The notes beneath the pieces are model-generated. The model searched no databases. It had not been told where the DNA came from and worked only from the letters and a program-made list of their open reading frames with translations. The translations under genes and the position numbers were made by a program. Below are positions 1-64,000 of a stretch of 64,000 nt of DNA, piece after piece (position 1 is the stretch's first letter; the number at the start of each line of letters is the position of its first letter). This DNA comes from Amphiscolops sp. MND2022 (Eukaryota): positions 9,550,001 through 9,614,000 of the forward strand of contig OZ076409.1 in the NCBI GenBank assembly GCA_964187785.1, in the 5' to 3' direction.

Positions 1-95
1 CAGTCCGAAAGGGGAGTGGTAAGTATCAGGGTTCAGTTTCTTTGCCTTCAGCACTATATAGGACACGCATTGAAGTATGTACGAAATCAGGGCGC
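1..95 (-). CDS. permease exon (GALISYILQCVSYIVLKAKKLNPDTYHSPFGL), truncated by window edge
   Basis: Acceptor tgtttcag at 96-103; phase 1 matches the upstream exon. Confidence 0.8.
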
Positions 96-3000
96 CTGAA
101 ACACATCAAACATTGATTGTGGTGAGCTATTGAAAACAGTGAGACCATTATTGTGTTATTTTGTTCTCAATTTCTGATTGTTGTTGATACGGAAAAGACG
201 TTTTCCCCCGAATCGTTTCACTTATTTCATTTTTGCCAGTCACAACATTGCTGACTTCGAACTTCACATTCGTCAAAGTTGTCAAGAAAAGTAAAGATTG
301 TGATTTTAACGAAGGTTGCAGCTAATCAGCAAATTCAAGGAATTGATCGAATTGTTTTGGTGGATGCCTTTTTGATTTCGAACTAACTATTTTCCACTTT
401 CATTTTCAACTTTTAAATTTTTATTGCTAATCTGGATCATATGAACAAAAGAATAAGCTCCTCCTCCACCCCCGAGCGTACTGGTCTTCAGATGGTGCCA
501 CTTGGGTGGTCCATGATTCAAAAGGTGAGAAACCCTAGTTGAGACCACAGGAACTTTTTATATGCTGCAGTCCTGCATACATGGTAATTTTTTATTAAAA
601 CCTTTTTTCATCGGAATTTTTCATCAGCGACCCGACCACATTGTATTTACACTTTGGTTTCTCAACTACTCATCTGATGTGATCACCGCTTCTCAAATAG
701 AACGCTAATTTGCAGTTTATTAGGTGACTGAAGTAATTTTGCATTAAAATGGCTGTTAAACTGAGAGCAATTTATTTGCTCCTGAAATTAGAACTGCTTC
801 TTAATGAAACATGCAAAACTTTAGGGCGTAAAATTAAAAAACCGCCAAAACGTTGATGAATCTTTTAACTTAAAAGTTTAGTAAACAGCTTGATAAAAGT
901 CGAATACAACAGGTAAATATTTTCTCATGAAAGTTTCCGTAAGAGTTTTAGAAAATCATAATAAAAATTGCTGGCAACAATAAAGTACATGCAAAACGTT
1001 CAAGAAGTTTCAACAAGGGAATACAATCAGAGGTGGTAATTGAAACAGGTCGTTTTCATTGAGCGCGTCAGAATGTACATGAGTATCTGACCGAGATATT
1101 TAGATATGACGTGATATCCGGGTTTCCCGACCAGGTTGATCATACTCTGATCCTATATTTTTTCTATGATCTTACCATGATCAATCTGGAATCATATATG
1201 GTCAACCTGCGACCATAAACTTCTGAAAGTTCTGAAAAAGTCTGAAATCATAAATGGTCCAGACTATGATCAAACTGAAATCATGCCGTGACACGCACGA
1301 GTTGCCGTGACACGCACGAGTTGCCGTGACACGTATGAATTGCCGTGACACGCAATTTAGGGAAACATTTTCTGACATTGAGAAACGCCAGCTTTATCGG
1401 CTGAATGCACAACCGTCAACAGAGCCACGTTCGACCTTTTGTATCTCCGAACGATACATGGCAGGTCTCTTCTCAGTAACTTTGATGATGATTTCTACTT
1501 GTTTTGTGATTGTATTGGCACTTTGGCTCGGGAATGTCTAGTATTTTCCTCAGTATATGCGTTAATTGACTACGTTATCCTAGTTTTCTTTTTATGGCTC
1601 CAGGTCGACCATACTCTGGACCATATAATATGATCCAGTATATGGTGAGTCTGTATTGTTTAATGAAATTATGTTGATCATAATATGGGCCATATATGGA
1701 AACAGGTTAATCATAAACTCAATCATATATTGTCCAGAGTATGATCAGCATGGAAGCATAAATTTTTACTGTACAGTGCATGATCAGCCTGGAATCAACT
1801 TTTCTTCATCATGACTAATTTTGATCAACCTCTTTTTGTATGGGAGGGAAACCCGGGAACACATGCCAGAAGTGTCTTGGAAATTCTGATAATTATCGAC
1901 CCAATTAACTTTATGGGGGGCTGTTCGTCAGCAGGTGTAACAGGGGGGGTGTTTCATAAGGCTATGGCGGGAGTAGGTAGGGTTGCCATTCCTGATATCC
2001 TCTAATCAAAAGAGGCGTCTTAGTCTTTTTACCCAAAAAAACGTAGGGAAATCGTTTCCGCTTTATATTGTTTTAGAACTTCCTAAAGAGTAATGTATGT
2101 ATCCTGAAAAGGCTACGCAGTGTCCTATAAAGGAAATCTCAGTTCGATTAGAACTTATGTTACTCAGAAGCCAACCTAGAAGCGCAAGATTAATCAGAAC
2201 AGATTTGAGATCATCCTCGTTATCGATGACGTAATAGAGAACGATGATAACAGCGTAGCTCATTGTGGCATCAGTTATCAAAGCAATGTACGGTGTCTTG
2301 AAGTAACTGTGAAGCCGAGACAGGGGGCTGGGAAAAAGGCCGTCTCTCGAGATTGCGTAGAGAAGTCTCCCGGTGCAGAAAAGGAAAGTGTGAAAACTGG
2401 AAATTAGTCCAACCACTAAAATCCATTTGAAATAGTCCAGAGAAGATGAATGGTTGAAGATGGTTTCGTAACCTAAAAAATATCAATTCCCTCCGTAGTT
2501 TTGTTTTGTTTAGCCGCATTTACTTTTATTTACGATACCGTATCGTCAGCAGAATACTTGAAACATCGCAGTGTCACTTCGCTTTTGTACTGCTTCCGAT
2601 TCGCAACTCAGCATTCCGTTGATTTTGCTACATACGTATTAGTTCTTATACTGTAATCGTGATAATAGATTAGCACCAGTTAGCACTCGTTATCAATTGT
2701 CGCGTCTTCAATTCGACATGAGTGACAGGCCTTTAACGTTGAAGAAAGACTATTTTCAAACAGAAAACGTTAAAATTCAAAGGCTAGGTGTTTGATTTTT
2801 TTTCATCAAGTTAGCACAGTGCCAGAACTACCTAAAGGACGATGGCTTCGGTCTCATTCGTTTTTTTTTTGAAATATCTAAAAGAGGTAAAAAATGAAAG
2901 AATTGAAAGGAGCCCTTTCGAACTGAGGTTAACTCTAAGACAGGACTCTTCCTTATTGAGAAACAATAAGAGAGTTTTTCTGCACTCGTTCGTTTTAAAA

Positions 3001-6000
3001 ACTTGAAGAAAGTCACATAGTGACAAAAAAACAAGCCGGAAACGGCATAAACGGTGCCATATCTAAGGCTCAAAAATAACAAAAGAACATCAAAGTGTCA
3101 CAAAAACTCAGTATCAAACTCACAAAAAATGTTTTGAAACACTTTCGAAAAACCCAAACGACCGAGCTTTTTATATTTCAGTTTTGACTGCACTATAAGA
3201 TTGATATATCTGAACAGGTGTATCTCTTGAGTTTTCACTATTTGCGAACTTCCATTAATTGATCAAATCTCAAGTCGCTGAAAATAATGTAGCTTAGTTT
3301 TCTTTTTTTTTTGAAAACTTCCACTGAAAATCTACCTAAAAACTAAAAGTTTCGAAAATACTTTTTTGAGATCGAATTTTAGCTAACAGAAAACAACCCG
3401 GCCTAAACATCGACCTACATTACGACGCATAACCCTACACTTTTAGTGCGGCTCAAAGTTGAGCCGTTTGAGCAGTGGAATCCTGGGCCAAGCTTTAAAA
3501 CATACCAACCGCAAAGAGCGGAATTCGCCGCGCGGAATTCAGGGACTAATACCGCAGTGTTTAAATTTCTCCCTCTTTAGTAAATGGTTCCCTCGTAAAA
3601 CTCAAAGAGAGCAAAACCTTTTACAAAAGCTAAGAGAACAATTTTAGAAATGTTTACCCTTTGGAAAATCAGTTTTGCTTGTTTGACCAGAAACAACTTA
3701 ATTCGAAAGATGATGAAGCGAGCGAAACAGCGAGAAAAATTCTGATGATGAACAGCTTAACCCACTTTGGAAGACCTTGTTCGTTCATCAAAGTAGTCTC
3801 AATTTCAGAATATTCTTTTCATACACCTGTCAAAATAGGGGATCCATCATTGTACATTGCGTAGGCCCCTGGTTCTATGGAACTGCTGAAGAGAAGTGTG
3901 AGAGAGGACATCGCAATAAGAGTGCAAATACTGATGATGATTCCATAGGGCATCGTCCGACTGGCATCTATGGTCTCCTCAGTCACCATTGCCAGTTCCT
4001 CGATGCCCAGGTAGAACCAGAGTGAAAACGACAACCCTTTGGCAACCCCATCGACGCCGTCGTTGTAGAGCCAGCGTTTCGGACATGTCTCATTAACCTA
4101 GAACTTTTGTGAATATTAGCTGTTGAACTTATCAAATAACAAGCCGGGAACGGCCCAAGTTGGCGCCATATCTAAGGCTCAAAAATAGCAAAAGGACTTC
4201 AAAGTGTCAAAGTAATGGTGAATTGAGGACATTTTTATGAGAAAAATTATTGAAAAAAGTCTCACAATGCCGAAAAAACTGAAAGGAGGACCCTTTAGTC
4301 TCGTCCGGTATTGTATGTTACGTCGAAAACCCATTTGGTTCAGTTCCTTCACAGGTACAATTTGGGGTCTTCGTAAAATTTTGTAGAACTTTTGGGGTAG
4401 AACTATTTTGGTCACTTCAGGTGTATCGAAAAAAAAACACTGACGAAAAGCCATGACTATAGTCGACTCTTTTCTGAAGAAAAGTGCCGACTAAAAAATG
4501 GGAAAAGTCAACCGTGAGTTTGAATAACTGAGAGATTACCGGTTTCTTCTGAAAAGCTACCTGTGTATTTATCTAATCAATATTCCTTTGTCATAAATTC
4601 AAGCTTCCGATAAAGTTCAAGGTTGATAAAGGAATCTGTGAATCTTTTGAAGAATCTTCTATTTTTTCCTAGACAGTGTGGATCTTAGTACATTTCAAAA
4701 TGAGCAGGACTTGTTTTCCCACCGGCTCCTCAAATTTGAGATAAGGTCTTAAAGTTAGAACAGTTTTTAAGTGAATAGTTGTCGATGATAAGAATTTTCG
4801 CAAATTCTACTCACGTTTTCGCAGATTCCCAGAACCCACTGAAACATAAATCTTCAATGAAAACATAAAACCCAACAAACGCTGCCAATTATTTCTACTT
4901 TGATTGGAATTTTGAACTTGTTGGAAAAATTTGTATCACACACTCACTTTTCTGTTCTGGGCATTACAAAATGCTAAAAATAAACCATCGGTTTTTCAAG
5001 CATCGAATGAAGGTTTCAAAGTTTTCTCTTCAATTTTTAGAATATACTCAACATGGTTTTCAAGAAAGTCTTCGAAGTCCTCAAGAAGCGCGTGAGTGAA
5101 GTTTGAAGTTATATATTTACTGTTTGACCTCACGACACTGAATAACTTTGTGGAAGTCGAACTTGGGAATGGCTCCGCAGTAGAACACAAAAAAATACAT
5201 TTTTACTTTTCCAACTGACTCGACTGACTAACTTTGTGGAAGTCGAACTTGGGAACGGCCCCACAAAAGAACACACAAAGTAAATATATTAATAGTTGAT
5301 AGCAATATGATATTTCACCCAAAAATGTCTTTGATGTGTTGTATTGTATATAACCTGATTTCATCGATGCTTTGATATATCCGTTTGTTGATGTCTAAGT
5401 GCTATTCCAAGAATGTGGTTGTGGAAGACCATATGACATTTTCCTTGATTTTGTTGACATGTTGATGCTTAGGAATGTGATTATCATCCCCATGGGACTA
5501 TAAATACTAACAACTCTCATAGAGAGGACACTGTTTTGTAAACCGTTTTGTTGTTCAAACTTATCCAATAGTTTTTTCCGAATAAAATAACTCAGCTATT
5601 TACAATCGGACATTCTTGAAGCCTACTACAAAAAAGCAAAAAAGCCAGGAAATCTAGAGAAGTGGATATGTTGTCTGATATCGAAAATCTCGATGTAATG
5701 TTAGGTGGAAACCATTTGGAAAGGGACGACATTGAAACTAGTAATTATGGCAGAAGGCCTGAAAGTCCCAGTCATGGCACATTACTGAATCAGAATAGCG
5801 ATTCTTATTCCAATCAAATCTCGTCGAACGGAAATTACGACTAACGCCCAAAATGGCCAAAGCTCAAGAGAAGTAGATTCAGGCAGTTAATTTAACTGAC
5901 TGTCAGGAGAGGTAAACAAAGAATCACCAGGGAAATGAGTGATTTCATGAGCACAGTAAGTTCTCAGATTCAAAAGCCATAAACGAGGCAATCAGCGATC

Positions 6001-9000
6001 AAATCGTGCCTCAAATACAAGCTTCTTTGAAATCCGGACAAGGACATATGCCTGAAAGATGATGGGAAGACCCGAAACGAAGACTGGAATACAGATCTGA
6101 AGAAGCCTTGGACCGTAGGTTTAGGAGCGACTCCAGAGATGAATGTCATAGGTTTCCGAACAGAAATGAATACCTAGAGAGTACTCAGGACACTGACTAA
6201 CTTTGTGGAAGTCGATCTTGGGAATAGCCCCACAGTAGAACACACAGAGTAAACATGTTTTTCCTCTTTCAAATGACGACATTGACTAACTTTGTGGAAG
6301 TCGAGCTTGGGAATGGCCTCACAGTAGAACACACAGAGTAAAAATATTTTTACTTTTCCAACTGACTACACTGACTGACTTTGTGGAAGTCGATGTTGGG
6401 AACGGCTCCACAAAAAAACACACAAAGTAAATACATTTTTACTTTTTCAACTGACAACACTGACTAACTTCGTGGCAGTCAAACTTGGGATTGGCCCCGC
6501 AGTAGAACATACAGAGCAAACATTATTTCCGCTTTCAACTGCCTACACTGAATAACTTTGTGGAAGTCGAACTTGGGAATGGCCCCGCAGTAGAACACAC
6601 AAAATAAATACCTTATTACTTTTTCAATTGACTACACTGACTAACTTTGTGGAAGTCGAACTTGGGAATGGCCCCGCAGTAGAACACACAGAGTAAACAT
6701 GTTTTTCCTCTTTCAACTTACGACACTGACTAACTTTGTGGAAGTCGGCCTTGGGAGTGGCCCGCAGTAGAACATACAGAGCAAACATGTTTTCCGCTTT
6801 CAACTGCCTACACTGAGTAACTTTATGGAAGTCGAACTTGGGAATGGCCCCACAGTAGAACACACAGAGTAAACATGTTTTTCCTCTTTCAAATGACGAC
6901 ATTGACTAACTTTGTGGAAGTCGAACTTGGGAATGGCCTCACAGTAGAACACACAGAGTAAAAATATTTTTACTTTTCCAACTGACTACACTGACTAACT
7001 TTGTGGAAGTCGAAGTTGGGAACGGCTCCACAAAAGAACACGCAAAGCAAATACATTTTTACTTTTCCAACTGACAACACTGACTAACTTCGTGGCAGTC
7101 AAACTTGGGATTGGCCCCGCAAAAGAACACACAAAGTAAATATATTAATAGTTGATAGCAATATGATATTTCACCCAAAAATGTCTTTGATGTGTTGTAT
7201 TGTATATAACCTGATTTCATCGATGCTTTGATATATCCGTTTGTTGATGTCTAAGTGCTATTCCAAGAATGTGGTTGTGGAAGACCATATGACATTTTCC
7301 TTGATTTTGTTGACATGTTGATGCTTAGGAATGTGATTATCATCCCCATGGGACTATAAATACTAACAACTCTCATAGAGAGGACACTGTTTTGTAAACC
7401 GTTTTGTTGTTCAAACTTATCCAATAGTTTTTTCCGAATAAAATAACTCAGCTATTTACAATCGGACATTCTTGAAGCCTACTACAAAAAAGCAAAAAAG
7501 CCAGGAAATCTAGAGAAGTGGATATGTTGTCTGATATCGAAAATCTCGATGTAATGTTAGGTGGAAACCATTTGGAAAGGGACGACATTGAAACTAGTAA
7601 TTATGGCAGAAGGCCTGAAAGTCCCAGTCATGGCACATTACTGAATCAGAATAGCGATTCTTATTCCAATCAAATCTCGTCGAACGGAAATTACGACTAA
7701 CGCCCAAAATGGCCAAAGCTCAAGAGAAGTAGATTCAGGCAGTTAATTTAACTGACTGTCAGGAGAGGTAAACAAAGAATCACCAGGGAAATGAGTGATT
7801 TCATGAGCACAGTAAGTTCTCAGATTCAAAAGCCATAAACGAGGCAATCAGCGATCAAATCGTGCCTCAAATACAAGCTTCTTTGAAATCCGGACAAGGA
7901 CATATGCCTGAAAGATGATGGGAAGACCCGAAACGAAGACTGGAATACAGATCTGAAGAAGCCTTGGACCGTAGGTTTAGGAGCGACTCCAGAGATGAAT
8001 GTCATAGGTTTCCGAACAGAAATGAATACCTAGAGAGTACTCAGGACACTGACTAACTTTGTGGAAGTCGATCTTGGGAATAGCCCCACAGTAGAACACA
8101 CAGAGTAAACATGTTTTTCCTCTTTCAAATGACGACATTGACTAACTTTGTGGAAGTCGAGCTTGGGAATGGCCTCACAGTAGAACACACAGAGTGAATA
8201 CATTTTTACTTTTCAAACTGACGACACTGACTAACTTTGTGGAAGTCGAACTTGGGAATGGCCCCGCAGTAGAACACACAGAGTGAATACATTTTCACTT
8301 TTCCAACTGACTACTCTGACTAACTTTGTTGAAGTCGAACTTGGGAATGGCGCCGCAGTAGAACACACTGAGTGAATACATTTTTACTTTTCAAACTGAC
8401 GACACTGACTAACTTTGTTGAAGTCGAACTTGGGAATAGCGCCGCAGTAGAACACAGAGAGTGAATACATTTTCACTTTTCCAACTGACTACTCTGACTA
8501 ACTTTTGTGGAAGTCGAACTTGGGAATGGCCCCGCAGTAGAATACACAGAGTGAATACATTTTTACTTTTCAAACTGACGACACTGACTAACTTTGTGGA
8601 AGTCGAACTTGGGAATGGCCCCGCAGTAGAACACACAGAGTGAATACATTTTCACTTTTCCAACTGACTACTCTGACTAACTTTGTTGAAGTCGAACTTG
8701 GGAATGGCGCCGCAGTAGAACACACTGAGTGAATACATTTTTACTTTTCAAACTGACGACACTGACTAACTTTGTTGAAGTCGAACTTGGGAATAGCGCC
8801 GCAGTAGAACACACAGAGTGAATACATTTTCACTTTTCCAACTGACTACTCTGACTAACTTTGTTGAAGTCGAACTTGGGAATGGCGCCGCAGTAGAACA
8901 CACTGAGTGAATACATTTTTACTTTTCAAACTGACGACACTGACTAACTTTGTTGAAGTCGAACTTGGGAATAGCGCCGCAGTAGAACACAGAGAGTGAA

Positions 9001-12000
9001 TACATTTTCACTTTTCCAACTGACTACTCTGACTAACTTTGTTGAAGTCGAACTTGGGAATGGCGCCGCAGTAGAACACACAGAGTGAATACATTTTCAC
9101 TTTTCCAACTGACTACTCTGACTAACTTTGTGGAAGTCGAACTTGGGAATGGCCCCGCAGTAGAATACACAGAGTGAATACATTTTTACTTTTCAAACTG
9201 ACGACACTGACTAACTTTGTGGAAGTCGAACTTGGGAATGGCCCCGCAGTAGAACACACAGAGTGAATACATTTTCACTTTTCCAACTGACTACTCTGAC
9301 TAACTTTGTTGAAGTCGAACTTGGGAATGGCGCCGCAGTAGAACACACTGAGTGAATACATTTTTACTTTTCAAACTGACGACACTGACTAACTTTGTTG
9401 AAGTCGAACTTGGGAATAGCGCCGCAGTACAACACACAGAGTGAATACATTTTCACTTTTCCAACTGACTACTCTGACTAACTTTGTTGAAGTCGAACTT
9501 GGGAATGGCGCCGCAGTAGAACACACTGAGTGAATACATTTTTACTTTTCAAACTGACGACACTGACTAACTTTGTTGAAGTCGAACTTGGGAATAGCGC
9601 CGCAGTAGAACACAGAGAGTGAATACATTTTCACTTTTCCAACTGACTACTCTGACTAACTTTGTTGAAGTCGAACTTGGGAATGGCGCCGCAGTAGAAC
9701 ACACTGAGTGAATACATTTTTACTTTTCAAACTGACGACACTGACTAACTTTGTTGAAGTCGAACTTGGGAATAGCGCCGCAGTAGAACACACAGAGTGA
9801 ATACATTTTCACTTTTCCAACTGACTACTCTGACTAACTTTGTTGAAGTCGAACTTGGGAATGGCGCCGCAGTAGAACACACTGAGTGAATACATTTTTA
9901 CTTTTCAAACTGACGACACTGACTAACTTTGTTGAAGTCGAACTTGGGAATAGCGCCGCAGTAGAACACAGAGAGTGAATACATTTTCACTTTTCCAACT
10001 GACTACTCTGACTAACTTTGTTGAAGTCGAACTTGGGAATGGCGCCGCAGTAGAACACACTGAGTGAATACATTTTTACTTTTCAAACTGACGACACTGA
10101 CTAACTTTGTTGAAGTCGAACTTGGGAATAGCGCCGCAGTAGAACACAGAGAGTGAATACATTTTCACTTTTCCAACTGACTACTCTGACTAACTTTGTT
10201 GAAGTCGAACTTGGGAATGGCGCCGCAGTAGAACACACTGAGTGAATACATTTTTACTTTTCAAACTGACGACACTGACTAACTTTGTTGAAGTCGAACT
10301 TGGGAATAGCGCCGCAGTAGAACACACAGAGTGAATACATTTTCACTTTTCCAACTGACTACTCTGACTAACTTTGTTGAAGTCGAACTTGGGAATGGCG
10401 CCGCAGTAGAACACACTGAGTGAATACATTTTTACTTTTCAAACTGACGACACTGACTAACTTTGTTGAAGTCGAACTTGGGAATAGCGCCGCAGTAGAA
10501 CACACAGAGTGAATACATTTTCACTTTTCCAACTGACTACTCTGACTAACTTTGTTGAAGTCGAACTTGGGAATGGCGCCGCAGTAGAACACACTGAGTG
10601 AATACATTTTTACTTTTCAAACTGACGACACTGACTAACTTTGTTGAAGTCGAACTTGGGAATAGCGCCGCAGTAGAACACAGAGAGTGAATACATTTTC
10701 ACTTTTCCAACTGACTACTCTGACTAACTTTGTTGAAGTCGAACTTGGGAATGGCGCCGCAGTAGAACACACTGAGTGAATACATTTTTACTTTTCAAAC
10801 TGACGACACTGACTAACTTTGTTGAAGTCGAACTTGGGAATAGCGCCGCAGTAGAACACAGAGAGTGAATACATTTTCACTTTTCCAACTGACTACTCTG
10901 ACTAACTTTGTTGAAGTCGAACTTGGGAATGGCGCCGCAGTAGAACACACTGAGTGAATACATTTTTACTTTTCAAACTGACGACACTGACTAACTTTGT
11001 TGAAGTCGAACTTGGGAATAGCGCCGCAGTAGAACACACAGAGTGAATACATTTTCACTTTTCCAACTGACTACTCTGACTAACTTTGTTGAAGTCGAAC
11101 TTGGGAATGGCGCCGCAGTAGAACACACTGAGTGAATACATTTTTACTTTTCAAACTGACGACACTGACTAACTTTGTTGAAGTCGAACTTGGGAATAGC
11201 GCCGCAGTAGAACACAGAGAGTGAATACATTTTCACTTTTCCAACTGACTACTCTGACTAACTTTGTTGAAGTCGAACTTGGGAATGGCGCCGCACTAGA
11301 ACACACAGAGTGAATACATTTTCACTTTTCCAACTGACGACACTGACTAACTTTGTGGAAGTCGAACTTGGGAATGGCGCCGCACTAGAACACACAGAGT
11401 GAATACATTTTTACTTTTCAAACTGACGACACTGACTAACTTTGTGGAAGTCGAACTTGGGAATGGCCCCGCAGTAGAATACACAGAGTACCAGCAGAGA
11501 CACGACTGTGAAGAACAGCTCCATGTTGAAAGACAGCTTCACTCCACACACATTCAGGGCCGTGAAGAAGAAGAAAAAGGCAAACCACCACAGGGGCTCC
11601 CACTTTTTGTCTGTGTCCGTTATTTCTACCTGCAAACATCAATCCTTTCGAGAATTTTTTTAGAAATGAAATCAGTAAATCTTCGTATATCGGTTTTCGG
11701 TTTTTCAATTTCTATGAAAACGGTTTTCTTCGAGTTAGGTTTTAGGACTTTGTGACTAGACTCGCAATAAAGAAAAGCCTGCTTCTCGGTAAACTGTACT
11801 CCAAAATTCTGACCGTTAAAGGACTGCTTTGCAAGACTTTTGAGCAAAAATTTTCAACCAAAAGATTAAAAACCGATTCTAGAAGCACGATCAATGAAGA
11901 TGTTCTCTCCGTGCTAACTGAAACGTTTGCCCGAAATTTTTATTCTTGTAAAACATGAATCAGATCAAATTTCAAAATATTCAATCCATGTGTTTCAAAA

Positions 12001-14690
12001 AAACTTCCAGTTTGAGCTGGTAATTGAATAAAGTGTACTTTCGGTAAACATGCGTAATACGTCCAGTGTAACTTTCTTAGCTTTTTTCAATTATATCAGG
12101 ATGGATACTTTTAAGTTTTTCAAGAAGTACGTATCTTACGAAAGTCATCATAATTACTTCGATGCATTGTTAAATTTATCCCCTTTGTAAAGGTCCGAAA
12201 CGCGATGACCATTGAGCGTCATGACTTTTCATCCCCATATTTTAGCAGCAACATAATTGTAAGCGTTTTTATTGTAAGCGGTTTCAAACATCACTTTTAT
12301 TATTTTTATTATTATCACAACACTAGGGATGGCATAAATTCACGGTGTGTAAGATCGCCACACTAGTTTGAAAAAAAAAACTGATCTAACTTGAAAAAAA
12401 ATAATCTTCCATTAGTCTACCTTCACATTTTAACAAAAAATTGCGAATAATTCGCATAATTACGTGACATTTGCGTGTAATAGACGATCAAAAACAATTT
12501 TGAAGGCATTTTGTTGAACTTCCACTGTAATGTTCTGAAGTAATCACTGCGGAAAAACTCTTTCCAAACTGTTATGTTCAAAATGGTAACATATGGTTAA
12601 AAAAATGTGTTAAAAAATGAAGCTACTTCGAATGAATATAGAAAAAGTGTTCCTTTATCCGTGAAACCTCGTGCTTTTATAAGATTTTTGTGAATTTCAG
12701 CGTGAAACTCGTTTTTCCCTTGAAATTCGCCGTGAATTTCTGCTATCCCTGAACAACACTTCGAATTTCAATTTACCATGTATGAAGATATTCCCAATGC
12801 AATGACTGCAGTGGTTACAATGACTTTCAACGATTCAGCCAGGCCAGTGAGGAAACCAACGGGTCTGCCCAAGAGATCTGACGCGAAGGTGTAGGGACCT
12901 CCAGCGTTGGGGTAGTAAGATGCTAGCTCTGCGGTGGAGAAACTTAGTAAGAGGTACAGAACTGTGACGATGGCCAATGAAATACAACCACCTGCAACAC
13001 AGCCACGGATGTAAAAATATATTGTATTTAAATATTATTGACAAAAAATAAATAAAATATAGTTATTTTTAGTTTTGTACAATACAATATATTTATTTTT
13101 TGATCCAATGTATTTGTGTTTTAGGCCAACATATTTTGATATTCATTTTAATGTTCGCAAGTTTTAAAACAAATGTGGAATTAATTTTGATCTTTTATGC
13201 GAAATACGCAAAAATCTTCAATTCTACTGGCGTTAGTTACCAGCTGTGTCAAGAAACCATTTCAGGAAGTTTCATAAAACTATTGATGGTTATAAAAACA
13301 GTCGAAGAAGTGTACAAACGAAATGTTTGTTCGAACAAAATATGTTTTCCTCACACAATACTGGACAATATATTTAATATATTTTTTGTTTGTCAGCAAC
13401 TATTAAATTTATTTATTTTTGAAAAATGAAATTTAAATGTAATATTTTACATCCCTGAACACAGCAAATGAAACTAAACTGGAGCTTCGAAATTACTGAA
13501 AATGGCACTCTGAATATACATAGCGTCTTTATCTTTTTTAGAGGTGCACCGGACCGGACATTATCCTCAATTATTGTAAGCGATGAAGGGCTGTTTTCAG
13601 AATTGGGCAATGAAGATTACAAAAAAACGAAGCAGGCTTTTACCACAAAGCAGTGAAAAACTATTTTCGCTCCGCCATAATTTAATGAACTTTGATTCAC
13701 AGTCACAAATTCAATTTTTCGATGCACATACACTTTCTCTGAGTTAGATATTCCGATTATTTAAGATTATTATTATAAGATAATATCCGGCCGGACGTTG
13801 TAAAATTTCTGTATACGTGGGTTCGAGTTGCGCGCTGTGCCAACTTTTTTAAAGTCGGAAACCTAAAGGGCAGACGTTTAGGACTTTTTGGCACTATGCA
13901 ACTTTTTTCAGAATATTTTCAACGGAAGGGTTTCCTCTGAATTATAGGCAAGAAACGCGTTTTGTGAGCATAAAGGGTCCCGTATTGGTTTTTGGCACCC
14001 ACTGTGCGACTCAGCAAAAAAAAATTGTTTCAAATAATTTTTTCGACATCGTTTCTGGTTTTCAGAGCTTTTCTGTTTAAGAAAACCGTTTTTGGAGTCT
14101 TAAGTGCGACCACTTCGGTAATATTTTTGTCCTGAGGTAGTTATGGGAACTGTTTGAAAACTTATGTGACTGGAAGTTTGTGACGGATTTCTAGAGTCCT
14201 TCCCAACAAAAAAGGAAGAACGTTTAGTAATGGTCCACAGTATTAAACAACGGATCAGGGCGGCGTAAAGCTAGTCAAGCTTCAGCGCAAGATGAAGACA
14301 AGGAGCCCTTAACAGGCTGCCTCGCATTTGATCGAGGCATCTAATGGTAGAAATATCACCTTTTCTTTGGCTTCTTCGGCAGCAAAACTGTTTTTTGAAT
14401 TCAATTCATGGAAAAACCATTTTTTAAAACACGTCCCATCAAACAGAGACAAAAATGCTTATTGATATAAATGATCTGTACCAGGCTTTCCATGCTTTGT
14501 CCAAACTTCATACAAACTTTGACCCTTTTGAAAAACTTTTTAAAAATCTGATTGTGTGTTTGCTCACCTACAAACCCACCAGCTAAGCACGCCTGCCACC
14601 CGAAGAAGTCCCCGGAAACAACAGCACCCACGCCCATTGCCCATAAATGGTAAACTCGGGCATAACGGATCTTGCCATCTGCTTCTATTC
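1..14690 (-). CDS. APC-superfamily amino-acid permease, ethanolamine permease (Eat)-like; spliced, 3' end runs off the window start
   Basis: Six phase-compatible GT-AG exons (14568-14690, 12777-12991, 11441-11629, 3827-4097, 2176-2472, 1-95) join into one ORF. It contains APC/Eat-type motifs HLWAMGVGAVVSGDFFGW, AELASYYPNAGGPY, LWFYLGIEELAMVTEE, GLISSFH..GRLLYAISRDGLFP..LH..FKTPY and GALISYILQCVSYIVLK..SPFG. The start codon was not located. Confidence 0.9.
1118..1856. mobile_element. putative non-autonomous TIR element (MITE-like)
   Basis: Terminal inverted repeats CCGGGTTTCCC...GGGAAACCCGG; internal degenerate GATCA-rich repeats; four 19-bp tandem copies of tgccgtgacacgcacgagt at ~1284-1355. 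Confidence 0.5.
2176..2472 (-). CDS. permease exon (GYETIF...LINLALL)
   Basis: Acceptor ttttttag, donor G|gttggc; 297 nt; overlaps ORF 2063-2416. Confidence 0.85.
3827..4097 (-). CDS. permease exon (VNETCPKRW...SPILT)
   Basis: Acceptor ttctag, donor G|gtgtat; contains WFYLGIEE motif. Confidence 0.85.
4137..4497 (+). repeat. interspersed repeat (Helitron/Helentron-like non-autonomous element); partial second copy at ~3030-3160
   Basis: Shared head aacaagccgg..ccatatctaaggctcaaaaata..caaagtgtca at 3030 and 4137; 3' hairpin agtcgactcttttc/gaaaagtgccgact followed by an A-run. Confidence 0.45.
5291..6192 (+). mobile_element. 5'-truncated solo-LTR relic of the gag-in-LTR retrotransposon group (copy 1)
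   Basis: TATAAA at ~5498 and AATAAA at ~5581. Degenerate PTT.KQK..RKSREVDMLSDIENLDVMLG frame homologous to ORF 54822. Ends ..ESTQD/GACA, the position equivalent to the LTR end of element 39973-55971. Confidence 0.75.
7147..8048 (+). mobile_element. duplicate of the 5291-6192 solo-LTR relic (copy 2)
   Basis: Appears identical at offset 1856, with the same junctions in the satellite. Confidence 0.75.
11441..11629 (-). CDS. permease exon (VEITD...PKFDFHK)
   Basis: Acceptor tttgcag, donor AAA|gttagt; 189 nt, phase 0-0; hydrophobic TM-like segments. Confidence 0.85.
12324..12751. mobile_element. hAT-type MITE
   Basis: TIRs tagggatggcataaattcacgg / ccgtgaatttctgctatccctg; 8-bp TSD cacaacac / aacaacac (7/8). 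Confidence 0.75.
12777..12991 (-). CDS. permease exon (GCISLAIV...GISSYM)
   Basis: Acceptor gttgcag, donor ATG|gtaaat; contains AEL..P.AGG motif. Confidence 0.88.
13004..13457. mobile_element. hAT-type MITE
   Basis: TIRs cacggatgtaaaaatat / atattttacatccctg; perfect 8-bp TSD aacacagc. Confidence 0.8.
14568..14690 (-). CDS. permease exon (TM1, HLWAMGVGAVVSGDFFGW)
   Basis: Acceptor catccag, donor G|gtgagc. Confidence 0.85.
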
Positions 14691-14987
14691 CTGGATGCAC
14701 ATTTTACAATCAACCAGTTTGGGAAAAACCTAATATGCTTTTCAATTGGTGATACCAATCTGGCAAAAGTATGCCACAATTTCGCAGAAGTCAAATCATA
14801 GATTTGTTTCGAACACACACATTCAACAGAAGACCCTGGTAGAGAAAAATTACAACTCTTTTAAGATTTTGCAAGATACTTGCATTGAGTAAATTCCTTC
14901 AAAGATCTTGCACGTAAATGTATTCCTAGCAATAGGCATCGACGGTATATCATCTAAATACTGTTACCGCTTACAAGAATTTCTTAC

Positions 14988-15038
14988 CTCGAATATATCG
15001 TTGCCGTGGTATTGAAAGAAATGAATACCGATCATTCG
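14988..15038 (-). CDS. possible 51-nt upstream permease exon
   Basis: Acceptor ctttccttttggttag and donor GAG|gtaaga; phase 1-1 and open in the frame that joins the next exon; no homology support. Confidence 0.35.
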
Positions 15039-16254
15039 CTAACCAAAAGGAAAGCAGATGAGCTCAAAGATTTCACTGGTTCAGATGACGGCAATTTCAG
15101 ACACAGAAAGATTTTATGTACGACAGCGACAAACGCAGAAAGTGAAAGATAAACTTCCACTACAGGACGTGTTGTTTTTAGACGAAGAGAGAAACTTTGT
15201 CCTGCTCATCTCGAACAACTCGTTGTTCTGAATCTAAATTAGAATTTTTTCTACAAATCAGTTTTCGGTCGGACGTTTTTTCATACCGCGGTATCAGAAA
15301 TACCATACCACCGTATCGCGTTGACTTCATAGCGCCGAAGTCTACCTTGCAAGAATCGTACAGGGAAACGTATTCCTTGTAAGTTTTTTAAAGGAAACAT
15401 GTTCCTTGCAAAATCTTGAAACGAAAACATTATTTTCCGCCCACATACATTGGGGGAGGAAAATCATGATCTGTGTTGCGGTTTTTTCCAAATTCTGCCA
15501 AATCCCCTCCCAGTTTTTTCGACCTCACCTATAGTTACTTGACTATTTTACTATTTTAGTAAATAAAATAGTCAACTAACTAAAACAGCTTGGAAGGGGG
15601 AATTCTAGAGTCAAAAATGGGAATAAGATCTAAAGGAAATAAGATATAAAATCACAAAATTTTAGATCTTATACTTTAAATTCTATCCCCCCCACCAAAA
15701 ATAACTATGGCTCAGTTGGTGAAGGCGAAGAAGGCAGAAATTATTCCGGTGCTTAGCGGGCGTCTTGTTTTATAGCAAATTCTTGCAAAGTTGTATCAAG
15801 GAATTCATTTCGTGCTAGAATCTTGAAAGGAATGCATAACGAGCGAGAATCTTGCAAGCGATTTGTCTCAAGGAACCCAAAAAAGTTGCATAATCTTAGA
15901 AGATCTGGAGTCTCGAGGCATTACGGCAAAGAGTCTCGAAAAAACAGCTGACTTTTTGAAATTGTGTGTCCCCGAATTGGAAACCGTTATTACCCATGAC
16001 AATTTTCGCTTTCTGGATTTTCAATGTCAGTTTTCGCTTTTTTTTCTAGCTGGTCATTGGACGTCTCGGTTTTCAATCCGGAGACACTGACAAAAATCTT
16101 GAATGTTGAACAATTTAATACGAAGGAAGTCAACCGTTCATATCTTTCATAAAATTTTTTGAGCAAAGCATGCTTCGTCCTTTGATAAGAGGAGATTTTG
16201 GATGAAAGTTTGCAAGCTAGAAGAAGCGAGTCAAATTGATGACGCAAAATGAGG

Positions 16255-16512
16255 TAACAACACACCCGCTAAGCACCGAGATATTTTCCGCTTAAAATGT
16301 AACGCAACAGCACGGGTTCGAACCAACGACCTCGTGTCTGCTAGGCAGACGCTTTACCAACTGCGCTACCAAATAACTAAAATAGTTAGGTAACTAAAAT
16401 AGTCAAGTGAAGTCTCCACCCACTCCATCGTGGAGATTTAACAGAATTTGGAAAAAAACGCAACACAGATTGTGATTTTCCTCCCCCATTATACGTGGGC
16501 GGAAAATAAAAA
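16255..16512 (-). mobile_element. tRNA-related interspersed repeat (SINE-like); inverted, partly deleted relative at ~15430-15770
   Basis: Minus strand shows A-box TAGCGCAGTTGG and B-box GGTTCGAACC without a proper cloverleaf. Leader ttccgcccac..gggggaggaaaatc and tail ggtgcttagcggg are shared with the + strand copy. Confidence 0.55.
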
Positions 16513-16861
16513 ATGTCTTTCGAAATACTGTTCACAAGTGAAATGAAGAATGAGGAAGAACACTCAATTTGATAAGTCGAGTGGTTGTCTTCCAAAATTC
16601 CATCACAGTGATTGAGTTGATTGCAAACCACCTGCTTCTGTCATCGAAACTTCTGCCATGCGAAATGTTTCACATCTCCATAATCGATAACTCGTTTCGA
16701 AGTATTGTAAATCACCGTGGAAGCTTTTGAGATTGAAAAACACGCTAGCAGTAAAGTGCTGTGAACGGAGTCCGGACACTTGCTACTAGGCAATTGGCTA
16801 TAAGGACGTGTACTACTACAGGCAAATGTTACTGGGCTAGTTGCTACTGATTAGGTGCTAC

Positions 16862-17333
16862 CAGGGGATGTAAAACGTTGTATTTAGGTATGTTTTTTTA
16901 TAGAAACAAATATTTTCATTTGTGCTGGCAAACAATAATTATATTAAACTTATTGGCCAATAATGTCTGAGAAAAATATACTTTAAGAGTAAATATTGTG
17001 CTTCTACACTTCTTTAGCTGCATTTATAACCATCAACAGTTTTACGAGAAACTTGCTGAAATGGTTTTTCCACACGACTAGTAACTAAATCCGAATACTT
17101 AATATCATCTGGGCCAGAAATAGAAGTGAGCTTCGTGTATTTGGCGTAGGTAATCAAAATAACGCATTTGTTTTAACATTTGCCAGAATTAAAATGAAAA
17201 TCAAATTACGTTGGCCCAAAACACAATTACATTAGACCCAAAAATAAATATATTGGATTGTACAAAATTAAAAATATATTTTGTTTATTTTTTTGTCAAT
17301 ATGTTTAAATAAAACATATTTTTTGCATTCCTG
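16862..17333. mobile_element. hAT-type MITE, inverted relative of 13004-13457
   Basis: TIRs caggggatgtaaaa / ttttgcattcctg; TSD ggtgctac / ggtgctag; internal sequence resembles the reverse complement of 13004-13457. Confidence 0.75.
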
Positions 17334-19003
17334 GGTGCTAGTACGGAGTGACCAAAAAGCAGGGATGCCGAAAAAATATCGTACATGCAATCATCTTACA
17401 AGAACGATATCAGATTATCTATTGATTGAGATCATGAAAAACATTGTTTGTCGAATGATGGAAAAAACAACATGAAAAATTTTAGCGCTGAAATAATTTC
17501 AAATGAATACATGTAAAACAAAACAAAGCCAAGCCAAAATGAAACTGTTTTCTTTTTGCTAATGAATAGAGTTTATCCCGTTAATAGCATTGCTGCATCG
17601 AAATAAATTTTTGATCAGAGGTTTTTTTTGCAGCGAAAAAATATCTCAGATTAGTATTTTTTGAATCAGAAAATAAGATTATCGATCATTTATAGAGTTT
17701 GAGATGGAATAATTCATTGAAACATTCCAATACTTATTCAATAATTATCTTGACAACCCTGGCAACATGCCTTTGAAGCCATGGAACGCTTGCCATAATC
17801 ATGGTTAATCTTGCTAAATCATGGGTAACCATGGTACTCTTGTCAAGATCAAGACAAGATCATGGCAAGGGTACCATGGTTTCGAACAGTGGGTACAGAA
17901 GGACTCAATGGTGCATTTGCTTGTCTTTTCAGACTCAAAATCAAGAGACTTGACTGATACTTTCATAGCTTACAAATATTTGCTCCATAGTTAGAATTAG
18001 CAGCAAACTGCTTAGCACGGACCGTAGTTTTGTGCGCGCCTCTAAAATCGCATAATCAAGCGCAAAATTCAGATATTTTGGTACTGAATTAGAAAAAAAA
18101 ACTGAAAAATGGCTGACTTGATTAACAACTACAATAGTCTTATAGATGCAGCATATGGGTCGCGCCAAAACCAAGGACTTTCATTTTCAAATAAGTAGTA
18201 AACTTTGACAGTCCTTCGTTTCAGTGCGGCCTAAATTCTACCATTTCATAGGATCAGCAAAAAATTTGATAATTTTGAACATAAATACCACTTTCTTTTG
18301 TTAGAAAGGAACAAATTCCATTATTGCGAACGAGCTGATGTTTTCCAGAAAGTGAGCAAAAGCATTTAAACCTGCACAATTTTCCGCATCATCTGTCATA
18401 TATTTGAGCACATAAATGAGTCTACAAATTAGCAAAAGCTACGGTCCTGTTGCTTAGTAGCAAATGTCCTAGTAGCAAACGTCCTGTAACAGCTTCAAAC
18501 GCATTCGGGATAAATAAAAGCTATAGTCATTCTCAAGGATACGAAAATATCGATTATATATGAATCAGAAATTATTGTTGTTAGATGTGCCACTTTGATA
18601 TTTACCCAGTTTATTCATCTTGTTTGTAAATGTTTGAAACGAAATGTTTGAAAGGTTTGGAAGAATAATAAAATGACTTTACTCCAAATCATATGCTTCA
18701 GTTTTCAGGTCCGACGTCATTCGAGAAGTTTCTACTAATTGAAAACGTCTTACAAAGTGACCTCAGTTCGAAAAATACTGAGTTTGTGCCATGTTGGTAC
18801 AACATCACTACTACGTTTTTAGTTACGCATTCGCGTTTTTCAGAAAAACTCCTTAAGAAACTCTACTGGACTTTTTTAACACGAAATGGGTTTTCAAACA
18901 TTTTTAGTTTTTAGTAAAAAAATGCGCAAGTTTTAAAGTGGCAAGTAATTTTTTGTCAGATGACAATCTCACACTGAATGCTCAACTTTTTGTAAGCACG
19001 CTA

Positions 19004-19736
19004 TGTAACGATCACTTATCGAGTCCGAGAATTCGAAATTTTTTTTGAAAATTTCGTTCAAGGGACTAGATGCCCTCCCCTGAAAAGTCATATTCCGCTG
19101 AAGGATACCGTGTCTTTACCAAAGGACCTGTCCCCGAAATTGAAGAGGATTTGAGCGAGAGAAGCAGAAGAGACCCACTACGAACTAGACGACTACAGGA
19201 ATCCGCAAAACCTGTCAGAAAAAGACTCAAATTTCGGCCGATACGGACTAAACTCTGTTCCCATCGGTGCTTTCTTTAGCAGATCATTACAATATGTTGT
19301 GACCACCAAAATGAGTCAACTAGCTTGAACAAGCATCCGTGCTTGTGTCCCAGGCTAATTGCTGCCCCAAAAAGTGCTAATTATGCAGTAAATTGCGTAT
19401 TTTGTCGTGGTAATAGCTCGTGAGCTACTTATTTCGATTTCCTCTGTAGCTACAAGAGAACACGATTTTCCTTTTCCACCTCACCTGTTTTTAAAGGCTA
19501 TCTAAGCGTTGGTTTCGAAGAAAAAGCGTAATTAGCGTTACTGATAGCAATTACAGACTGGATCAGGCCGGCGAGCACTTCACAAGAAGCGGAATCCTCC
19601 TCTGACGGGACAGTTTTTACCCGAAGGAGGCAAAATGAGCTCATGGTCATGGGCGCCTGTCCCGGGCAAATACCCATATCATGTGTTCCTCTTACTCTCA
19701 TGGTTACGGCGACAGTGGTGAGAGCCTGTCGTTACA
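19004..19736 (+). repeat. 5' LTR of element 1 (733 bp)
   Basis: Near-identical to 37987-38718; one 1-bp indel seen by eye. Confidence 0.97.
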
Positions 19737-19752
19737 TAGAGACATCATTTTT

Positions 19753-19770
19753 TGGCGACCACAGAGGGAT
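19753..19770 (+). promoter_or_regulatory. primer-binding site, tRNA-Arg(UCG)-like
   Basis: TGGCGACCACAGAGGGAT resembles the complement of the 3' end of metazoan tRNA-Arg(UCG) (...GUGGUCGCCA), recalled rather than searched. Confidence 0.7.
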
Positions 19771-22670
19771 CGCTTCGAAGTGCTTCCCTTAATGGTTTTA
19801 AAAGAGCCGACCCTCTGGTGATTGACGCCAACTACGACCCGACTCTGACGAGGAGAAGACAGAAGCAGAGTTTTCTATGTTTTTACCCTGTATGTACATT
19901 ATTGAAGGCTTTATGCCTGGTGGTTAAAGGTAAATTTAGTGAAAAAGCGCTGTATGTTGTAATTCTGAAGCTTTTTAGTAGTTAACAGGTAACAGTCGAA
20001 ATAACCAACCCTCTTAACGGGTCACTCTCTAAAATTGGTCTAGCAAGCTGTCAAAAAGGCTGCTAGAGGTGTTAACAGGTATTTTCCAGCCTTTTTCAGC
20101 TTTTTATGACCAATGAAGCGAGTGTTGAGAAGAGGATGATCCTTGCTCAAAAGTACCTTACAACCTGCCGGAATGGAGTTGTACGACTCGCCTATCCCAT
20201 TTCTCGTACAGGCTACCCAGAAAAACGAAATTTGGTGGCAACGTACTACAAACACTGAACTATCTAGAGATGCAACCCGTTTGTCTCTAACTGTTCTGGG
20301 TGACGAGTAAAAGGAACGGAAAGATACAACTCGTCGATCCAGGTTGTATGAATACTTTGAGTCAGGTTGAAAAATTTTTTTTGATTGCTCAAAATTTTAT
20401 GTGTAATCACTTGCCAATGTTCTTACGAGCTTTCTGCAAATAGGCGTGTGCATTTGCACCTGTTTTGTGCGAAAAAAGTGCGTTTTTTCATGTATTTTCG
20501 ACGAAAAGTGCCAAATTTGGCCACTTTGAGGCGAAACACCTACATGAGCGCGAGCGCTCTTGGTGCCAGCCACACATTTGCAGAAATTAAATAAAAGTAG
20601 CTCAGAACTCTAATGAGTTCACAAAAACCAGGGCCAACTGCTCAAAGTTGCCCAAAAAAGCACTTAGTGCGAATCTTGTGAGAGAAAACCCCGTTTCGGA
20701 AAAATTAAGCACTTCTAGTAGTGGGGAGATTGATGTTGGAACTTCCAAACATCCCCACTGGGCCACAATTATGTCAGGGCACACCAGCCGGTACCTAGAG
20801 CTGCCTGTTTCGGTAATTATTGTCACTACCTGCCACAAAAACCTACAGAAATTGCAATTTTGAAGTTTTCCAATAGTATTCTTGAATGGAACTTGAACCG
20901 ATCATTGACTAACATTCCTATACCAAGAACAGTCCGCGGACTGTTGCTTCCAGTTTATTCGAAAGATTTAACGGTCAAGAGTGAAGACCGCACCCCAAAA
21001 TTCTTTTTCAGTGTGAAGAAAAGTTGAAAAACGTTGATTTTTAGTTAGTTTCAGGAGTGTCCGCATATATAATTAAAACCCCCTGGACACTCTGTCTTTT
21101 TGTTAGCTAGGAGCTTCCCAGCTCTCATTTTCTGTTTTTACATAAAAAATAACGCATAGTGCTGAAAACCGCGTCAAAAAATTCCTTTTCAGTGCTGAGA
21201 AAAGTGGAAAAACGCACTGAATCTGACCAAATTTCCACAAAACCGGACTGTCCAATTGTTAGGGTCGGGTCATAGATTCCCGAACCCTAGCTAAAAACTG
21301 GTTGCATTTTCGTAACCACCACAAAAAATAATACTAGTGCCAAAAATTTGGTGAGCCTAGCGCTAACCAAAGTTGAGAAAAGCTCTCTGACGTTTTGACA
21401 TCAGAACGAGCTGACCTAGCCGAAAATTTCCAAAACTATAAGACCGACAGTGCCTCAAACCTAACAGGCGCGGCTAATTGAGGACTTGTGGCAGTGCTGT
21501 GACTAGTGGGGCAACACGTTGACCTTGTTTTGCCTGCCGTAACGTTTGTAGTGTCGACCCTCTTAGCCTATTTGTGAAAAAAGTGTCAAAAAAAAGGACT
21601 GTTGCTGAAATAGTGTCTGAACTCAGTCGAAACCCTAGGAAAGCTCGCGAGCTTTCATCGGACCATTGAACCAGCATTGTGGGCGCCCATTGACAGCGCC
21701 TACTAAGTTTCGAGCCAATCGGTGTTGTATTTATTGAAAAATTGACTGAAAAGTACTGCTCAAAAAGAGGTGCAAAAAGGCAAATTTTTCGAAATTTTTC
21801 AGAAATGCCTGAACACCTTATTGGAAAAGTGGGGATAAATTGCAGCCCACCATCGTGACTTGTGCTAGTTGTTGCATTGTTAGCGAGAATACCGAACCGC
21901 TAACTCATACTGGTGCCTAGAAATTGTATAATAAGCGTGCATTTTGACTCCTACTGAGACATAGGTGTACCGCACGTCTATACCAAGGCAAAACAGTGCA
22001 CAACCCTCGGAGCTCAAATCGGTGCTCAATTCCGTGTACCTATATGTGTGTAAGATCCTCTGGTCAATTTTGAGCCAGATCCGATTCTTCAGGAATGAAT
22101 TTGAGCCACTTATATATTTTTGGTACTCTCCGAGAAAATTCAAGATTTGTTGTAAACGTCGCATAATTGTCTTAGCGAAAAGGTAGCATCAATCTGAGCT
22201 CATTTTTTGAGCTTGTGGTTTGGTAACAACTGCTTGAGTAAGTTTGAACTCGCTACGACCATTAGATGTGGTTTCGACCCATTCGAGACGTGCGTATCAT
22301 CATTCTGGCTCAAGTCTCCACCGAGGCGAAACTTAGAAAAGTGGGACGAAACCCGGTCTTCCATGTAAAAAATTTGCAAAAACTCCCTTGTCTAAACGCA
22401 TGTTAGTGAGTCCATCACTTAATGTGAATCGTGATAATTTTTCAAGTACTTTATACAATCGAACATCACGTACCAGACGATGAGTGAATTTTGAAAGACT
22501 CCAAAAATCTTTGGAACTATCAAAAGAACTTAAGTGTGTGTGACATAGTTGCCTCGTGAACCCTAAACGCACGGTTTTCGACCCCATGCAACGGTATCAA
22601 CGCGCAGTAAACGTTTCACGCCGAAGCGACTCCCTCATCGAATTTCGACTATTCCGAAATAGGCTAAGTC

Positions 22671-25145
22671 ATGAAAAACAACAACTTCCGCAGTCTTTGG
22701 AATTCGATCACAAAGACATTAAGTCGTTCGAACACCCATCGGCACTCACATCTTTCAAAGAGGGGTAGGGAAGCTGCCTCACTACACGCCAAAACACCGA
22801 AAACACCAGAACCCGTGGCGTGCGAGACAAACCTCAGTGCAATATCAGACCTAACCTCAGACCCCAGGGAGGAAGATTGGCCAACTGATGACAGTTTTAT
22901 TATGGAACCCGATTTTTCAGACCCTATGTCAGACAACGCATCAGAAGAATACCAGACCAAACAGGTCACCAGGACGGCAGACGATATCGGGGGATCAGCC
23001 GACGAAACAGGAAGTCAGGCGCACACGTCCAAATGGTTGCAAGAACTGACCAAAGTAGCTGTCACACCTTTCGGTACTGACGAAGCGAGAACATGGCCCA
23101 ACTCCAACAGAACAAATGCTGAGGAAGAAGCTGAAATGAGTTGCTTGAATGCTACTGGACAATTCAAGGCTCCCAGCATGGCAAGCGAGAGCACTGCGAA
23201 CACGGCAGAGATATTGCAACAAATGTCTTATGTCGGGGGTATGAATTATGCCAGAGCGCGCTTGCAAGAAGCCACTGCACCCCGGCCATCGGGAAAAAGT
23301 AGACAAATACGGCCTCCAGCTCTACTAGCACAGACTGGCACTACAGGACCTCATGGCGACTCGCGCTCGTCCTCACCTTCATCAAAAGCTGTGTCTGGTC
23401 GATCTTCAGCATACCGAGCTGTACATGAAGCAGCAAAGGCGCGTAAAGCCCTGCTGGAAGCCCAAGCTGGTGTGAAGCAAGCTGCTTCCCAACTATCTGA
23501 GCGCAAGGCGAGGTGCGATAGAGAACATCAGGCAATTGTGGAGGAGATTGAAGCTGTGCAATCTGAGTTAAGGACTTCCACTGGGCGACAAATGCAAGGA
23601 CAGGAAGTACAAGCTGCTCGCATGGATGCCATGGGTTATCGAATGGCTGAAATGAAGGATATGATGGCCCAAAGAGAGGTACGTATGGAAGCCCAAATTC
23701 AGGAGGTGTGCTCGCAAATACAGGCGATGGGCACTGCGCTAAAAAATGTCCAGCCTCAATCAACTCTACCAAACAACACCATCAAAGAACTATTGCAGGA
23801 GACTGACATGTCCCTACCAAAGCCTGTGAAGAGTGTTTCACTCAAACCAAAAGAGAGTATAATCACCACGAAGAAACCCTCAGGTTCCAAACAACCTATG
23901 GCGAGATACGCACCCCTACCTCAACCCCTTGTTTCGAGTGGAGAAGCTGTATCAACGTCCACGAAGCTTATCCTTCCAGCACAAACAAAGTTTATCCCGC
24001 CAATAACGAAGTCTCACGAAAAGGAACCAACGTATGAAGCAATAACCCTTGAAACTTCGAGCATGGGTATCACAGGTCTACGAGAACCCACGTGCATCAA
24101 CGAATTGACCAACACCACGAGTACCTTCCAAACAGCAAACGCGACTTTGGGAGAGTCAAATGCAGAATTCCAAACTGCGGACACTGGATTGCCCCCGGCC
24201 AATCCGTGCGCAAGCAGCACCCGACGCAGAGAAGTGATCATCTCGGAGAACACCGATGATTCAATTAACTCTACACGAGGTAGCAGTGTTCCACCACTGG
24301 CAACAACTGAAGAAGCACCAATATCACCGGAACAACTCAGATTCACTGAAGCGATATCAAAGGCAATGTCCAAAGAACTGGCGCCATTAATTGCTAATCG
24401 TGATCAGACGAGAGTCCGTCCTACAGTGTATAAAGGTACAAAAGACGGAACAGTTGACGGGTGGCTTCCACTGATGAAACGCTTCCTGGAAAGGGTACAT
24501 GCAAAATCATCAAACGTCGACAAGGCATGGGCAATAATTGATCACCTAGAAGGAGAAGCAAGAAACTACATTATCAATAAGTCAGAACCTGAACGAGATA
24601 CACCAGACAAGGTGTTCGCCCTCCTAGCCAGCAGATTCGGGACAGGTGGCAACCGTATGCACGTCCGGCAGACCTTTATGTCTCGCGTTCAACAGGAGAA
24701 GGAGGATTGGATGCAGTTTTTGGACGCATTAGAAGGCCTGCGCACCCAAGGTTTTCCAGATGAGCCTATCACTACCCGTCGTTACGAAATCCTGCAACGC
24801 TTCATAGATGGTGTGAACGACCCTACACTGCGACAAGAATTGGCTGTGGTGTACGCGGCGGAGACGTATCTGACTGAACCGCCCACTGTGGAGTCCTTGA
24901 GATTCACCACGCGGCAATTGCAGCGACACCGTCCAACAACGTCAAAGCCCTATGATCCTAGATATGCGATGAGATCAAGGCCTCACCCTTTTGTGCCAGG
25001 AAAAGTGGTTCATCCAGCACCAGGTCTGCCACAAAATGTGCTCCCTCCAAATCAAGGACAACAACACGAGGCAAAGCCCCAAATGGCCCCACCAGCTCCA
25101 GCGTCGGTACAACAAGCTGCACCGCCCCACAACCAGCGAGGATAG
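22671..25145 (+). CDS. gag: Gag of element 1 (coiled coil plus capsid-like region); frameshifted before its zinc knuckles
   Basis: 824-aa ORF with YKG..DGW...HLEGEARNYI..LASRFG capsid-like motifs. CFNCGLPGHFAREC and CVNCGMTEHSASQC knuckles follow in the pol frame. Confidence 0.85.
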   Translation: MKNNNFRSLWNSITKTLSRSNTHRHSHLSKRGREAASLHAKTPKTPEPVACETNLSAISDLTSDPREEDWPTDDSFIMEPDFSDPMSDNASEEYQTKQVTRTADDIGGSADETGSQAHTSKWLQELTKVAVTPFGTDEARTWPNSNRTNAEEEAEMSCLNATGQFKAPSMASESTANTAEILQQMSYVGGMNYARARLQEATAPRPSGKSRQIRPPALLAQTGTTGPHGDSRSSSPSSKAVSGRSSAYRAVHEAAKARKALLEAQAGVKQAASQLSERKARCDREHQAIVEEIEAVQSELRTSTGRQMQGQEVQAARMDAMGYRMAEMKDMMAQREVRMEAQIQEVCSQIQAMGTALKNVQPQSTLPNNTIKELLQETDMSLPKPVKSVSLKPKESIITTKKPSGSKQPMARYAPLPQPLVSSGEAVSTSTKLILPAQTKFIPPITKSHEKEPTYEAITLETSSMGITGLREPTCINELTNTTSTFQTANATLGESNAEFQTADTGLPPANPCASSTRRREVIISENTDDSINSTRGSSVPPLATTEEAPISPEQLRFTEAISKAMSKELAPLIANRDQTRVRPTVYKGTKDGTVDGWLPLMKRFLERVHAKSSNVDKAWAIIDHLEGEARNYIINKSEPERDTPDKVFALLASRFGTGGNRMHVRQTFMSRVQQEKEDWMQFLDALEGLRTQGFPDEPITTRRYEILQRFIDGVNDPTLRQELAVVYAAETYLTEPPTVESLRFTTRQLQRHRPTTSKPYDPRYAMRSRPHPFVPGKVVHPAPGLPQNVLPPNQGQQHEAKPQMAPPAPASVQQAAPPHNQRG

Positions 25146-28100
25146 TTCCCCAAGGAGCATGCTTCAATTGTGGATTACCCGGTCACTTCGCGCGGGAATG
25201 CCCAAATAAGGATCAAGCAAGGAAACCCATTGCTCGCGCTGCGCCAAACGAACGAGTAAATCTTTGCGAAAGTAATGTGGCCTCGGCATGTTCCGGTCCT
25301 ATGTTCTGTGTCAATTGTGGTATGACTGAACACTCAGCATCACAATGCCAAAACGTTCCAATACATGAAGATTTGGCCTACAGCCTCTGGGCTGCACAGC
25401 CATCAACCCCTCAGACAGTGAGCGATAGTGAAATGGTTCTCCCAGCTGAAGCCGTTCATGTGGCAACCTCTCTTACCGTTACGTGCGGTAAAATTCAAAT
25501 CCAGACGAGTCCAGAGCCAACTACTTTCGACCCTTCTGGACGCACGATAATGTCCGCCAGATTGCTACTGGCTATTGAGAGGGGAACACGCCCAGAACTC
25601 ACCATCGACGCTTTGATCGAAGAGATGACTACCAATGAAAATTATCAGCAATTGACTCTACCTCAGCCCGAAGAGTGGCAAGTCAAGGGAGTCACTTCAA
25701 CCTATCATGCCTATTCTCCTGTTCCAGTTAAAGTTTGCATTGATGGCGTCGACATGCGTTTTGGAGCGACTGTAATAACTGATGCGTTTCCTCCTGGAAT
25801 TTGCTTGGGACCTCGAGAGCTACGCTGCTACAATATTGATGCTCAAGAACCATCTGTTGAAGCGAGAATCGATGAGCGTGCGTCGCTCGTAGTTTCATTC
25901 ATGGTCCCTGATGATGTACCCATACCACTGCGCGGATTGATAGACACTGGATCGGGGGTATCTATCCTCACGTTCTCGGCCTATAACCGTGTCGCCGTGC
26001 GCACTGGTACACTTCTGCGACCCTACAATATTGATTTGTACGCGGCGAATGGAAAGACGATCAAAACTTTTGGTCTAGCAGAGAAAGTCAAATTCCAGCT
26101 GGGAGGTTACGAGTTGGAAACTAACTTCGTAGTGGTTGACGATGCTATGGGAGTGGAAGACTTTCTTCTAGGCAGGAACTTCCTCCGAGCCTATCAGGTC
26201 TTGGTAGACCTCACTGCGATGAAAGTCATTGTCCGAGCCCCCTCGGAACCAGTATGGTATCACGCCCATGCGCAGGTAAGTGATGAATCGCTTAGCTCGT
26301 CGGTAGCTACGGCAGAGGACATAGTTTTGCAACCCTTTGAACGCGCCATACTGCGCGCTAAGTTACTTGCAAGTGATCTAGAACCTTTCATATTCCGTGC
26401 TGTCTTAATCAATTTTCAAACACCTAATCGAATGTTGAAAAACGCCATATTTTTAGAAGACACTGTGGCAACCGTGGGGGAAACAGGCTTCCTTTACATC
26501 AGTTTAGGAAACCTTACTAGCAACGTCCAGCGGGTCAAAAAGGGAACCCTCTTGGGAACCGCAATACCCGTGACCATGGTCCATAGAGCCATCCCCCAAG
26601 TTGTCCCCGGACAAGCAACTGAAACTCAGCAGTCAAATGCAAGTTATGTTTGTAAAGTATATGAACAGATTAATCTTGATTCTTCTTCTGAATATAGCTT
26701 TTCATCTGAATTTGAGTTTTTGTCTTCTACTGATCCCTCGGAGCTAGGTTTGTCAGATCGCGAAACAAAAAAACGCACCGATCCGGCACTAATGGCCCCA
26801 ATACCGGGCCCGGAAGCGCAACTCGACGAAGTACGCAATTTATGGGGTCCGGCCGCCAGCGACACGCTCGATAAACTTTTAAAAGAGTTTGACGATTTGT
26901 TCATGAAGTACAAGGCTGACATTGGTAAGTGTAAAATTGCTAAGCACCCGGTGGAAGTAGAGCCAGGGGCTATACCCCACCGCGAAGGTGCACGACGAAT
27001 GTCGCCTGACAAAGCAGAACGGGCCAATCAAGAAGTTCGTGATTTGCTAGCTTTGGGAATGATACAACCTTCTCTATCCCCTTGGGCGAGTGGTATTGTC
27101 ATGGTCAAAAAGAATAGTGGTGAATTACGATTCTGTTGTGACTTTCGACCACTCAATGAAGTGACTATCAAGGATGCATATCCTCTACCACGAATTGACG
27201 AGAGTCTATCTCGATTAGGGAAGGCAAAGATCTATACCAGCATCGACGTAGCATGGGCATTCTGGCAAATTCCTGTCCGAAAGGCTGATCGTCAAAAGAC
27301 TGCCTTTGCTTGTGAACTTGGATTATTCGAATGGCGGCGCATGCCCTTTGGGATGTGCAATGCATCAGCGACATTTCAGCGGGCAATAGCGCGAGCGCTA
27401 CAAAGAATAGTCAATCGTGAAGGAAGTATGGTGATGGCCTATATCGACGACATCGTGATAGCTACTGAAACCATCGAAGACCACACGGATAGGCTTCGCG
27501 AAGTATTCCAGTGTCTACGCGAGGCCGGTTTCAAGATGAGAGTATCCAAATGTGATTTCATGAAGTCAGAAATCAAATACTTGGGTCGAGTGGTATCTGC
27601 AGATGGTATCCAACCAGATCCTAAGGCTGTCACGAAATTGAGAGATTGGGATATTCCGCGCACCAAAACCGAAATACAGAGCTTTCTGGGTTTTGCCAAC
27701 TACTACCGCGATTTTATCCCCTGGCATGCTAAATTGGTTGCCCCTCTGCACGCGATGACGGGTACAGGCTCTTCCTTTTTGTGGGGGGAGGAGCAGCAAC
27801 GAGCCTTCAACGGCATCAAAGTGGCACTAATGGAAGCCACCGCTTTGGCACAACCCGACACCGAAGGCGAATTCGTGCTAGACACAGATGCCAGCGGCGT
27901 AGCAATATCAGGTATTCTTCACCACTGGCAGGGACCACCCGAAAACCGCAAATTACGACCAATTGTGTTCGGAAGCAAAAAGTTGACTTCTACACAAGCC
28001 AAGTATGGAGCACCGAAACTGGAAATGTACGCTGCATACTACTTCATCTTGAAGAACCACAGCTATCTCTGTCCCCGAAAATTTACATTGAGAGTCAATA

Positions 28101-30142
28101 ATCAAGCCCTCTCATGGCTGAAGACATATTCGATGGATCAGGCGATTATTGGTCGATGGATAGTGGCTCTAGAAAAATATCATTTCAGCATTGAGCATCG
28201 ACCCCGAACACAACATCGAAATGCCGATGGCCTTAGTAAACGAACCAACGACTATAAAAAGCATGAGAAACAGCTACAAAATCTACCAGCAATTGCTAAC
28301 AAATGGAACTTCCTATCGCAAGAAGAATATGACAGACTCCCACTAGCCCCATGGTTTGATGTTCAAGGACGCGTGATACCGAATCACCCCGACCTGCCTA
28401 CGCACTTGCAGAGATTGGCCACCCAACACTCACCTCAAACCACAACGATCGCTCCCACACGGAGAAGCGGACAAAGTAAACAAAGTGCGATCATGCGCGA
28501 CAAAGCGATGAAAGCGCCTATGCCTACACTGCCCAAACCCGAATTGGAGATGCCTGCAGATTTCTATCCCGAATATCCCGAGGATTGGCTAGAATCAACC
28601 GAAGAATATCATTGGGACTACTTGCTTCCCACACATGCTGCCAATGTCCCATCAAGAACGACCTACCCGTTGACTGGGGAGGAAAAGCAAGCGACTGATA
28701 CCGCGCCCGAATACGTGAAGCAGATGGCACTAGTAGTTGAAAGTGTATCGATGGAATTACATGAACACGCAAATACAGTTCATGGATTGAAGGATCTCCT
28801 TTCGGCACAGAACCGCGATGTCCACATCTTGGCCAACAAGAAAATGGTAATGAAAGAATCAATAGATGACGACATATTTCCCGAGAACGTGCGCCGATTC
28901 GCCAAAAATTATTACAAACAGAAGAAGAACCTCCTGCTGATTAACGCCAACGGCGTGTTGTGTGTGAGATATCCCAAGAATCAGAGAGCACTGCATGAAC
29001 GCCCATGTATGATTGTGATGCCCCAATTATACCAGCATGAGATCTTGTTCAAGGCCCACGACGCGATGGGACATCAGGGTATCGCAAAGGTGCTGGCAAA
29101 GATACAAGAACGCCACACCTGGCCAGGAATACGCCGCACCATTGGGCAATACGTTAGCCAATGCATAACCTGTCAACAGGTACGCGATAAGCCTGGTGAT
29201 GTACGATTTCACTTGAAGAACATTCAGAGTGGCTACTTCAATGAGTTGGTTCAATATGATCACTTGAAAATTTGTCCCTCAGATGATGGCAACACTGGAA
29301 GCCTGGTCATCATTGATCACTTTTCCAAACTCGCGGAAGCAGTACCATGCAACCACGACGAGTACGATGCAGCAACCACCTCGAAGATATTGCTGCAAAA
29401 ATGGTTTGCCCGACATGGTACACCAACAAGGATGCAATCAGACAACGCTCCAAACTTTACCGCGGCAGTATCTACTGAGTTCAGGAGAGCAGCACAGGTG
29501 ACTAAGGTTACCTCAACCGCTGGTCACCCTAAAACTCAAGGACTGGTGGAACGACAAAATAGAACATTGCTTACCCTGTTGCGTGTGTTTTGCTCCCGAC
29601 GAATGCGAGACTGGGACCAATACTTAGATGAAGTGATGGGTGCGTATAATTCTACACGTCATGCAACGACTGGGTTTTTCCCGTATATGTTGACGAGAGG
29701 CATGGAAAAAGCAATACCCCTGACCTTCCTGTACCCAGAATTCGCCACTCAGTCATTCGAATCGCACGAGGCATATGTGGAACATGTCTTGGCCCGACAG
29801 CAAGAGATCCATGACTTAGTTCGTCGGAATACACATCAAGCCCAACAACGACAGAAATTGAAATACGACCGAGCTATTCGTGCTAAAGCTTATGAAGTGG
29901 GCGAACCTGTTTGGGTCTTCTGCCGATACATTCCTCAAAAGGGATCTCCCAAACTGATGAGAGCTTGGCGTGGTCCTCACAAAGTAGCACGAGTGTTACA
30001 GGAAGGACGCGTCTACATACTCGACACTGGTCAAAAGGTACATTTTGAACGACTAAAACCGCATCACGGTGGTCCAACAGAGTGGGCCGCAATCCCTGCG
30101 CACAACGGTGAAGTTGGATCCAGACCCAGAGCAGTCTCATGA
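25142..30142 (+). CDS. pol: Zn knuckles plus Pol (protease, RT, RNase H, integrase) of element 1
   Basis: LIDTGS protease; MPFG..YIDD RT; TDAS RNase H; HDAMGH..CITC and D-D(35)E (QYDH/SDNA/VERQN) integrase; WRGPH GPY/F-like motif. Confidence 0.95.
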   Translation: MVPQGACFNCGLPGHFARECPNKDQARKPIARAAPNERVNLCESNVASACSGPMFCVNCGMTEHSASQCQNVPIHEDLAYSLWAAQPSTPQTVSDSEMVLPAEAVHVATSLTVTCGKIQIQTSPEPTTFDPSGRTIMSARLLLAIERGTRPELTIDALIEEMTTNENYQQLTLPQPEEWQVKGVTSTYHAYSPVPVKVCIDGVDMRFGATVITDAFPPGICLGPRELRCYNIDAQEPSVEARIDERASLVVSFMVPDDVPIPLRGLIDTGSGVSILTFSAYNRVAVRTGTLLRPYNIDLYAANGKTIKTFGLAEKVKFQLGGYELETNFVVVDDAMGVEDFLLGRNFLRAYQVLVDLTAMKVIVRAPSEPVWYHAHAQVSDESLSSSVATAEDIVLQPFERAILRAKLLASDLEPFIFRAVLINFQTPNRMLKNAIFLEDTVATVGETGFLYISLGNLTSNVQRVKKGTLLGTAIPVTMVHRAIPQVVPGQATETQQSNASYVCKVYEQINLDSSSEYSFSSEFEFLSSTDPSELGLSDRETKKRTDPALMAPIPGPEAQLDEVRNLWGPAASDTLDKLLKEFDDLFMKYKADIGKCKIAKHPVEVEPGAIPHREGARRMSPDKAERANQEVRDLLALGMIQPSLSPWASGIVMVKKNSGELRFCCDFRPLNEVTIKDAYPLPRIDESLSRLGKAKIYTSIDVAWAFWQIPVRKADRQKTAFACELGLFEWRRMPFGMCNASATFQRAIARALQRIVNREGSMVMAYIDDIVIATETIEDHTDRLREVFQCLREAGFKMRVSKCDFMKSEIKYLGRVVSADGIQPDPKAVTKLRDWDIPRTKTEIQSFLGFANYYRDFIPWHAKLVAPLHAMTGTGSSFLWGEEQQRAFNGIKVALMEATALAQPDTEGEFVLDTDASGVAISGILHHWQGPPENRKLRPIVFGSKKLTSTQAKYGAPKLEMYAAYYFILKNHSYLCPRKFTLRVNNQALSWLKTYSMDQAIIGRWIVALEKYHFSIEHRPRTQHRNADGLSKRTNDYKKHEKQLQNLPAIANKWNFLSQEEYDRLPLAPWFDVQGRVIPNHPDLPTHLQRLATQHSPQTTTIAPTRRSGQSKQSAIMRDKAMKAPMPTLPKPELEMPADFYPEYPEDWLESTEEYHWDYLLPTHAANVPSRTTYPLTGEEKQATDTAPEYVKQMALVVESVSMELHEHANTVHGLKDLLSAQNRDVHILANKKMVMKESIDDDIFPENVRRFAKNYYKQKKNLLLINANGVLCVRYPKNQRALHERPCMIVMPQLYQHEILFKAHDAMGHQGIAKVLAKIQERHTWPGIRRTIGQYVSQCITCQQVRDKPGDVRFHLKNIQSGYFNELVQYDHLKICPSDDGNTGSLVIIDHFSKLAEAVPCNHDEYDAATTSKILLQKWFARHGTPTRMQSDNAPNFTAAVSTEFRRAAQVTKVTSTAGHPKTQGLVERQNRTLLTLLRVFCSRRMRDWDQYLDEVMGAYNSTRHATTGFFPYMLTRGMEKAIPLTFLYPEFATQSFESHEAYVEHVLARQQEIHDLVRRNTHQAQQRQKLKYDRAIRAKAYEVGEPVWVFCRYIPQKGSPKLMRAWRGPHKVARVLQEGRVYILDTGQKVHFERLKPHHGGPTEWAAIPAHNGEVGSRPRAVS

Positions 30143-32447
30143 AGATATTCGAGATGATGCATCACAACCTTCCTATCGTGCGGAAGAACCACTGTCGGAA
30201 GCCAGCAACGTCTCCTTGCCTTCCCGACAAAGACATTGGATGGATACTCGACTGCGTACTCGTACACGCGCTGGTGGCAGTCGACTACATTACCAACAGT
30301 TCGATCATTCCGAAACGGAATCTGAAGACGAACGATCTGATGTACTTCTATCAAGCGCTCAGGTGAATCCCGACAAGAGTGTGATTCTGTCGCCACTTGT
30401 GGATGAACCCGTGCCTATCCTTGAAATGCCGATCTTGCCATTACCTGCTAAGGAGGCTCTGTTCTCAGAGAACGAAGCAATACCTGACGTCAATGAGAAT
30501 ACCGAGAGTCCTCCTACTCAGGCATCTGCCCCTACTCAGATACCTACCAAGAATGCTAGCATTTCTTTAGCCGGTACGTCTGCTCCACTGTTAACGAACC
30601 CATCTCTCACGGATATGCTGAGTAATTTCCCCATTTCTCCATTGATTGACGATAGTGTTCCGAATTCACCCTTGGAGAATGATGGTAACGAATCGCTAAT
30701 ATCCGATGGTCAAGAAGAGTTAACTCCCCCCATAGTTATTCCAACCAACAACACAACCATAGCAGTAAAGCTTCCTGGTGTTCCCAGAGGACATCAACAC
30801 AGCAGACCACGAAGACATCCGCCCGGCAGAGCAAGGCTGCGAGCCTCGCTGCCGCGTGGCCATCAACAAAGAGGCGCTGTTAGGGGAGCTCGCAAGAGAG
30901 GATGCCCCAGAGGCAGACCACCTCAAGCAACACGTACTGAACCCAATGCCTCCACCCGTGTTCATCATACCCCATCTGTGGATACTGATTCTTCTGCTCC
31001 TAGTGCAGCAGTCACCTCAGATCAAGCGCAAACGCAGGAGTTGCCTAATACTGGCTATGGCCTACGACGTAATCGTGCCCCCAGATACCGCTGTGGAACA
31101 TGTGGCCTACGAGATTGTAAATGCAATAATCTGGTCCACGCGGACTTCCCAATTAGACCCCGGGGAGTCTTACTGACACGTGAGAAGGAGACGCCACTCC
31201 CAAACGGCACAGTCGACCGTTTGACCATTCGAGCCGAGAAGACGTACACTGGGCTACAACGCAGTGAAAACCCGTATCCTATAGACTTTATCCTATCCAA
31301 GATGAAAGGCTCGACAGTAGCGAAGGCCCCATGTCCGAGATTCAAGGAATGGACTTATGATCTTCGCGGTCTTGAGTTCACACTGCCTGTTACTGTTCCT
31401 CCATTACCCGCTAATATTGCTTTCGGTCCCTTTAACTATGAACGAGAACCCAATCAGATGGTACGTTGCATTCCAGCTGACCTCTTGTATGATAGGTATA
31501 ATGTCGTTGCAACGCCAGGGGATGTGTATCAACCAACAACTCATTGGTGGCTATTGGTCACCGCCCCTCGCGCTTCTGATTTGGTTGACCCTTTAACCCT
31601 GCACACTTGTCTCGAGAGTTTACGAACCATGGCCTCTCCTAACAAAATAACATGTTTCCACGTCATCGACTTGTATCGCGGCAAAGTCAAGTTTGAGTGG
31701 TGGTTGGAACTTATCATCGCGAGCTTATCGAGTTTCCCTCGAATCCGCTTTCTCGACGAGTGGACACATTCTTTTCCACGACCCACTTCACTCCAATCTG
31801 CCTTGCACGCGCTGGATACATGGTCCAGGGCGAACATCGATAATCAATCCTTGCCTCGCTCGGTGTGGCAAGACTTGGGAACGATTAAGGGCTGTCTACC
31901 GGCTTCCTGTGATGATGGCCTCTCCAATGATCCTGGACGAGAACTGGTATATCATGGAATCGTGCGACCTCAACTGGTCGACTACATACAGTATGCCAGC
32001 ACGGATTTCCTACAAGCTTCCCATCATGTTGTTTTGTGTTGCCCCGCGAATCTGGAGACTAATTCTGCCGCCCTTCGCTACGTAATGCGTGAGCATGGAG
32101 CCGACACCATATTTCGACTCCGACCGGAAGTTGGAAATGTATTGACGCTCCCTGTGTCTATGATTAACGACAAACCCCAAACTATACATTTATTGATTAC
32201 GCGCGCCACGCCCCGTTGCCCCATGATAGCTGATACTCTTTTCGTATGTCTGGAATATTTGAAAACGTTACTCGAACGCCTAGAAGCCACCGAGGTTTAT
32301 TTTGCTATCATCGATCCCGAGCGCCCGATACGTAATCTCTTTGATTTTTATACCTGCTTAATGGACGCGTTCGCTGATACACCTTTGTCTGTGGTATTAC
32401 ATGATCGCATTTACGTTTCCATCGCGAGCATCGCTAGCTTTCCGTGA
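30069..32447 (+). CDS. probable Pol C-terminal extension: low-complexity linker, CxxC-rich motif, tandem macrodomain-like (TARG1/OARD1 class) folds
   Basis: 792-aa ORF overlapping the pol end. Motifs IQYASTDFL..VVLCCPANL..IHLLITR..LFVCLEYL and VRCIPADL..WLLVTA..LHTCLESL parallel TARG1-type macrodomains. Confidence 0.65.
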   Translation: MVQQSGPQSLRTTVKLDPDPEQSHEDIRDDASQPSYRAEEPLSEASNVSLPSRQRHWMDTRLRTRTRAGGSRLHYQQFDHSETESEDERSDVLLSSAQVNPDKSVILSPLVDEPVPILEMPILPLPAKEALFSENEAIPDVNENTESPPTQASAPTQIPTKNASISLAGTSAPLLTNPSLTDMLSNFPISPLIDDSVPNSPLENDGNESLISDGQEELTPPIVIPTNNTTIAVKLPGVPRGHQHSRPRRHPPGRARLRASLPRGHQQRGAVRGARKRGCPRGRPPQATRTEPNASTRVHHTPSVDTDSSAPSAAVTSDQAQTQELPNTGYGLRRNRAPRYRCGTCGLRDCKCNNLVHADFPIRPRGVLLTREKETPLPNGTVDRLTIRAEKTYTGLQRSENPYPIDFILSKMKGSTVAKAPCPRFKEWTYDLRGLEFTLPVTVPPLPANIAFGPFNYEREPNQMVRCIPADLLYDRYNVVATPGDVYQPTTHWWLLVTAPRASDLVDPLTLHTCLESLRTMASPNKITCFHVIDLYRGKVKFEWWLELIIASLSSFPRIRFLDEWTHSFPRPTSLQSALHALDTWSRANIDNQSLPRSVWQDLGTIKGCLPASCDDGLSNDPGRELVYHGIVRPQLVDYIQYASTDFLQASHHVVLCCPANLETNSAALRYVMREHGADTIFRLRPEVGNVLTLPVSMINDKPQTIHLLITRATPRCPMIADTLFVCLEYLKTLLERLEATEVYFAIIDPERPIRNLFDFYTCLMDAFADTPLSVVLHDRIYVSIASIASFP

Positions 32448-32656
32448 TTTTTTTTGTTGTTTTCTCGTATTCTTAGTTAGTTAAGCTTAATGAGTTGACG
32501 AAGTATGAGTGTATTTCTTGCTTTACCTTACTTATCCTTATGTCATTAGTTCCGCTACCTGGTTACCTGTCTTTGGTACTGCCCCAATGTGATTTTATGT
32601 ATTGCACTGCAACTGATCAACACGCAGTCAACTTGCGCTCTTTCAGAGACTTGGTG

Positions 32657-35600
32657 ATGAATCACGGAGACAAAGCTGACGAAGTACCCCCACGATGTTC
32701 CAATGAATCACCTGCAATGGGACAGCGCATATATGACACTGCGCGTGTTCAGCGAACATCTCAGGTCGCTTTCATTCGCGACCGCATTGACCAAGGTCTC
32801 TCATCCGCTACTGTGGCTGGAGTGGCAGCGATAATTGCACAGATGGAGTCCCAGACCCAAGCTCCAATGCTGACCATCTCAATCACGTCTGGTTTTCCTG
32901 GGTTTCAGCGGTCCATGACCTTCCATGAAGGAGTGTGGTTTGGTCATGATTTGACTCATCACTTCACTGACGATCGTGCTGCGATTTCCTATAGTTTACC
33001 CAGTGGCGGCGTCCACCAGACCCGTTCTTTGCAGATTCCATCTTGCCCTCCTCCACCACTACCGGTACCTGCATCTCAATCAACCGCGCGTGCCGGAGAG
33101 CCCCGGGCTCTCAGGCGCGCCCGCCTGCACCAGCGCCTCCTGATATGACGAATAGACCGTTGGCTGAACAGGCAGTTATCTCAGCCTTGCAAGCTGTCGC
33201 CATTGACCCACATTATTCTGACTTTATGACGTCCATGGAGCGATGCTGGCCGGAGTTACGCCAAATAACCCTTCCCACAGTCACAATTCAGAACACGAGT
33301 GCCCTCACTGCGCCACCCGCACTGACTGTTCCACATGTGAACCCGCTGTCTGAACAACCGGGACATTCCCGCACAGTCACTATGGAACGCAGTCGCTCAT
33401 CCTCACGCTCCTCATCTTCTCACAAGGGGGGAGGAGAGCGTCGTCCTGCTTCCCGAAAAAGGAATGATCGTTCACCGACAAGGGCAAGCACAAGTACAAT
33501 ACCGCCAATGGCTGTTCGCGACAGCCCGTCGAGTAAACCACCACCGGATAAGAGAGTCTCCAACGAAAAAACCACGCCAGCATCCATAGAAGTACCCATG
33601 ACTGTCAACGCATCTGATCACACAAAAACAATGGTGTCGGAAGCACCCGTGCTTCCTTCGCCGCCACCGAGCCAATCCACTGAAGGACAAGGAATAATGC
33701 AACCACTGCCACCCTCACAACCGACATCGCGTGAATCGCTAGCACAAAGGGCGATTCCCAAACCATCGTCGTCAAAGCAGCAGCAAAGCAACCCCACAAT
33801 CGGCTACCAAGGGACACCCCAGGCGCAGAGAACCGTTGAGGATGTGATGGATGATTATCCCGGCCTGAAGGTGACCAACAGCGGACCGACGGGTACGCCG
33901 CTCAGAAAGCAAGCGATCCAACATCCAACGAAAAGAACGTTCACCAAACAGCCGACATACTTGAGCCCGATGCAAAACTCCAAGGGTAGTCTGGTAACGA
34001 AAGACGCCAGGCGTATCTGGGAATCGGCAGTAATCATATCACCAGAGTGGTTGTTCGAAAAGAACATGTGTCCTCCCAGCGACGAACAACACGCGAGGCT
34101 GAAGAAAGACCACGTATCGGTGTTCATGACTCGCCCACTCCGCATGGACCATACCCCCACGAACGAGCCGCAATGGTTGGGGAAGGCCACGAACATACTG
34201 CCCAACGTGGAGGATAATTATCTGGATGCCCTTAACATAGACCTCCGTGGGCAATTCGAAGAAAGGTACTTCCTCCGCGCAGAAGAAACGTATGAAGTCA
34301 ATCCCAGATATTCCCGTGACTTGGAGGCACAGCTTCCCATGCCAAAAGAAAGGTTGCAGCGTGCGCGCTACGCCTTACTTATCGACTCGACATTCTTGAA
34401 AAACATTCCAATAGACAATGTGCTCTCAGACGTGATGGTTTTCACCCTGCCGCTATCCCGCATTCCCGAGATGGCTGAAGTCCTGGTCACGATGTTCGAC
34501 CCCGAGATGACAGGGACGTACAAGGAACCACCCCCGCGCAGGGTTATCATCAGCAATGTTTTCGACCACCTGGCCTGCGAAGGTCTGATGACTCAGATCG
34601 TCAATGTGGAGATGCTGAATCCAACTCCTGCACAACGAGCAACAGTGCGTAATGCAGTAACCAATCTGGCGGGAGCTATGGAGAAGGCCCAGAATATTCT
34701 GAAGAGGAAATTGAAGGTGCCGGTGATCTTTGTTACACCTCCTGGCTTCTGCAAATGGCATCCAGCCTTACAACGTTTCGTCTACCTTGTAACTGAGGTG
34801 TGTCAAAGCAGGGAAGTGGACTTCGCGATCTGTGCGCCAAATCTACGTGTCAGTAGCAGCGATTTGCGCCCCTCTTGGCTATCATATATGGGGTATATCG
34901 CTTCAGTGTCCAAGGTGCTGCAATCCGTCGAGAAAACTGGAAACGCACAACTGACTGTCGATGACGCAGTTTACTTCGATCATGGTACCAGGATGGCTGT
35001 GTTAATGTTTAACGAAGAAGGAGAGAGACGCCTCCCAGAACCTACTAAAAGTGAGTGCGAAGCCATTCGTATGCATAACTGGATGGAGCGCGCGCGCTCC
35101 TCCGGTGGAAAAACCTCGATAAAGGATGACCTGGCGGAAGTCACTGCAGCGATGGGGAAAGTGCCCAACGAGAGAGAAATTGAAAGAGCGATCCCACGAG
35201 TTCAATTCGCCCAAGACCTCACAATCGACCAGCTGTCTGCGGGCATGAGATACATCACCGCCAAACTAACGAGCGAGACCCAAGCGGAGATCCAGGCCCT
35301 TAGTGGCACCTACGATGGGTGGTACCAGCAACTTCAGACTACCACCATTGCCAATATAGCAAAAGAGCTTGGAATGTCAACCGATCATTTTGCGATCTGT
35401 CTGGGGCTGGGCTGGAGTCCAGATGTAACTCGCGTGGAATTCGGAATCGAGGAGCAACAAATCATCGAGATTAACCAGATCATTGGTGCCATGCAGCTGA
35501 ACGAAGTTTTGGCCCTGATGCTGACCTTTGGTCAGAAGCGTTTCGTTGCGGGTCCAATGATGATTCTGACGGACTTAATAACAGAGAGTAACCTGGAATG

Positions 35601-37059
35601 GTTGTTGTCTTACCTGGTGTTGTCGCGTGGGGACATCAAAGGACTCACTGCTCTAGCCGAACTGTTGCAGAAGAAGGACGCACAAGATTATCCCGCACAC
35701 CTGGCGAAAATGATCACTTCTTTGCACCATTGGATTTACTGTAGCTTAGTCTTCTTTTCGGGACTCTTTGTTGGAGTTGATAAGAATCAACCACTTTATG
35801 ACGGACGTCAATTGGTGACGGAGGTGGCGGGCTTCCTTACACCTAACCAGCTGGCGGACTTCACACTGTCCGAAGTGGAAGACTTAATACCAGTGTTAGC
35901 ACCCGTGCTAACTCCGATATTTGGTCCGACTGGGATTTTCCGATACCCAACTAAACCCCTACGACTTGCCTCAGAAACACCATCGGTGTCCATCCTGACA
36001 TTTATAAAGAACGTAAAGCCCCATAACTATCAACAGATGCTGGAACGTGGGTTGTACTTGAGGGTACCCCGCATAAATACGACGATCAAAAATGAAACCC
36101 AGCAGGATGAGAATCTATCGGGAATACTGAAAGCTCGAACGAAGAAGGCTTGCCCTCTCCCTCGAGAGTATGGCCCAGTAAACTGGTATAACTCGCCTCT
36201 GGATGACAAGGGCATCTCAATCCGATTCAACTGGAGTTTCGCTCACCTGCGGAACTATGTGATTGAGTGCGTGCAAGCTTTGGGTGGTCACACCAATCGC
36301 GATTACCATTTTCAGCTGATCAAGATCCCGGCGAGATATTGGCGAGGACCAATAAGCTATGCCAGAGCCAAACCTATCAGCATGATCGAACGCGGGTTTG
36401 ACGAGCAATATGCATACAGGGATCACTACAAGTTGGGTGTATGGATGTCTCGCACCTTGGAGGAACGTCAGGGAAGACTAAAAGGATTAGTCGTACCCCC
36501 ACAAATCTCGCCAGTATGGAATCCTGAGGCCAGAGTAACCATGGGGAGTGATATGCCAGCAGAAACCTGCTACCACATCATGGAGCTGCTGAGTGATCCT
36601 CTGGGACCAGAATGGGAAGCTTCAAGACAAATAATCGAGCATGAAAATAGAGACAACTGGTCCAGAGCCTGCGGGCTCTGGGGCAGACCAGACCTGCGCC
36701 CTAAAATCAGCGCGAAGCAGAAGCGCCCCATCGCTACAAGGAACAGGCCGATCGACTTGCCACATCTATTCAATGCAAGTCGACTAGATGTGCAGATTCC
36801 GGCTGACGTCCCCGCATCCAGCTCAACCAACGCCACTGAATCTAATGCCGCACAAGAGCATTCCCCTGAGGCATCCACCCCAATACCAACGACCAGTGAC
36901 CCTTGCAGTTCCAGTGCCGCTCCCAATACACCGGAGACTGCCCATAACGCCTCTGGACCAGTACTGCGAGAAGCCACGGTCCGTAGAGGATCATTGTCCG
37001 AGATGGAAGAGAAGAAGAGCACTTCGCCCAGGGCGCGCCACTCCTCCGCCACACAATGA
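32657..37059 (+). CDS. accessory ORF3 of element 1 (ORFs 32495-33148 and 33043-37059, probably one gene), SGNH-fold-like middle region
   Basis: 1338-aa open frame plus an N-terminal piece that joins by a 1-nt correction in the CCCC at 33101-33104. Motifs YALLIDS, RRVIISNVFDHL and VPVIFVTPPG. No obvious env hallmarks. Confidence 0.7.
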
Positions 37060-37986
37060 AGTGAAGTTCAAACATCACCGTTAAATTAAGAATTGCTGTT
37101 ATGCTTTAAATGTCGCTACTAAGCTCTTTTATCGAAGCTTTGTTGTCAGATGTCGTTGATACGCTTCAACATTGTAACGAACTTTGCAGTTGTATACGAA
37201 AACATCAATTAATCACGGTGCAGAAACCAAGATGCGAGGTTGAAGCCCGCGGGCTTCTTCCTCCTCATCTGTATCATTTCGGTGCAATAATTTTCGTTGT
37301 AGTTAGTGTTACTAGCTTGAGGGTATATAGTACACATCCCAAGCATATTCATCAGGTGCTATTACACCCATTTTAGTTACTAGTTTTGATATTGATTTTT
37401 GATAACGTCTGGAAAGACGGAAAAAGAAGAGAAGAGAACAAAGGAAAAGAAAGAAATGAAAGCTTTTGAGCATTAACCTGTTGTTTTCCTTGAGTTACAT
37501 AGAAGGACTGAGATTGAGTCTCACAAAATATTTTTTAAAATAAAAATTGACTATATCTGTTAAACTGATGGGAGCTGCTAAAAAAGATGTTTTTACCAAG
37601 CGCCAAGCAGCGCGAAGCTCCCGAGCTTCGGAAAAGAAGTTTAACTTGTCATGTGAAGGTCGTTGACCTTAAAACAGATTTTGACACGGACGGCAGAACT
37701 TTGAGAGGCCGATAAGAAGTTTTAAAAGCCCGAGTAGCTCGCGACGGGATATAAAAAAAATTGCCGTGTTAAATTTGTATACGAAGCTGTAAGTAGTTTT
37801 GATCAAAATGCAGCAATGCTGGGTCGAAAACGCTTCCAATGGTCAACCGGACGACGCGACGACGAAACAGTCTATGCAATGCAGCTTGCGACGGCAGATG
37901 AGCTCCTAGAGATGATACCTGGCAAGGAACTCGATGACGCCTACCCTCACTTGACGGGGACGTCAAGCATAGACCCCGGGGAGTGA

Positions 37987-38718
37987 TGTAACGATCACTT
38001 ATCGAGTCCGAGAATTCGAAATTTTTTTTGAAAATTTCGTTCAAGGGACTAGATGCCCTCCCCTGAAAAGTCATATTCCGCTGAAGGATACCGTGTCTTT
38101 ACCAAAGGACCTGTCCCCGAAATTGAAGAGGATTTGAGCGAGAGAAGCAGAAGAGACCCACTACGAACTAGACGACTACAGGAATCCGCAAAACCTGTCA
38201 GAAAAAGACTCAAATTTCGGCCGATACGGACTAAACTCTGTTCCCATCGGTGCTTTCTTTAGCAGATCATTACAATATGTTGTGACCACCAAAATGAGTC
38301 AACTAGCTTGAACAAGCATCCGTGCTTGTGTCCCAGGCTAATTGCTGCCCCAAAAATGCTAATTATGCAGTAAATTGCGTATTTTGTCGTGGTAATAGCT
38401 CGTGAGCTACTTATTTCGATTTCCTCTGTAGCTACAAGAGAACACGATTTTCCTTTTCCACCTCACCTGTTTTTAAAGGCTATCTAAGCGTTGGTTTCGA
38501 AGAAAAAGCGTAATTAGCGTTACTGATAGCAATTACAGACTGGATCAGGCCGGCGAGCACTTCACAAGAAGCGGAATCCTCCTCTGACGGGACAGTTTTT
38601 ACCCGAAGGAGGCAAAATGAGCTCATGGTCATGGGCGCCTGTCCCGGGCAAATACCCATATCATGTGTTCCTCTTACTCTCATGGTTACGGCGACAGTGG
38701 TGAGAGCCTGTCGTTACA
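37987..38718 (+). repeat. 3' LTR of element 1 (732 bp)
   Basis: Direct repeat of 19004-19736, preceded by purine-rich ggggagtga. Confidence 0.97.
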
Positions 38719-38789
38719 CTATGGGCGAGTTTTAACGTTATAAACTAAATAGGTTGCGTTCTACAGCAGAAGAAGTGGAGGTTGGCAAA

Positions 38790-39860
38790 TATTACGCTAT
38801 ATTCCGGAAATTCTAAAACAATGTTCCCTAGGTTATTGAGAAATGTTTGAGTGAAGATTTCAACAACAGCATCCCAAAGTTTCCCAACTTCTTAAAATTA
38901 GCAAAGGTTGTTACTATTTTCAAAAAAGCAGATGAAACCACTCCAGAAAACGACAGGAGTTAAGTTTGTTTTGTTCGGTCAGTAAAAAGCATGAGCAGCT
39001 TTTGTAATTCACATGGTCCACTTCTTGTGAAAAATGAATTGTTTGCATCGAGGAAATTTGGATTCCGAGAAAAAGTCTTGCAATCAACACTTTTTGACTC
39101 AATAAATGAGAGAAAACATTGACCAGAAAACAATAGGTCAAGCGTGTTTCGTTAATATCCGGATCTTCAAATCTTTCGGTGACTGCTTAGGAAATAGGTA
39201 CTAACATATACATGCTGATAACGAAAAGGTTGGAACACTACAACTTAACACTGACGTGCCCCAGGATCAATCTCGGGTCCATTCATGTTTTTTCTCTATT
39301 TCAACAATTTGTCTGGATATATTGAAAACAATATTGGTCGCGGATGATACTTATGTTTTGACTACAGGCCAGTGAAACCAGCTCTACTTTCAAAGGGACT
39401 TGGATCGAACGAACGAACAATTGGTTGTCCTACAACAAACTTCCTTTAAATATTCCAAAAAATGACGTCATAAGCTTTGCTTTTGCTACACCGAAGGATT
39501 TGACACTTATTAAGAAAAAGCTTAAGAAGGATAACGAATGTGAAATTTTTGGGGAGTGCACATAGATAGAAAGTTATCTTTCATGATCATATTCAGTATG
39601 TCGTCAAAAAGTTCAAAGATTTGAGTGGATTGATTCAAAAAGTCAATAAACATCACCACATACAGTGCTAATTGTTGTTTTTTAATTTCGTCGCGACACT
39701 GGTCATATCCTACGGAAATTGGAAGTGCAACGAGAACCTATCTCGATAAAATTGAGAAAAAGTCTACCTGTATTCTTTCAGGAACGAGTATGGCAGTGTT
39801 AAATATATGTTTGAATACAACAAACTGTCGTCTGTTTTCTATTTACACTTAACCTCGACA
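38790..39860 (+). pseudogene. degenerate non-LTR (CR1/L2-like) reverse transcriptase remnant
   Basis: Broken frames with LKLAKVVTIFKK..PEN, FGFRE, VPQGS, ADDT and GVHIDRKLSF.DHI motifs. Confidence 0.75.
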
Positions 39861-39913
39861 GTACACCGAGAAGTCGAAAAATTGACAAAATTTTGGCAAT
39901 TTTTTTCAATGCT

Positions 39914-40564
39914 TCATTTCTTCACAAATAATAGCCGCAGCTCCAATCGGTTTTCTGTTCCTGAAAGCCCTTTGTCGTAAGCGCGAGAATTCGTGCTTGT
40001 GAATCCGTCTTTGAGACGGTCGTTACCTTGCTTACTCTTAGAATTGTTCTTAGGTTCTAAGTTTTGCAGCACTTCGGAATATCCTTCCGGTCTCTCGGCC
40101 GGAACGTTCCATCTCTCTTTGGTCAATTGTCCCGATCCGGCCATAACTGCATTTTGGATTTGAGGTAAAATTTGGCTACTAATTGCTTCATTTATGGCTC
40201 TTTGGATCTGAACACTGACGCTATTCATCATTTCATCCATCTCTCGAGATATACGAGAATTTAACTCACTCGACAATCTATTGATCTCAACACTTGAACA
40301 CTCTCTGATTGAATTATGGCCTAATTCGGTATTTGGACTAGGTCCATTATTTTCCGGGTTTGGGAACTCATTCTCATTTTCTTCTCCAAACTCATCTCCG
40401 AATAAGCTTTCTGGCCTACCGGTCTGATTACTATTCACACTTTCATTTCTCTCATTTCTATCAAAATGATTTCTTCCGAGCATAATATCTAAATTCTCAA
40501 TGTCTGATAGCATATCTGCTTCTCTAGATTTCCTTGTTTTCTTCTGTTTTCTAGTGGTAGGCAT
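39914..40564 (-). CDS. Gag N-terminus copy in the 3' LTR reading through into host flank (216 aa)
   Basis: Near-identical to ORF 54822 up to NSRAYD, then continues in flanking DNA; expression unknown. Confidence 0.45.
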   Translation of the reverse strand: MPTTRKQKKTRKSREADMLSDIENLDIMLGRNHFDRNERNESVNSNQTGRPESLFGDEFGEENENEFPNPENNGPSPNTELGHNSIRECSSVEINRLSSELNSRISREMDEMMNSVSVQIQRAINEAISSQILPQIQNAVMAGSGQLTKERWNVPAERPEGYSEVLQNLEPKNNSKSKQGNDRLKDGFTSTNSRAYDKGLSGTENRLELRLLFVKK

Positions 40565-41713
40565 TTAGGAAGAAAGTCCGAGGTTAATATTGAATTAGTT
40601 CGGAAAACTGGTAATATCAATGAACTGAACGTTGTGAAAAGAAAGCAACTTGTGTCCCCTCAGGAAGGGGGTGTATATATATATATACCTCCTGAGGCAT
40701 GACACTCACATTTTCCACATATTATTGAAATGTTTACATGTTCTAAAGGGTCGTGAAATTTTACGAGTATTAAAAAATAGCTATTGCATCAAAGTGATTC
40801 AGGAATTTAGGGTCGGAAAAATTCCTGAGGAATGCACTCAATTACATACTCATGATAGCTTCAAAGTACGGGGGACGGTTTAGTCCGCATTCCCGTAACA
40901 GTTAACATCAAAGCAAATATATGTTCAGACACTTCAAAGTAATATTTGTGTCAACAGGTATGTGAGGTATCTAAGGCACGTGCCTGCACACGCAAGCTAA
41001 TTCATCAAGTAGCAACTCCAATTACATGCACTAATAAAAGGTGGATGTGGCCCAATTCGGCCATTTGACAAAGGATCCATTCAATTAAAGCGACCGGTTT
41101 AGTCCACCGGACTATTATTTAGAGTTTATGACTGGTGGTCACAAATACATCAATTAGGTTTAAATAGGCCCATTAGCACCTTCTAAGTACAAATATAATC
41201 TTACATGACTTTAAATAACATGCATACTCAAATTAAACAATTACACAAGCTAATAGTTGGAATGGCCTAATCCGGCCATTTGCCTTTGGTCCGCTTACAA
41301 AATAAGGTATAGCGTCAAGTGGCCGTATACGGCCAAACAAATATGATAGTATAATGCACAGCAGGATAGAGCGTTCTGATTGGCTAATGAAATGAGCTCA
41401 AGTGACGTCTCCGGAATTAGAGTTTCGTTCACTTGAACTCGTTTCCTTTAAGCTTTACACTTGCCTTTACTATATTACGTCACTGCTAAACAATCCATCA
41501 TATAAGCATAATCATCACCGTTTGAATTCTAACACGAGTATTAATCAGACTAATATACAATCCGAATACATAATGAATATAATAAAACAACAGTGAGTTT
41601 TACTAAAAGTTTTGAATAATTCTCTTAAAATGTGGGCAAAGTACCTGGTACGGCTTCTTGCTCGTTAGTAGTCGTTGTGATCCGTGTCCCATCGCAAGCG
41701 GCAGCCTGCGACA
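39973..41713 (-). repeat. 3' LTR of element 2
   Basis: Matches 54231-55971 with about nine substitutions seen by eye. Confidence 0.97.
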
Positions 41714-42390
41714 CTGCGGGTGCTAAGAAAAGAAGACTTCCGGCGTTTAGACCATTTTCGTAGGCTTCCCTCCTCAAGTTCGTTATATAAGCTGGTTCAT
41801 TGCGCGGCGTTGATCTACTCATGTACCAATTCACTTTCTCTTGTTTAATTTCGTCCACTGATCTCCCACAGACCATGCATCCACGGCCCAACTGTTTGCT
41901 AAGATCCGAATACGGCTGTACTTGTTGGATGTGGTAAGATGCGTGGAAACTGGTGCTAACTGGTTGTTCCATGAATACGTCTTGGGACGGCCCTCTCTTT
42001 TGCAAAAGAGAGTTTGTGTTGCAAAGTTCTATCCGGGTTCTTTCTGCCTTTCTCATCGGTGCATACAGAAGTTTCTCGTCAAATTGTTTGAATCCCAATT
42101 TCGGAGTCGAAGGCGGCCGCATTTGAAGATTACTCGGTCCAGCTGCTGATTCTGTATCTTGCTCCTCCACAGTCATCTTGCGGCCAGCGATTAAAATTGG
42201 GCTTGACTTGACTTCCCTCTCGATTCTCTCTATGATAGCCTCGGTGTCCGTGGACCAATCGGAATCCCATGAGGTAGATGAGTTGTTCTCCTCTTCGTCA
42301 CTCGATAGGTAGATGACTGAATTTACGGAGGCTTCTGAGTCCGATTCTTCTAAGTCGAAAAGCTTTCTTGCTAAGTTAAATTTAGACATT
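41625..42390 (-). CDS. accessory ORF of element 2 overlapping the 3' LTR (acidic/Ser-rich N-terminus, CMVC motif)
   Basis: Open frame 41625-42467 with first ATG at 42390; its last ~30 codons lie inside the LTR. Confidence 0.65.
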
Positions 42391-43398
42391 ATTATCTTTT
42401 TAGCAATTTTGTTGATTCGTAGGGCGACTTGTTGCTTGCAGGATTCAAAGTTGAATGAGATTGTCAAAATTCCCTTCAGGCCAACTTAGGCTGTTTCCCC
42501 GGAGTTCCATTTCGGCGGGAGAAACCATGATCAATCGTCCTGATCCGTCGTAAACTTTCTAGAATGGAATTTCTTGGCGGCTTATTTACCCTTTGAAATT
42601 CAGAATGGTGCCCCCCTTTCTCACTCTCTTAAGTGAGTATGTGGAGGGGTGTTAAGTTGACAACAACAAATAACTCCACTCCAAGTGGGTAATCAACACC
42701 AAGCTTGATAGCAATTAACGGCACTTGTCGGAAGAAACTCACCGAAATGGCTTCATTCAATCAAATTTGAGCTTCGATAAATTTGAAAAAGAATAATAAA
42801 GATGGCGGAAAATAATAATTTTGAATAACTAAAATGGCGAAAATCTAACTAAGGTAACTAGGAAAACTGAACAAAACGGCAACATGAATAGGGGTAAACG
42901 GCCATAATCGGCCACTAATTGTAACAAGGTTGTAAATAGCGAGATACGTTCTGTACATTTTGCTGGCAGACTCCGTGTACAGATTTAAATATGTAGATAA
43001 TCAAATAATATTAGTCTGGTAAATCTTCAGCCACGAACTCCAACTTTCAATTCTTTACCTAATTCCAATTCCTCTATCTTTGCAATTTTCCTCTCCTGGG
43101 ATCCTCCGCTGTTACGCTTCACGAACTTTGTTGCTGTTTCCTGATCTTCCGTCGTCGCCGTATTCGGCCTTTCTCCACAGACTCTCCCCTGTAGATTTAC
43201 GTCTCATCTTCCAAAAAGGAGCAGCTTCATGGCTTCAAAATCAGGTTGGTCTGGATTTTCTTTTAATAGTCTGAACAATTTTGACTTGATCAGAGACAAA
43301 ACTTGTTCACAAACGCTTCCTGTTTCCGTTTTGTTTCACATGTTTCGACTAAATAGCCAAACTGAAAGACACTTCTAGAAGTTTTCTAACGCGGTAAA

Positions 43399-46300
43399 AT
43401 GGATTTCTTCCGAGGAAGCATACCGCCTAATTTTATCTCCTTCCATTTAGGGAATGAAAATACCGAGGAAGGACAAACACCAGCCTCTGATTCCCACATC
43501 CAGTCTACACCGAATGTGATGCCATCTCCACCGCCATTTCCTCCCCTCAGAGCCCCCATCTCTCCCAGCAGTACTGACAGTAACGTCGATGTCACTGCAT
43601 ATGCTGAAGAAAGAGTCAGGGTTTACGAGCGTATTCAGGGCTTGACTTCAACTCCGAATATCGACTTAGCCGACAAAGTTCCCAAGAAGGTTGGTGAGTC
43701 TGAAGAAGCCAAGGAAAGAGAGCCAACAGAGGTCAGGGAGGGAGCTACCAGTATCTCACCCATCAATCCGATCCAAACTGATCCGATTTCCCCAAACATT
43801 CGTGCCAGTACCCCAACTCCAGGGGCTTCCAATATCCAGCAGGAAATGGATTTGACCCAGTTGGAAAGTGGCCTAAAGGTTGCTACTTCCTCCCGAACCA
43901 CGTTACCGGAATTACTACCAGCCGGACATTCTAACAATGAAACGTCTGCGGTTTCTTTCCTCCAGCACGAGACTGACGATAGTTCGTCCTTTTGTGATGC
44001 CCCAGAGCTTCCCCAAGGAGTAACCAAGGTGCGGTTCCTAGACGGGGGAACCGAGACAGAAGAGACAGGGGATGGGACGAGTCAGCTTAGCTGTCCCGAG
44101 TTATACAGCTTTATCCCTGCACCCCACAACCCAACATCGAGTGAAGAAGACACTCTTACTCATAGTCCCAAAGACCCAACTGCTGAGTCTAGGCCCGGTC
44201 CCTCTGGTCCATCTCACCCTGAATTGAGGGAGTTATCTGGACGGAGTAGGGCTATTTTGAAACAATATTTTGATGAAGATGCCACAACCGTCTCTCTTCC
44301 TCTAGGCCACCGGACTGTCGCTTTCACGGAGCCACAGGTTTATCACCTCCTCCGAGTTCTTACCGACGAGACGTTGCAAATGTCTTATACGACCATGGAA
44401 AAGATGGTGTTAGGTGCAGTCAGAGGAGCCCCAGTTACGGCCAAGTCTCGTACGGACCATTTCAAAATCAGGCGCAGGGCACAAACTCCTCATCCACGAG
44501 ACCTCAGTGATAGCAGCGATGGGTCGCAGAGTTACGACGATTTTGGCCCAAGTACGGATTCTGCCGGTGACCCCAATACTGAGAGCGAAGATGGGGTTTT
44601 CGATTCCCCCAACGAGACTGACAGTTCCGCGGAAATGGCCCTAATTTCTCAGGCTTTCAAAGAGCCTAACTTGGTTGAACCTGATCCGACCAGCCAAAGA
44701 ATAGTAGATGTCGGCCGTCAGAATGAAGGTCATGAGTCGACTGGGCAATCAAGCTTGGATGCAACATTGTCAGAGTTGCGTCACCAGGAAGTACCGCGTC
44801 CAAGCGAGACTCGTGAAGAATCCAAAAAGAAGCGTCGCGGGCCCACTAGAGGGGTCCCCATGAAGGAGGAATTCTTTGCGAAGATTGGGTGGACCCGATC
44901 TTTCATCTCTGGACCAGCCGACCCATTACACATTCCCCATATGGTCTGGTGCCATATTTGTAAGAAGAATTTTTCCGTGAAGACCAAAGGCACTCTGGAG
45001 ATCCTACGACATCACCGGACAGAAAAACACTTGCGCAAGGACCAGAGATGGCGTTATGAGCACCTAAAAAGCGTCCATCCTGTCACTGGTAAGGTGCAAC
45101 ACCGGGTGAGGGGCAGAAACGGCAAAGTTCTGACCAAGATAGAGCTGGCTAAAGAACTCCCTCTGTTCATACATGCCGAGTTGGTTGATATCGGGGAACG
45201 TTTCCCCTTTTACGACGATTTCGTCAAAGGAACAGCGACCACCCTCGTAACTCCAGCGTCTCGTGCCAAGACTCAGATTCACCTCATCGCAGATTTTGTG
45301 CAGCATCAGGAAGACCTTTCTATTTTACGGCGGATGTGGTCACAGGTCGGCTCCCTAACCAACTACCAAGCCAGCTACTGCGATTTTGACTGGAGTGAAG
45401 ATAGAGTCTCGGTTGGTAGTTTTGTTTTTTTCTTTTTACTATCGAGGTGCACTGTAAATATCCGATTTAATATTCCTATTTTCTTTTAAGGCGATCTTCC
45501 AGCACATCTTCAACTGTGCCATGGAGGACATGGCAGAACAAATAGCGGCAACACAGTGCTTTGGGCTTGAGTACGAACGGGTTGGAGTCAACAAGCTCAT
45601 GTCTGTGAGATTTTGGAAGGGAGACTCACTGTGTAGAGTCTTCGTTTGTCGAAGTGGGCTTCCTTCCACCGACTTGACAGGAGAATTGGGGTCCCTTTCC
45701 AGATTTCTCTCGGTCGTGTCTACCAAGGTTGACATAGTTGCTTGTTCCGGCTGCCCCGTTGAGCTGATTTGTACTATCGACAGATGTGCACTATTTCCAC
45801 GAGCAGTACAGAGCTGTTTTCGATTCGAACATTTGGATTTGCAGACCATGATGCGCAAACCTACTTACAGTGTGTTCGGCAGAATCGACTTTTTCTCCGT
45901 GTTGAAGAGCTTACTGGTGTCCTTAGGATCTGCTGCCGATGAGGATTGGGCCATGCAATCACCCGAATTACTTCAAGTTAGTATCTTCCCTTTCACACGT
46001 CGATAGTGTTAACTAGTACACAGGACTCACTGTTTAATAGTGGTCCATTTTGGGCTATTTCCACTTGCAAACTGAATTTGCCTGATCTCCCTGGTCTCTG
46101 TCGCGACTTGTCAAAAAACTGGAAAGCAGTGCGTTCCTTTCTGACTGCTCACACTCCACATCAAGGCATGCAAGGGGTTCACAATCAGGTAAGGATTCTC
46201 TTCGGGCCTTTTGAATTTCAATGAGTTGGTTTCCAAGTCAATGGGTTAATGGACCGGCGATATCGGTTGCATGTGACTTACTTAGATCATGTTACAGGTT

Positions 46301-47686
46301 CAGAGCTTTGAATGGTCCCTCATCTGCGACACCTTCTTTGTTGTGAAATTGGAATTCTTCCAACGTATTATCAGTGACTGTAAGTATACGGACCTTTTGG
46401 GTTTATCACTGCTCGCTTCTAGCTTCATATCCCAAACTCTTGAATCCTGGTAGGGCAGTAAGCCCTGTTTCCTCGGTTGGTCATTTAGGCATACGGTTGG
46501 GTTTTTTCATGTGACCGGTTGTGTTTCAGACGTGTCCAGTTTCGTTGTCAACCTTCAAGGCAGACGAGATGCTACTTTCTTCCTTTGTGGGGAAGTCTGC
46601 CGATTCATCTCTAAGTTGTGCTCCCGTTGTTATCTGCCTGAAACGATCCCTGTCGAGAAAGATTGGTTCCTCTTGCTTGGTTTCGCCGTCGGTGAAGGCA
46701 AATTCCTTACTGAGGAGGACTTCCTGGTTCGACTGCGCTTGGTGAACAAAGTAGCGACTGCAAGTAAACAGAGTGCTGAAATCGTCCACTTGAATAAGAA
46801 GTCTGAGAAGGCTGCAATTGAGAAGACGGCGGATGAGGCAACTTCCAGTTTTGCCAGGGAAGGCCTCCACTTCGTACAGTATCTCTTGAAGGAGGTTCTC
46901 AATCAGGCTGGATTACGATCAGAGATTGTGAAGGGGTTGGCAGCTTTCGACCCTTTCATTTTATTCAAAAGACCTTCAGAAGTCGGCCTTCGTCACTTCG
47001 ATTTGTTATACGCTACCTTCCAACATCGGTCTTGGGTCTCATCTGCCAACGAGGATGCTTGCCGGGAGGAGTACATTGCCCTATTGGACCATCTTCGAGT
47101 GAGCTACCCCCCTGACTTCGATCTCCTAGAGAATTCCAAGGACCTCATCGACTTCATTATGGGACTAGAGTTCTTCCAGACTCATGAACATTTGCTCTAT
47201 TTGTTCAAATTGTGTTGTCTGTGTTTGACTAGTTCCAGTCCTCAGTATCCTCCTGTGTTATTTGGGAGTGTAGACACCACTGGATATCGTGGGCGCTTTA
47301 CTGATTTGGTCCTGCCTTGTCAAAGTTATCTTTCCTCCGTTCCTGATTCCATCTCTGGTTGCGTAACCGATGCCAATTTGGATAAATTTTCGCATCTCAG
47401 TGCCACCTTCGAACAGTCTGCCTTTGGTGCCGATTATGACCCGTGGACGTATGTTGATGTGTTTGGGCGATCCAAAATTTATAAGAGCTTATTGGCTTCA
47501 TATAAGCTCACTACATCCATCTCTGTTGCCCGCTCAGTTCGCTTGGAGGAGAGGAGTGTTTCATCCGTCCCCGATGAGTCTGCCCTGAAGATTCCTTCTA
47601 AGTTGCGAAGAAAAAGGCAGGGTAGCAACAGCTCAAGTCTTTCCTCAAGTTCTAAGAAGCCTGTCCAAGGTTCCTCTAAAGACTAG
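43399..47686 (+). CDS. antisense spliced accessory gene of element 2, ~1300 aa, BED-like zinc finger plus hAT-transposase-like region
   Basis: Exons 43399-45411, 45491-45976, 46024-46188, 46298-46379 and 46530-47686 join in frame through four GT-AG introns (3903 nt). Zinc finger WCHICKKNFSV..EILRHHRTEKH. Confidence 0.8.
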
Positions 47687-47901
47687 TATGTACATATGTA
47701 TTTATGTACGTTTTGAAACTGTAAACTTTTGTTCATTCTCTTAATGTTGTTGTATTTGTTTCTTTCTGATCCCATATTTATTCTCTTCTCCGAGGGGTCT
47801 TCTAGATGTCCCGCTATTTACTCAAAAGATACTAAAGGGGCCGAAAAAATGAAACTAAAAAATGAAGGAAAAGAGCTCCCATTTTCGGGAAAATTCAATT
47901 C

Positions 47902-50900
47902 TTAGTATCTGAAGTCTTCTGAGTAGTTCGGATTAGGGTTAGGCCTGAGATTATATTTCCCTCCTCTAGGGCTCAGACTTTCATTTCTAGCATCGTTTTC
48001 AGATATTTCGGGCACGATAATATCATCCCCCCTTTTCGGAGATTTTTGTGCATCGACTTCTGTTCTAAAATTTTCATCGGGTAAAATTTCTTTGTCTTTC
48101 AGGCTGTCTGCCGTATCCGGCAAAGATTTTTCACGGCTTTTTGGGGAAATGGCCGGATTCGGCCAATCAAGTTCTTCATTTCTAGACTGTTCATTAGCTT
48201 CATTTCTTGTAGTGACGTCATCAATTAATCGTTCATTCCGGCTATGCGACGCTCGGTCGGCAAGATTTGATTTATCACTCGTGATTACATAATCCACTTC
48301 ATTCTCGTGTGCGTCACTCGTATTCGGCTGCTCCGCATTCGGTTGTTCGCCATTCGGTACGCTAGTCGGAATAGTCTCGTTGTCTCGTGTAACTAGCTGC
48401 TCTCCAAAATCTGTTTCCCACGTTATGACGTATAGGTCATCTTGCGGAATGACAATTTCTTCGTCTGGCTGCAGACGTTGTTCTCGGAAATTGTCTTCAA
48501 GCGGTTGATTGGGAATAAATTTTTTAAGGCGAATGCGATGCAAAATTTGAGTTTTGTTCGTATTGATCCTTCGTACTATGTAGTTTTGATTTGGCAAAAC
48601 CTTTTGGACTACAAATGGTCCAACCCAGCGGTAATCGCGGAATGGAATTTTTGATCCTTGATGATCCGCTTTCGGCTGTAAAACGAAACAGTCATCATTC
48701 TCCTTCAATGGAGCAGCTTTTGCTTTGCGGTCGTAATATTCTTTGTACTTGATGTACGACTGCATAATGTTCTGTTTCGTTTTATCAATTAGGATTTTTG
48801 TCCGGTTTTGGATTTCTTCAGCAAATTCGGTTGTGGGGTTAATCTGCTCATTTGGATTATTTCCAAGTTTGTGATCCAAGATATTAAATGGAATTCTTCC
48901 ATGGAATACTCTCGTCGGTTCACAACCGATGCTGGCGTGATAGCTATTATTATGATTCAGTACTGCTAATGGCAAGTATTTGTGCCATTGTCGGCGATAT
49001 TCTCCACATGCCATTTTGAGATTTGTTTTCAATGAGGCATGAGTTCGCTCCAATTTTCCAATTGTCTGCGGGTGTTTCGTCGTGGCGCATTTGAGTGTAA
49101 TGCCCAAAATCTGCGTAATTTCCGCGATTATTGTAGAAGTAAATGCAGTACCTTTGTCGGTGATAAGAGTCGTTGGTAGATATGAGTGTTTAGTCATTAT
49201 ATCAATGAGCGCTTTTGCCACGTTGATAGCTGATGCGTCCGTGAGAGGGTAAGCAAATAAATATCTGGAGAAAACATCAATTGCCGTTAGGACATTTTCA
49301 TACCCTCCACTTGGGGGAAGATTCGGCAATAGGTCAATCTGCATGGCGTCTTCAGGTCCAAGGTCCCATTCGGGCAAGTTGAGCAGCTCAGGTGTGATCG
49401 TTGCGTTAGGGACTCTCTTGTCTCTGGCACATTGTTCACACCCTTCTACCCACTTTTTGACGTGTTTAGCCATGCTAGGGTAGTAATACCTCTGTCTAAT
49501 TTCCTGTAGCATTTTTGAAATCCCGGGGTGTTTATGCGCTGTCCCGTGAAGGGATTGAAGCAATTCCCGGAGTAAGTGTTGCGGGAGTAGAATTTGATGG
49601 TATTTAACATTCCCTGTTTCATCAAAATATTGCCTCGTCAGGATTTCGTCCTTGAGTACGATTCGTTCCAGATTATTTGCATAGTGTCTATATCGAGTAT
49701 CCTGTTGCAGTATGTTTTCTGAATAGTCTTCATGAAGGAGTTTTGCCTTCAATTGTTGTAATACTGTATCTTTGGATTGCTCAATAATGATCTGGTTCGT
49801 TTTCCTCAATCGGACTTGTATATCGGGGTGTTGCTTGACCAGATTTGTTGACAGAGTTTGTATAGTAATAGTGGGCTCATCAGTTGCTGGATTTTTCCTG
49901 ATTGCTTCTTTTCTTGCCCAATACTGTTCCTCTGTCTCATCGTCATCATTGGTGTAGAAGATTTGTTCTTCTTGCGACACCCCTGCGGATTGGACATTGA
50001 TTTCGATTGGTAGTGTTTGTACATCTTCACGAATTTTCATTACTAATTTGTCCTTCGGATCTGCTTCCAATCGGGACAAGTAGTCGGCAGCTGTATTTTG
50101 TGCCCCTGGGATGTGTGCTATGACAAAATTGAACTGAATGACATAATCACACGCGTTCCACAGGGCTGGGGGTATTATTTTTGTTTGGAAAAATCTCGTG
50201 ACTGCTTTGTTGTCGGTAAGGATGATGACTGGTTTCGGCGCACCCCAGAATATATGTCCGAATTCTTTAAATGCAAAATAAATTGCAAGGAATTCCTTTG
50301 CGTAAATTGACATCTTTATCTGTGCTGGGGTGAAAGTTTTCGATCCGTATGCGACTGGAGCATACGATTTCCTGAGTGACGTGAATTTCTGGTTCGGGTC
50401 ATCTTCAATTAAGACCGCGTATCCGGCTGCACCAAAACTTGCGTCAGTCATTAGTGCTATTTGCTTGTTCGGAATGGGTTGCTGTAGGGCTAAGTCGCAA
50501 CATTTGTCTAGCGCTCTATTGATTTCTTCGAATTGTTGGACTAATTCTTTCGATACTAGGACCTTTTCGTCACTTTTGAGCATCTTGTAGAATGGAGCAA
50601 GGCGTTCGGAGAGTCTTGGGACATAATTCCTGTAGTAGTTCAGGAATCCCAAGTAGCGCTGCAAAGCCTTTTTCGACTTTGGGAATTTGGTCTTTTCCAG
50701 AAAGTTTTGCACGTTCTGTTTCTGGGGTTTGACGCCTTGCGGGGTAATAGTCCGTCCGAGAAAATCAATTTCTTTTGCACCGAAGTGACATTTGTGCATT
50801 GTCAACTTAAGGCCTGCTTCCTGAATGCATTTGAATGTTGCTCTCAGGTTCGTCATGAGGTGGTCGACATCATTGGCTGCGATGCCGATATCGTCCACAT

Positions 50901-53103
50901 ACTGGGCGCACTGATCCGCTTTAATGACTTTGTCGAGGTATTCCCTCATGAAACTCGAGAATGCGGATAGTGACCGACTAAGGCCTTGTGCTAAGCGTCT
51001 GTAAGCGAATGTGCGACTGGCAAAATTGAAAGCCAGCATTTCGATTGAACGTTGGTCAGCCATTGGTAGGCAGTGGTATGCCTGCGAACAGTCTAATTTA
51101 CAGAACAGTTTTTTGCCTGCCAAGTGTTGGGCAGCATCAACCAGGGTGCTAACAGGGTGATTATTGTTTATATAATCATCCGAGATGAGGTTGTTGATTT
51201 TCCTCAAGTCAACCAGGAGTCGTAGCTTCCCATTTGGTTTCTTTTGGGCGAATATTGGGCTTGCATACTTTGAGAACGGCAGTCTAGTTATTATGCCATA
51301 TTTATGTAACATGGCTAATTCGACGAGGATGTCTTCCTTCAAATTGATAGGGGCCGGAAGACTTTGACTATAGGCTGGGGAATCATCTTTAGGTGTCAGT
51401 TTCACCTTGAAGTCTTCGTTCATGCCTATATCAAATCGGTGTCGTGCAAAGATGTCATGGAATTCCACTAACAATTCCTCTATTTTCTCCTTCTCTTCAG
51501 GAGTAAGGGTGTAATCTTTCCAATCGAAATTTTTTAAGAACTTTGTACGTGATTCTTCATCTTGAGTAGGGTCAAGTGTCTCGAGGTCTTGTAAGGCCTG
51601 TAATTCCTGGAGGATTCGTTTTTGTATCGGCGTATGTTCCTCAGGATTTCCAGGATTTTCTGTGGTTGGGAACCAGTAATTTTCAGAGTTTTGTGGATTT
51701 CTATTAGTTTTGATGAGACTGCTGACATAGTGGGCTGCCTGCTCTTGATCATTCTGTAAGAGATGCCAGGTTGATGCCGGGTCCACCGGTTTGACATATT
51801 TCATTTGTTCTGGCGTCATAACAGAGAAATTGGCAATATGGAGTCCCTTTTTGAGTTTATAGGTGTGGTCTGTGAAATTATTCACAGGTATCGATATGTT
51901 GCCATCATTCAGAGTGACCAAAGCTGGGCAAAATGTGATGTCGCCTTCTTCATGTAGAAGGTCGCTCGGTTGTAAAATCCCGGTGACAGCATTCTCAGGG
52001 TACAGTAGGGAATTTGTCCTAATTAGGACTCTGTCATTTGGAGGAATGGTTATCTCAATGGGATTGAGAATTGGTTCTAGTACATTTGAATGTTTATGAT
52101 CAGCTGTTTTGAGCTGCATTGAAAAGAATGGGAAGTTTAGTATTCCTTGTCTCATGTCCAGAACTGTATGATTTCGTTGAAGGAACATTAGTCCAATGAT
52201 CGGACCTGTCAGGTGTTCCATGACTATGAAAATCTCGTGAAACTCGATGTCACCAACTTCAAATTTGAGCTCTATGGTACTCTTGGGAGTTTCCAATTGC
52301 CCATTAGCGACCATTATTTGGAAATTCGGAGGCGGGCCTTCCCGGATAACAGATTGTGGAGATAAAAGTCGGATTTTCCGGAGGTCCATTTCAGGAATTG
52401 CACTGGACAGCGCTCCAGTGTCGATGAGTCCATCAATGGTCAATTCCCCAAAGTCCATTGGGAAATACAACATGCGTTTCTTGCATTTGAGATTGATGTT
52501 GGTTGACAAAGGTATACAGTCTGGTTCGCCGTCCCTTGTGATTAGGACATTTTGGAATTGTTTCTCATCTAGTAGTGATTGCTGTATGGGTTCAGTATTG
52601 TTGTCATGGTTCTCGGTCCCCAATGGGTTTGGGAACACTGGGTGGTTCGTGCCATCATTCATTTGCCAGTTTTCAATTAATGCTCTGGTCTTCTTATTGT
52701 GGGTGATGGGAGGATTCTCGTGGACTGATTGATTGTAATGTTCGATATCATCTAGAACGTACTGGAATTGCAGTAAATCTTGGTTGTAAATCTCGGTGTC
52801 CCAATAGGGATCTCTGCCGTAGTCTGGGTCGATGTACGTTGGATTGTAATTATCTACCAGGGGAATGGGCCTGAACCGGGTAGTGAAGGTAGTGGTATAG
52901 TCAGGGTCCCAAACAGGAATTGGTTTTTGGAATAAATGAGTGTTGTTATAGGTGATGGTGGTAGCCTTGTCCATCTGTTGCTGCCAGACAACAGAGGGAT
53001 AGCCCATCAATTGCTGATTGTATTGGTGGAAAGTTTGCGTTGGAGGATCCGACCTGATGTATTGGCGGACGGATATCAGTTCGTTGTATTGGAGTCGTGG
53101 CAA
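47902..53103 (-). CDS. pol: Pol of element 2 (protease, RT, RNase H, integrase), intact 1733-aa frame
   Basis: LIDTGA; LAQG..YVDD; TDAS; H..H..CEQC with QID/TDKG/LERTH; WVGPF. Confidence 0.96.
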   Translation of the reverse strand: MPRLQYNELISVRQYIRSDPPTQTFHQYNQQLMGYPSVVWQQQMDKATTITYNNTHLFQKPIPVWDPDYTTTFTTRFRPIPLVDNYNPTYIDPDYGRDPYWDTEIYNQDLLQFQYVLDDIEHYNQSVHENPPITHNKKTRALIENWQMNDGTNHPVFPNPLGTENHDNNTEPIQQSLLDEKQFQNVLITRDGEPDCIPLSTNINLKCKKRMLYFPMDFGELTIDGLIDTGALSSAIPEMDLRKIRLLSPQSVIREGPPPNFQIMVANGQLETPKSTIELKFEVGDIEFHEIFIVMEHLTGPIIGLMFLQRNHTVLDMRQGILNFPFFSMQLKTADHKHSNVLEPILNPIEITIPPNDRVLIRTNSLLYPENAVTGILQPSDLLHEEGDITFCPALVTLNDGNISIPVNNFTDHTYKLKKGLHIANFSVMTPEQMKYVKPVDPASTWHLLQNDQEQAAHYVSSLIKTNRNPQNSENYWFPTTENPGNPEEHTPIQKRILQELQALQDLETLDPTQDEESRTKFLKNFDWKDYTLTPEEKEKIEELLVEFHDIFARHRFDIGMNEDFKVKLTPKDDSPAYSQSLPAPINLKEDILVELAMLHKYGIITRLPFSKYASPIFAQKKPNGKLRLLVDLRKINNLISDDYINNNHPVSTLVDAAQHLAGKKLFCKLDCSQAYHCLPMADQRSIEMLAFNFASRTFAYRRLAQGLSRSLSAFSSFMREYLDKVIKADQCAQYVDDIGIAANDVDHLMTNLRATFKCIQEAGLKLTMHKCHFGAKEIDFLGRTITPQGVKPQKQNVQNFLEKTKFPKSKKALQRYLGFLNYYRNYVPRLSERLAPFYKMLKSDEKVLVSKELVQQFEEINRALDKCCDLALQQPIPNKQIALMTDASFGAAGYAVLIEDDPNQKFTSLRKSYAPVAYGSKTFTPAQIKMSIYAKEFLAIYFAFKEFGHIFWGAPKPVIILTDNKAVTRFFQTKIIPPALWNACDYVIQFNFVIAHIPGAQNTAADYLSRLEADPKDKLVMKIREDVQTLPIEINVQSAGVSQEEQIFYTNDDDETEEQYWARKEAIRKNPATDEPTITIQTLSTNLVKQHPDIQVRLRKTNQIIIEQSKDTVLQQLKAKLLHEDYSENILQQDTRYRHYANNLERIVLKDEILTRQYFDETGNVKYHQILLPQHLLRELLQSLHGTAHKHPGISKMLQEIRQRYYYPSMAKHVKKWVEGCEQCARDKRVPNATITPELLNLPEWDLGPEDAMQIDLLPNLPPSGGYENVLTAIDVFSRYLFAYPLTDASAINVAKALIDIMTKHSYLPTTLITDKGTAFTSTIIAEITQILGITLKCATTKHPQTIGKLERTHASLKTNLKMACGEYRRQWHKYLPLAVLNHNNSYHASIGCEPTRVFHGRIPFNILDHKLGNNPNEQINPTTEFAEEIQNRTKILIDKTKQNIMQSYIKYKEYYDRKAKAAPLKENDDCFVLQPKADHQGSKIPFRDYRWVGPFVVQKVLPNQNYIVRRINTNKTQILHRIRLKKFIPNQPLEDNFREQRLQPDEEIVIPQDDLYVITWETDFGEQLVTRDNETIPTSVPNGEQPNAEQPNTSDAHENEVDYVITSDKSNLADRASHSRNERLIDDVTTRNEANEQSRNEELDWPNPAISPKSREKSLPDTADSLKDKEILPDENFRTEVDAQKSPKRGDDIIVPEISENDARNESLSPRGGKYNLRPNPNPNYSEDFRY

Positions 53104-53105
53104 AG

Positions 53106-54822
53106 TTAGTTTTTTGACTCATCATTAGAAGATGAGGATTGTGAGTTTGAAGATGTTGACTTGTTTTGCGGTTTCTGCGCCTTTGAATTGGGCTTTCCGT
53201 CATTGGCGTCATCTGGTCTGGTGCGTTTGGGTTTGAGATGCGCACCGGCGCCTTGCCAACATCTTTCTTCGGGGTGGTTCTTTTTACCACAAGTACCACA
53301 CTCCGGATACGTCTTTTTCTGAGTCTGTTTGCCTTGTTGGGCATCTTTTTCCTTTTTCTTTTTGAGTTTTTCGCAGTCCTTTACCATGTGGCCCTTTTCC
53401 TTGCAATAATTGCAGGTAATGTCTGACATTTGCCCAGTGGACAGAGGAGTTTTGGGCTTAGTCGATGAGGAGGTCATTGTTGCTATTGGTAGATCGTCTG
53501 ACTCCTCGAGGGCGTTAAGCTCTAATTCTCTCTCCAAATGAGCAACTATCTCATCGTATGAGCCATTTTCTAATCTGGCCATGTTAACAGACCGCTTCAG
53601 TTTCGGTGGCAGTTTTGCGTAAAGCAAACTGTCAATCATCTTTTGTGCTTGATCCCCGAATGCTTTTTCTGCCCCTTGATTTAGTTCTTCAAGGAAATCT
53701 GGCAGTTTCATCGTGTTGGGATCAAAGACTAGACGGTGCCATTTATGTTTGGCAGTTGCCTGTGATTCGGGTTTGACGTATTTTCGTCTGAATATTATCA
53801 ATACGTCTTCTAAAGTCTGTCTATTGCTCGAGCTGATGTTCCGGAAGGTTTGGAGAGCATTCTTCCTCAGCAGTGAGTGGAAGTGATTGATTTTCATCTG
53901 TTCCGTCATTTCCGGTTGCATCTTGATCATCGTGTGGAATAGGTCCTCAAACAGCTCGAATTTTTCACTCTTGCCATCAAAGTCATTGTGTTTGAATTGA
54001 CTGGGCGTATAGTGAGTTGTTGGGCTGTCGGCCTATTCTGCATCGTTGTCAAGACATCTGCTAGTCGAGTAATAGGTCAGTTTGAGCAGCCTGAGCATTT
54101 CTCTCTTGCGCTGGGATCGTCGTGTCAAGGTTAATATCCTCATAGGACCTGTCGAGATGGTTTCTGGATGAGATTCGTCCCGTGAGAAACTCAGGAACTT
54201 CGATTGGAGATTCGTTTTCTCCTGTCACCATGTCGTAAGCGCGAGAATTCGTGCTTGTGAATCCGTCTTTGAGACGGTCGTTACCTTGCTTACTCTTAGA
54301 ATTGTTCCTAGGTTCTAAGTTTTGCAGCACTTCGGAATATCCTTCCGGTCTCTCGGCCGGAACGTTCCATCTCTCTTTGGTCAATTGTCCCGATCCGGCC
54401 ATAACTGCATTTTGGATTTGAGGTAAAATTTGGCTACTAATGGCTTCATTTATGGCTCTTTGGATCTGAACACTGACGCTATTCATCATTTCATCCATCT
54501 CTCGAGATATACGAGAATTTAACTCACTCGACAATCTATTGATCTCAACACTTGAACACTCTCTGATTGAATTATGGCCTAATTCGGTATTTGGACTAGG
54601 TCCATTATTTTCCGGGTTTGGGAACTCATTCTCATTTTCTTCTCCCAACTCATCTCCGAATAAGCTTTCTGGCCTACCGGTCCGATTACTATTCACACTT
54701 TCATTTCTCTCATTTCTATCAAAATGATTTCTTCCGAGCATAATATCTAAATTCTCAATGTCTGATAGCATATCTGCTTCTCTAGATTTCCTTGTTTTCT
54801 TCTGTTTTCTAGTGGTAGGCAT
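53106..54822 (-). CDS. gag: Gag of element 2 (two apparent 1-nt homopolymer deletions near 54075 and 53980)
   Basis: Restoring one C and one T joins ORFs 54061-54822 and 53106-53930 via DPITRLADVLTTMQNRPTAQQLTIRPVNSNTMTFDGKSEKFELFEDLF. Zinc knuckles CNYCKEKGHMVKDC and CGTCGKKNHPEERC. Confidence 0.88.
53109..53115 (-). promoter_or_regulatory. -1 ribosomal frameshift slippery site A AAA AAC at the gag/pol junction
   Basis: Heptamer sits directly before the gag TAA and pol is in the -1 frame. Confidence 0.8.
54213..54230 (-). promoter_or_regulatory. primer-binding site of element 2, embedded in gag coding sequence
   Basis: TGGTGACAGGAG.. directly after the LTR-terminal CA; cognate tRNA not assigned. 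Confidence 0.65.
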
Positions 54823-55971
54823 TTAGGAAGAAAGTCCGAGGTTAATATTGAATTAGTTCGGAAAACTGGTAATATCAATGAACTGAACGTTGTGAAAAGA
54901 AAGCAACTTGTGTCCCCTCAGGAAGGGGGTGTATATATATATATACCTCCTGAGGCATGACACTCACATTTTCCACATATTATTGAAATGTTTACATGTT
55001 CTAAAGGGTCGTGAAATTTTACGAGTATTAAAAAATAGCTATTGCATCAAAGTGATTCATGAATTTAGGGTCGGAAAAATTCCTGAGGAATGCACTCAAT
55101 TACATACTCATGATAGCTTCAAAGTACGGGGGACGGTTTAGTCCGCATTCCCGTAACAGTTAACATCAAAGCAAATATATGTTCAGACACTTCAAAGTAA
55201 TATTTGTGTCAACAGGTATGTGAGGTATCTAAGGCACGTGCCTGCACACGCAAGCTAATTCATCAAGTAGCAACTCCAATTACATGCACTAATAAAAGGT
55301 GGATGTGGCCCAATTCGGCCATTTGACAAAGGATCCAGCCAATTAAAGCGACCGGTTTAGTCCACCGGACTATTATTTAGAGTTTATGACTGGTGGTCAC
55401 AAATACATCAATTAGGTTTAAATAGGCCCATTAGCACCTTCTAAGTACAAATATAATCTTACATGACTTTAAATAACATGCATACTCAAATTAAACAATT
55501 AAACAAGCTAATAGTTGGAATGGCCTAATCCGGCCATTTGCCTTTGGTCCGCTTACAAAATAAGGTATAGCGTCAAGTGGCCGTATACGGCCAAACAAAT
55601 ATGATAGTATAATGCACAGCAGGATAGAGCGTTCTGATTGGCTAATGAAATGAGCTCAAGTGACGTCTCCGGAATTAGAGTTTCGTTCACTTGAACTCGT
55701 TTCCTTTAAGCTTTACACTTGCCTTTACTATATTACGTCACTGCTAAACAATCCATCATATAAGCATAATCATCACCGTTTGAATTCTAACACGAGTATT
55801 AATCAGACTAATATACAATCCGAATACATAATGAATATAATAGAACAACAGTGAGTTTTACTAAAAGTTTTGAATAATTCTCTTAAAATGTGGGCAAAGT
55901 ACCTGGTACGGCTTCTTGCTCGTTAGTAGTCGTTGTGATCCGTGTCCCATCGCAAGCGGCAGCCTGCGACA
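54231..55971 (-). repeat. 5' LTR of element 2, containing the gag start codon (54822)
   Basis: Followed immediately on the minus strand by TGGTGACAGG (PBS-like). Confidence 0.97.
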
Positions 55972-56071
55972 CCCTTTACCTAATTTTTCAAATGCATATT
56001 AGTTAGGTCGCGAGTTGGCGCCACTTGTTGGGATGAAAGCGTCACCCCGGCGGCGCCGGGCCTTACAAATA

Positions 56072-58685
<2,614 letters not shown>

Positions 58686-59218
58686 ACTCTAAATACCAGC
58701 TAGTAATTTAACGATCGGATACAGCCATTCGGCTTTGTAACAAGTCACGTAAAAAGCCAAAGGCCGGTTACGGTCTTTAATTTAAAAACTCACGTAATGG
58801 CGCTAAACATGTATTATATTTATAATAGAAGAAATGTCAGGATTGTCAGACAAGTTAATTAGTAACATCCTGCCCACTTAAAGTACAATGAAATGGGAAC
58901 ATTTTGTATTAATATTCCGCATGTACTATCTCTCTATACCATTTTCCACCTAGCTAGCAAAATGGACGGATGGTACACTGCGACCAGGACGTCCACATTT
59001 GAAGACTACATGCATCTATCTGACTCGTAAAAACAATTTTGCAGTGTAAACTGTTATGTGTTGGAATAGTAGGTCCATTACGCTAACCCAAAGCCCGACC
59101 CATGAAGTTGTCTATTCTACCTGTCCCGATTTTGTAAAAAAAAACAATCATTTGGAAAAACGCAACGAGATTTTTTCAACCTGATGATGCGAGTGGTGTT
59201 GCTAAGAATAGATGAAAC

Positions 59219-59900
59219 ATGCTATAAATAACTTCATGACTGTTGAAAAACTAAAAATGTATCGTCATCCTGGTATGAAGGGTCAGTCAGTATAAGCCGG
59301 CCCTGTTGGGGATAACCGACACAAAACAAAATTCGTCTTCATACTATAAAATTGAATCTTTTCATTGTATGAAATGAGAGAACAAATTCAATAAAGCATT
59401 TTTCCCAAAGACTCTTTCGAATGACTTCGACTAGAAGACCGAAAGCCTAAGCAAGGGCTTCTAGAGAAAATAAAATTTTGTCCAATTTTGACAAAGTGGA
59501 TTTTGGCTCGGCGATTACAATTCACGCCCTCCAGAGAGAAAGAAGAGAGATACAGAGACAGAGATAGTGAAAGAAGAGGTTAGAAAAAGTAATAAACAAC
59601 TCCATAGGCCAAGGACACTCTAGCAAAAATTGTTTTAAAGAGAAGGTGCTCAAAAATATTGGATAAAGGGATGAAAATGATTGACATGCTAGGCTCTTGG
59701 ATTAAATGGAGAATATAGCGGGAGAAATGAATCTCAGACTACCTCAGAAAAGGTTCGCTCATGAATGTAATGCATACACAGGTTAATGGAGCAATCCATT
59801 CTGCATTTAATGACAGTGTAATCACTGAGATACGAAACATTGTTAGAATCATGCCTTCGAGGGAATCCCTGAATTCCAACTTAAAATACAAACCTATGTC
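59219..59900 (+). mobile_element. old degenerate LTR relic of the gag-in-LTR group
   Basis: TATAAATA at ~59224 and AATAAA at ~59390, then MTSTRRPKA*ARASRENKILSNFDKVDF (59421) and MNVMHTQVNGAIHSAFNDSVITEIRNIV, homologous to the element 2 Gag N-terminus. Boundaries approximate. Confidence 0.6.
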
Positions 59901-60246
59901 TCTGGAACTCTGTTTCTTTCTGGTCTCTGCTGGCCAATTCAAAACAACTGACTTTTCAAAGCTACCAAAGATAAAGTAGAAGGTATCTCCTGATTAAAAA
60001 AGAAATAAAAAACTTCAAAACTGATTATCTAGAAATCATATTGTCAAACGTTGTGAGTATGAGAATGTCATTAGGAAATTTTATTTTTCACGTTTGGTTT
60101 TTTCTTCCACCGGATGTTAGTTGGATGTTTTCGGTTTACTTGAATCTCTAAGAATTATTACATTTGCATTGATATGCGACTTTCAGATGGCCTCTCAAAT
60201 TCAATGATCAACATTTGAACTTTTTATCAATCAGAAAAGTAGACAC

Positions 60247-60747
60247 TTATCTCCTACTGCAGCCAAGATGCTCGTGAGCCAGGAGTACAGTATAACTGGG
60301 CCACAAGCGATAAAAGATCAACCTCAAGATTTCCAAGGAGGATTGGAACAGATTTCTCAAGTTTCCGTCGTCAGAGGAGGCGTTGGAAGACCTAAAGAGC
60401 TTTTTGTTGGAGTATTCACTTCTACTGAAGTCAATTTCTTCTACTTCATCAGCGGAGTTTCCGTTATTTGCGACTCTATTGGTCAAACAACCACGTTCTG
60501 AACTCGTGCTAGACAAGTTGTCCACTTTTGATGACAAGTTCTCAATCAGTTTTAGAATTTCCCGCTGGTTCAATTCAGTATCTCTAAGACGTTTTGAAAT
60601 TTTATTTTCGATTTTATTGGAAATGTCCTCAAAGTCTCTATCAGACAGTAGGGTGTTTTCGTCATTAGTTGAACTCGCTACCTCTTCGTCCACCTGGCTA
60701 GTTGACTGGTCAATTCTGAGTTTTCGTTTCTGAGACCTTTCCGGCAT
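60247..60747 (-). CDS. Gag-like N-terminus (coiled coil) in the putative LTR of element 3, reading into flank
   Basis: MPERSQKRKLR..ISNKIENKISKRL; the inferred LTR end falls at ..EYSN|, as for ..AYD| in element 2. Confidence 0.5.
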   Translation of the reverse strand: MPERSQKRKLRIDQSTSQVDEEVASSTNDENTLLSDRDFEDISNKIENKISKRLRDTELNQREILKLIENLSSKVDNLSSTSSERGCLTNRVANNGNSADEVEEIDFSRSEYSNKKLFRSSNASSDDGNLRNLFQSSLEILRLIFYRLWPSYTVLLAHEHLGCSRR

Positions 60748-62324
60748 AATTTTAAAAATACCAGTTGATAATACTCAATTGAATTGGATGACAATATTAG
60801 TAACCGAGGTTGGTCGGTCAGCTGGTCAATCAACCAAAATCAAATACAATTAGTATCAAACACGTGGAGGGTCCGCAAAATTCAAGATTAAAATTGAATA
60901 CAATTTCAAAGAGCGAATAACAAATGATTACAAAGTTGAAAATTAATATCTGTCCTTTCCTAATCCCGCTTCAGGTACATATACTTTACGCTAGACACGC
61001 GGGGAAAACCCCGCGCGTGAATTCACACCTCGTTCAACTCGGCGTGTTTTCCAAGACGAGAAAATCCAAATAAGGTAGGCTTCCTCGGGATTCGGCATTC
61101 GGCTTCATCCTGCTTTCAAGTGAAAGCGGGAATCACTTCCTGCCGCTTCCCAATTCCGCGTCCCTTTCTTCTTCATTTCCCGCCTTTTCAAGACGCCGAG
61201 TCAAAGTTGGCACTGAAAATTCATGAACCTAGCTACTGAGGCGGGAAAAGGAACTGATTTTACATCGAAGAAATTAGTACTAACTGAAATAAATTGCACT
61301 AAATTGGAAAATGGATTTCAGGCAATATTAATCTCACAAAATGATCAATTTTATGGAGTAATCCACTGATTAAAATTCTGGTCGAATACCAGGACGACCT
61401 ATCAGCTTGGATTTCCGGAACACATGACAGGACATTGAACACCATAAACTAGCACAGGGAGGGGGGTTTAACACAACTTTAATGGCTACAGAAAGTATTA
61501 TATGCCATTCAAACAATAATAGATCAGAACAAATTGATAATTAACACTTAACACAATTTGGTTAATCTTTTACTCGTACTCAACCAAAACGGTTGCCCTG
61601 GTGGTCGTCCCGGGGTGGAGTATTAGCAACACGGTAATATTTGAACAAAACACTGCACGATGAACGAAATAATGCTTTGGTGGGAGAATTAGACCAAATT
61701 TGTTATATTAATTAAGTTACACTAATGATTAATGCACATTAATATTGGTTATAATAGATAGGTTATCCCGGTGGTTGTCCCATTTTGGGAAGAAGATTTG
61801 GACGGCCAGGCGGTTGACCTGAACAATAAATCAAATACTTTCATCGTTTAGGTACTTCAACATTTCCATCGGTTATTTATTGGTGGTTAGAGCATCTTTT
61901 AAGTTCCGTGTTCATATTGAAATGGTACAGCATTTATGTAGTAATAATACTGCTTCGGTTATTTGAAGCGTGTGGCCAGGCGTGCGTCCCAGCACTCGAT
62001 TGACTGGTGAGCCGCCTGGTATCGCTGTTCAGCTAGCGCGGTGTATTTGCACTAATCGCTGATTGGTCCGATGAAAATGGAATGATATTATTCTGCTAAA
62101 GCTCCGTTGTTATTGTAGCGGTAAATTGATTAGCGTGCTGGCCGAGTTAATTTCGGTCGGTATGCTGTTCGTTTTACTGTAAACAAATTGCACTGAAAGC
62201 ACTTTAATATTATTTAAGTATTTACATATTTATGTATTTTAGGTACTGCGCTGAATTAACAATGTTTGTTGGATGGTTTAATAGGATTGTTTGTTAATCG
62301 TTTCTTTCAGGTTCAGTGATGTTC

Positions 62325-62957
62325 TTATTCGGTCCTTTTCTGGGTGATTTCTCCATTCCCTTCCTTTGGCGTTCTCCCTGTATTCAGTATTTCGCTGCTC
62401 TCTGAGGGCTGCGACAGTCCCCCGCTTTGGTGAGGGACGTCCACTATGGGAGGTAATGGAGAAATTGGCCTGAAAGGTGACGATATTGGCGGATGAAATA
62501 CAGATTGTATCATTGAATCGTAGGATAGCCAGGATGAGTCAGTTGTCCAGTCACTGCCCGAGAAAAAACCAATTGAGCTGGTATCAGATATTGGGCTCAT
62601 TGTCCCGTCGTTGGGACTGTATAACCAGCTGTTCATGTTGTCGTAATTTCTCGGTGGGCTCATGAATATGTCATCTGGTATAATCGGGTTGACGTTGGTA
62701 AATCTTCTGACGGGGAGTGTATCCTCTTGTGCCGTGGAGAGTATTGAAGATGGGGCTGTTTCGTGATAAAGTACGATGTGTTCTCCCCCAGTGTTTATAA
62801 TTTCATAAACATCTTGGATAATGGGTGATTGTTCCGCCGCGTGGGGGTTATACAGTGTCTTGGGTGTTGATTGCGCCGCTGGGTTTTTCAAGTAAGCAGC
62901 TTGGTCGCGTTCCAAAATAAAACTATCGTTGGATAAATTGAAATCAAAAGATGCCAT
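62325..62957 (-). CDS. accessory ORF of element 3 overlapping the putative LTR (210 aa, Ser/Pro-rich)
   Basis: ATG-initiated ORF whose stop lies ~90 nt inside the putative LTR, as with 41625-42390. Confidence 0.55.
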   Translation of the reverse strand: MASFDFNLSNDSFILERDQAAYLKNPAAQSTPKTLYNPHAAEQSPIIQDVYEIINTGGEHIVLYHETAPSSILSTAQEDTLPVRRFTNVNPIIPDDIFMSPPRNYDNMNSWLYSPNDGTMSPISDTSSIGFFSGSDWTTDSSWLSYDSMIQSVFHPPISSPFRPISPLPPIVDVPHQSGGLSQPSESSEILNTGRTPKEGNGEITQKRTE

Positions 62958-63237
62958 TGTATTACTGATGCGAGTAATCGGTTAATGTAATAAGGATGCT
63001 GATTGCGAATGAATGCTGAGCGACCGTCTCAGGAATAGCTGAATAATTGAATGATAATTATATTCTTTAGAGTTGTTCACGCCGCTTGCGTAGTTGGGAA
63101 AGTTTTCAGCTGGCAGACTGATTGACTTCCATTACGTCATATTAATAGATTATGATAATAATATTAGCGTTGGTTTTACGCAACGTCTTCGACTTTTGGT
63201 ATCAGGTTTGAGTTTATTTCAGATTTGAGTGTTTATT

Positions 63238-63928
63238 ATGTCGCATTCGACTGATGAAGATGACCAGCGGATTTTGCGGTCTGGAAAAATTGGAGTTGTG
63301 GAGAGCGAGGGAGAAGGTATTTTGCTACATGAGGCAGGTCAAGAGAGTCATGAGGGAGAGAGTGAAATGACGGGCGTTCTGCTGCAAGAGGCAGGTCAAG
63401 AAAGTCATGAGGAAGAAAGTGCTGCTGAGTCCCGATTGGTTATTGCTGAGTCAAGTGGTGAAGAAGAAGTTATGGAGTCGTTGGCTGGGTTGGAGTCCCA
63501 GTGTGCTAAACGTGGTAGTGGGTTCGGGGAGATTGATAATGATGACTGTTCCGATGACACGGGTTCTGAGAGTGCAAGTAACAATGGCAGTTCGGATAGT
63601 GACGATGCTGGTTCGATGCACTCGACAGGAAGTGATGCACGCCACAATTTGGACTATTTATGTGATTTAGAGGGTAAGTTGCTTAGCGAAATGTTAGTGG
63701 CCAGCTAACTTTTCATGCTAGTATGCAGACGCGTCATTTCATCCACCTTTCTTGCTGTTTTAGGATTGTCCGACGATTCTCGTGATGATGATTATGTCCC
63801 TGGGTCTCACTCTGCTGTGGCATCTGTTAGTGGTGCTAGTCCATCTGAGCAAGGCCGTTGGTCTCAATCTGGAGGGTGTGCTGGGATGACCACTAGATCA
63901 GCGGCGTCGCCTATTGCAGGTTTTGAAG
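63238..63928 (+). CDS. first exons of an antisense spliced acidic gene in element 3 (continues beyond the window)
   Basis: Exon 63238-63673, intron gtaagt..ctgttttag (63674-63763), exon 63764-63928 open in phase (GLSDDSRDDDYVPG...), next donor G|gtgggt. Confidence 0.6.
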
Positions 63929-64000
63929 GTGGGTATTTCTTTCTTCCTCTAGCATTATATAAATACCTTGGCTGTGCTCGTTCGAATGATTGTTTCTGCT

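What the first reader, a model, noticed from the sequence alone, without database searches (positions are those of the whole stretch)
31413..32447. Tandem TARG1/OARD1-like macrodomains at the end of a retrotransposon Pol
Seen: two consecutive segments follow the TARG1-type pattern (y.kGDlf..lahCisaD..G.v...iyyLiTk...L..sLe.m). The GAGIA and PRIGCG loops appear replaced (NSAAL, AIIDPE). The ORF overlaps the pol end and probably continues it across a small deletion near 30110. Established: macrodomains bind or remove ADP-ribose, and viral ones counter PARP defences. Inference: an integrase-tethered chromatin-targeting or counter-defence module, occupying the position of the chromovirus chromodomain and possibly catalytically dead.
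Basis: partly seen in the sequence, partly recalled or inferred. Interest (0 to 1): 0.78.

Follow-up and report, generated by a model that had tools for sequence, protein, structure and literature searches.

The report
Dead TARG1 macrodomain pair on integrase
A family of 20-kb jumping genes encodes one giant protein whose integrase end carries two domains predicted to fold like the host's ADP-ribose-removing enzyme TARG1 but lacking its active-site residues, likely reused as a grip on chromatin rather than as an enzyme, while distant relatives keep a single copy with the catalytic pair intact.

Summary
Confirmed and extended. The ORF lies in a young 19.7-kb Ty3/gypsy element (LTRs 99.9% alike). 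Both segments fold as TARG1-class macrodomains when modelled (M2 Z 17.3; M1 Z 10.1). The window copy is frameshifted near 30.1 kb, but 58 of 72 close relatives carry integrase, M1 and M2 in one frame. The catalytic Lys/Asp pair and both glycine loops are replaced; M2 has Glu at TARG1 Gly123 in 85 of 88 copies, matching a published mutant that cannot bind ADP-ribose. New: distant elements of the same clade end in one macrodomain; one lineage keeps the Lys/Asp pair (TARG1 E 2e-26), others have lost it. The tail also holds an AT-hook-like motif, a four-cysteine motif and a possible protease site. Best reading: a captured host eraser turned into a non-catalytic binding module on integrase (0.45); the main rival is release as a free accessory protein. 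No function was tested. Six literature searches gave no description; macrodomains in fish retroviruses are known, and the scan earlier noted a different gypsy capture on other DNA (e1-7470572).

The parts
19004..19736 (+). 5' LTR (733 bp, TG...CA)
   Evidence: 99.86% identical to the 3' LTR; ends; a CTA(T) repeat flanks the element, read as a possible target-site duplication
19753..19770 (+). probable primer-binding site starting TGG, 16 nt after the LTR
   Evidence: sequence; tRNA not identified by any search
22668..25145 (+). gag frame (PNMA-like capsid region)
   Evidence: Pfam PNMA E 0.004, below cut-off; in one frame with pol in intact copies P0149, P0153, P0166
24962..30142 (+). pol frame: zinc knuckle, protease, RT, RNase H, integrase
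   Evidence: Pfam RVT_1 1e-35, RT_RNaseH, Integrase_H2C2, rve
30100..30120 (+). frameshift of this copy, just after the integrase C-terminal domain
   Evidence: tblastn of natural copies changes frame here
30117..31079 (+). Pro/Ser/Arg-rich variable linker of the Pol tail
   Evidence: 31-38% identity between subfamilies against 69-91% for RT and IN; composition
30573..30635 (+). conserved 21-residue island in the linker ending in N-[FY]-P-[ILF]; possible protease site or short binding motif
   Evidence: N-[FY]-P in 95 of 100 copies holding both anchors
30909..30923 (+). AT-hook-like RGRPP motif in a basic patch
   Evidence: RGRP in 99 of 100 linkers; Pfam AT_hook only weak, E 0.2 in 2 of 49 members
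31092..31124 (+). four-cysteine motif C-x2-C-x4-C-x-C, possible zinc site
   Evidence: intact in 157 of 165 sequences holding its start; low pLDDT in the model
31398..31769 (+). M1: shortened TARG1-class macrodomain, no loop-1 helix, Ala/Ser at the catalytic Lys place, D-x-Y-R-G-K loop
31965..32414 (+). M2: full-length TARG1-class macrodomain; D309 kept, N-S-A-A-L for loop 1, R375 at Lys84, D-P-E-R at Gly121-Leu124, Pro/Ser at Asp125
32477..33148 (+). extra open frame, 223 codons, unknown
   Evidence: no Pfam family
32995..37059 (+). extra ORF, 1354 codons, unknown
   Evidence: no convincing Pfam or PDB match; likeness to an SGNH domain not above shuffles
37987..38718 (+). 3' LTR (732 bp), preceded by a purine run

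Best explanation
Intact copies of this Ty3/gypsy family encode one Gag-Pol protein of about 3,000-3,200 residues that ends, after integrase and a long linker, in two domains predicted to have the TARG1 macro fold but lacking its catalytic and ADP-ribose-binding residues, and these likely serve as a non-catalytic grip that, with the AT-hook-like and four-cysteine motifs, would hold the integration complex on host chromatin. Shown: the fusion, the predicted fold, the residue changes and their conservation across subfamilies. Inferred: an ancestor of the clade captured a host TARG1-like gene at the end of pol; most lineages lost the active site but kept the fold; this lineage duplicated it; the remodelled cleft (conserved Asp, Glu and Arg) now binds a protein partner, most plausibly a basic chromatin peptide, or is sealed and serves as a surface.
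For: Fusion: 58 of 72 close relatives with a complete integrase end carry M1 and M2 in the same ORF, 46 of them over 2,900 aa; the other 14 end early. Fold. Dead site: with TARG1 numbering read from the PDB alignments (end register agrees), Lys84 is Arg in 85 of 88 copies, Gly121 Asp 87/88, Gly123 Glu 85/88, Asp125 Pro or Ser 86/88, Gly43 Ala 85/88. TARG1 G123E and G43E neither bind ADP-ribose nor hydrolyse (PMC5928194, passages). Still selected: M1 44-65% and M2 43-46% identical between subfamilies against 31-38% for the linker, with near-invariant new motifs (M1 D197, Y199, G201 88/88; M2 S329, R415 88/88). DNA/chromatin hints on the same tail: RGRP 99 of 100, four-Cys motif 157 of 165. Origin: the M2 profile hits the tails of 8 of 22 distant Pols at E 2e-20 to 2e-5, best of 340 shuffled tails 0.24; one of these lineages matches human TARG1 at E 2e-26 with Lys84 and G-C-G-x-D kept. 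Precedent for chromatin readers fused to retroelements: passages of bioRxiv 2021.11.30.470311; for tandem macrodomains that do not bind ADP-ribose: SARS-unique domain, abstract of PMC2674928.
Against: No binding, localisation or insertion-site data. The linker holds a conserved N-[FY]-P-[ILF] site (95 of 100) that fits retroviral type 1 protease sites (PMC3185560, passages), so the tail may be cut off integrase. The macrodomains change faster than integrase (43-65% against 69-89%), which fits relaxed constraint or conflict as well as tethering. M2 is acidic (pI 5.0-6.5 in five representatives), which speaks against the macro folds themselves binding DNA or RNA as TARG1 and SUD do. SCO6735 lacks both catalytic residues and is still active (PMC9411070, passages), so sequence alone cannot prove death. 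M2 keeps the Asp at TARG1 position 20 (86 of 88). Residue equivalences rest on a weak profile alignment (E 0.008) and predicted models.
Confidence: 0.45

Rival explanations
1. The element's protease cuts at the conserved N-[FY]-P site, releasing a roughly 600-residue accessory protein (AT-hook, four-Cys motif, M1, M2) that acts apart from integrase, for instance on the element's own DNA or RNA, in the particle, or against host silencing.
For: Site kept in 95 of 100 copies within a linker otherwise 31-38% identical. It fits the type 1 consensus: aromatic-Pro, Asn at P2, branched residue at P2'. Five relatives have N-F-P 222-227 residues before the RT YxDD motif, a plausible protease/RT junction.
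Against: The window's own lineage has no N-F-P at that protease/RT position (P0002, P0365). Yeast Ty1/Ty3 sites are described as unlike most retroviral ones. The conserved island is about 21 residues, longer than a protease site, and could be a binding motif. Distant macro-bearing relatives have no N-[FY]-P in their tails.
Confidence: 0.27
2. The domains still bind or remove ADP-ribose by an altered mechanism (Arg375 in place of Lys84, the Asp at position 20 kept) and counter PARP-based silencing or clear ADP-ribose at the integration nick.
For: D309 86/88 and R375 85/88 conserved. SCO6735 is active without the Lys/Asp pair. A related lineage keeps the pair. SIRT6 ADP-ribosylation of KAP1 silences L1 elements (PMC4695847, passages).
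Against: Both glycine loops are replaced and Glu sits at Gly123, the change that abolishes binding in TARG1. M1 lacks loop 1 altogether. Most lineages of the clade have lost the site.
Confidence: 0.12
3. The macro folds are kept only as structural ballast or an oligomerisation scaffold for the polyprotein, with no host partner.
For: Fast divergence, 9-30% identity between lineages of the clade; low pTM (0.49) for the pair.
Against: Surface-loop residues are near-invariant across subfamilies only 40% alike; the domain was kept across a clade whose RTs are about 50% identical and appears doubled in two lineages.
Confidence: 0.13
4. The ORF is a neutral passenger or artefact: a host gene fragment lying by chance next to pol.
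For: The window copy is frameshifted; no Pfam match.
Against: Inside paired LTRs; in frame with integrase in 58 relatives from three subfamilies; homologous tails in distant elements.
Confidence: 0.03

Closest known systems
Human TARG1/OARD1/C6orf130 (PDB 4J5S, 2LGR), ALC1-like macrodomain class with DarG and SCO6735
   Same: Best structural match for both domains (Z 17.3 and 10.1); minimal macro fold; homology by sequence through relative P0488 (E 2e-26).
   Different: 15-16% identity; Lys84/Asp125 pair and both glycine loops replaced; two copies; part of a retrotransposon polyprotein.
TARG1 G123E laboratory mutant (PMC5928194, passages)
   Same: Glu at the Gly123 place; the mutant is folded and stable but does not bind ADP-ribose.
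   Different: The mutant still binds RNA through basic patches; M2 is acidic and has further changes.
SARS-unique domain (Mac2/Mac3) of coronavirus nsp3 (PMC2674928, abstract)
   Same: Tandem macro folds in a viral polyprotein that fail to bind ADP-ribose and took on another ligand.
   Different: Weaker structural match (Z 7.7-8.2 for M2); RNA virus; binds G-quadruplexes through lysines.
Chromovirus integrase chromodomain (MAGGY; passages)
   Same: Host-derived module at the C-terminal end of a Ty3/gypsy Pol.
   Different: No chromodomain here; other fold; about 440 residues away from the integrase C-terminal domain; targeting not shown.
Macro-domain ORFs in fish epsilon-like endogenous retroviruses (Basta et al. 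2009, seen only as one sentence in review PMC4977317)
   Same: Macrodomain captured by an LTR retroelement.
   Different: Retroviruses; described as additional ORFs; class, position and activity not seen (paper not held).

Membership tests
ALC1/TARG1-like macrodomain fold | Minimal alpha/beta/alpha macro fold closest to TARG1/DarG | tested here: met
   Predicted models: M2 Z 17.3 TARG1, 16.1 DarG; M1 Z 10.1 TARG1, tied within 1 with 2AFC, DarG
ALC1/TARG1-like macrodomain fold | Sequence homology to TARG1 | tested here: met
   M2 profile to TARG1 E 0.008; M2 profile to P0441 tail E 8e-11; P0488, a member of that cluster, to TARG1 E 2e-26. For M1 only structure and a weak M1-M2 profile match (E 5e-4, probability 31%)
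TARG1 hydrolases (active enzymes) | Catalytic Lys84 | tested here: not met
   M2 Arg 85/88; M1 Ala or Ser 86/88. Met in P0439-P0441
TARG1 hydrolases (active enzymes) | Asp125 and the G-C-G diphosphate loop (Gly121, Gly123) | tested here: not met
   M2 D-P-E-R-[PS]; M1 D-[ILW]-Y-R-G. Met in P0439-P0441
TARG1 hydrolases (active enzymes) | Loop 1 glycines (Gly41, Gly43) | tested here: not met
   M2 N/Y/H/S/Q and Ala; segment absent in M1. P0488 keeps Gly43 only and has Tyr at Asp20
TARG1 hydrolases (active enzymes) | ADP-ribose binding and hydrolysis | not testable with these tools
   needs purified protein
Pfam Macro PF01661 | Score above gathering threshold | tested here: not met
   No hit for window domains; met for P0440 (23.4 bits) and P0488 (24.9 bits), cut-off 22
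Ty3/gypsy LTR retrotransposons | LTRs and PR-RT-RH-IN order | tested here: met
Chromoviruses | Chromodomain after integrase | tested here: not met
   No Chromo family in Pfam scans of the pol and tail frames; the tail folds as macro
Integrase-tethered targeting modules | Module stays on mature integrase and biases insertion | not testable with these tools
   No genome held; possible cut site in linker

The most novel reading that the evidence does not exclude
A whole undescribed clade of Ty3/gypsy elements captured the host ADP-ribose eraser TARG1 at the end of integrase; one branch still runs it as an enzyme, showing that ADP-ribosylation restricts or guides retrotransposon integration, while this branch turned it into a doubled pseudo-enzyme that reads a new chromatin ligand, a targeting module of a kind other than the chromodomain.
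Probability: 0.3. Interest if true: 0.82.

Novelty: new variant of a known kind. Interest (0 to 1): 0.62.

Why it matters
Host modules at the end of Ty3/gypsy integrase are the main known way these elements choose where to insert. A TARG1-class macrodomain in that place, present across a clade in a series from intact catalytic pair to dead to doubled, gives a natural set of proteins for asking whether ADP-ribosylation acts on retrotransposons and how an enzyme fold is turned into an adaptor. The domains are invisible to Pfam, so such tails are being missed in annotation.

Tried and rejected
Pfam on the window domains: nothing. Single-sequence PDB searches: nothing useful. ESM Atlas: scores 0.86-0.90, macro clusters among the rows, leads only. 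The profile comparison was an artefact of overlapping flanks and is dropped; the trimmed comparison is weak. The search of 1.84 billion representatives gave 410 hits; the 150 shown were short, close fragments, the other 260 were not seen. No genome is held, so no dN/dS, copy number or insertion-site analysis. No sequencing run was listed, which is no evidence on expression. Locus scans found no relative, so LTRs and extra ORFs of the distant relatives were not seen. The idea that the 1354-codon ORF is a dead SGNH esterase (by eye; P0438 has Lipase_GDSL_2 at E 9e-7) failed: no BLAST match, 47 of 200 shuffles scored as high. The first RT tree had an unstable long outgroup and did not finish its careful search; it was rebuilt as quick trees on 19 and 18 rows, truncated relatives left out. 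Tails of P0449, P0458 and P0469 were called macro-like by eye; the M2 profile does not score them and the later profile included them, so it is circular for them. No host organism was named by any search; a literature search with a recalled guess at the host genus gave one unrelated paper. Two papers sought by DOI were not held. No complex prediction was run.

Full report
Observation. The finding's stretch is the 3' end of a 796-codon frame (30057-32447, +) that overlaps the end of a pol frame (24962-30142) with protease, RT, RNase H and integrase in Ty3/gypsy order. Paired LTRs at 19004-19736 and 37987-38718 are 99.86% identical, so the element is 19.7 kb long and inserted recently. It also holds two further frames of 223 and 1354 codons that I could not identify. 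No call named the host; that it is an animal is an inference from the element type and from the named relatives (a fish and a pseudoscorpion).

Fusion. A search among longer proteins gave 21 hits, several with RT and integrase domains and the whole tail. tblastn of natural copies changes frame on the window near 30.1 kb and near 25.1 kb, while the copies themselves are single ORFs; P0149 (2966 aa) and P0166 (3178 aa) span gag to tail. Copies 97% identical to the window pass the 30.1-kb point in frame, so the break belongs to this copy. Of 122 Pol relatives examined (the best 120 of 614 hits plus two cluster members), 72 have an integrase at least 65% identical with a complete C-terminal domain; 58 of these carry M1 and M2 in the same ORF and 14 end before the end of M2. 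Many of the 58 are near-identical copies of one subfamily; three subfamilies are represented.

Fold. Pfam does not see the domains. An AlphaFold2 model of window 31080-32444 on 49 sequences (mean pLDDT 70, pTM 0.49) matched TARG1 first in Foldseek (E 2.1e-8) and VIA (Z 17.3, rmsd 2.8, 141 aligned, residues 296-443), then DarG; viral macrodomains filled the viral library list. As that was the second domain only, I folded the first alone: TARG1 was again first (E 5.7e-5; Z 10.1, rmsd 3.1, 117 aligned, tied within 1 with other members of the same class). M1 and M2 resemble each other weakly but along their length (E 5e-4, probability 31%), as expected of an old internal duplication; this is an inference.

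Active site. TARG1 uses Lys84 and Asp125 (PMC9411070, passages; PMC7050489, passages, writes Glu125, but the PDB sequence shows Asp). Reading the register, and counting in 88 sequences that cover both domains (88 of 333 hits, five clusters at 70% identity), M2 has Arg at Lys84 (85), Asp at Gly121 (87), Glu at Gly123 (85), Pro or Ser at Asp125 (86) and Ala at Gly43 (85); the Asp at position 20 is kept (86). G123E and G43E are the TARG1 mutants that neither bind ADP-ribose nor hydrolyse, though they still bind RNA (PMC5928194, passages). M1 has no loop-1 helix, Ala or Ser at Lys84 and a near-invariant D-x-Y-R-G-K loop. Against a firm verdict of death: SCO6735 works without the Lys/Asp pair, and the register rests on a profile alignment at E 0.008 and on models.

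Selection. Between three subfamily representatives RT is 80-91% identical, integrase 69-89%, M1 44-65%, M2 43-46%, the linker 31-38%. The macro folds thus change faster than the enzymes but more slowly than the linker and keep near-invariant loop residues. No DNA of the copies was available for dN/dS.

The rest of the tail. The linker has RGRP, the core of an AT-hook (motif recalled; Pfam support weak), in 99 of 100 copies; a C-x2-C-x4-C-x-C motif follows in 157 of 165. A 21-residue island ends in N-[FY]-P-[ILF] (95 of 100), which fits retroviral type 1 protease sites (PMC3185560, passages). Five distant relatives have N-F-P at a plausible protease/RT junction, but this lineage does not. Whether the tail stays on integrase is therefore open.

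The clade. Among 22 distant Pols with a complete integrase end, 8 have a tail scored by the M2 profile at E 2e-20 to 2e-5 (P0425, P0427, P0428, P0439, P0440, P0441, P0444, P0452); the best of 340 shuffled tails scored 0.24. P0515 and P0516 score E 0.003 and 6e-5. Seven of the other 14 have tails under 300 residues, and three (P0449, P0458, P0469) look macro-like by eye only. P0439-P0441 (RT 53% identical to this family) end in one domain with the Lys and the G-C-G-x-D loop; P0488 from that group matches human TARG1 at E 2e-26 and passes Pfam Macro, though it has Tyr at Asp20 and only one loop-1 glycine, so even its activity is not assured. P0425, P0427 and P0428, the nearest outside lineages, have degenerate loops (Y-D-P-N-R-G, L-D-W-D-R-D) like those of M1 and M2; P0427 appears to have a second, separately degenerated copy (by eye). 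In quick trees the macro-bearing rows group together on integrase (SH-aLRT 88, 15 of 18 rows) and lie within one RT clade (98) that also holds a macro-less and a helicase-tailed element; the macro tree is poorly resolved but splits the same two groups. One capture followed by repeated decay is the simplest reading; a fresh recapture of TARG1 in the P0439 lineage is not excluded, and I ran no clade test.

Mechanism. I commit to a non-catalytic binding module on the integrase tail, most likely a grip on chromatin helped by the AT-hook-like and cysteine motifs (0.45). M2 is acidic, so a protein partner is likelier than nucleic acid for the macro folds themselves. Rivals: release by the protease as a free accessory protein (0.27), structural role only (0.13), altered ADP-ribose activity (0.12), passenger (0.03). 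All functional steps are inferred.

Known systems and novelty. Macro ORFs are reported in fish endogenous retroviruses (one sentence of review PMC4977317; the original was not held). Chromatin readers fused to retroelements are well known (passages), and tandem macrodomains without ADP-ribose binding exist in the SARS-unique domain (abstract). Searches for a macrodomain in Ty3/gypsy Pol (listings only, 30 of 42 papers shown, 25 of 52, 20 of 29, 20 of 21) showed no title or abstract start describing it; subscription journals, repeat-library entries and all supplements were unseen and may hold an annotation. I rate this a new variant of a known kind, interest 0.62.

Noticed in passing
window 39973-55972 (-): A second Ty3/gypsy element with 1.74-kb LTRs 99.5% alike, gag 53106-54032 and pol 47902-53118 on the minus strand. 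Inside it, antisense to pol, lie two long plus-strand frames (43390-45489, 699 codons, with a Cys/His cluster that looks like a zinc finger by eye; 46454-47686, 410 codons) and a minus frame 41625-42485; none has a Pfam match. A frame of 216-253 codons starts within each LTR.
   Followed up: partly
window 32995-37059 (+): 1354-codon extra ORF inside the LTRs of the macro-bearing element; unidentified. An SGNH-like pattern by eye was not supported.
   Followed up: partly
P0439, P0440, P0441, P0488: Gypsy Pol lineage ending in a TARG1 homologue with the catalytic Lys/Asp pair; the best candidate for an active retrotransposon-borne ADP-ribose eraser.
   Followed up: partly
P0456 (3697 aa): Related gypsy Pol whose tail carries an Upf1-like helicase (AAA_11, AAA_12) instead of a macrodomain.
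   Followed up: no
P0438: Sister-lineage Pol with a truncated integrase followed in frame by an SGNH/GDSL esterase region (Lipase_GDSL_2 E 9e-7, below cut-off); GDSL ORFs are known in rotifer LTR elements (PMC5408684, passages).
   Followed up: no
window 5100-11500: Tandem array of an 89-bp unit with a higher-order two-unit pattern, and a 1.85-kb duplication.
   Followed up: no
window 19737-22667: 2.9-kb leader between the 5' LTR and gag with no ATG frame of 70 codons or more on the plus strand.
   Followed up: no
window 13013-17323 and 56072-58690: Nested inverted repeats (74-88% complementary), possibly old DNA transposons; a 1.19-kb direct duplication next to a dinucleotide run.
   Followed up: no

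What the first reader, a model, noticed from the sequence alone, without database searches (positions are those of the whole stretch)
39973..55971. Complex LTR retrotransposon with both inner LTR boundaries crossed by ORFs and a divergent accessory gene pair
Seen: an intact-looking, TSD-flanked Ty3/gypsy element. Gag begins inside the 5' LTR, an accessory ORF ends inside the 3' LTR, and ~6 kb between pol and the 3' LTR holds two divergently oriented genes, one antisense and spliced. A much-diverged element at 60405-64000 appears to repeat this layout. Inference: this is a conserved lineage architecture comparable in complexity to complex retroviruses (HIV nef overlapping U3, HTLV-1 antisense HBZ), not a one-off capture. 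I do not recognise it as a described family.
Basis: partly seen in the sequence, partly recalled or inferred. Interest (0 to 1): 0.92.

Follow-up and report, generated by a model that had tools for sequence, protein, structure and literature searches.

The report
Gypsy retrotransposon clade with accessory genes
This is one copy of an abundant 16-kb gypsy-type jumping gene of an animal genome that, besides gag and pol, carries two conserved extra genes, one of them a spliced gene on the opposite strand that looks like a tamed DNA-transposase.

Summary
A 16-kb Ty3/gypsy element lies on the minus strand at 39973-55971, with 1741-bp LTRs (9 mismatches) and a 5-bp TSD. Gag starts 592 nt inside the 5' LTR. 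A 254-aa sense ORF ends 89 nt inside the 3' LTR. The 6.2 kb between pol and the 3' LTR holds a five-exon antisense gene of about 1290 aa.

The layout is a lineage trait, not a one-off capture:
- 10 of 10 fetched copies are collinear.
- Two subfamilies share the layout, as do two diverged neighbour elements (pol 54% identical).

All ORFs show purifying selection (dN/dS mostly 0.02-0.4).

The antisense protein has a conserved zinc finger, an RNase H-like domain whose best structural matches are Hermes transposase, and a helical C-terminal domain. It is probably hAT-transposase-derived. Pfam and profile comparisons are negative, so this rests on fold and language-model evidence only.

The window copy is not intact: gag is split by two frameshifts, and one intron acceptor is lost.

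Antisense accessory ORFs are known in plant and fungal gypsy elements. I found no description of this animal, spliced, transposase-like version. I rate it a new variant of a known kind.

The parts
39968..39972 (.). Target-site duplication CCCTT (left)
   Evidence: Identical 5 nt on both flanks. 10 of 11 copies examined have perfect 5-bp TSDs, each with a different sequence.
39973..41713 (-). 3' LTR (1741 bp)
   Evidence: 99.48% identical to 54231-55971. TG..CA ends in element sense.
41625..42389 (-). Sense accessory ORF, 254 aa here. Its last 89 nt lie in U3 of the 3' LTR.
   Evidence: ORF. No Pfam match. dN/dS is 0.17-0.42 against 8 copies and about 0.8-1.0 against the 2 nearest. The frame is open in 8 of 10 other copies. 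The window copy is 27 nt shorter than all 10. It is 60-62% identical in two subfamilies.
42390..43398 (.). 1-kb spacer between the divergent accessory genes; inferred site of the internal promoter(s)
   Evidence: Position only. No RNA data. Inference.
43399..45411 (+). Antisense gene exon 1 (671 codons). The N-terminal ~510 aa are rich in S/P/E/T. The zinc finger C-x2-C-x15-H-x5-H is encoded at about 44950-45030.
   Evidence: ORF. 193 database homologues, none named. The finger motif is in 111 of 120 listed homologues. dN/dS is 0.10-0.24 against 9 of 10 copies.
45491..45976 (+). Antisense gene exon 2 (162 codons): N-terminal half of an RNase H-like domain
46054..46188 (+). Antisense gene exon 3 (45 codons). 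The preceding acceptor is AG in 10 of 10 other copies and GG in the window copy.
46298..46379 (+). Antisense gene exon 4 (27 codons + 1 nt)
   Evidence: tblastx conservation against two subfamily copies (72-90% aa). GT..AG sites with matching phase.
46530..47686 (+). Antisense gene exon 5 (2 nt + 384 codons + stop): helical C-terminal domain
47902..53118 (-). pol (1738 codons from stop to stop): protease, RT, RNase H, integrase
   Evidence: Pfam RVT_1 6.7e-23, Integrase_H2C2, RT_RNaseH, rve, Integrase_p58_C. The frame is open here and in 3 of 10 other copies.
53109..53115 (-). A_AAA_AAC slippery heptamer directly before the gag stop (53106-53108); pol is in the -1 frame
   Evidence: Invariant in 11 copies and 2 subfamily copies. 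The same heptamer stands two codons before the gag stop in the diverged neighbour.
53106..54822 (-). gag. One 572-aa ORF in 7 of 10 other copies; split here into 54822-54061 and 53930-53106.
   Evidence: Weak zf-CCHC, 19.3 bits against a cut-off of 20.8. dN/dS is 0.08-0.33 for the LTR-borne part and <=0.26 for the rest.
54219..54230 (-). Primer-binding site TGGTGACAGGAG, complementary to the 3' end of tRNA-Leu(CAA)
   Evidence: Invariant in 11 copies. The same PBS is in the neighbour element. The tRNA gene was identified in L038.
54231..55971 (-). 5' LTR. A TATA-like box sits at LTR position 1027 (window about 54939-54945), 123 nt upstream of the gag ATG.
   Evidence: The promoter role is inferred.
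55972..55976 (.). Target-site duplication CCCTT (right)
60405..64000 (-). 3' part of a second, diverged element of the same architecture: 3' LTR 60405-62416, sense ORF 62981-62328 ending 89 nt inside the LTR, and the start of the antisense gene from about 63229 (+)
   Evidence: The rest was read from the genome beyond the window end (L033, L034).

Best explanation
This is one slightly damaged copy of a high-copy, recently active Ty3/gypsy LTR retrotransposon family of an animal genome. Its lineage has a fixed four-gene plan.

Shown or read from sequence:
- Gag starts in the LTR (R/U5) and is read across the tRNA-Leu(CAA) primer site.
- Pol lies in the -1 frame behind a conserved A_AAA_AAC slippery site.
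- Integration makes 5-bp duplications.

Two accessory genes fill the 6.2 kb between pol and the 3' LTR:
- A fast-evolving acidic, Ser-rich sense ORF that overlaps U3.
- A divergently placed five-exon gene on the opposite strand.

Inferred:
- The antisense gene is transcribed from an internal promoter in the 1-kb spacer.
- Its introns survive retrotransposition because they are antisense in the genomic RNA.
- Its ~1290-aa product has a disordered N-terminal half, a BED-like zinc finger, an RNase H-like domain and a helical C-terminal domain. I read it as a transposase-derived (hAT-like), probably catalytically inactive, sequence-specific DNA-binding factor. The element would need it for its own propagation, either to control its transcription or to direct nuclear or chromatin steps of integration.

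Selection on both accessory genes shows that they serve the element. The cassette and the gag-pol module have been reshuffled between lineages by recombination.
For: Architecture is conserved:
- 10 of 10 fetched copies are collinear at 92.6-99.3% identity.
- 18 LTR pairs (window included) are about 14.27 kb apart among 40 scored LTR matches out of 5177 first-look candidates.
- Two subfamily copies and two neighbouring diverged elements have the same order.

Recent mobility:
- LTR pairs are 98.68-99.94% identical.
- TSDs are perfect in 10 of 11 copies.

The accessory genes are functional:
- dN/dS against the window is 0.02-0.29 for exons 2 and 5 (one near-identical copy gives 0.89 for exon 5), 0.10-0.24 for exon 1 in 9 of 10 copies, and 0.17-0.42 for the sense ORF in 8 of 10 copies.
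- Omega is <0.1 for the antisense exons against the subfamilies even though dS is saturated.
- Under the exon model, 5 of 11 copies have an intact antisense CDS with all sites GT..AG.
- Most of the 106 and 52 scored genomic matches to exon 5 and to the intronless form have no stops.

Exon model.

hAT-like nature:
- The finger motif is in 111 of 120 homologues.
- The exon-2 model has RNase H topology. Hermes is the Foldseek top hit (E 0.038, prob 0.98) and fills the top 6 VIA rows, with model 1-111 matching Hermes 149-268.
- The exon-5 model aligns to Hermes 361-609, collinear with the exon-2 match.
- Language-model neighbours of the intronless 872-aa form are hAT clusters (Dimer_Tnp_hAT, DUF4371, FAM200-ZBED5) at 0.90-0.93. 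Neighbours of the finger region are BED and CGGBP1-like at 0.87-0.90.

Recombination: between the window family and the subfamilies, pol and gag dS is 0.46-0.69, while dS of the antisense exons is >2 or saturated.
Against: Expression:
- No RNA evidence. No RNA run was listed, so promoter, splicing and expression are unproven.

Sequence methods do not support hAT:
- No Pfam family matches any exon, the 872-aa form, or 35 homologues.
- No PDB sequence match.
- hhalign of the exon-5 and exon-2 profiles against bona fide hAT ORFs of the same genome gave probabilities of 0.03% and 0.5%. Those hAT profiles were thin (4 and 3 sequences).

Structural matches are modest:
- No Foldseek hit at E<=1e-3.
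- Atlas shared features are 158 of 256, under the 170 typical of true family members.

Other:
- No DDE triad is recognisable. The residue after strand b4 is a near-invariant Ser. This is my reading by eye against a recalled motif.
- The window copy itself has a broken gag and a lost acceptor.
- The sense ORFs and LTR-borne gag N-termini of the two lineages share no detectable similarity. Their homology rests on position only.
- No purine-rich tract adjoins the 3' LTR in this family.
Confidence: 0.6

Rival explanations
1. The cassette is a passenger: an old nested DNA transposon or captured gene that was copied along with the element and does nothing for it.
For: Nested insertions are common. 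The protein looks transposase-like. The genome holds many true hAT elements (150 scored Dimer_Tnp_hAT matches).
Against: A neutral passenger should drift, but dN/dS is 0.02-0.3 within the family and <0.1 across subfamilies with saturated dS. The reading frame and the four splice sites are kept in 5 of 11 copies. The gene is present in lineages whose pol is only 54% identical. No convincing terminal inverted repeats flank the gene: the best flanking pairs are 18 nt at 83% and 13 nt at 92%, among 59 chance-level pairs.
Confidence: 0.07
2. The antisense protein is an active nuclease or transposase. It would give the element a second, DNA-level activity, such as target-site cleavage, excision or recombination, rather than acting as a DNA-binding regulator.
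For: RNase H-like fold. Two near-invariant acidic residues (E27, E29) lie on strand b1.
Against: The position after b4, where DDE enzymes carry the second Asp, is a near-invariant Ser (my reading). No 8-bp TSD or inverted repeats. All 10 perfect TSDs are the 5-bp integrase type.
Confidence: 0.12
3. What matters is antisense transcription itself: double-stranded RNA or small-RNA-based copy-number control against the convergent pol transcript. The protein would be secondary.
For: The antisense gene converges on pol with only 215 nt between the stop codons (47686 and 47902). A review of plant elements raises this role (PMC7264820, text read).
Against: RNA-only function does not explain strong selection on amino-acid sequence, an invariant zinc-finger motif (111 of 120), or conserved frame and splice phases.
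Confidence: 0.1
4. The LTR-borne ORF is not the start of gag. It would be a separate upstream ORF, or chance, and gag would start downstream of the primer site.
For: In the window copy the two pieces are separate ORFs. The N-terminal parts of the two lineages are not detectably similar.
Against: One continuous 572-aa ORF runs from the LTR ATG in 7 of 10 other copies. dN/dS of the LTR-borne part is 0.08-0.33. The diverged neighbour also has one 481-codon frame opening about 370 nt inside its 5' LTR, first ATG about 343 nt. A 36%-identical homologue lies elsewhere in the window.
Confidence: 0.08

Closest known systems
Plant Ty3/gypsy Tat/Retand-type elements with antisense additional ORFs (maize Grande gene23, rice RIRE2, Silene Retand, Phaseolus PvRetro13) and fungal Boty. 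Sources: PMC7264820, text read; PMC11963269, abstract only.
   Same: A long pol-to-3'LTR region with an ORF antisense to gag-pol. The ORF is present in most copies and conserved like the other genes. In Grande it is driven by its own promoter. Its function is unknown, and a nuclear or DNA-binding role is suspected.
   Different: The host is an animal. The gene has five exons and about 1290 codons. The protein is a BED-like finger plus an RNase H-like domain, not the TRP28/Transposase_28 domain. A second, sense accessory ORF overlaps U3. Gag starts in the LTR. No sequence similarity to the plant ORFs was tested.
Complex retroviruses: HTLV-1 HBZ (antisense gene) and HIV nef (3' ORF overlapping U3). 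The retroviral details are recalled; HTLV antisense transcription is also mentioned in PMC7264820.
   Same: One accessory gene on the opposite strand and one sense ORF running into U3 of the 3' LTR. Both are accessory to gag-pol.
   Different: No env. The antisense promoter is inferred to be internal, not in the 3' LTR. The proteins are unrelated. There is no evidence of infectivity. The resemblance is one of layout only.
Host-domesticated hAT transposases (ZBED family, GTF2IRD2, FAM200, CGGBP1). These are the names of the nearest language-model clusters; their biology is recalled.
   Same: A zinc finger followed by an RNase H-like domain and a helical C-terminal part. The catalytic triad is not evident. 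The likely role is DNA-binding regulator.
   Different: Here the gene is carried by, and selected within, a retrotransposon with thousands of candidate copies, not a single host locus. No Pfam or profile match to hAT families.
Yeast Ty1, whose GAG ORF starts in the 5' LTR and spans the primer-binding site (recalled, not checked in a paper)
   Same: Gag initiation lies inside the LTR, and the primer site lies within the coding sequence.
   Different: Ty1 is a copia-type element with a short overlap. Here 592 nt (197 codons) of gag lie in a 1.7-kb LTR of a gypsy-type element.

Membership tests
Ty3/gypsy (Metaviridae) LTR retrotransposon | pol domain order protease - RT - RNase H - integrase | tested here: met
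   Pfam hits lie in this order along the 1701-aa ORF.
Ty3/gypsy (Metaviridae) LTR retrotransposon | Direct LTRs with TG..CA ends, a short TSD, and a tRNA primer-binding site next to the 5' LTR | tested here: met
Ty3/gypsy (Metaviridae) LTR retrotransposon | Gag with CCHC zinc knuckle | tested here: inconclusive
   zf-CCHC scores 19.3 bits, below the 20.8 cut-off.
Ty3/gypsy (Metaviridae) LTR retrotransposon | Placement of the RT in a named clade (GyDB/Repbase phylogeny) | not testable with these tools
   No reference RT set is on hand. No chromodomain was found by Pfam.
hAT transposase superfamily (for the antisense protein) | N-terminal BED-type zinc finger | tested here: inconclusive
   C-x2-C-x15-H-x5-H is conserved in 111 of 120 homologues. 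The nearest Atlas clusters are zf-BED at 0.87-0.89. Pfam zf-BED does not match.
hAT transposase superfamily (for the antisense protein) | RNase H-like catalytic domain interrupted by an all-helical insertion domain | tested here: inconclusive
hAT transposase superfamily (for the antisense protein) | DDE catalytic triad | tested here: inconclusive
   Near-invariant E27/E29 on b1 and Ser after b4. This was read by eye without a residue-level structural alignment.
hAT transposase superfamily (for the antisense protein) | C-terminal hAT dimerisation domain (Pfam PF05699) or other hAT sequence families | tested here: not met
   No Pfam match at E<=1 or 10. hhalign against hAT ORFs of the same genome gave probabilities of 0.03% and 0.5%.
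hAT transposase superfamily (for the antisense protein) | Terminal inverted repeats and 8-bp TSD around the gene (a hAT transposon as such) | tested here: not met
   Only short, chance-level inverted pairs flank the gene. The unit that moves has LTRs and a 5-bp TSD.
LTR retrotransposons with conserved antisense additional ORF (aORF-3R of PMC7264820) | An ORF between pol and the 3' LTR, antisense, present in all or most copies and conserved like gag-pol | tested here: met

The most novel reading that the evidence does not exclude
A deep and very abundant clade of animal Ty3/gypsy retrotransposons has taken over a DNA-transposase (hAT-like) gene as an indispensable, intron-bearing antisense accessory gene, together with a nef-like 3' ORF. 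It exchanges this accessory cassette as a module between lineages. That would make it a 'complex retrotransposon' in which one class of mobile element has domesticated the enzyme of another. Introns of the antisense gene differ between lineages (four introns versus none), so the clade would also give a natural system for intron gain or loss inside a retroelement.
Probability: 0.4. Interest if true: 0.8.

Novelty: new variant of a known kind. Interest (0 to 1): 0.68.

Why it matters
LTR retrotransposons are usually treated as gag-pol machines. Conserved accessory genes are documented mainly in plants, and no function has been proven for them. This animal clade offers several things:

- Thousands of candidate copies, and several lineages side by side.
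- Clear selection on two accessory genes.
- A recognisable fold for one of them.

If the antisense protein is a transposase-derived DNA-binding factor, it shows that retrotransposons can domesticate genes of other mobile elements, as hosts do. It would also give a tractable protein with which to ask what antisense accessory genes do.

The discordant ages of the cassette and gag-pol point to modular recombination like that of retroviruses. The presence or absence of introns between lineages bears on how introns are gained or lost.

Tried and rejected
RNA evidence
- The look-up of sequencing runs listed no RNA holder.

Sequence annotation of the accessory proteins
- Pfam found nothing at default or relaxed thresholds.
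- PDB sequence searches found nothing.
- A 'longer' search for a fused full-length annotated protein found none.

Fold searches
- Foldseek found nothing at E<=1e-3 for either model.

Alignments and profile comparisons
- Alignment A2 (fragments against the 872-aa ORF) was badly misaligned and was discarded.
- hhalign against local hAT ORFs was negative.
- DUF4371 had no match in this genome at E<=1e-10, so no Buster/Charlie-type comparison set could be built.

Corrections made along the way
- My first exon-3 start (46024, giving a 47-nt intron) was wrong. It was corrected to 46054 after all 10 other copies showed TAG at 46051-46053.
- tblastn at E 1e-3 found no similarity to the element's proteins inside 55972-64000. 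The second element was proven only after reading 18 kb beyond the window.

Host taxon
- Nuclear-receptor domains are present.
- WRKY, arthropod cuticle and C1-set domains had no hits (weak negatives). The host is an animal; the phylum was not determined.

Other
- ARAGORN without introns missed the tRNA. Rfam gave nothing useful.
- Earlier findings of this scan: nothing to show.

Full report
**What is there**

The window lies in a 1.07-Gb assembly of 1929 contigs. The host is an animal. Nuclear-receptor ligand-binding domains are present (10 matches). No WRKY, arthropod-cuticle or C1-set domains were found (weak negatives).

A 16.0-kb LTR element lies on the minus strand between 39973 and 55971.
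- The two LTRs (39973-41713, 54231-55971) align over 1742 nt with 9 mismatches and no gaps.
- They end TG...CA in element sense and are flanked by the 5-bp duplication CCCTT.
- The 1738-codon pol frame (47902-53118) carries protease, RT, RNase H and integrase domains in the Ty3/gypsy order.
- Directly inside the 5' LTR lies TGGTGACAGGAG. It is invariant in 11 copies and complementary to the 3' end of an intron-containing tRNA-Leu(CAA) gene of this genome.

**Gag and the LTR**

The gag ATG at 54822 is LTR position 1150 of 1741, 123 nt downstream of the only TATA-like box in the LTR. So 592 nt of gag lie in the LTR, and the primer site is inside the coding sequence.

In the window copy gag is two ORFs of 253 and 274 aa. 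Relative to all 10 other copies it lacks one base at about 54074 and one at about 53981. In 7 of those 10 copies, a single 572-aa ORF runs from the LTR ATG to the stop at 53106-53108.

The LTR-borne part is coding. dN/dS is 0.08-0.33. The diverged neighbour element has one 481-codon open frame that likewise opens inside its 5' LTR.

Pol is in the -1 frame. The heptamer A_AAA_AAC stands directly before the gag stop. It is invariant in 11 copies and two subfamily copies, and it is present again in the neighbour element. Frameshifting itself is inferred.

**The cassette**

Between the pol stop (47902) and the 3' LTR (41713) are 6188 bp.

The minus strand holds a 254-aa ORF (42389-41625). It is acidic and Ser-rich, has no Pfam match, and its last 89 nt lie in U3.

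The plus strand holds a gene that I model as five exons, about 1290 aa:
- 43399-45411
- 45491-45976
- 46054-46188
- 46298-46379
- 46530-47686

Support for the model:
- All four introns are GT..AG and the phases fit.
- The recurrent length-changing differences among the 10 copies fall in introns (45426, 46394, 46502), while indels in exons are private to single copies.
- Small exons 3 and 4 are the frames conserved against two subfamily copies.
- All 10 other copies have TAG at 46051-46053, which is exactly the intron-2 acceptor.
- The spliced model aligns over 754 residues (24.1% identity) to an intronless 872-aa ORF of the neighbour element, with no gap at any of the four junctions.

Under this model 5 of 11 copies have an intact CDS with canonical sites. 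The window copy keeps the frame but has GG at the intron-2 acceptor.

No RNA run was listed, so transcription and splicing are inferred.

**A lineage trait, not a capture**

The LTR finds 40 scored matches (93-100% identical) out of 5177 first-look candidates. These form 18 pairs, the window's included, spaced about 14.27 kb.

Ten copies were fetched.
- All are collinear over the full length at 92.6-99.3% identity.
- Their LTR pairs are 98.68-99.94% identical.
- 10 of the 11 copies examined (these ten plus the window's own) have perfect 5-bp TSDs of different sequence.

Two subfamily copies have the same order.

Reading 18 kb beyond the window showed that the LTR at 60405-62416 pairs with a second LTR 13.65 kb on (97.8%, TSD CTTTT, same primer site). 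That element has the same plan:
- a sense ORF ending 89 nt inside its 3' LTR;
- an antisense gene 23-27% identical to ours;
- pol 54% identical;
- gag 39% identical.

A third element with the same order begins next to it.

In public protein collections, exon 1 has 193 relatives, exon 2 has 177, and exon 5 has 430 library representatives. All are unnamed ORF-sized predictions.

**Selection and recombination**

dN/dS against the window copy:

| Region | dN/dS |
|---|---|
| Antisense exon 1 | 0.10-0.24 (9 of 10 copies; 0.71 for the nearest copy) |
| Antisense exon 2 | 0.02-0.29 |
| Antisense exon 5 | 0.08-0.29 (0.89 for the nearest copy) |
| Sense ORF | 0.17-0.42 (8 of 10 copies; 0.84 and 1.03 for the two nearest) |
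| pol | 0.07-0.26 (0.66 for the nearest copy) |

A gene that did nothing for the element would drift, so both accessory genes serve its propagation. This is inference from standard transposon population logic.

Against the two subfamilies, pol and gag are 92-97% identical with dS 0.46-0.69. The antisense exons are 69-78% identical with dS above 2 or saturated, and omega stays below 0.1. The cassette therefore split much earlier than gag-pol, which points to recombination between lineages.

**What the antisense protein is**

- The first ~510 residues are S/P/E/T-rich.
- A C-x2-C-x15-H-x5-H finger follows, present in 111 of 120 listed homologues.
- The language-model neighbours of the intronless form are hAT clusters at 0.90-0.93.

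Against this:
- No Pfam or PDB sequence match.
- Negative profile comparisons with thin profiles of local hAT ORFs.
- No recognisable DDE triad.
- No flanking inverted repeats.

I put hAT derivation at about 0.6, and a non-catalytic DNA-binding accessory role at about 0.4.

**Comparison with what is known**

Antisense ORFs between pol and the 3' LTR are described for plant elements (Grande, RIRE2, Retand, PvRetro13) and for fungal Boty. They are conserved in most copies, they have their own promoter in Grande, and their function is unknown (PMC7264820, text read; PMC11963269, abstract).

This case differs in several ways:
- The host is an animal.
- The gene is multi-exon and about 1290 codons.
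- The fold is transposase-like.
- There is a second ORF overlapping U3.
- The gag start lies in the LTR.

Five full-text searches found no description of such an animal family. I read passages of PMC8220671 and PMC9040795, and neither describes such a family. The other papers I saw only in the listings. Repbase and Dfam could not be searched.

**Verdict**

The element is a new variant of a known kind.

Noticed in passing
L033:603-3218 (genome just beyond the window end) versus window 43399-47686: The antisense gene has four introns in the window's lineage. In the neighbouring lineage the homologous 872 codons are one uninterrupted ORF. Some database homologues have exon 1+2 or exon 2+3 in one frame. 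Introns have therefore been gained or lost inside a retrotransposon-borne gene.
   Followed up: partly
window 41714-41770 (minus strand): No purine-rich tract adjoins the 3' LTR in this family. The sequence is ...TCTTCTTTTCTTAGCACCCGCAG|TG, conserved in 11 copies and one subfamily copy. The diverged neighbour has AAAGCGGGGGAC at the same place. How plus-strand synthesis is primed is unclear.
   Followed up: partly
window 19003-38718: Another LTR element, about 19.7 kb on the plus strand. Its 734-bp LTRs are 99.86% identical. Its pol at about 25928-30058 is only 24-26% identical to this element's pol.
   Followed up: no
window 5111-11489: Tandem arrays with roughly 89-bp register lie at 6183-7146 and 8039-11489. 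A ~2-kb duplicated block (5111-7146 and 6964-9006, 92%) holds plus-strand ORFs 36% identical to the LTR-borne N-terminus of gag (5632-6108, 7488-7964).
   Followed up: no
window 56072-58700: A 1.19-kb unit is duplicated in tandem at near 100% identity immediately right of the element. Each copy ends in a long CT microsatellite.
   Followed up: no
G000:C8:35.58-35.64 Mb (L038): A large tandem array, about 296-bp spacing, of intron-containing tRNA-Leu(CAA) genes. This is the tRNA whose 3' end matches the element's primer site. There are 1027 pattern matches genome-wide.
   Followed up: partly
G000:C5:62879249-62898486: Three LTR copies at spacings of 3206 and 14290 bp: a rearranged or recombinant copy of the family.
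   Followed up: no
L029+L030 (G000:C9:18355282-18375281): In this subfamily copy, the self-comparison shows only 927 bp of LTR at 100% identity, although gene positions imply LTRs of about 1.95 kb. A tandem array lies just outside the 5' LTR. This is unexplained and may be an assembly effect.
   Followed up: no
beyond the window end, 67672-73103 in window-extended coordinates (L033/L034): In the neighbour element, pol is in two overlapping frames of 540 and 1293 codons. This could be damage or a second programmed frameshift.
   Followed up: no

What the first reader, a model, noticed from the sequence alone, without database searches (positions are those of the whole stretch)
43399..47686. Antisense, four-intron, ~1300-aa zinc-finger/hAT-like gene carried inside a retrotransposon
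Seen: the four + strand ORF pieces and an 82-nt exon join exactly in frame through canonical GT-AG introns of 79, 47, 109 and 150 nt. The protein has a disordered acidic N-terminus, a CxxC..H.....H BED-like finger (44941-45030) and a C-terminal region whose pattern recalls hAT transposase/ZNF862-type proteins. Established: introns antisense to the genomic RNA are not spliced from it and so survive retrotransposition. Inference: a DNA-transposase-derived protein was co-opted by a class I element, possibly as a DNA-binding regulator or anti-silencing factor. I see no TIRs or TSD around it, and I could not identify an intact DDE triad.
Basis: partly seen in the sequence, partly recalled or inferred. 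Interest (0 to 1): 0.9.

Follow-up and report, generated by a model that had tools for sequence, protein, structure and literature searches.

The report
Spliced antisense gene in animal retrotransposon
A young jumping gene of the gypsy type in an animal genome carries, backwards between its polymerase gene and its right-hand repeat, a real intron-bearing gene for a large zinc-finger protein that the whole element lineage has kept under strong selection, but its proposed descent from a hAT DNA transposase is not shown.

Summary
The observation largely holds. A 16-kb Ty3/gypsy-type LTR retrotransposon lies on the minus strand. Its LTRs are 39973-41713 and 54231-55971 (99.5% identical), with a 5-bp target duplication. 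Between pol and the 3' LTR it carries a plus-strand multi-exon gene (43399-47686).

- Splice sites are conserved.
- Exons have no indels at about 30% divergence, while introns are scrambled.
- Intron 3 is exactly absent in six copies.
- dN/dS is 0.03-0.11.

The family's acceptor lies 30 nt further on, at 46052-46053, and is not AG in this copy.

All 12 other copies I examined have the gene tail-to-tail with the same pol, including lineages only about 33% identical in exon 5. There are no terminal inverted repeats. It is therefore an ancestral part of the element, not a nested transposon.

Comparable antisense genes are described in plant and fungal gypsy elements, and this scan noted fungal cases before. 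My literature searches found no animal case.

The parts
39968..39972 (.). Target-site duplication, left copy (CCCTT)
   Evidence: Read directly from the sequence. The same 5 bases follow the other LTR at 55972-55976.
39973..41713 (-). 3' LTR of the element (TG..CA ends)
   Evidence: 1742-bp direct repeat, 99.48% identical to 54231-55972. Boundaries were set from the flanks.
41625..42485 (-). ORFx, a second accessory reading frame. It is on the element's sense strand, head-to-head with the antisense gene, and runs 90 nt into the 3' LTR.
   Evidence: 286-codon stop-to-stop frame. No Pfam family. 137 matches in the same genome at 61-100% identity, most without stops.
42486..43398 (.). 0.9-kb spacer between the diverging ORFx and antisense gene. 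Presumed site of the antisense gene's promoter.
   Evidence: Inferred from position only. No promoter test was done.
43399..45411 (+). Exon 1 (671 codons). The first ~470 codons are low-complexity, acidic and Ser/Pro/Thr-rich. A highly conserved block follows.
   Evidence: ORF. Composition. 264 homologous ORFs, mostly 660-730 aa and starting at the same Met. The N-terminus is only 37-50% identical between subfamilies.
44890..45126 (+). Nearly invariant block aa 498-576 holding the CxxC-x16-HH-x4-H zinc finger (C518, C521, H538, H539, H544)
   Evidence: Each of these residues is kept in at least 122 of 124-126 homologues. Best Pfam family is zf-BED at E 0.35, below its cut-off.
45412..45490 (+). 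Intron 1 (79 nt, GT..AG, phase 0)
   Evidence: GT..AG is kept in 27 of 29 close and 10 of 10 distant copies. Identity falls to 46-51% with 17-50 gap positions where the flanking exons are 68-74% identical with at most 1 (exon 2) or 3-21 (exon-1 tail). P0298 has a 25-aa unalignable insert exactly at this junction, which is an in-frame intron read through.
45491..45976 (+). Exon 2 (162 codons)
   Evidence: Exactly 486 nt in 9 of 10 distant copies despite 68-92% nucleotide identity. dN/dS is 0.035-0.073 where dS is not saturated.
45977..46053 (+). Intron 2 as the family has it (77 nt). In this copy the acceptor dinucleotide at 46052-46053 is GG, not AG.
   Evidence: The acceptor is AG in 28 of 29 close copies and 10 of 10 distant ones. 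Protein homology between subfamilies resumes at aa 844, which is nt 46054.
46054..46188 (+). Exon 3 (45 codons in the family model; 55 if 46024 is used in this copy)
46189..46297 (+). Intron 3 (109 nt, GTAAGG..ACAG), present or absent between lineages
   Evidence: Missing in 6 of 10 distant copies, where at most 3 aligned nt remain between the two exons, which abut. Present with GT..AG in the other 4 and in 29 of 29 close copies.
46298..46379 (+). Exon 4 (82 nt, ends in phase 1)
   Evidence: 77-95% nucleotide identity across copies. Its peptide appears in P0016, P0060 and P0071, which read through intron 4.
46380..46529 (+). Intron 4 (150 nt, GTAAGT..TTCAG)
   Evidence: GT..AG in 29 of 29 close and 10 of 10 distant copies. 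Length varies 139-157 nt and identity is 44-53% in distant copies. Homology of 28 database ORFs begins at this acceptor.
46530..47686 (+). Exon 5 (385 codons plus stop). All-alpha domain followed by a Ser-rich tail with a basic KRKR cluster.
   Evidence: - 211 homologues.
- 652 clusters at 50% identity with E <= 0.001.
- 107 scored matches of 7849 candidates in the own genome, 87 without stops.
- 1154 nt with no gap positions in 9 of 10 distant copies.
- dN/dS 0.07-0.10.
- AlphaFold2 model with mean pLDDT 81.7, helices only.
47687..47901 (.). 215-nt spacer between the converging stop codons of the antisense gene and pol
   Evidence: AATAAA is on the minus strand at 47782. No AATAAA or ATTAAA occurs on the plus strand in 47600-48300.
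47902..53118 (-). pol (1738 codons): protease, reverse transcriptase, RNase H, integrase
   Evidence: Pfam hits: RVT_1 at 6.9e-23, RT_RNaseH, Integrase_H2C2, rve, gag-asp_proteas.
53106..54032 (-). gag (308 codons; DUF1759 and a CCHC knuckle)
   Evidence: Pfam DUF1759 at 3.5e-06, over its cut-off. zf-CCHC at 0.0014, below its cut-off.
54061..54822 (-). Upstream reading frame that starts inside the 5' LTR and runs across the primer-binding site
   Evidence: Its LTR-borne part recurs at 39914-40564.
54231..55971 (-). 5' LTR
55972..55976 (.). Target-site duplication, right copy (CCCTT)

Best explanation
The stretch is an accessory gene that belongs to a clade of Ty3/gypsy LTR retrotransposons of an animal genome. 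It sits between pol and the 3' LTR on the strand opposite gag-pol.

Shown: it is split by four spliceosomal-type introns, and the element lineage has kept it under strong purifying selection through deep divergence.

From established knowledge: introns on the antisense strand are not recognised in the element's genomic RNA, so they are copied at each retrotransposition. Retrotransposition reporter cassettes rely on the same principle.

Inferred:
- The gene is transcribed from its own promoter in the 0.9-kb spacer it shares head-to-head with ORFx.
- The transcript is spliced and translated into a protein of about 1290 aa. This has a fast-evolving disordered N-terminus, a nearly invariant CxxC..HH..H zinc finger, about 700 residues of mostly helical domain, and a basic tail that looks like a nuclear import signal.
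- The protein acts in trans in the nucleus by binding nucleic acid through the finger, to the benefit of the element.
- Most likely it controls the element's own transcription or silencing (about 35%).
- Next most likely it helps the pre-integration complex enter the nucleus or choose targets (about 25%).

Its ultimate origin is unresolved. It may derive from a hAT-type transposase, a host gene or something else. In this particular copy the family's intron-2 acceptor is not AG, so the copy either uses an in-frame cryptic acceptor 30 nt upstream or is mis-spliced.
For: Element:
- LTR pair at 99.5% identity; target duplication, TG..CA ends and primer-binding site; gag and pol domains.

Gene reality:
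- An in-frame 1300-codon join.
- Splice dinucleotides conserved in 27-29 of 29 close copies and 9-10 of 10 distant copies per intron.
- Exons 2 and 5 keep their exact length (486 and 1154 nt) in 9 of 10 distant copies at 68-74% nucleotide identity. Introns fall to 40-53% identity with many indels.
- Intron 3 is absent in 6 of 10 distant copies, with the two exons abutting.
- Database ORFs that read through introns 1 and 4 show unalignable inserts exactly at the predicted junctions.

Selection:
- dN/dS is 0.028-0.114 in all 12 window-to-copy comparisons with unsaturated dS (four copies across three segments). It is 0.044-0.197 in the five unsaturated copy-to-copy comparisons.
- 87 of 107 scored exon-5 matches carry no stop.
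- 16 of 29 close and 3 of 10 distant copies are open over the whole part examined.

Integral to the element:
- 10 of 10 fetched copies, plus 2 of 2 from lineages only 33-34% identical in exon 5, lie tail-to-tail with a related gypsy pol.

Finger:
- aa 498-576 are kept in at least 114 of about 125 homologues at every listed position, and the C and H ligands in at least 122.

Fold:
- The confident AlphaFold2 model of exon 5 is all-helical.
Against: - No transcript evidence could be had, so transcription, splicing and translation are inferred from conservation alone.
- The window copy lacks the conserved intron-2 acceptor, so this individual copy may not make the normal protein.
- 13 of 29 close copies and 7 of 10 distant ones carry frameshifts or stops in the part examined. 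The gene is therefore not needed in cis by every copy.
- Nothing tested here bears on the function. No family, fold or partner was identified with significance.
- No plus-strand AATAAA or ATTAAA lies within 600 nt after the stop codon.
Confidence: 0.8

Rival explanations
1. The protein is a very diverged, catalytically dead hAT-type transposase (BED finger, RNase H-like core, helical insertion domain, C-terminal dimerisation region). An ancestor of this gypsy clade captured it and kept it as a DNA-binding factor.
For: - The domain order fits: a finger sits ahead of a large, mostly helical body.
- zf-BED is the best of 24736 Pfam families for the finger segment, at E 0.35 and 11.4 bits.
- An HMM of six hAT transposases of this genome finds its best stretch finger-on-finger, with a best score of 1.5 bits.
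- 21 of the 30 nearest language-model clusters belong to the set carrying Dimer_Tnp_hAT, and others to FAM200-GTF2IRD2-like, scoring 0.91-0.92.
- hAT elements abound in this genome: 150 matches over the cut-off.
Against: - Pfam finds no Dimer_Tnp_hAT, DUF659, DUF4371 or zf-BED at E <= 0.1 in any piece, in 29 and 58 homologues, or in P0298.
- hhalign of the exon-5 profile and of the aa 468-1300 composite against the hAT alignment gives probability 0.2% and 0.6%. The colinear alternative alignment scores 17.3, against 17.2 for the reversed control.
- PDB profile searches do not find Hermes. Foldseek finds nothing.
- No invariant acidic triad stands out. The A2 alignment keeps only D140 and D204 of exon 5 at 90% or more.
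- Exon 2 has no informative neighbours.

Confidence: 0.35
2. A hAT (or other) DNA transposon inserted into this one retrotransposon copy. The plus-strand gene is its transposase and has nothing to do with the element.
For: Only the general frequency of nested insertions, and the abundance of hAT elements in the genome.
Against: - The same gene sits in the same place and orientation next to pol in 12 of 12 other copies, including lineages about 33% identical in exon 5.
- The longest inverted match between 42486-43398 and 47687-47901 is 15 nt with up to 2 mismatches. That lies inside the range of 30 shuffles, 12-16 nt.
- No inverted repeat of 40 nt or more occurs in 36-64 kb.
Confidence: 0.01
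3. The gene is a host cellular gene transduced by the element. It is carried as a passenger without a role in the element's life cycle.
For: - Transduction of host genes by LTR elements is documented, as discussed in passages of PMC7264820 that I read.
- The protein has no recognisable transposon domain.
Against: - Passenger genes are expected in one or a few copies (PMC7264820, abstract). This one is in thousands of candidates: 7849 for exon 5 and 5565 for a distant relative. It has diverged together with pol down to 24-34% identity while keeping dN/dS of 0.03-0.11.
- No protein longer than 672 aa matching exon 5 was found among longer database proteins, and all of the best 150 of 652 clusters are 418 aa or shorter. 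No free-standing spliced host gene was therefore seen. This is weak evidence, because those databases hold ORF calls.
Confidence: 0.08
4. The frames are chance open stretches on the reverse strand of retrotransposon sequence, and the introns are an artefact of picking GT and AG to join them.
For: GT and AG are frequent.
Against: - There is no sense-strand gene opposite 43.4-47.7 kb whose codon structure could hold a reverse frame open.
- Synonymous change far exceeds non-synonymous change.
- Exon lengths are fixed while intron lengths drift.
- Intron 3 is missing in six copies, with its flanking exons abutting.
- A confident fold is predicted from the family alignment.
Confidence: 0.01

Closest known systems
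Antisense additional ORFs between pol and 3' LTR (aORF-3R) of plant Ty3/gypsy elements: maize Grande gene23, rice RIRE2, Silene Retand ORF4 with the TRP28 / Transposase_28 domain, Phaseolus PvRetro13 (PMC7264820 and PMC11963269; abstracts and matched passages read)
   Same: - Same position and orientation in a Ty3/gypsy element.
- Present in most or all copies of a lineage.
- Unknown function, with nuclear or DNA-binding hints.
- Presumed to have its own promoter.
   Different: - The host here is an animal.
- No sequence relation was found: Pfam reported no Transposase_28 or any other family on the four ORF pieces.
- The gene is far larger (about 1290 aa) and split by four introns. The word 'intron' does not occur in the main text of either paper.
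- A second, sense-strand accessory frame (ORFx) lies beside it.
brtn, the additional antisense gene of Boty-like gypsy elements of Botrytis cinerea (Zhao et al. 2011, Virology 417:248). I saw it only as a reference and in passages of PMC8365987. Similar fungal intron-bearing antisense genes were noted earlier in this scan.
   Same: An antisense gene behind pol in gypsy elements. The fungal cases noted by this scan are also intron-bearing and often encode cysteine-rich, zinc-binding proteins.
   Different: The fungal genes are small, a few hundred residues in those notes, and have Zn-cluster or DUF3716-like domains. This one is an animal element with one C2H2/BED-like finger and a large helical body. 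The earlier notes are unchecked AI notes, and I did not read the 2011 paper.
Antisense genes of complex retroviruses, such as HBZ of HTLV-1 (named in passages of PMC11963269 as antisense genes of HTLV/STLV; that HBZ has a spliced form is from my own recall)
   Same: A retroelement expresses a nuclear regulatory protein from the minus strand, from a promoter of its own. An intron can survive there because it is antisense to the genomic RNA.
   Different: HBZ starts in the 3' LTR and is a small bZIP protein. The gene here is internal, about 1290 aa, has four introns and is unrelated in sequence. The element has no env.
hAT transposases and their domesticated derivatives (Hermes, ZBED, ZNF862, FAM200, GTF2IRD2)
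   Same: - A zinc finger of BED-like spacing lies ahead of a long, mostly helical region.
   Different: - No significant sequence, profile or Foldseek match.
- No terminal inverted repeats.
- No recognisable DDE residues.
- The gene moves as part of a retrotransposon.

Membership tests
Ty3/gypsy LTR retrotransposon (the carrier) | Two long terminal direct repeats with TG..CA ends, flanked by a short target-site duplication | tested here: met
   1742-bp repeats at 99.48% identity. TG..CA ends and a CCCTT duplication.
Ty3/gypsy LTR retrotransposon (the carrier) | gag, then pol with the order protease, reverse transcriptase, RNase H, integrase | tested here: met
   Pfam places gag-asp_proteas at aa 227-315, RVT_1 at 626-791, RT_RNaseH at 883-981, Integrase_H2C2 at 1179-1234 and rve at 1255-1350 of the pol frame. 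gag has DUF1759.
Antisense additional ORF between pol and 3' LTR (aORF-3R kind) | Coding region between pol and the 3' LTR, antisense to gag-pol, present in most copies of the lineage | tested here: met
   12 of 12 other copies have the same layout. dN/dS is 0.03-0.11.
Antisense additional ORF between pol and 3' LTR (aORF-3R kind) | Sequence homology to the described plant aORF domain (Transposase_28, PF04195) | tested here: not met
   Pfam scans of the four ORF pieces at E <= 0.1, and of 58 exon-5 and 4 exon-1 homologues at E <= 1, list no PF04195.
hAT transposase superfamily | C-terminal hAT dimerisation region (Pfam PF05699) scoring over the family cut-off | tested here: not met
   0 of 29 and 0 of 58 exon-5 homologues match at E <= 1. 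Six true hAT transposases of the same genome score 54.6-62.3 bits.
hAT transposase superfamily | RNase H-like catalytic core with a DDE triad interrupted by a helical insertion domain | tested here: inconclusive
hAT transposase superfamily | N-terminal BED-type zinc finger | tested here: inconclusive
   The CxxC-x16-HH-x4-H ligands are conserved in at least 122 of 124-126 homologues. zf-BED is the top Pfam family but at E 0.35 and 11.4 bits, against a cut-off of 20.6.
hAT transposase superfamily | Short terminal inverted repeats and an 8-bp target duplication around the gene | tested here: not met
   The longest inverted match between the two flanks is 15 nt with up to 2 mismatches. 30 shuffles give 12-16 nt. 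No inverted repeat of 40 nt or more.
Spliceosomal multi-exon gene | Introns with GT..AG ends at conserved positions, evolving faster than the exons and free of length constraint | tested here: met
Spliceosomal multi-exon gene | Junction-spanning transcripts | not testable with these tools
   No RNA run was listed for this stretch.

The most novel reading that the evidence does not exclude
An ancient clade of animal gypsy retrotransposons has carried two accessory genes through its whole radiation. One is a four-intron antisense gene descended from a hAT-type DNA transposase that lost catalysis but kept an almost invariant BED-like finger.

On this reading the element uses the protein as its own sequence-specific DNA-binding factor, to steer integration or to hold off host silencing. 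The disordered N-terminus evolves fast, and the 3' module recombines among pol lineages, both driven by conflict with the host. This would be a class I element that domesticated a class II enzyme, the reverse of the usual host domestication. It would also show that retrotransposons can maintain and even lose spliceosomal introns on their antisense strand.
Probability: 0.25. Interest if true: 0.8.

Novelty: new variant of a known kind. Interest (0 to 1): 0.6.

Why it matters
Antisense accessory genes of LTR retrotransposons are described in plants and fungi, and their function is still unknown. My six full-text searches turned up no animal example. That does not show that none is in print.

This family is large: thousands of candidates in one 1.07-Gb genome. 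It is deeply diversified, strongly constrained, and has an almost invariant zinc finger. That gives a tractable handle for testing what such genes do: localisation, DNA-binding specificity and interaction partners.

It also shows natural intron maintenance on the antisense strand of a retroelement, together with one intron that is present in some lineages and absent in others. This bears on how introns are lost or gained through reverse transcription.

For genome annotation, about 4 kb of each of these elements is a real protein-coding gene that standard transposon libraries would mask as non-coding internal sequence.

Tried and rejected
Expression
- No RNA holder was listed for 43399-47686.

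Structure of exon 5
- The first AlphaFold2 run, with 29 close homologues, gave pLDDT 46 and no usable Foldseek match.
- A second run with 58 diverse homologues gave pLDDT 81.7.
- Foldseek against PDB had a best E of 2.8.
- BFVD viral structures had a best E of 0.3.

Sequence and profile searches
- Language-model search with exon 2: best score 0.83, peptidase M16 clusters, not informative.
- Exon-5 search among longer proteins (673-2000 aa): none.
- PDB sequence or profile searches with exon 5, A1, A2 and P0298: only chance rows, E 0.34-0.95 or none.
- hhalign with low mact, alternative alignments and global mode: a colinear alignment of 532 columns scored 17.3, against 17.2 for the reversed template, so I rejected it.
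- hmmsearch in both directions between the family and six hAT transposases: nothing beyond the finger, at about 1.5 bits.

An early misreading, corrected
- I first read P0298 (844 aa) as a lineage lacking intron 1. The alignment shows instead a 25-aa insert at the junction, which is an in-frame intron read through by the ORF caller.
The stop lies inside the family's real intron 2.

Other negatives
- The other retrotransposon of the window (element B) shares only pol-to-pol similarity. Its extra ORFs are unrelated to the antisense protein or ORFx, with best E 0.12.
- A look-up of earlier scan notes by place and by sequence found nothing for this genome.

Full report
**What is in the window.** A self-comparison finds two 1742-bp direct repeats, 39973-41714 and 54231-55972, that are 99.48% identical. 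Their flanks show TG..CA ends and a 5-bp duplication, CCCTT, on both sides. A TGG-starting primer-binding site lies just inside the upstream repeat on the minus strand.

Between the repeats the minus strand carries these frames:
- one that starts inside the LTR (54822-54061);
- gag (54032-53106; DUF1759 and a CCHC knuckle);
- a 1738-codon pol (53118-47902) with protease, reverse transcriptase, RNase H and integrase in the Ty3/gypsy order.

This is a young, essentially complete 16-kb LTR retrotransposon. The genome it lies in has 1.07 Gb in 1929 contigs and encodes rhodopsin-type receptors (75 matches at E <= 1e-10). The host is therefore an animal.

**Checking the observation.** The four plus-strand frames and the 82-nt piece exist as described. 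Joining 43399-45411, 45491-45976, 46024-46188, 46298-46379 and 46530-47686 gives 3903 nt with no internal stop. The four gaps of 79, 47, 109 and 150 nt all begin GT and end AG, three of them with good donor contexts and pyrimidine-rich acceptors.

**Is it more than chance?** The last exon has 107 scored matches, out of 7849 first-look candidates, in the same genome at 74-100% identity. Of these, 87 have no stop. I fetched 30 loci around the best matches (one is the window itself) and 10 longer stretches around more distant ones. One of the 10, L039, is the same copy as L024.

Exons versus introns in the 10 distant copies:
- Exon 2 keeps exactly 486 nt in 9 copies, and exon 5 exactly 1154 nt in 9, at 68-93% nucleotide identity.
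- In the six most distant copies (L031-L035, L040) the introns drop to 40-53% identity with up to 50 gap positions. Lengths are 75-129 nt for intron 1 and 139-157 nt for intron 4.

Splice dinucleotides:
- Intron 1 is GT..AG in 27 of 29 close and 10 of 10 distant copies.
- Intron 4 is GT..AG in 29 of 29 close and 10 of 10 distant copies.
- Intron 3 is GT..AG in 29 of 29 close copies and in 4 distant ones.
- In the other 6 distant copies intron 3 is gone, with exon 3 abutting exon 4.

Database ORF calls that happen to read through an intron show the same junctions:
- P0298 has a 25-residue unalignable insert exactly between the last residue of exon 1 and the first of exon 2.
- P0016, P0060 and P0071 carry the exon-4 peptide ahead of an unalignable stretch.

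Selection (Nei-Gojobori estimates):
- dN/dS is 0.028-0.114 in all 12 comparisons with the window copy where dS is not saturated.
- It is 0.044-0.197 in the five unsaturated comparisons among other copies.

The gene is real and has been selected as a protein.

**One correction: intron 2.** The alignments show that this AG, preceded by a T-run, is the conserved acceptor. It is AG in 28 of 29 close copies and in all 10 distant ones. Protein similarity between subfamilies resumes at the next codon, aa 844.

The family's intron 2 is thus 77 nt (45977-46053) and its protein about 1290 aa. The window copy reads GG at the acceptor. Whether the splicing machinery uses it is unknown.

With the 77-nt intron, 16 of 29 close copies and 3 of 10 distant ones are open over the whole part examined. 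The others carry frameshifts or stops.

**Part of the element, or a nested transposon?**
- All 10 distant copies have the gene tail-to-tail with a pol 85-95% identical in protein over most of its length.
- A database relative only 24% identical to the window's exon 5 (P0263) has 121 matches in this same genome.
- Two of those loci, 33-34% identical to the window's exon 5, again lie tail-to-tail with a gypsy pol 63-76% identical over most of its length. That makes 12 of 12.
- The flanks of the gene share no inverted repeat beyond chance: 15 nt with up to 2 mismatches, against 12-16 nt in shuffles.
- The region holds no inverted repeat of 40 nt or more.

The gene is ancestral to a whole clade of elements.

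**A second conserved accessory frame.** ORFx (41625-42485) lies on the element's sense strand, head-to-head with the antisense gene, and runs into the 3' LTR. It has 137 matches at 61-100% identity.

**What the protein looks like.**
- The first ~470 residues are acidic and Ser/Pro/Thr/Gly-rich. They diverge fast, to 37-50% identity between subfamilies.
- Residues 498-576 are almost invariant in about 125 homologues that differ by 30-50% elsewhere. This block holds C518, C521, H538, H539 and H544 in a CxxC-x16-HH-x4-H arrangement.
- The rest is conserved and, for exon 5, predicted with confidence (mean pLDDT 81.7, residues 1-230 above 90) to be entirely helical.
- It ends in a disordered Ser-rich tail with a KRKR cluster.

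**The hAT question.**

Negative results:
- Pfam on the four ORF pieces, on 29 and 58 exon-5 homologues and on four exon-1 homologues.
- PDB sequence and profile searches.
- Foldseek against PDB and BFVD.

As a direct test I took six intact hAT transposase frames from this genome. Pfam validates them (Dimer_Tnp_hAT in all six, zf-BED or DUF659 in five), and I aligned them. hhalign of the exon-5 profile against this alignment gave probability 0.2%. A 400-row composite alignment of residues 468-1300 gave 0.6%. The best colinear alternative scored 17.3, against 17.2 for the reversed template.

Three weak results point the other way:
- zf-BED is the top Pfam family for the finger segment, at E 0.35. 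An HMM of the six transposases finds its best stretch finger-on-finger, with a best score of 1.5 bits.
- The nearest language-model clusters carry Dimer_Tnp_hAT or FAM200-GTF2IRD2-like domains, scoring 0.91-0.92, with recognition and shared features below the tool's trust lines.

None of these is significant alone. Their agreement is why I keep hAT ancestry at about one in three rather than dismissing it. The middle of the protein (residues 546-915) is where an RNase H-like core would be.

**How it most likely works.**

Shown:
- The gene is selected as a protein.
- It travels with the element.
- It keeps introns.

Established knowledge: an intron in antisense orientation is not spliced out of the genomic RNA, so it is inherited through reverse transcription.

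Inferred:
- Transcription starts from a promoter in the 0.9-kb spacer shared with ORFx.
- The protein is nuclear (basic tail) and binds nucleic acid (invariant finger).
- It acts in trans for the element. Action in trans fits the many copies with a broken gene.
- I favour control of the element's own transcription or silencing, then a role in nuclear entry or target choice. These follow what has been proposed for plant aORFs and retroviral antisense genes (passages of PMC7264820 and PMC11963269). Nothing here tests these roles.

**Module history.**
- Between the window copy and six distant copies, pol differs by dS 0.38-0.68 (about 90% nucleotide identity). The antisense exons are saturated (pS 0.71-0.93, about 69% identity).
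- For four other copies the two genes diverge in step: dS 0.19-0.77 across the pol segments of each copy, against 0.30-0.82 for exon 5.
- ORFx of one of the six is also only 63% identical in protein.

This suggests recombination between element lineages with a breakpoint near the converging stop codons. I did not build trees to test it.

**Comparison with what is known.**
- Antisense ORFs between pol and the 3' LTR are described in plant gypsy elements: Grande, RIRE2, Retand with its TRP28 domain, and PvRetro13. Their function is unknown (PMC7264820 and PMC11963269; abstracts and matched passages read).
- A fungal case, brtn of Boty-like elements, is cited in PMC8365987 (passages and reference list read; the 2011 paper itself was not seen).
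- Earlier notes of this scan report several intron-bearing antisense genes in fungal gypsy elements. They are unchecked, and I used them as a lead to brtn.
- Six full-text searches and look-ups in two annelid retrotransposon papers turned up no animal example. That is not proof that none is in print.

I therefore class this as a new variant of a known kind. It has the same architecture as the plant and fungal cases, but a new host kingdom, an unrelated and much larger protein, four introns with one present or absent between lineages, and a companion sense-strand ORF.

**Verdict.**
- The reading as an element-borne antisense gene is supported.
- The hAT origin is not demonstrated.
- Interest is moderate to high for transposon biology.

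Noticed in passing
window 19003-38718: A second, unrelated LTR retrotransposon on the plus strand. Its 734-bp LTRs (19003-19736 and 37986-38718) are 99.86% identical. It has an 825-codon gag-like frame, a 1726-codon gypsy-type pol, and three further sense-strand frames of 796, 223 and 1354 codons (30057-37059) with no Pfam family. They show no similarity to the antisense protein or ORFx.
   Followed up: partly
window 41625-42485 (minus strand): ORFx is a 286-codon sense-strand frame between the antisense gene and the 3' LTR, overlapping the LTR by 90 nt. It is conserved in 137 matches at 61-100% identity, has no Pfam family, and has an acidic Ser-rich N-terminus. How it would be expressed is unknown; a spliced subgenomic RNA is one possibility.
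   Followed up: partly
window 47902-53118 versus 43399-47686, compared with L031-L035 and L040: pol and the antisense gene have discordant divergence. pol dS is 0.38-0.68, while synonymous sites of the antisense exons are saturated. In L036-L039 the two diverge in step. This suggests recombination between element lineages near the converging stop codons.
   Followed up: partly
window 46189-46297: Intron 3 is present in the window's subfamily and its nearer relatives and missing in six more distant copies, where its flanking exons abut. I did not determine whether this is intron loss (for example through a reverse-transcribed spliced antisense RNA) or intron gain.
   Followed up: partly
window 54061-54822 and 39914-40564 (minus strand): A reading frame begins about 1150 nt inside the LTR. 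In the 5' copy it continues across the LTR end and the primer-binding site to just before gag. No Pfam family was found.
   Followed up: no
window 8039-11489, with older relatives at 5110-7146: A satellite array with self-matches at offsets of 89 and 178 bases. Identity is 91-97% within the array, and about 84% to a second block upstream.
   Followed up: no
window 56072-58447: A 1.19-kb tandem duplication (56072-57257 and 57256-58447), 99.3% identical. Each unit ends in a (TC)n run, and a long (TC)n tract follows at 58406-58690.
   Followed up: no
own genome, e.g. L041-L046: The genome holds many hAT transposons: 150 scored matches to Dimer_Tnp_hAT over the cut-off, out of 2215 candidates. Several have intact 496-697-codon transposase frames with zf-BED and DUF659.
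   Followed up: partly

What the first reader, a model, noticed from the sequence alone, without database searches (positions are those of the whole stretch)
54213..54950. ~197 codons of gag lie inside the LTR and read through the LTR end and PBS
Seen: the ATG at 54822 is 592 nt inside the LTR, ~110 nt downstream of a TATA-like run. The frame crosses the terminal CA and PBS as ..GAC A|TG GTG ACA GGA (D-M-V-T-G), so the integrase attachment end and PBS are also coding. Established: Ty1 GAG starts only a short distance inside its LTR. Inference: here U5 is a ~0.6-kb coding region and minus-strand strong-stop DNA would be unusually long.
Basis: partly seen in the sequence, partly recalled or inferred. 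Interest (0 to 1): 0.8.

Follow-up and report, generated by a model that had tools for sequence, protein, structure and literature searches.

The report
Gag domain encoded inside the LTR
A family of retrovirus-like jumping genes has the first 197 codons of its capsid (Gag) reading frame inside its terminal repeat, conserved as protein and continuing in frame across the repeat end and primer site, so each leftover repeat likely carries a promoter plus an open-ended gene piece, a larger version of a layout known from two yeast elements.

Summary
A 16-kb Ty3/gypsy-type element has 1741-bp LTRs (99.5% identical, TG..CA, 5-bp duplication). The ATG at 54822 lies 592 nt inside the LTR, and the frame crosses the LTR end and PBS as D|MVTG. 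This copy's gag has two frame breaks downstream, but relatives encode continuous 563-573-aa Gags with this N-terminus. Truncated relatives diverge right at the junction; 83 of 85 continue with a residue that an A-initial codon can encode, which places the LTR end there family-wide. Two blocks show strong synonymous excess against a distant copy, so the LTR segment is selected as protein; it holds one predicted 50-residue amphipathic helix. A second family in the window does the same with a 114-codon domain of no detectable homology. No RNA data were available, so the start site and R/U5 border are untested. R+U5 and strong-stop DNA would exceed 592 nt, but 'U5 is coding' stays open. Precedents exist: Ty1 (about 14 codons) and Candida Tca5 (about 100). 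Verdict: a new, larger variant of a known layout.

The parts
54231..55971 (-). 5' LTR, 1741 bp, TG...CA
   Evidence: 99.5% identical to 39973-41713
54932..54945 (-). TA run, candidate TATA box, 110-123 nt upstream of the ATG
   Evidence: a canonical TATAAA aligns at -120 in the degenerate relative; function inferred
54232..54822 (-). LTR-encoded Gag N-terminus, 197 codons; first ATG downstream of the TA run
54400..54555 (-). codons 90-141: predicted long amphipathic helix, hydrophobic period about 3.75-3.8
   Evidence: (block pLDDT 87-96)
54229..54231 (-). junction codon A|TG (Met198): last LTR base plus first two PBS bases
   Evidence: [HY]DMVTG in 111 of 120 proteins
54219..54230 (-). primer-binding site starting TGG, read as M-V-T-G; primer tRNA not identified, 3' limit approximate
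   Evidence: no tRNA gene in the window
54061..54230 (-). continuation of the LTR-started frame to its stop; first frame break near 54080
53106..54032 (-). gag capsid-like (DUF1759) and zinc-knuckle ORF; second frame break near 54000; candidate -1 frameshift heptamer at 53109-53115
47902..53118 (-). pol, order PR-RT-RH-IN, 1738 aa open
39973..41713 (-). 3' LTR
39914..40564 (-). 3'-LTR copy of the ORF: 197 codons plus 19 from flanking DNA
55972..55976 (.). target-site duplication (second copy at 39968-39972)
60405..62416 (-). LTR of a second family (2012 bp; limits inferred from termini, upstream purine tract and protein junctions; partner LTR not in the window)
60406..60747 (-). second family's LTR-encoded Gag N-terminus, 114 codons, same +1 phase at the LTR end
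5612..6193 (+). degenerate distant copy of the LTR coding segment (identical duplicate 1856 nt downstream), ending in the same GAC A phase at an 89-bp satellite

Best explanation
This Ty3/gypsy-type retrotransposon family encodes the first 197 residues of its 563-573-aa Gag frame inside the LTR, joined in frame through the LTR's last base and the primer site to the capsid region and conserved as protein; it is likely transcribed from just after the TA run, likely translated from the ATG at 54822, and would make a minus-strand strong-stop DNA of about 0.7 kb. SHOWN: LTR limits; the continuous frame in intact relatives; the same junction in 14 LTR types and in a second family; synonymous excess in codons 1-33 and 91-160. 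PREDICTED: a basic N-terminal tail and one long amphipathic helix (90-141) between disordered stretches, likely an oligomerisation domain in front of the capsid. INFERRED: transcription start about 25-35 nt after the TA run; scanning to the first ATG; the R/U5 border; and that every 3' or solo LTR holds a promoter, an ATG and 197 stop-free codons that run into host DNA. The LTR-encoded part evolves several-fold faster than the rest of Gag and recombines against it.
For: 220 longer homologues at E<=0.001 among 610 candidates. Of the 120 listed, 117 also match the capsid ORF, 116 start with the same basic motif and 111 have [HY]DMVTG. Proteins that leave the family sequence at the junction continue with an A-initial-codon residue (I, M, T, N, K, S, R) in 22 of 22, 45 of 47 and 16 of 16, against a background of 0.42. 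Against the degenerate copy, pS/pN is 0.88/0.10 in codons 1-33 (Fisher p=5e-11) and 0.80/0.30 in codons 91-160 (p=1.5e-8), dN/dS is about 0.26 over 174 codons, and the two other frames show no excess. Identity among 14 LTR types is 0.84-0.93 in residues 1-30 and 0.75-0.87 in 91-135, against 0.23-0.55 in 31-90 and 166-195. A neutral model expects a flat profile and P(no stop)=0.003 at 59% identity. There is no ATG between the TA run and 54822, and 17 ATGs precede the junction ATG. Second family: 114 of 123 aligned proteins read N|MVTG, 4 more have one substitution in that motif, 4 diverge at the junction, 1 has no junction.
Against: No RNA, ribosome or peptide data. The first ATG has a weak context (T at -3) while the junction ATG has a strong one (G at -3 and +4). 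This copy's gag is broken twice, and 3 of the 4 LTR-LTR differences in the coding part are non-synonymous (expected after insertion, uninformative about the family). Codons 34-90 and 161-197 show no synonymous excess (pS/pN 0.45/0.42 and 0.48/0.43, poorly aligned). Protein searches return only open frames, which biases the stop-codon argument. The DNA-level test rests on one pair of sequences. No canonical poly(A) signal in the LTR. The domain has no structural or family match, so its function is inferred from shape alone.
Confidence: 0.85

Rival explanations
1. Gag starts at the junction ATG (A|TG) and the LTR frame is an untranslated or vestigial open frame.
For: The junction ATG has a strong context and is nearly invariant in both families.
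Against: Its invariance is forced by the LTR's terminal CA and the PBS's TGG. 17 ATGs lie upstream of it after the TA run. Codons 1-33 and 91-160 show synonymous excess, and residues 1-15 are 93% identical across 14 types.
Confidence: 0.04
2. The coding segment is real Gag but lies mostly in a long R region (poly(A) site near the LTR end), so U5 is ordinary and the RNA carries the segment at both ends.
For: No AATAAA or ATTAAA anywhere in this LTR; weak hexamer variants (CATAAA, AATGAA, AATAGA, AAGAAA) occur only inside the coding part. The second family's LTR has AATAAA at +129 and +141 in its coding part.
Against: The degenerate relative has TATAAA at -120 and AATAAA at -38, the usual short-R layout. 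Hexamers within A-rich codons are expected by chance.
Confidence: 0.3
3. The LTR-encoded domain is an exchangeable cassette swapped exactly at the LTR end, because intermolecular strong-stop transfer moves U5 from one RNA onto the body of another.
For: 1095 of 1656 pairs with capsids at least 97% identical have LTR parts under 70% identical. Identity steps from 0.23 to 0.81 at the junction. AU tests reject monophyly of LTR type 2 (p=2.4e-5) and of types 1-5 (p=9e-4) in the downstream tree (groups chosen after seeing the trees).
Against: The two trees share most major groups. The window copy's own breakpoint lies at least 18 codons past the LTR end. Only 30 of 91 pairwise change points fall at residues 190-199, while 55 fall at 245-264. 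Residues 198-215 still track LTR type.
Confidence: 0.2
4. Truncated products from 3' and solo LTRs are made and co-assemble with full Gag through the helix, damping the element's own spread, which drives fast divergence of the domain.
For: Every such LTR keeps the TA run, the ATG and the whole helix; 85 truncated frames of this kind were counted. Ty1 has an element-encoded truncated Gag restriction factor, p22 (PMC4551931, abstract start in search listing only).
Against: No expression data. If poly(A) addition occurs before the ATG these frames would not be on stable RNA. Fast divergence is concentrated in disordered stretches, not the helix.
Confidence: 0.12

Closest known systems
Candida albicans Tca5 (Ty1/copia, Ty5-like); PMC4139406, section 11 read in full
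   Same: The single ORF begins deep in the left LTR (nt 382 of 685, about 100 codons) and runs through the LTR end and PBS.
   Different: Copia superfamily, fungal, one ORF; the review says the start used in vivo is unclear and that section gives no selection test. Here: gypsy-type, twice the length, separate gag and pol frames, with evidence of purifying selection and family-wide conservation.
Saccharomyces Ty1; PMC5454406, passages read
   Same: GAG starts inside the LTR (53-nt 5' UTR, PBS at RNA nt 95-104), and the PBS is coding (silent PBS mutations preserve the Gag sequence).
   Different: Only about 14 codons lie in the LTR and strong-stop DNA is under 100 nt by those coordinates; no separate domain is LTR-encoded.
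Ty3/gypsy LTR retrotransposons (Metaviridae)
   Same: PR-RT-RH-IN order, TG..CA ends, 5-bp duplication, capsid-like domain plus CCHC knuckles; best solved RT matches are foamy virus, Ty3 and caulimovirus enzymes.
   Different: Gag normally starts downstream of the PBS (recalled). This element also carries about 6 kb of extra ORFs and shows no purine tract before the 3' LTR. Clade not determined.
LTR-overlapping genes of retroviruses (HIV nef, MMTV sag; recalled, no call)
   Same: Protein-coding sequence inside an LTR.
   Different: Those are accessory genes in U3 read from the 3' end; here it is the structural Gag N-terminus in R/U5.

Membership tests
Ty3/gypsy (Metaviridae) | pol domain order PR-RT-RH-IN | tested here: met
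   Pfam hits at aa 221-315, 626-791, 860-981, 1179-1350
Ty3/gypsy (Metaviridae) | LTRs with TG..CA ends and 4-6 bp target duplication | tested here: met
Ty3/gypsy (Metaviridae) | PBS next to the 5' LTR complementary to a host tRNA | tested here: inconclusive
   TGG directly after the LTR and conserved as MVTG in two families; no host tRNA set held
Ty3/gypsy (Metaviridae) | polypurine tract before the 3' LTR | tested here: inconclusive
   No purine run in the 37 nt before the main element's 3' LTR (a displaced tract was not searched for); present before the second family's LTR
Ty3/gypsy (Metaviridae) | RT groups with Metaviridae in a phylogeny | not testable with these tools
   No named reference set; only solved-structure matches (foamy virus 1e-28, Ty3 1e-24)
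BEL/Pao (Belpaoviridae) | single gag-pol ORF with a triple zinc-knuckle cluster (recalled definition) | tested here: not met
   DUF1759 hit, but two CCHC motifs and separate gag and pol frames
Troyka | CG..CG ends and 3-bp duplication (PMC12440569, part 1 of 5 read) | tested here: not met
   TG..CA and 5 bp
Odin | dual RNase H: tether plus new RH (PMC9040795, passages) | tested here: not met
   One gypsy-type RH hit directly after RT and no second RH hit before IN; Pfam-level test only
Ty1/Tca5-type 'gag starts in the LTR' layout | in-frame ATG inside the LTR, frame continuous through the PBS into the capsid | tested here: met
   (in intact relatives; the window copy is broken downstream)
Ty1/Tca5-type 'gag starts in the LTR' layout | RNA start upstream of that ATG and translation from it | not testable with these tools
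   no sequencing run listed

The most novel reading that the evidence does not exclude
A lineage of gypsy-type elements has moved a whole Gag oligomerisation domain into U5, with different domains in different families. The LTR then acts as a fast-evolving, recombining specificity module for particle assembly. The many 3' and solo LTRs it leaves are ready-made promoter-ATG-domain units that express truncated Gag or Gag-host fusion proteins, giving LTR-encoded copy-number control and raw material for new genes.
Probability: 0.15. Interest if true: 0.8.

Novelty: new variant of a known kind. Interest (0 to 1): 0.52.

Why it matters
LTRs are usually treated as non-coding. Here a third of Gag, under selection, sits in the repeat, and two related families do this with domains of no detectable homology. 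Consequences if the inferred steps hold: strong-stop DNA of about 0.7 kb, several times that of Ty1; the integrase attachment end and PBS constrained by codons; annotation that looks for gag only between the LTRs truncates the gene; and each solo LTR is an open-ended gene start that fuses to flanking DNA, a testable route to truncated-Gag regulators or new host genes.

Tried and rejected
No own genome held. No sequencing run was listed, which is no evidence on expression. Viral-contig scans: no relative; 11 matches to a 17-nt junction pattern encode no Gag by tblastn and were treated as chance. The metagenome scan gave 12 loci; two match the capsid region, none covers the LTR, so no multi-copy DNA alignment was possible. 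The ESM Atlas gave one uninformative hit at 0.76. Pfam YpjP hits are below cut-off. The full-length Gag model was low confidence (mean pLDDT 40). Foldseek on the domain model found nothing at E<=0.001. PDB profile search hit only zinc knuckles. The complex prediction of four copies of residues 80-150 returned no verdict (score 0.24, mark 0.32) and is not used either way. RNA folding of 54150-54960 was unremarkable (z=-1.7); no Rfam match. A clean swap exactly at the LTR end was considered and mostly not borne out. Troyka, Odin and BEL membership were rejected. Ten paper searches found no description of this family or of a gypsy element with so long an LTR-encoded gag segment. The library lacks most subscription papers and Repbase entries, and no supplements were read, so absence from print is not shown.

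Full report
Element anatomy. Self-comparison of the window shows a 1741-bp direct repeat at 54231-55971 and 39973-41713, with 9 differences and no gaps, TGTCG...CGACA ends and a CCCTT duplication outside both ends. The 15,999-bp element reads on the minus strand. It holds a 253-codon ORF (54822-54061), a capsid-like DUF1759 plus zinc-knuckle ORF (54032-53106), a 1738-aa pol in the order PR-RT-RH-IN, and extra ORFs. The best solved matches of the RT-RH region are foamy virus, Ty3 and caulimovirus enzymes. It is a Ty3/gypsy-type element; its clade and host were not determined.

Observation. The ATG at 54822 is LTR nt 1150, 592 nt from the LTR end, and follows an in-frame stop. A TA run lies 110-123 nt upstream. 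The junction reads GAC A|TG GTG ACA GGA. None of 20,000 shuffles kept any sense frame open over that length.

Is it Gag? A search with the 197 LTR-encoded residues among longer proteins returned 220 hits of 610 candidates. Of the 120 listed, 117 also match the downstream capsid ORF, 116 begin with the same basic motif and 111 contain [HY]DMVTG. Intact members are 563-573 aa. All are unnamed ENA records, so the taxonomic range is unknown and they may come from few assemblies.

Is the LTR end at the same place in relatives? I had no DNA for them, so I used a protein test. A 3' or solo LTR should give a protein that matches to the junction Asp and then runs into random DNA, with the next codon starting with the LTR's final A. 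Among 96 non-reference proteins aligning to the domain, 73 read through, 22 diverged (one only after MVT) and 1 lacked the junction; 22 of 22 continued with I, M, T, N, K, S or R. Among 150 cluster representatives, 97 did not reach the junction, 6 read through and 47 diverged; 45 of 47 fit. Among 27 further members, 9 were not parsed, 2 read through and 16 of 16 fit. The background is 0.42. The rows are not all independent, but the layout clearly holds across types only 53-60% identical to the window's.

Selection. The window holds two identical degenerate copies of a distant LTR segment (5612-6193 and 1856 nt further on) that end in the same GAC A phase. Against one of them, pS/pN is 0.88/0.10 in codons 1-33 and 0.80/0.30 in codons 91-160 (Fisher p 5e-11 and 1.5e-8). 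Codons 34-90 and 161-197 show no excess (0.45/0.42 and 0.48/0.43), and neither do the other two frames. Across 14 LTR types identity is high in residues 1-30 and 91-135 and low in between and before the junction. A neutral model predicts a flat profile and a 0.003 chance of no stop at that divergence (biased, since searches return only open frames). The conserved central block is one long helix, residues 90-141, with block pLDDT 87-96 and a hydrophobic period near 3.75-3.8. It has no fold or family match. An oligomerisation role is inferred from shape only.

Which ATG? No ATG lies between the TA run and 54822, and 17 precede the junction ATG, so scanning favours Met1. Against this, Met1 has a weak context and the junction ATG a strong one; leaky starts at Met18 or Met28 are possible. 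The junction ATG is conserved because LTR-CA and PBS-TGG are, so its conservation says nothing about initiation.

R or U5? Untested. The LTR has no AATAAA or ATTAAA. The degenerate relative has TATAAA at -120 and AATAAA at -38, which would make R short and the coding segment U5. Either way, if Gag is made from genomic RNA, R+U5 and strong-stop DNA exceed 592 nt, about 0.7 kb from the TA run (inference; mechanism as described in PMC7197481, passages).

A second family. An LTR-like segment at 62416-60405 starts with the same eight bases, follows a purine tract, and has an ATG 343 nt (114 codons + 1 nt) before its end. Its homologues are 464-474-aa Gags (51 hits). Of 123 aligned proteins among 144 held, 114 read N|MVTG, 4 carry one substitution, 4 diverge at the junction and 1 lacks it. 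Its domain shows no homology to the first by profile comparison (probability 0.25%), while the Gags align at 148 of 429 positions. The layout is thus shared by two related families with different or unrecognisably diverged domains. A third gypsy element in the window, with 734-bp LTRs, has no frame over 86 codons in its LTR region on the sense strand, so this is not general.

Evolution. The LTR part is far more divergent than the rest of Gag: median end branch 0.17 against 0.023, and disordered stretches 0.32-0.45 against 0.73-0.78 identity. Recombination between the parts is supported (AU p 2.4e-5 and 9e-4; groups named after seeing the trees). The window copy is itself a chimera: type-2 LTR, and a body closest to types 10, 12 and 13, a form also seen in P0684 and P0685. 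But the trees are largely congruent, this copy's breakpoint is at least 18 codons past the LTR end, and only 30 of 91 change points fall at the junction. An exact swap by strong-stop transfer is therefore not favoured.

Comparison with known systems. In Ty1, GAG starts after a 53-nt leader and the PBS (nt 95-104) is coding (PMC5454406, passages), about 14 codons in the LTR. In Tca5 the ORF starts at nt 382 of a 685-bp LTR, with the in vivo start unresolved (PMC4139406, section 11). Both are copia-type. Troyka (PMC12440569, part 1 of 5) and Odin (PMC9040795, passages) do not fit. PMC4974528, PMC12992720 and PMC5371799 were searched for passages and added nothing. Two unchecked notes of this scan describe gag starts in tiny microsporidian LTRs. 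Ten searches found no account of this family or of so long a segment in a gypsy element, within the library's limits; no supplements were read.

Verdict. A real, selected, family-wide feature: a new and larger variant of a known layout. Interest 0.52. The bolder reading, that solo LTRs express regulatory truncated Gags or fusion proteins, is not excluded (0.15) and needs RNA and peptide data.

Noticed in passing
window 41714-41750 (minus strand): No purine tract before the 3' LTR of a young element; the stretch is pyrimidine-rich and coding, and four other proteins keep the same residues there, so it is not decay of this copy. Plus-strand priming is unexplained.
   Followed up: partly
window 41625-42485 and 62325-62957 (minus strand): In both families a 3' ORF runs about 30 codons into the start of the LTR, so both LTR ends are coding. 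The second family's ORF forms a 35-member cluster, with 9 of 15 listed at 210 aa.
   Followed up: partly
window 43390-47686 (plus strand, antisense to the element): Three antisense ORFs inside the element; the 696-aa one has a 49-member cluster and a region resembling BED/C2H2 zinc fingers of FAM200/ZBED-type proteins (feature scores 0.86-0.90, a lead only).
   Followed up: partly
window 53109-53115 (minus strand): A AAA AAC heptamer directly before the gag stop, a candidate -1 frameshift site into pol.
   Followed up: no
window 19003-38718 (plus strand): Another gypsy element with 734-bp LTRs (99.9%), about 2.9 kb between LTR and gag, a TGG only 16 nt after the LTR, and three extra sense ORFs of 796, 223 and 1354 aa without Pfam hits.
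   Followed up: no
window 5111-11489: 89/178-bp satellite array containing two identical degenerate LTR-like segments within a 1856-bp duplication.
   Followed up: partly
window 56072-58447: Tandem duplication of about 1185 bp (99.3%) bounded by TC microsatellites.
   Followed up: no
window 13013-13455 and 16865-17323: Long imperfect inverted repeats (about 73%) 3.4 kb apart, with an inner inverted pair at 15430-15507 and 16432-16509; possibly a DNA transposon.
   Followed up: no
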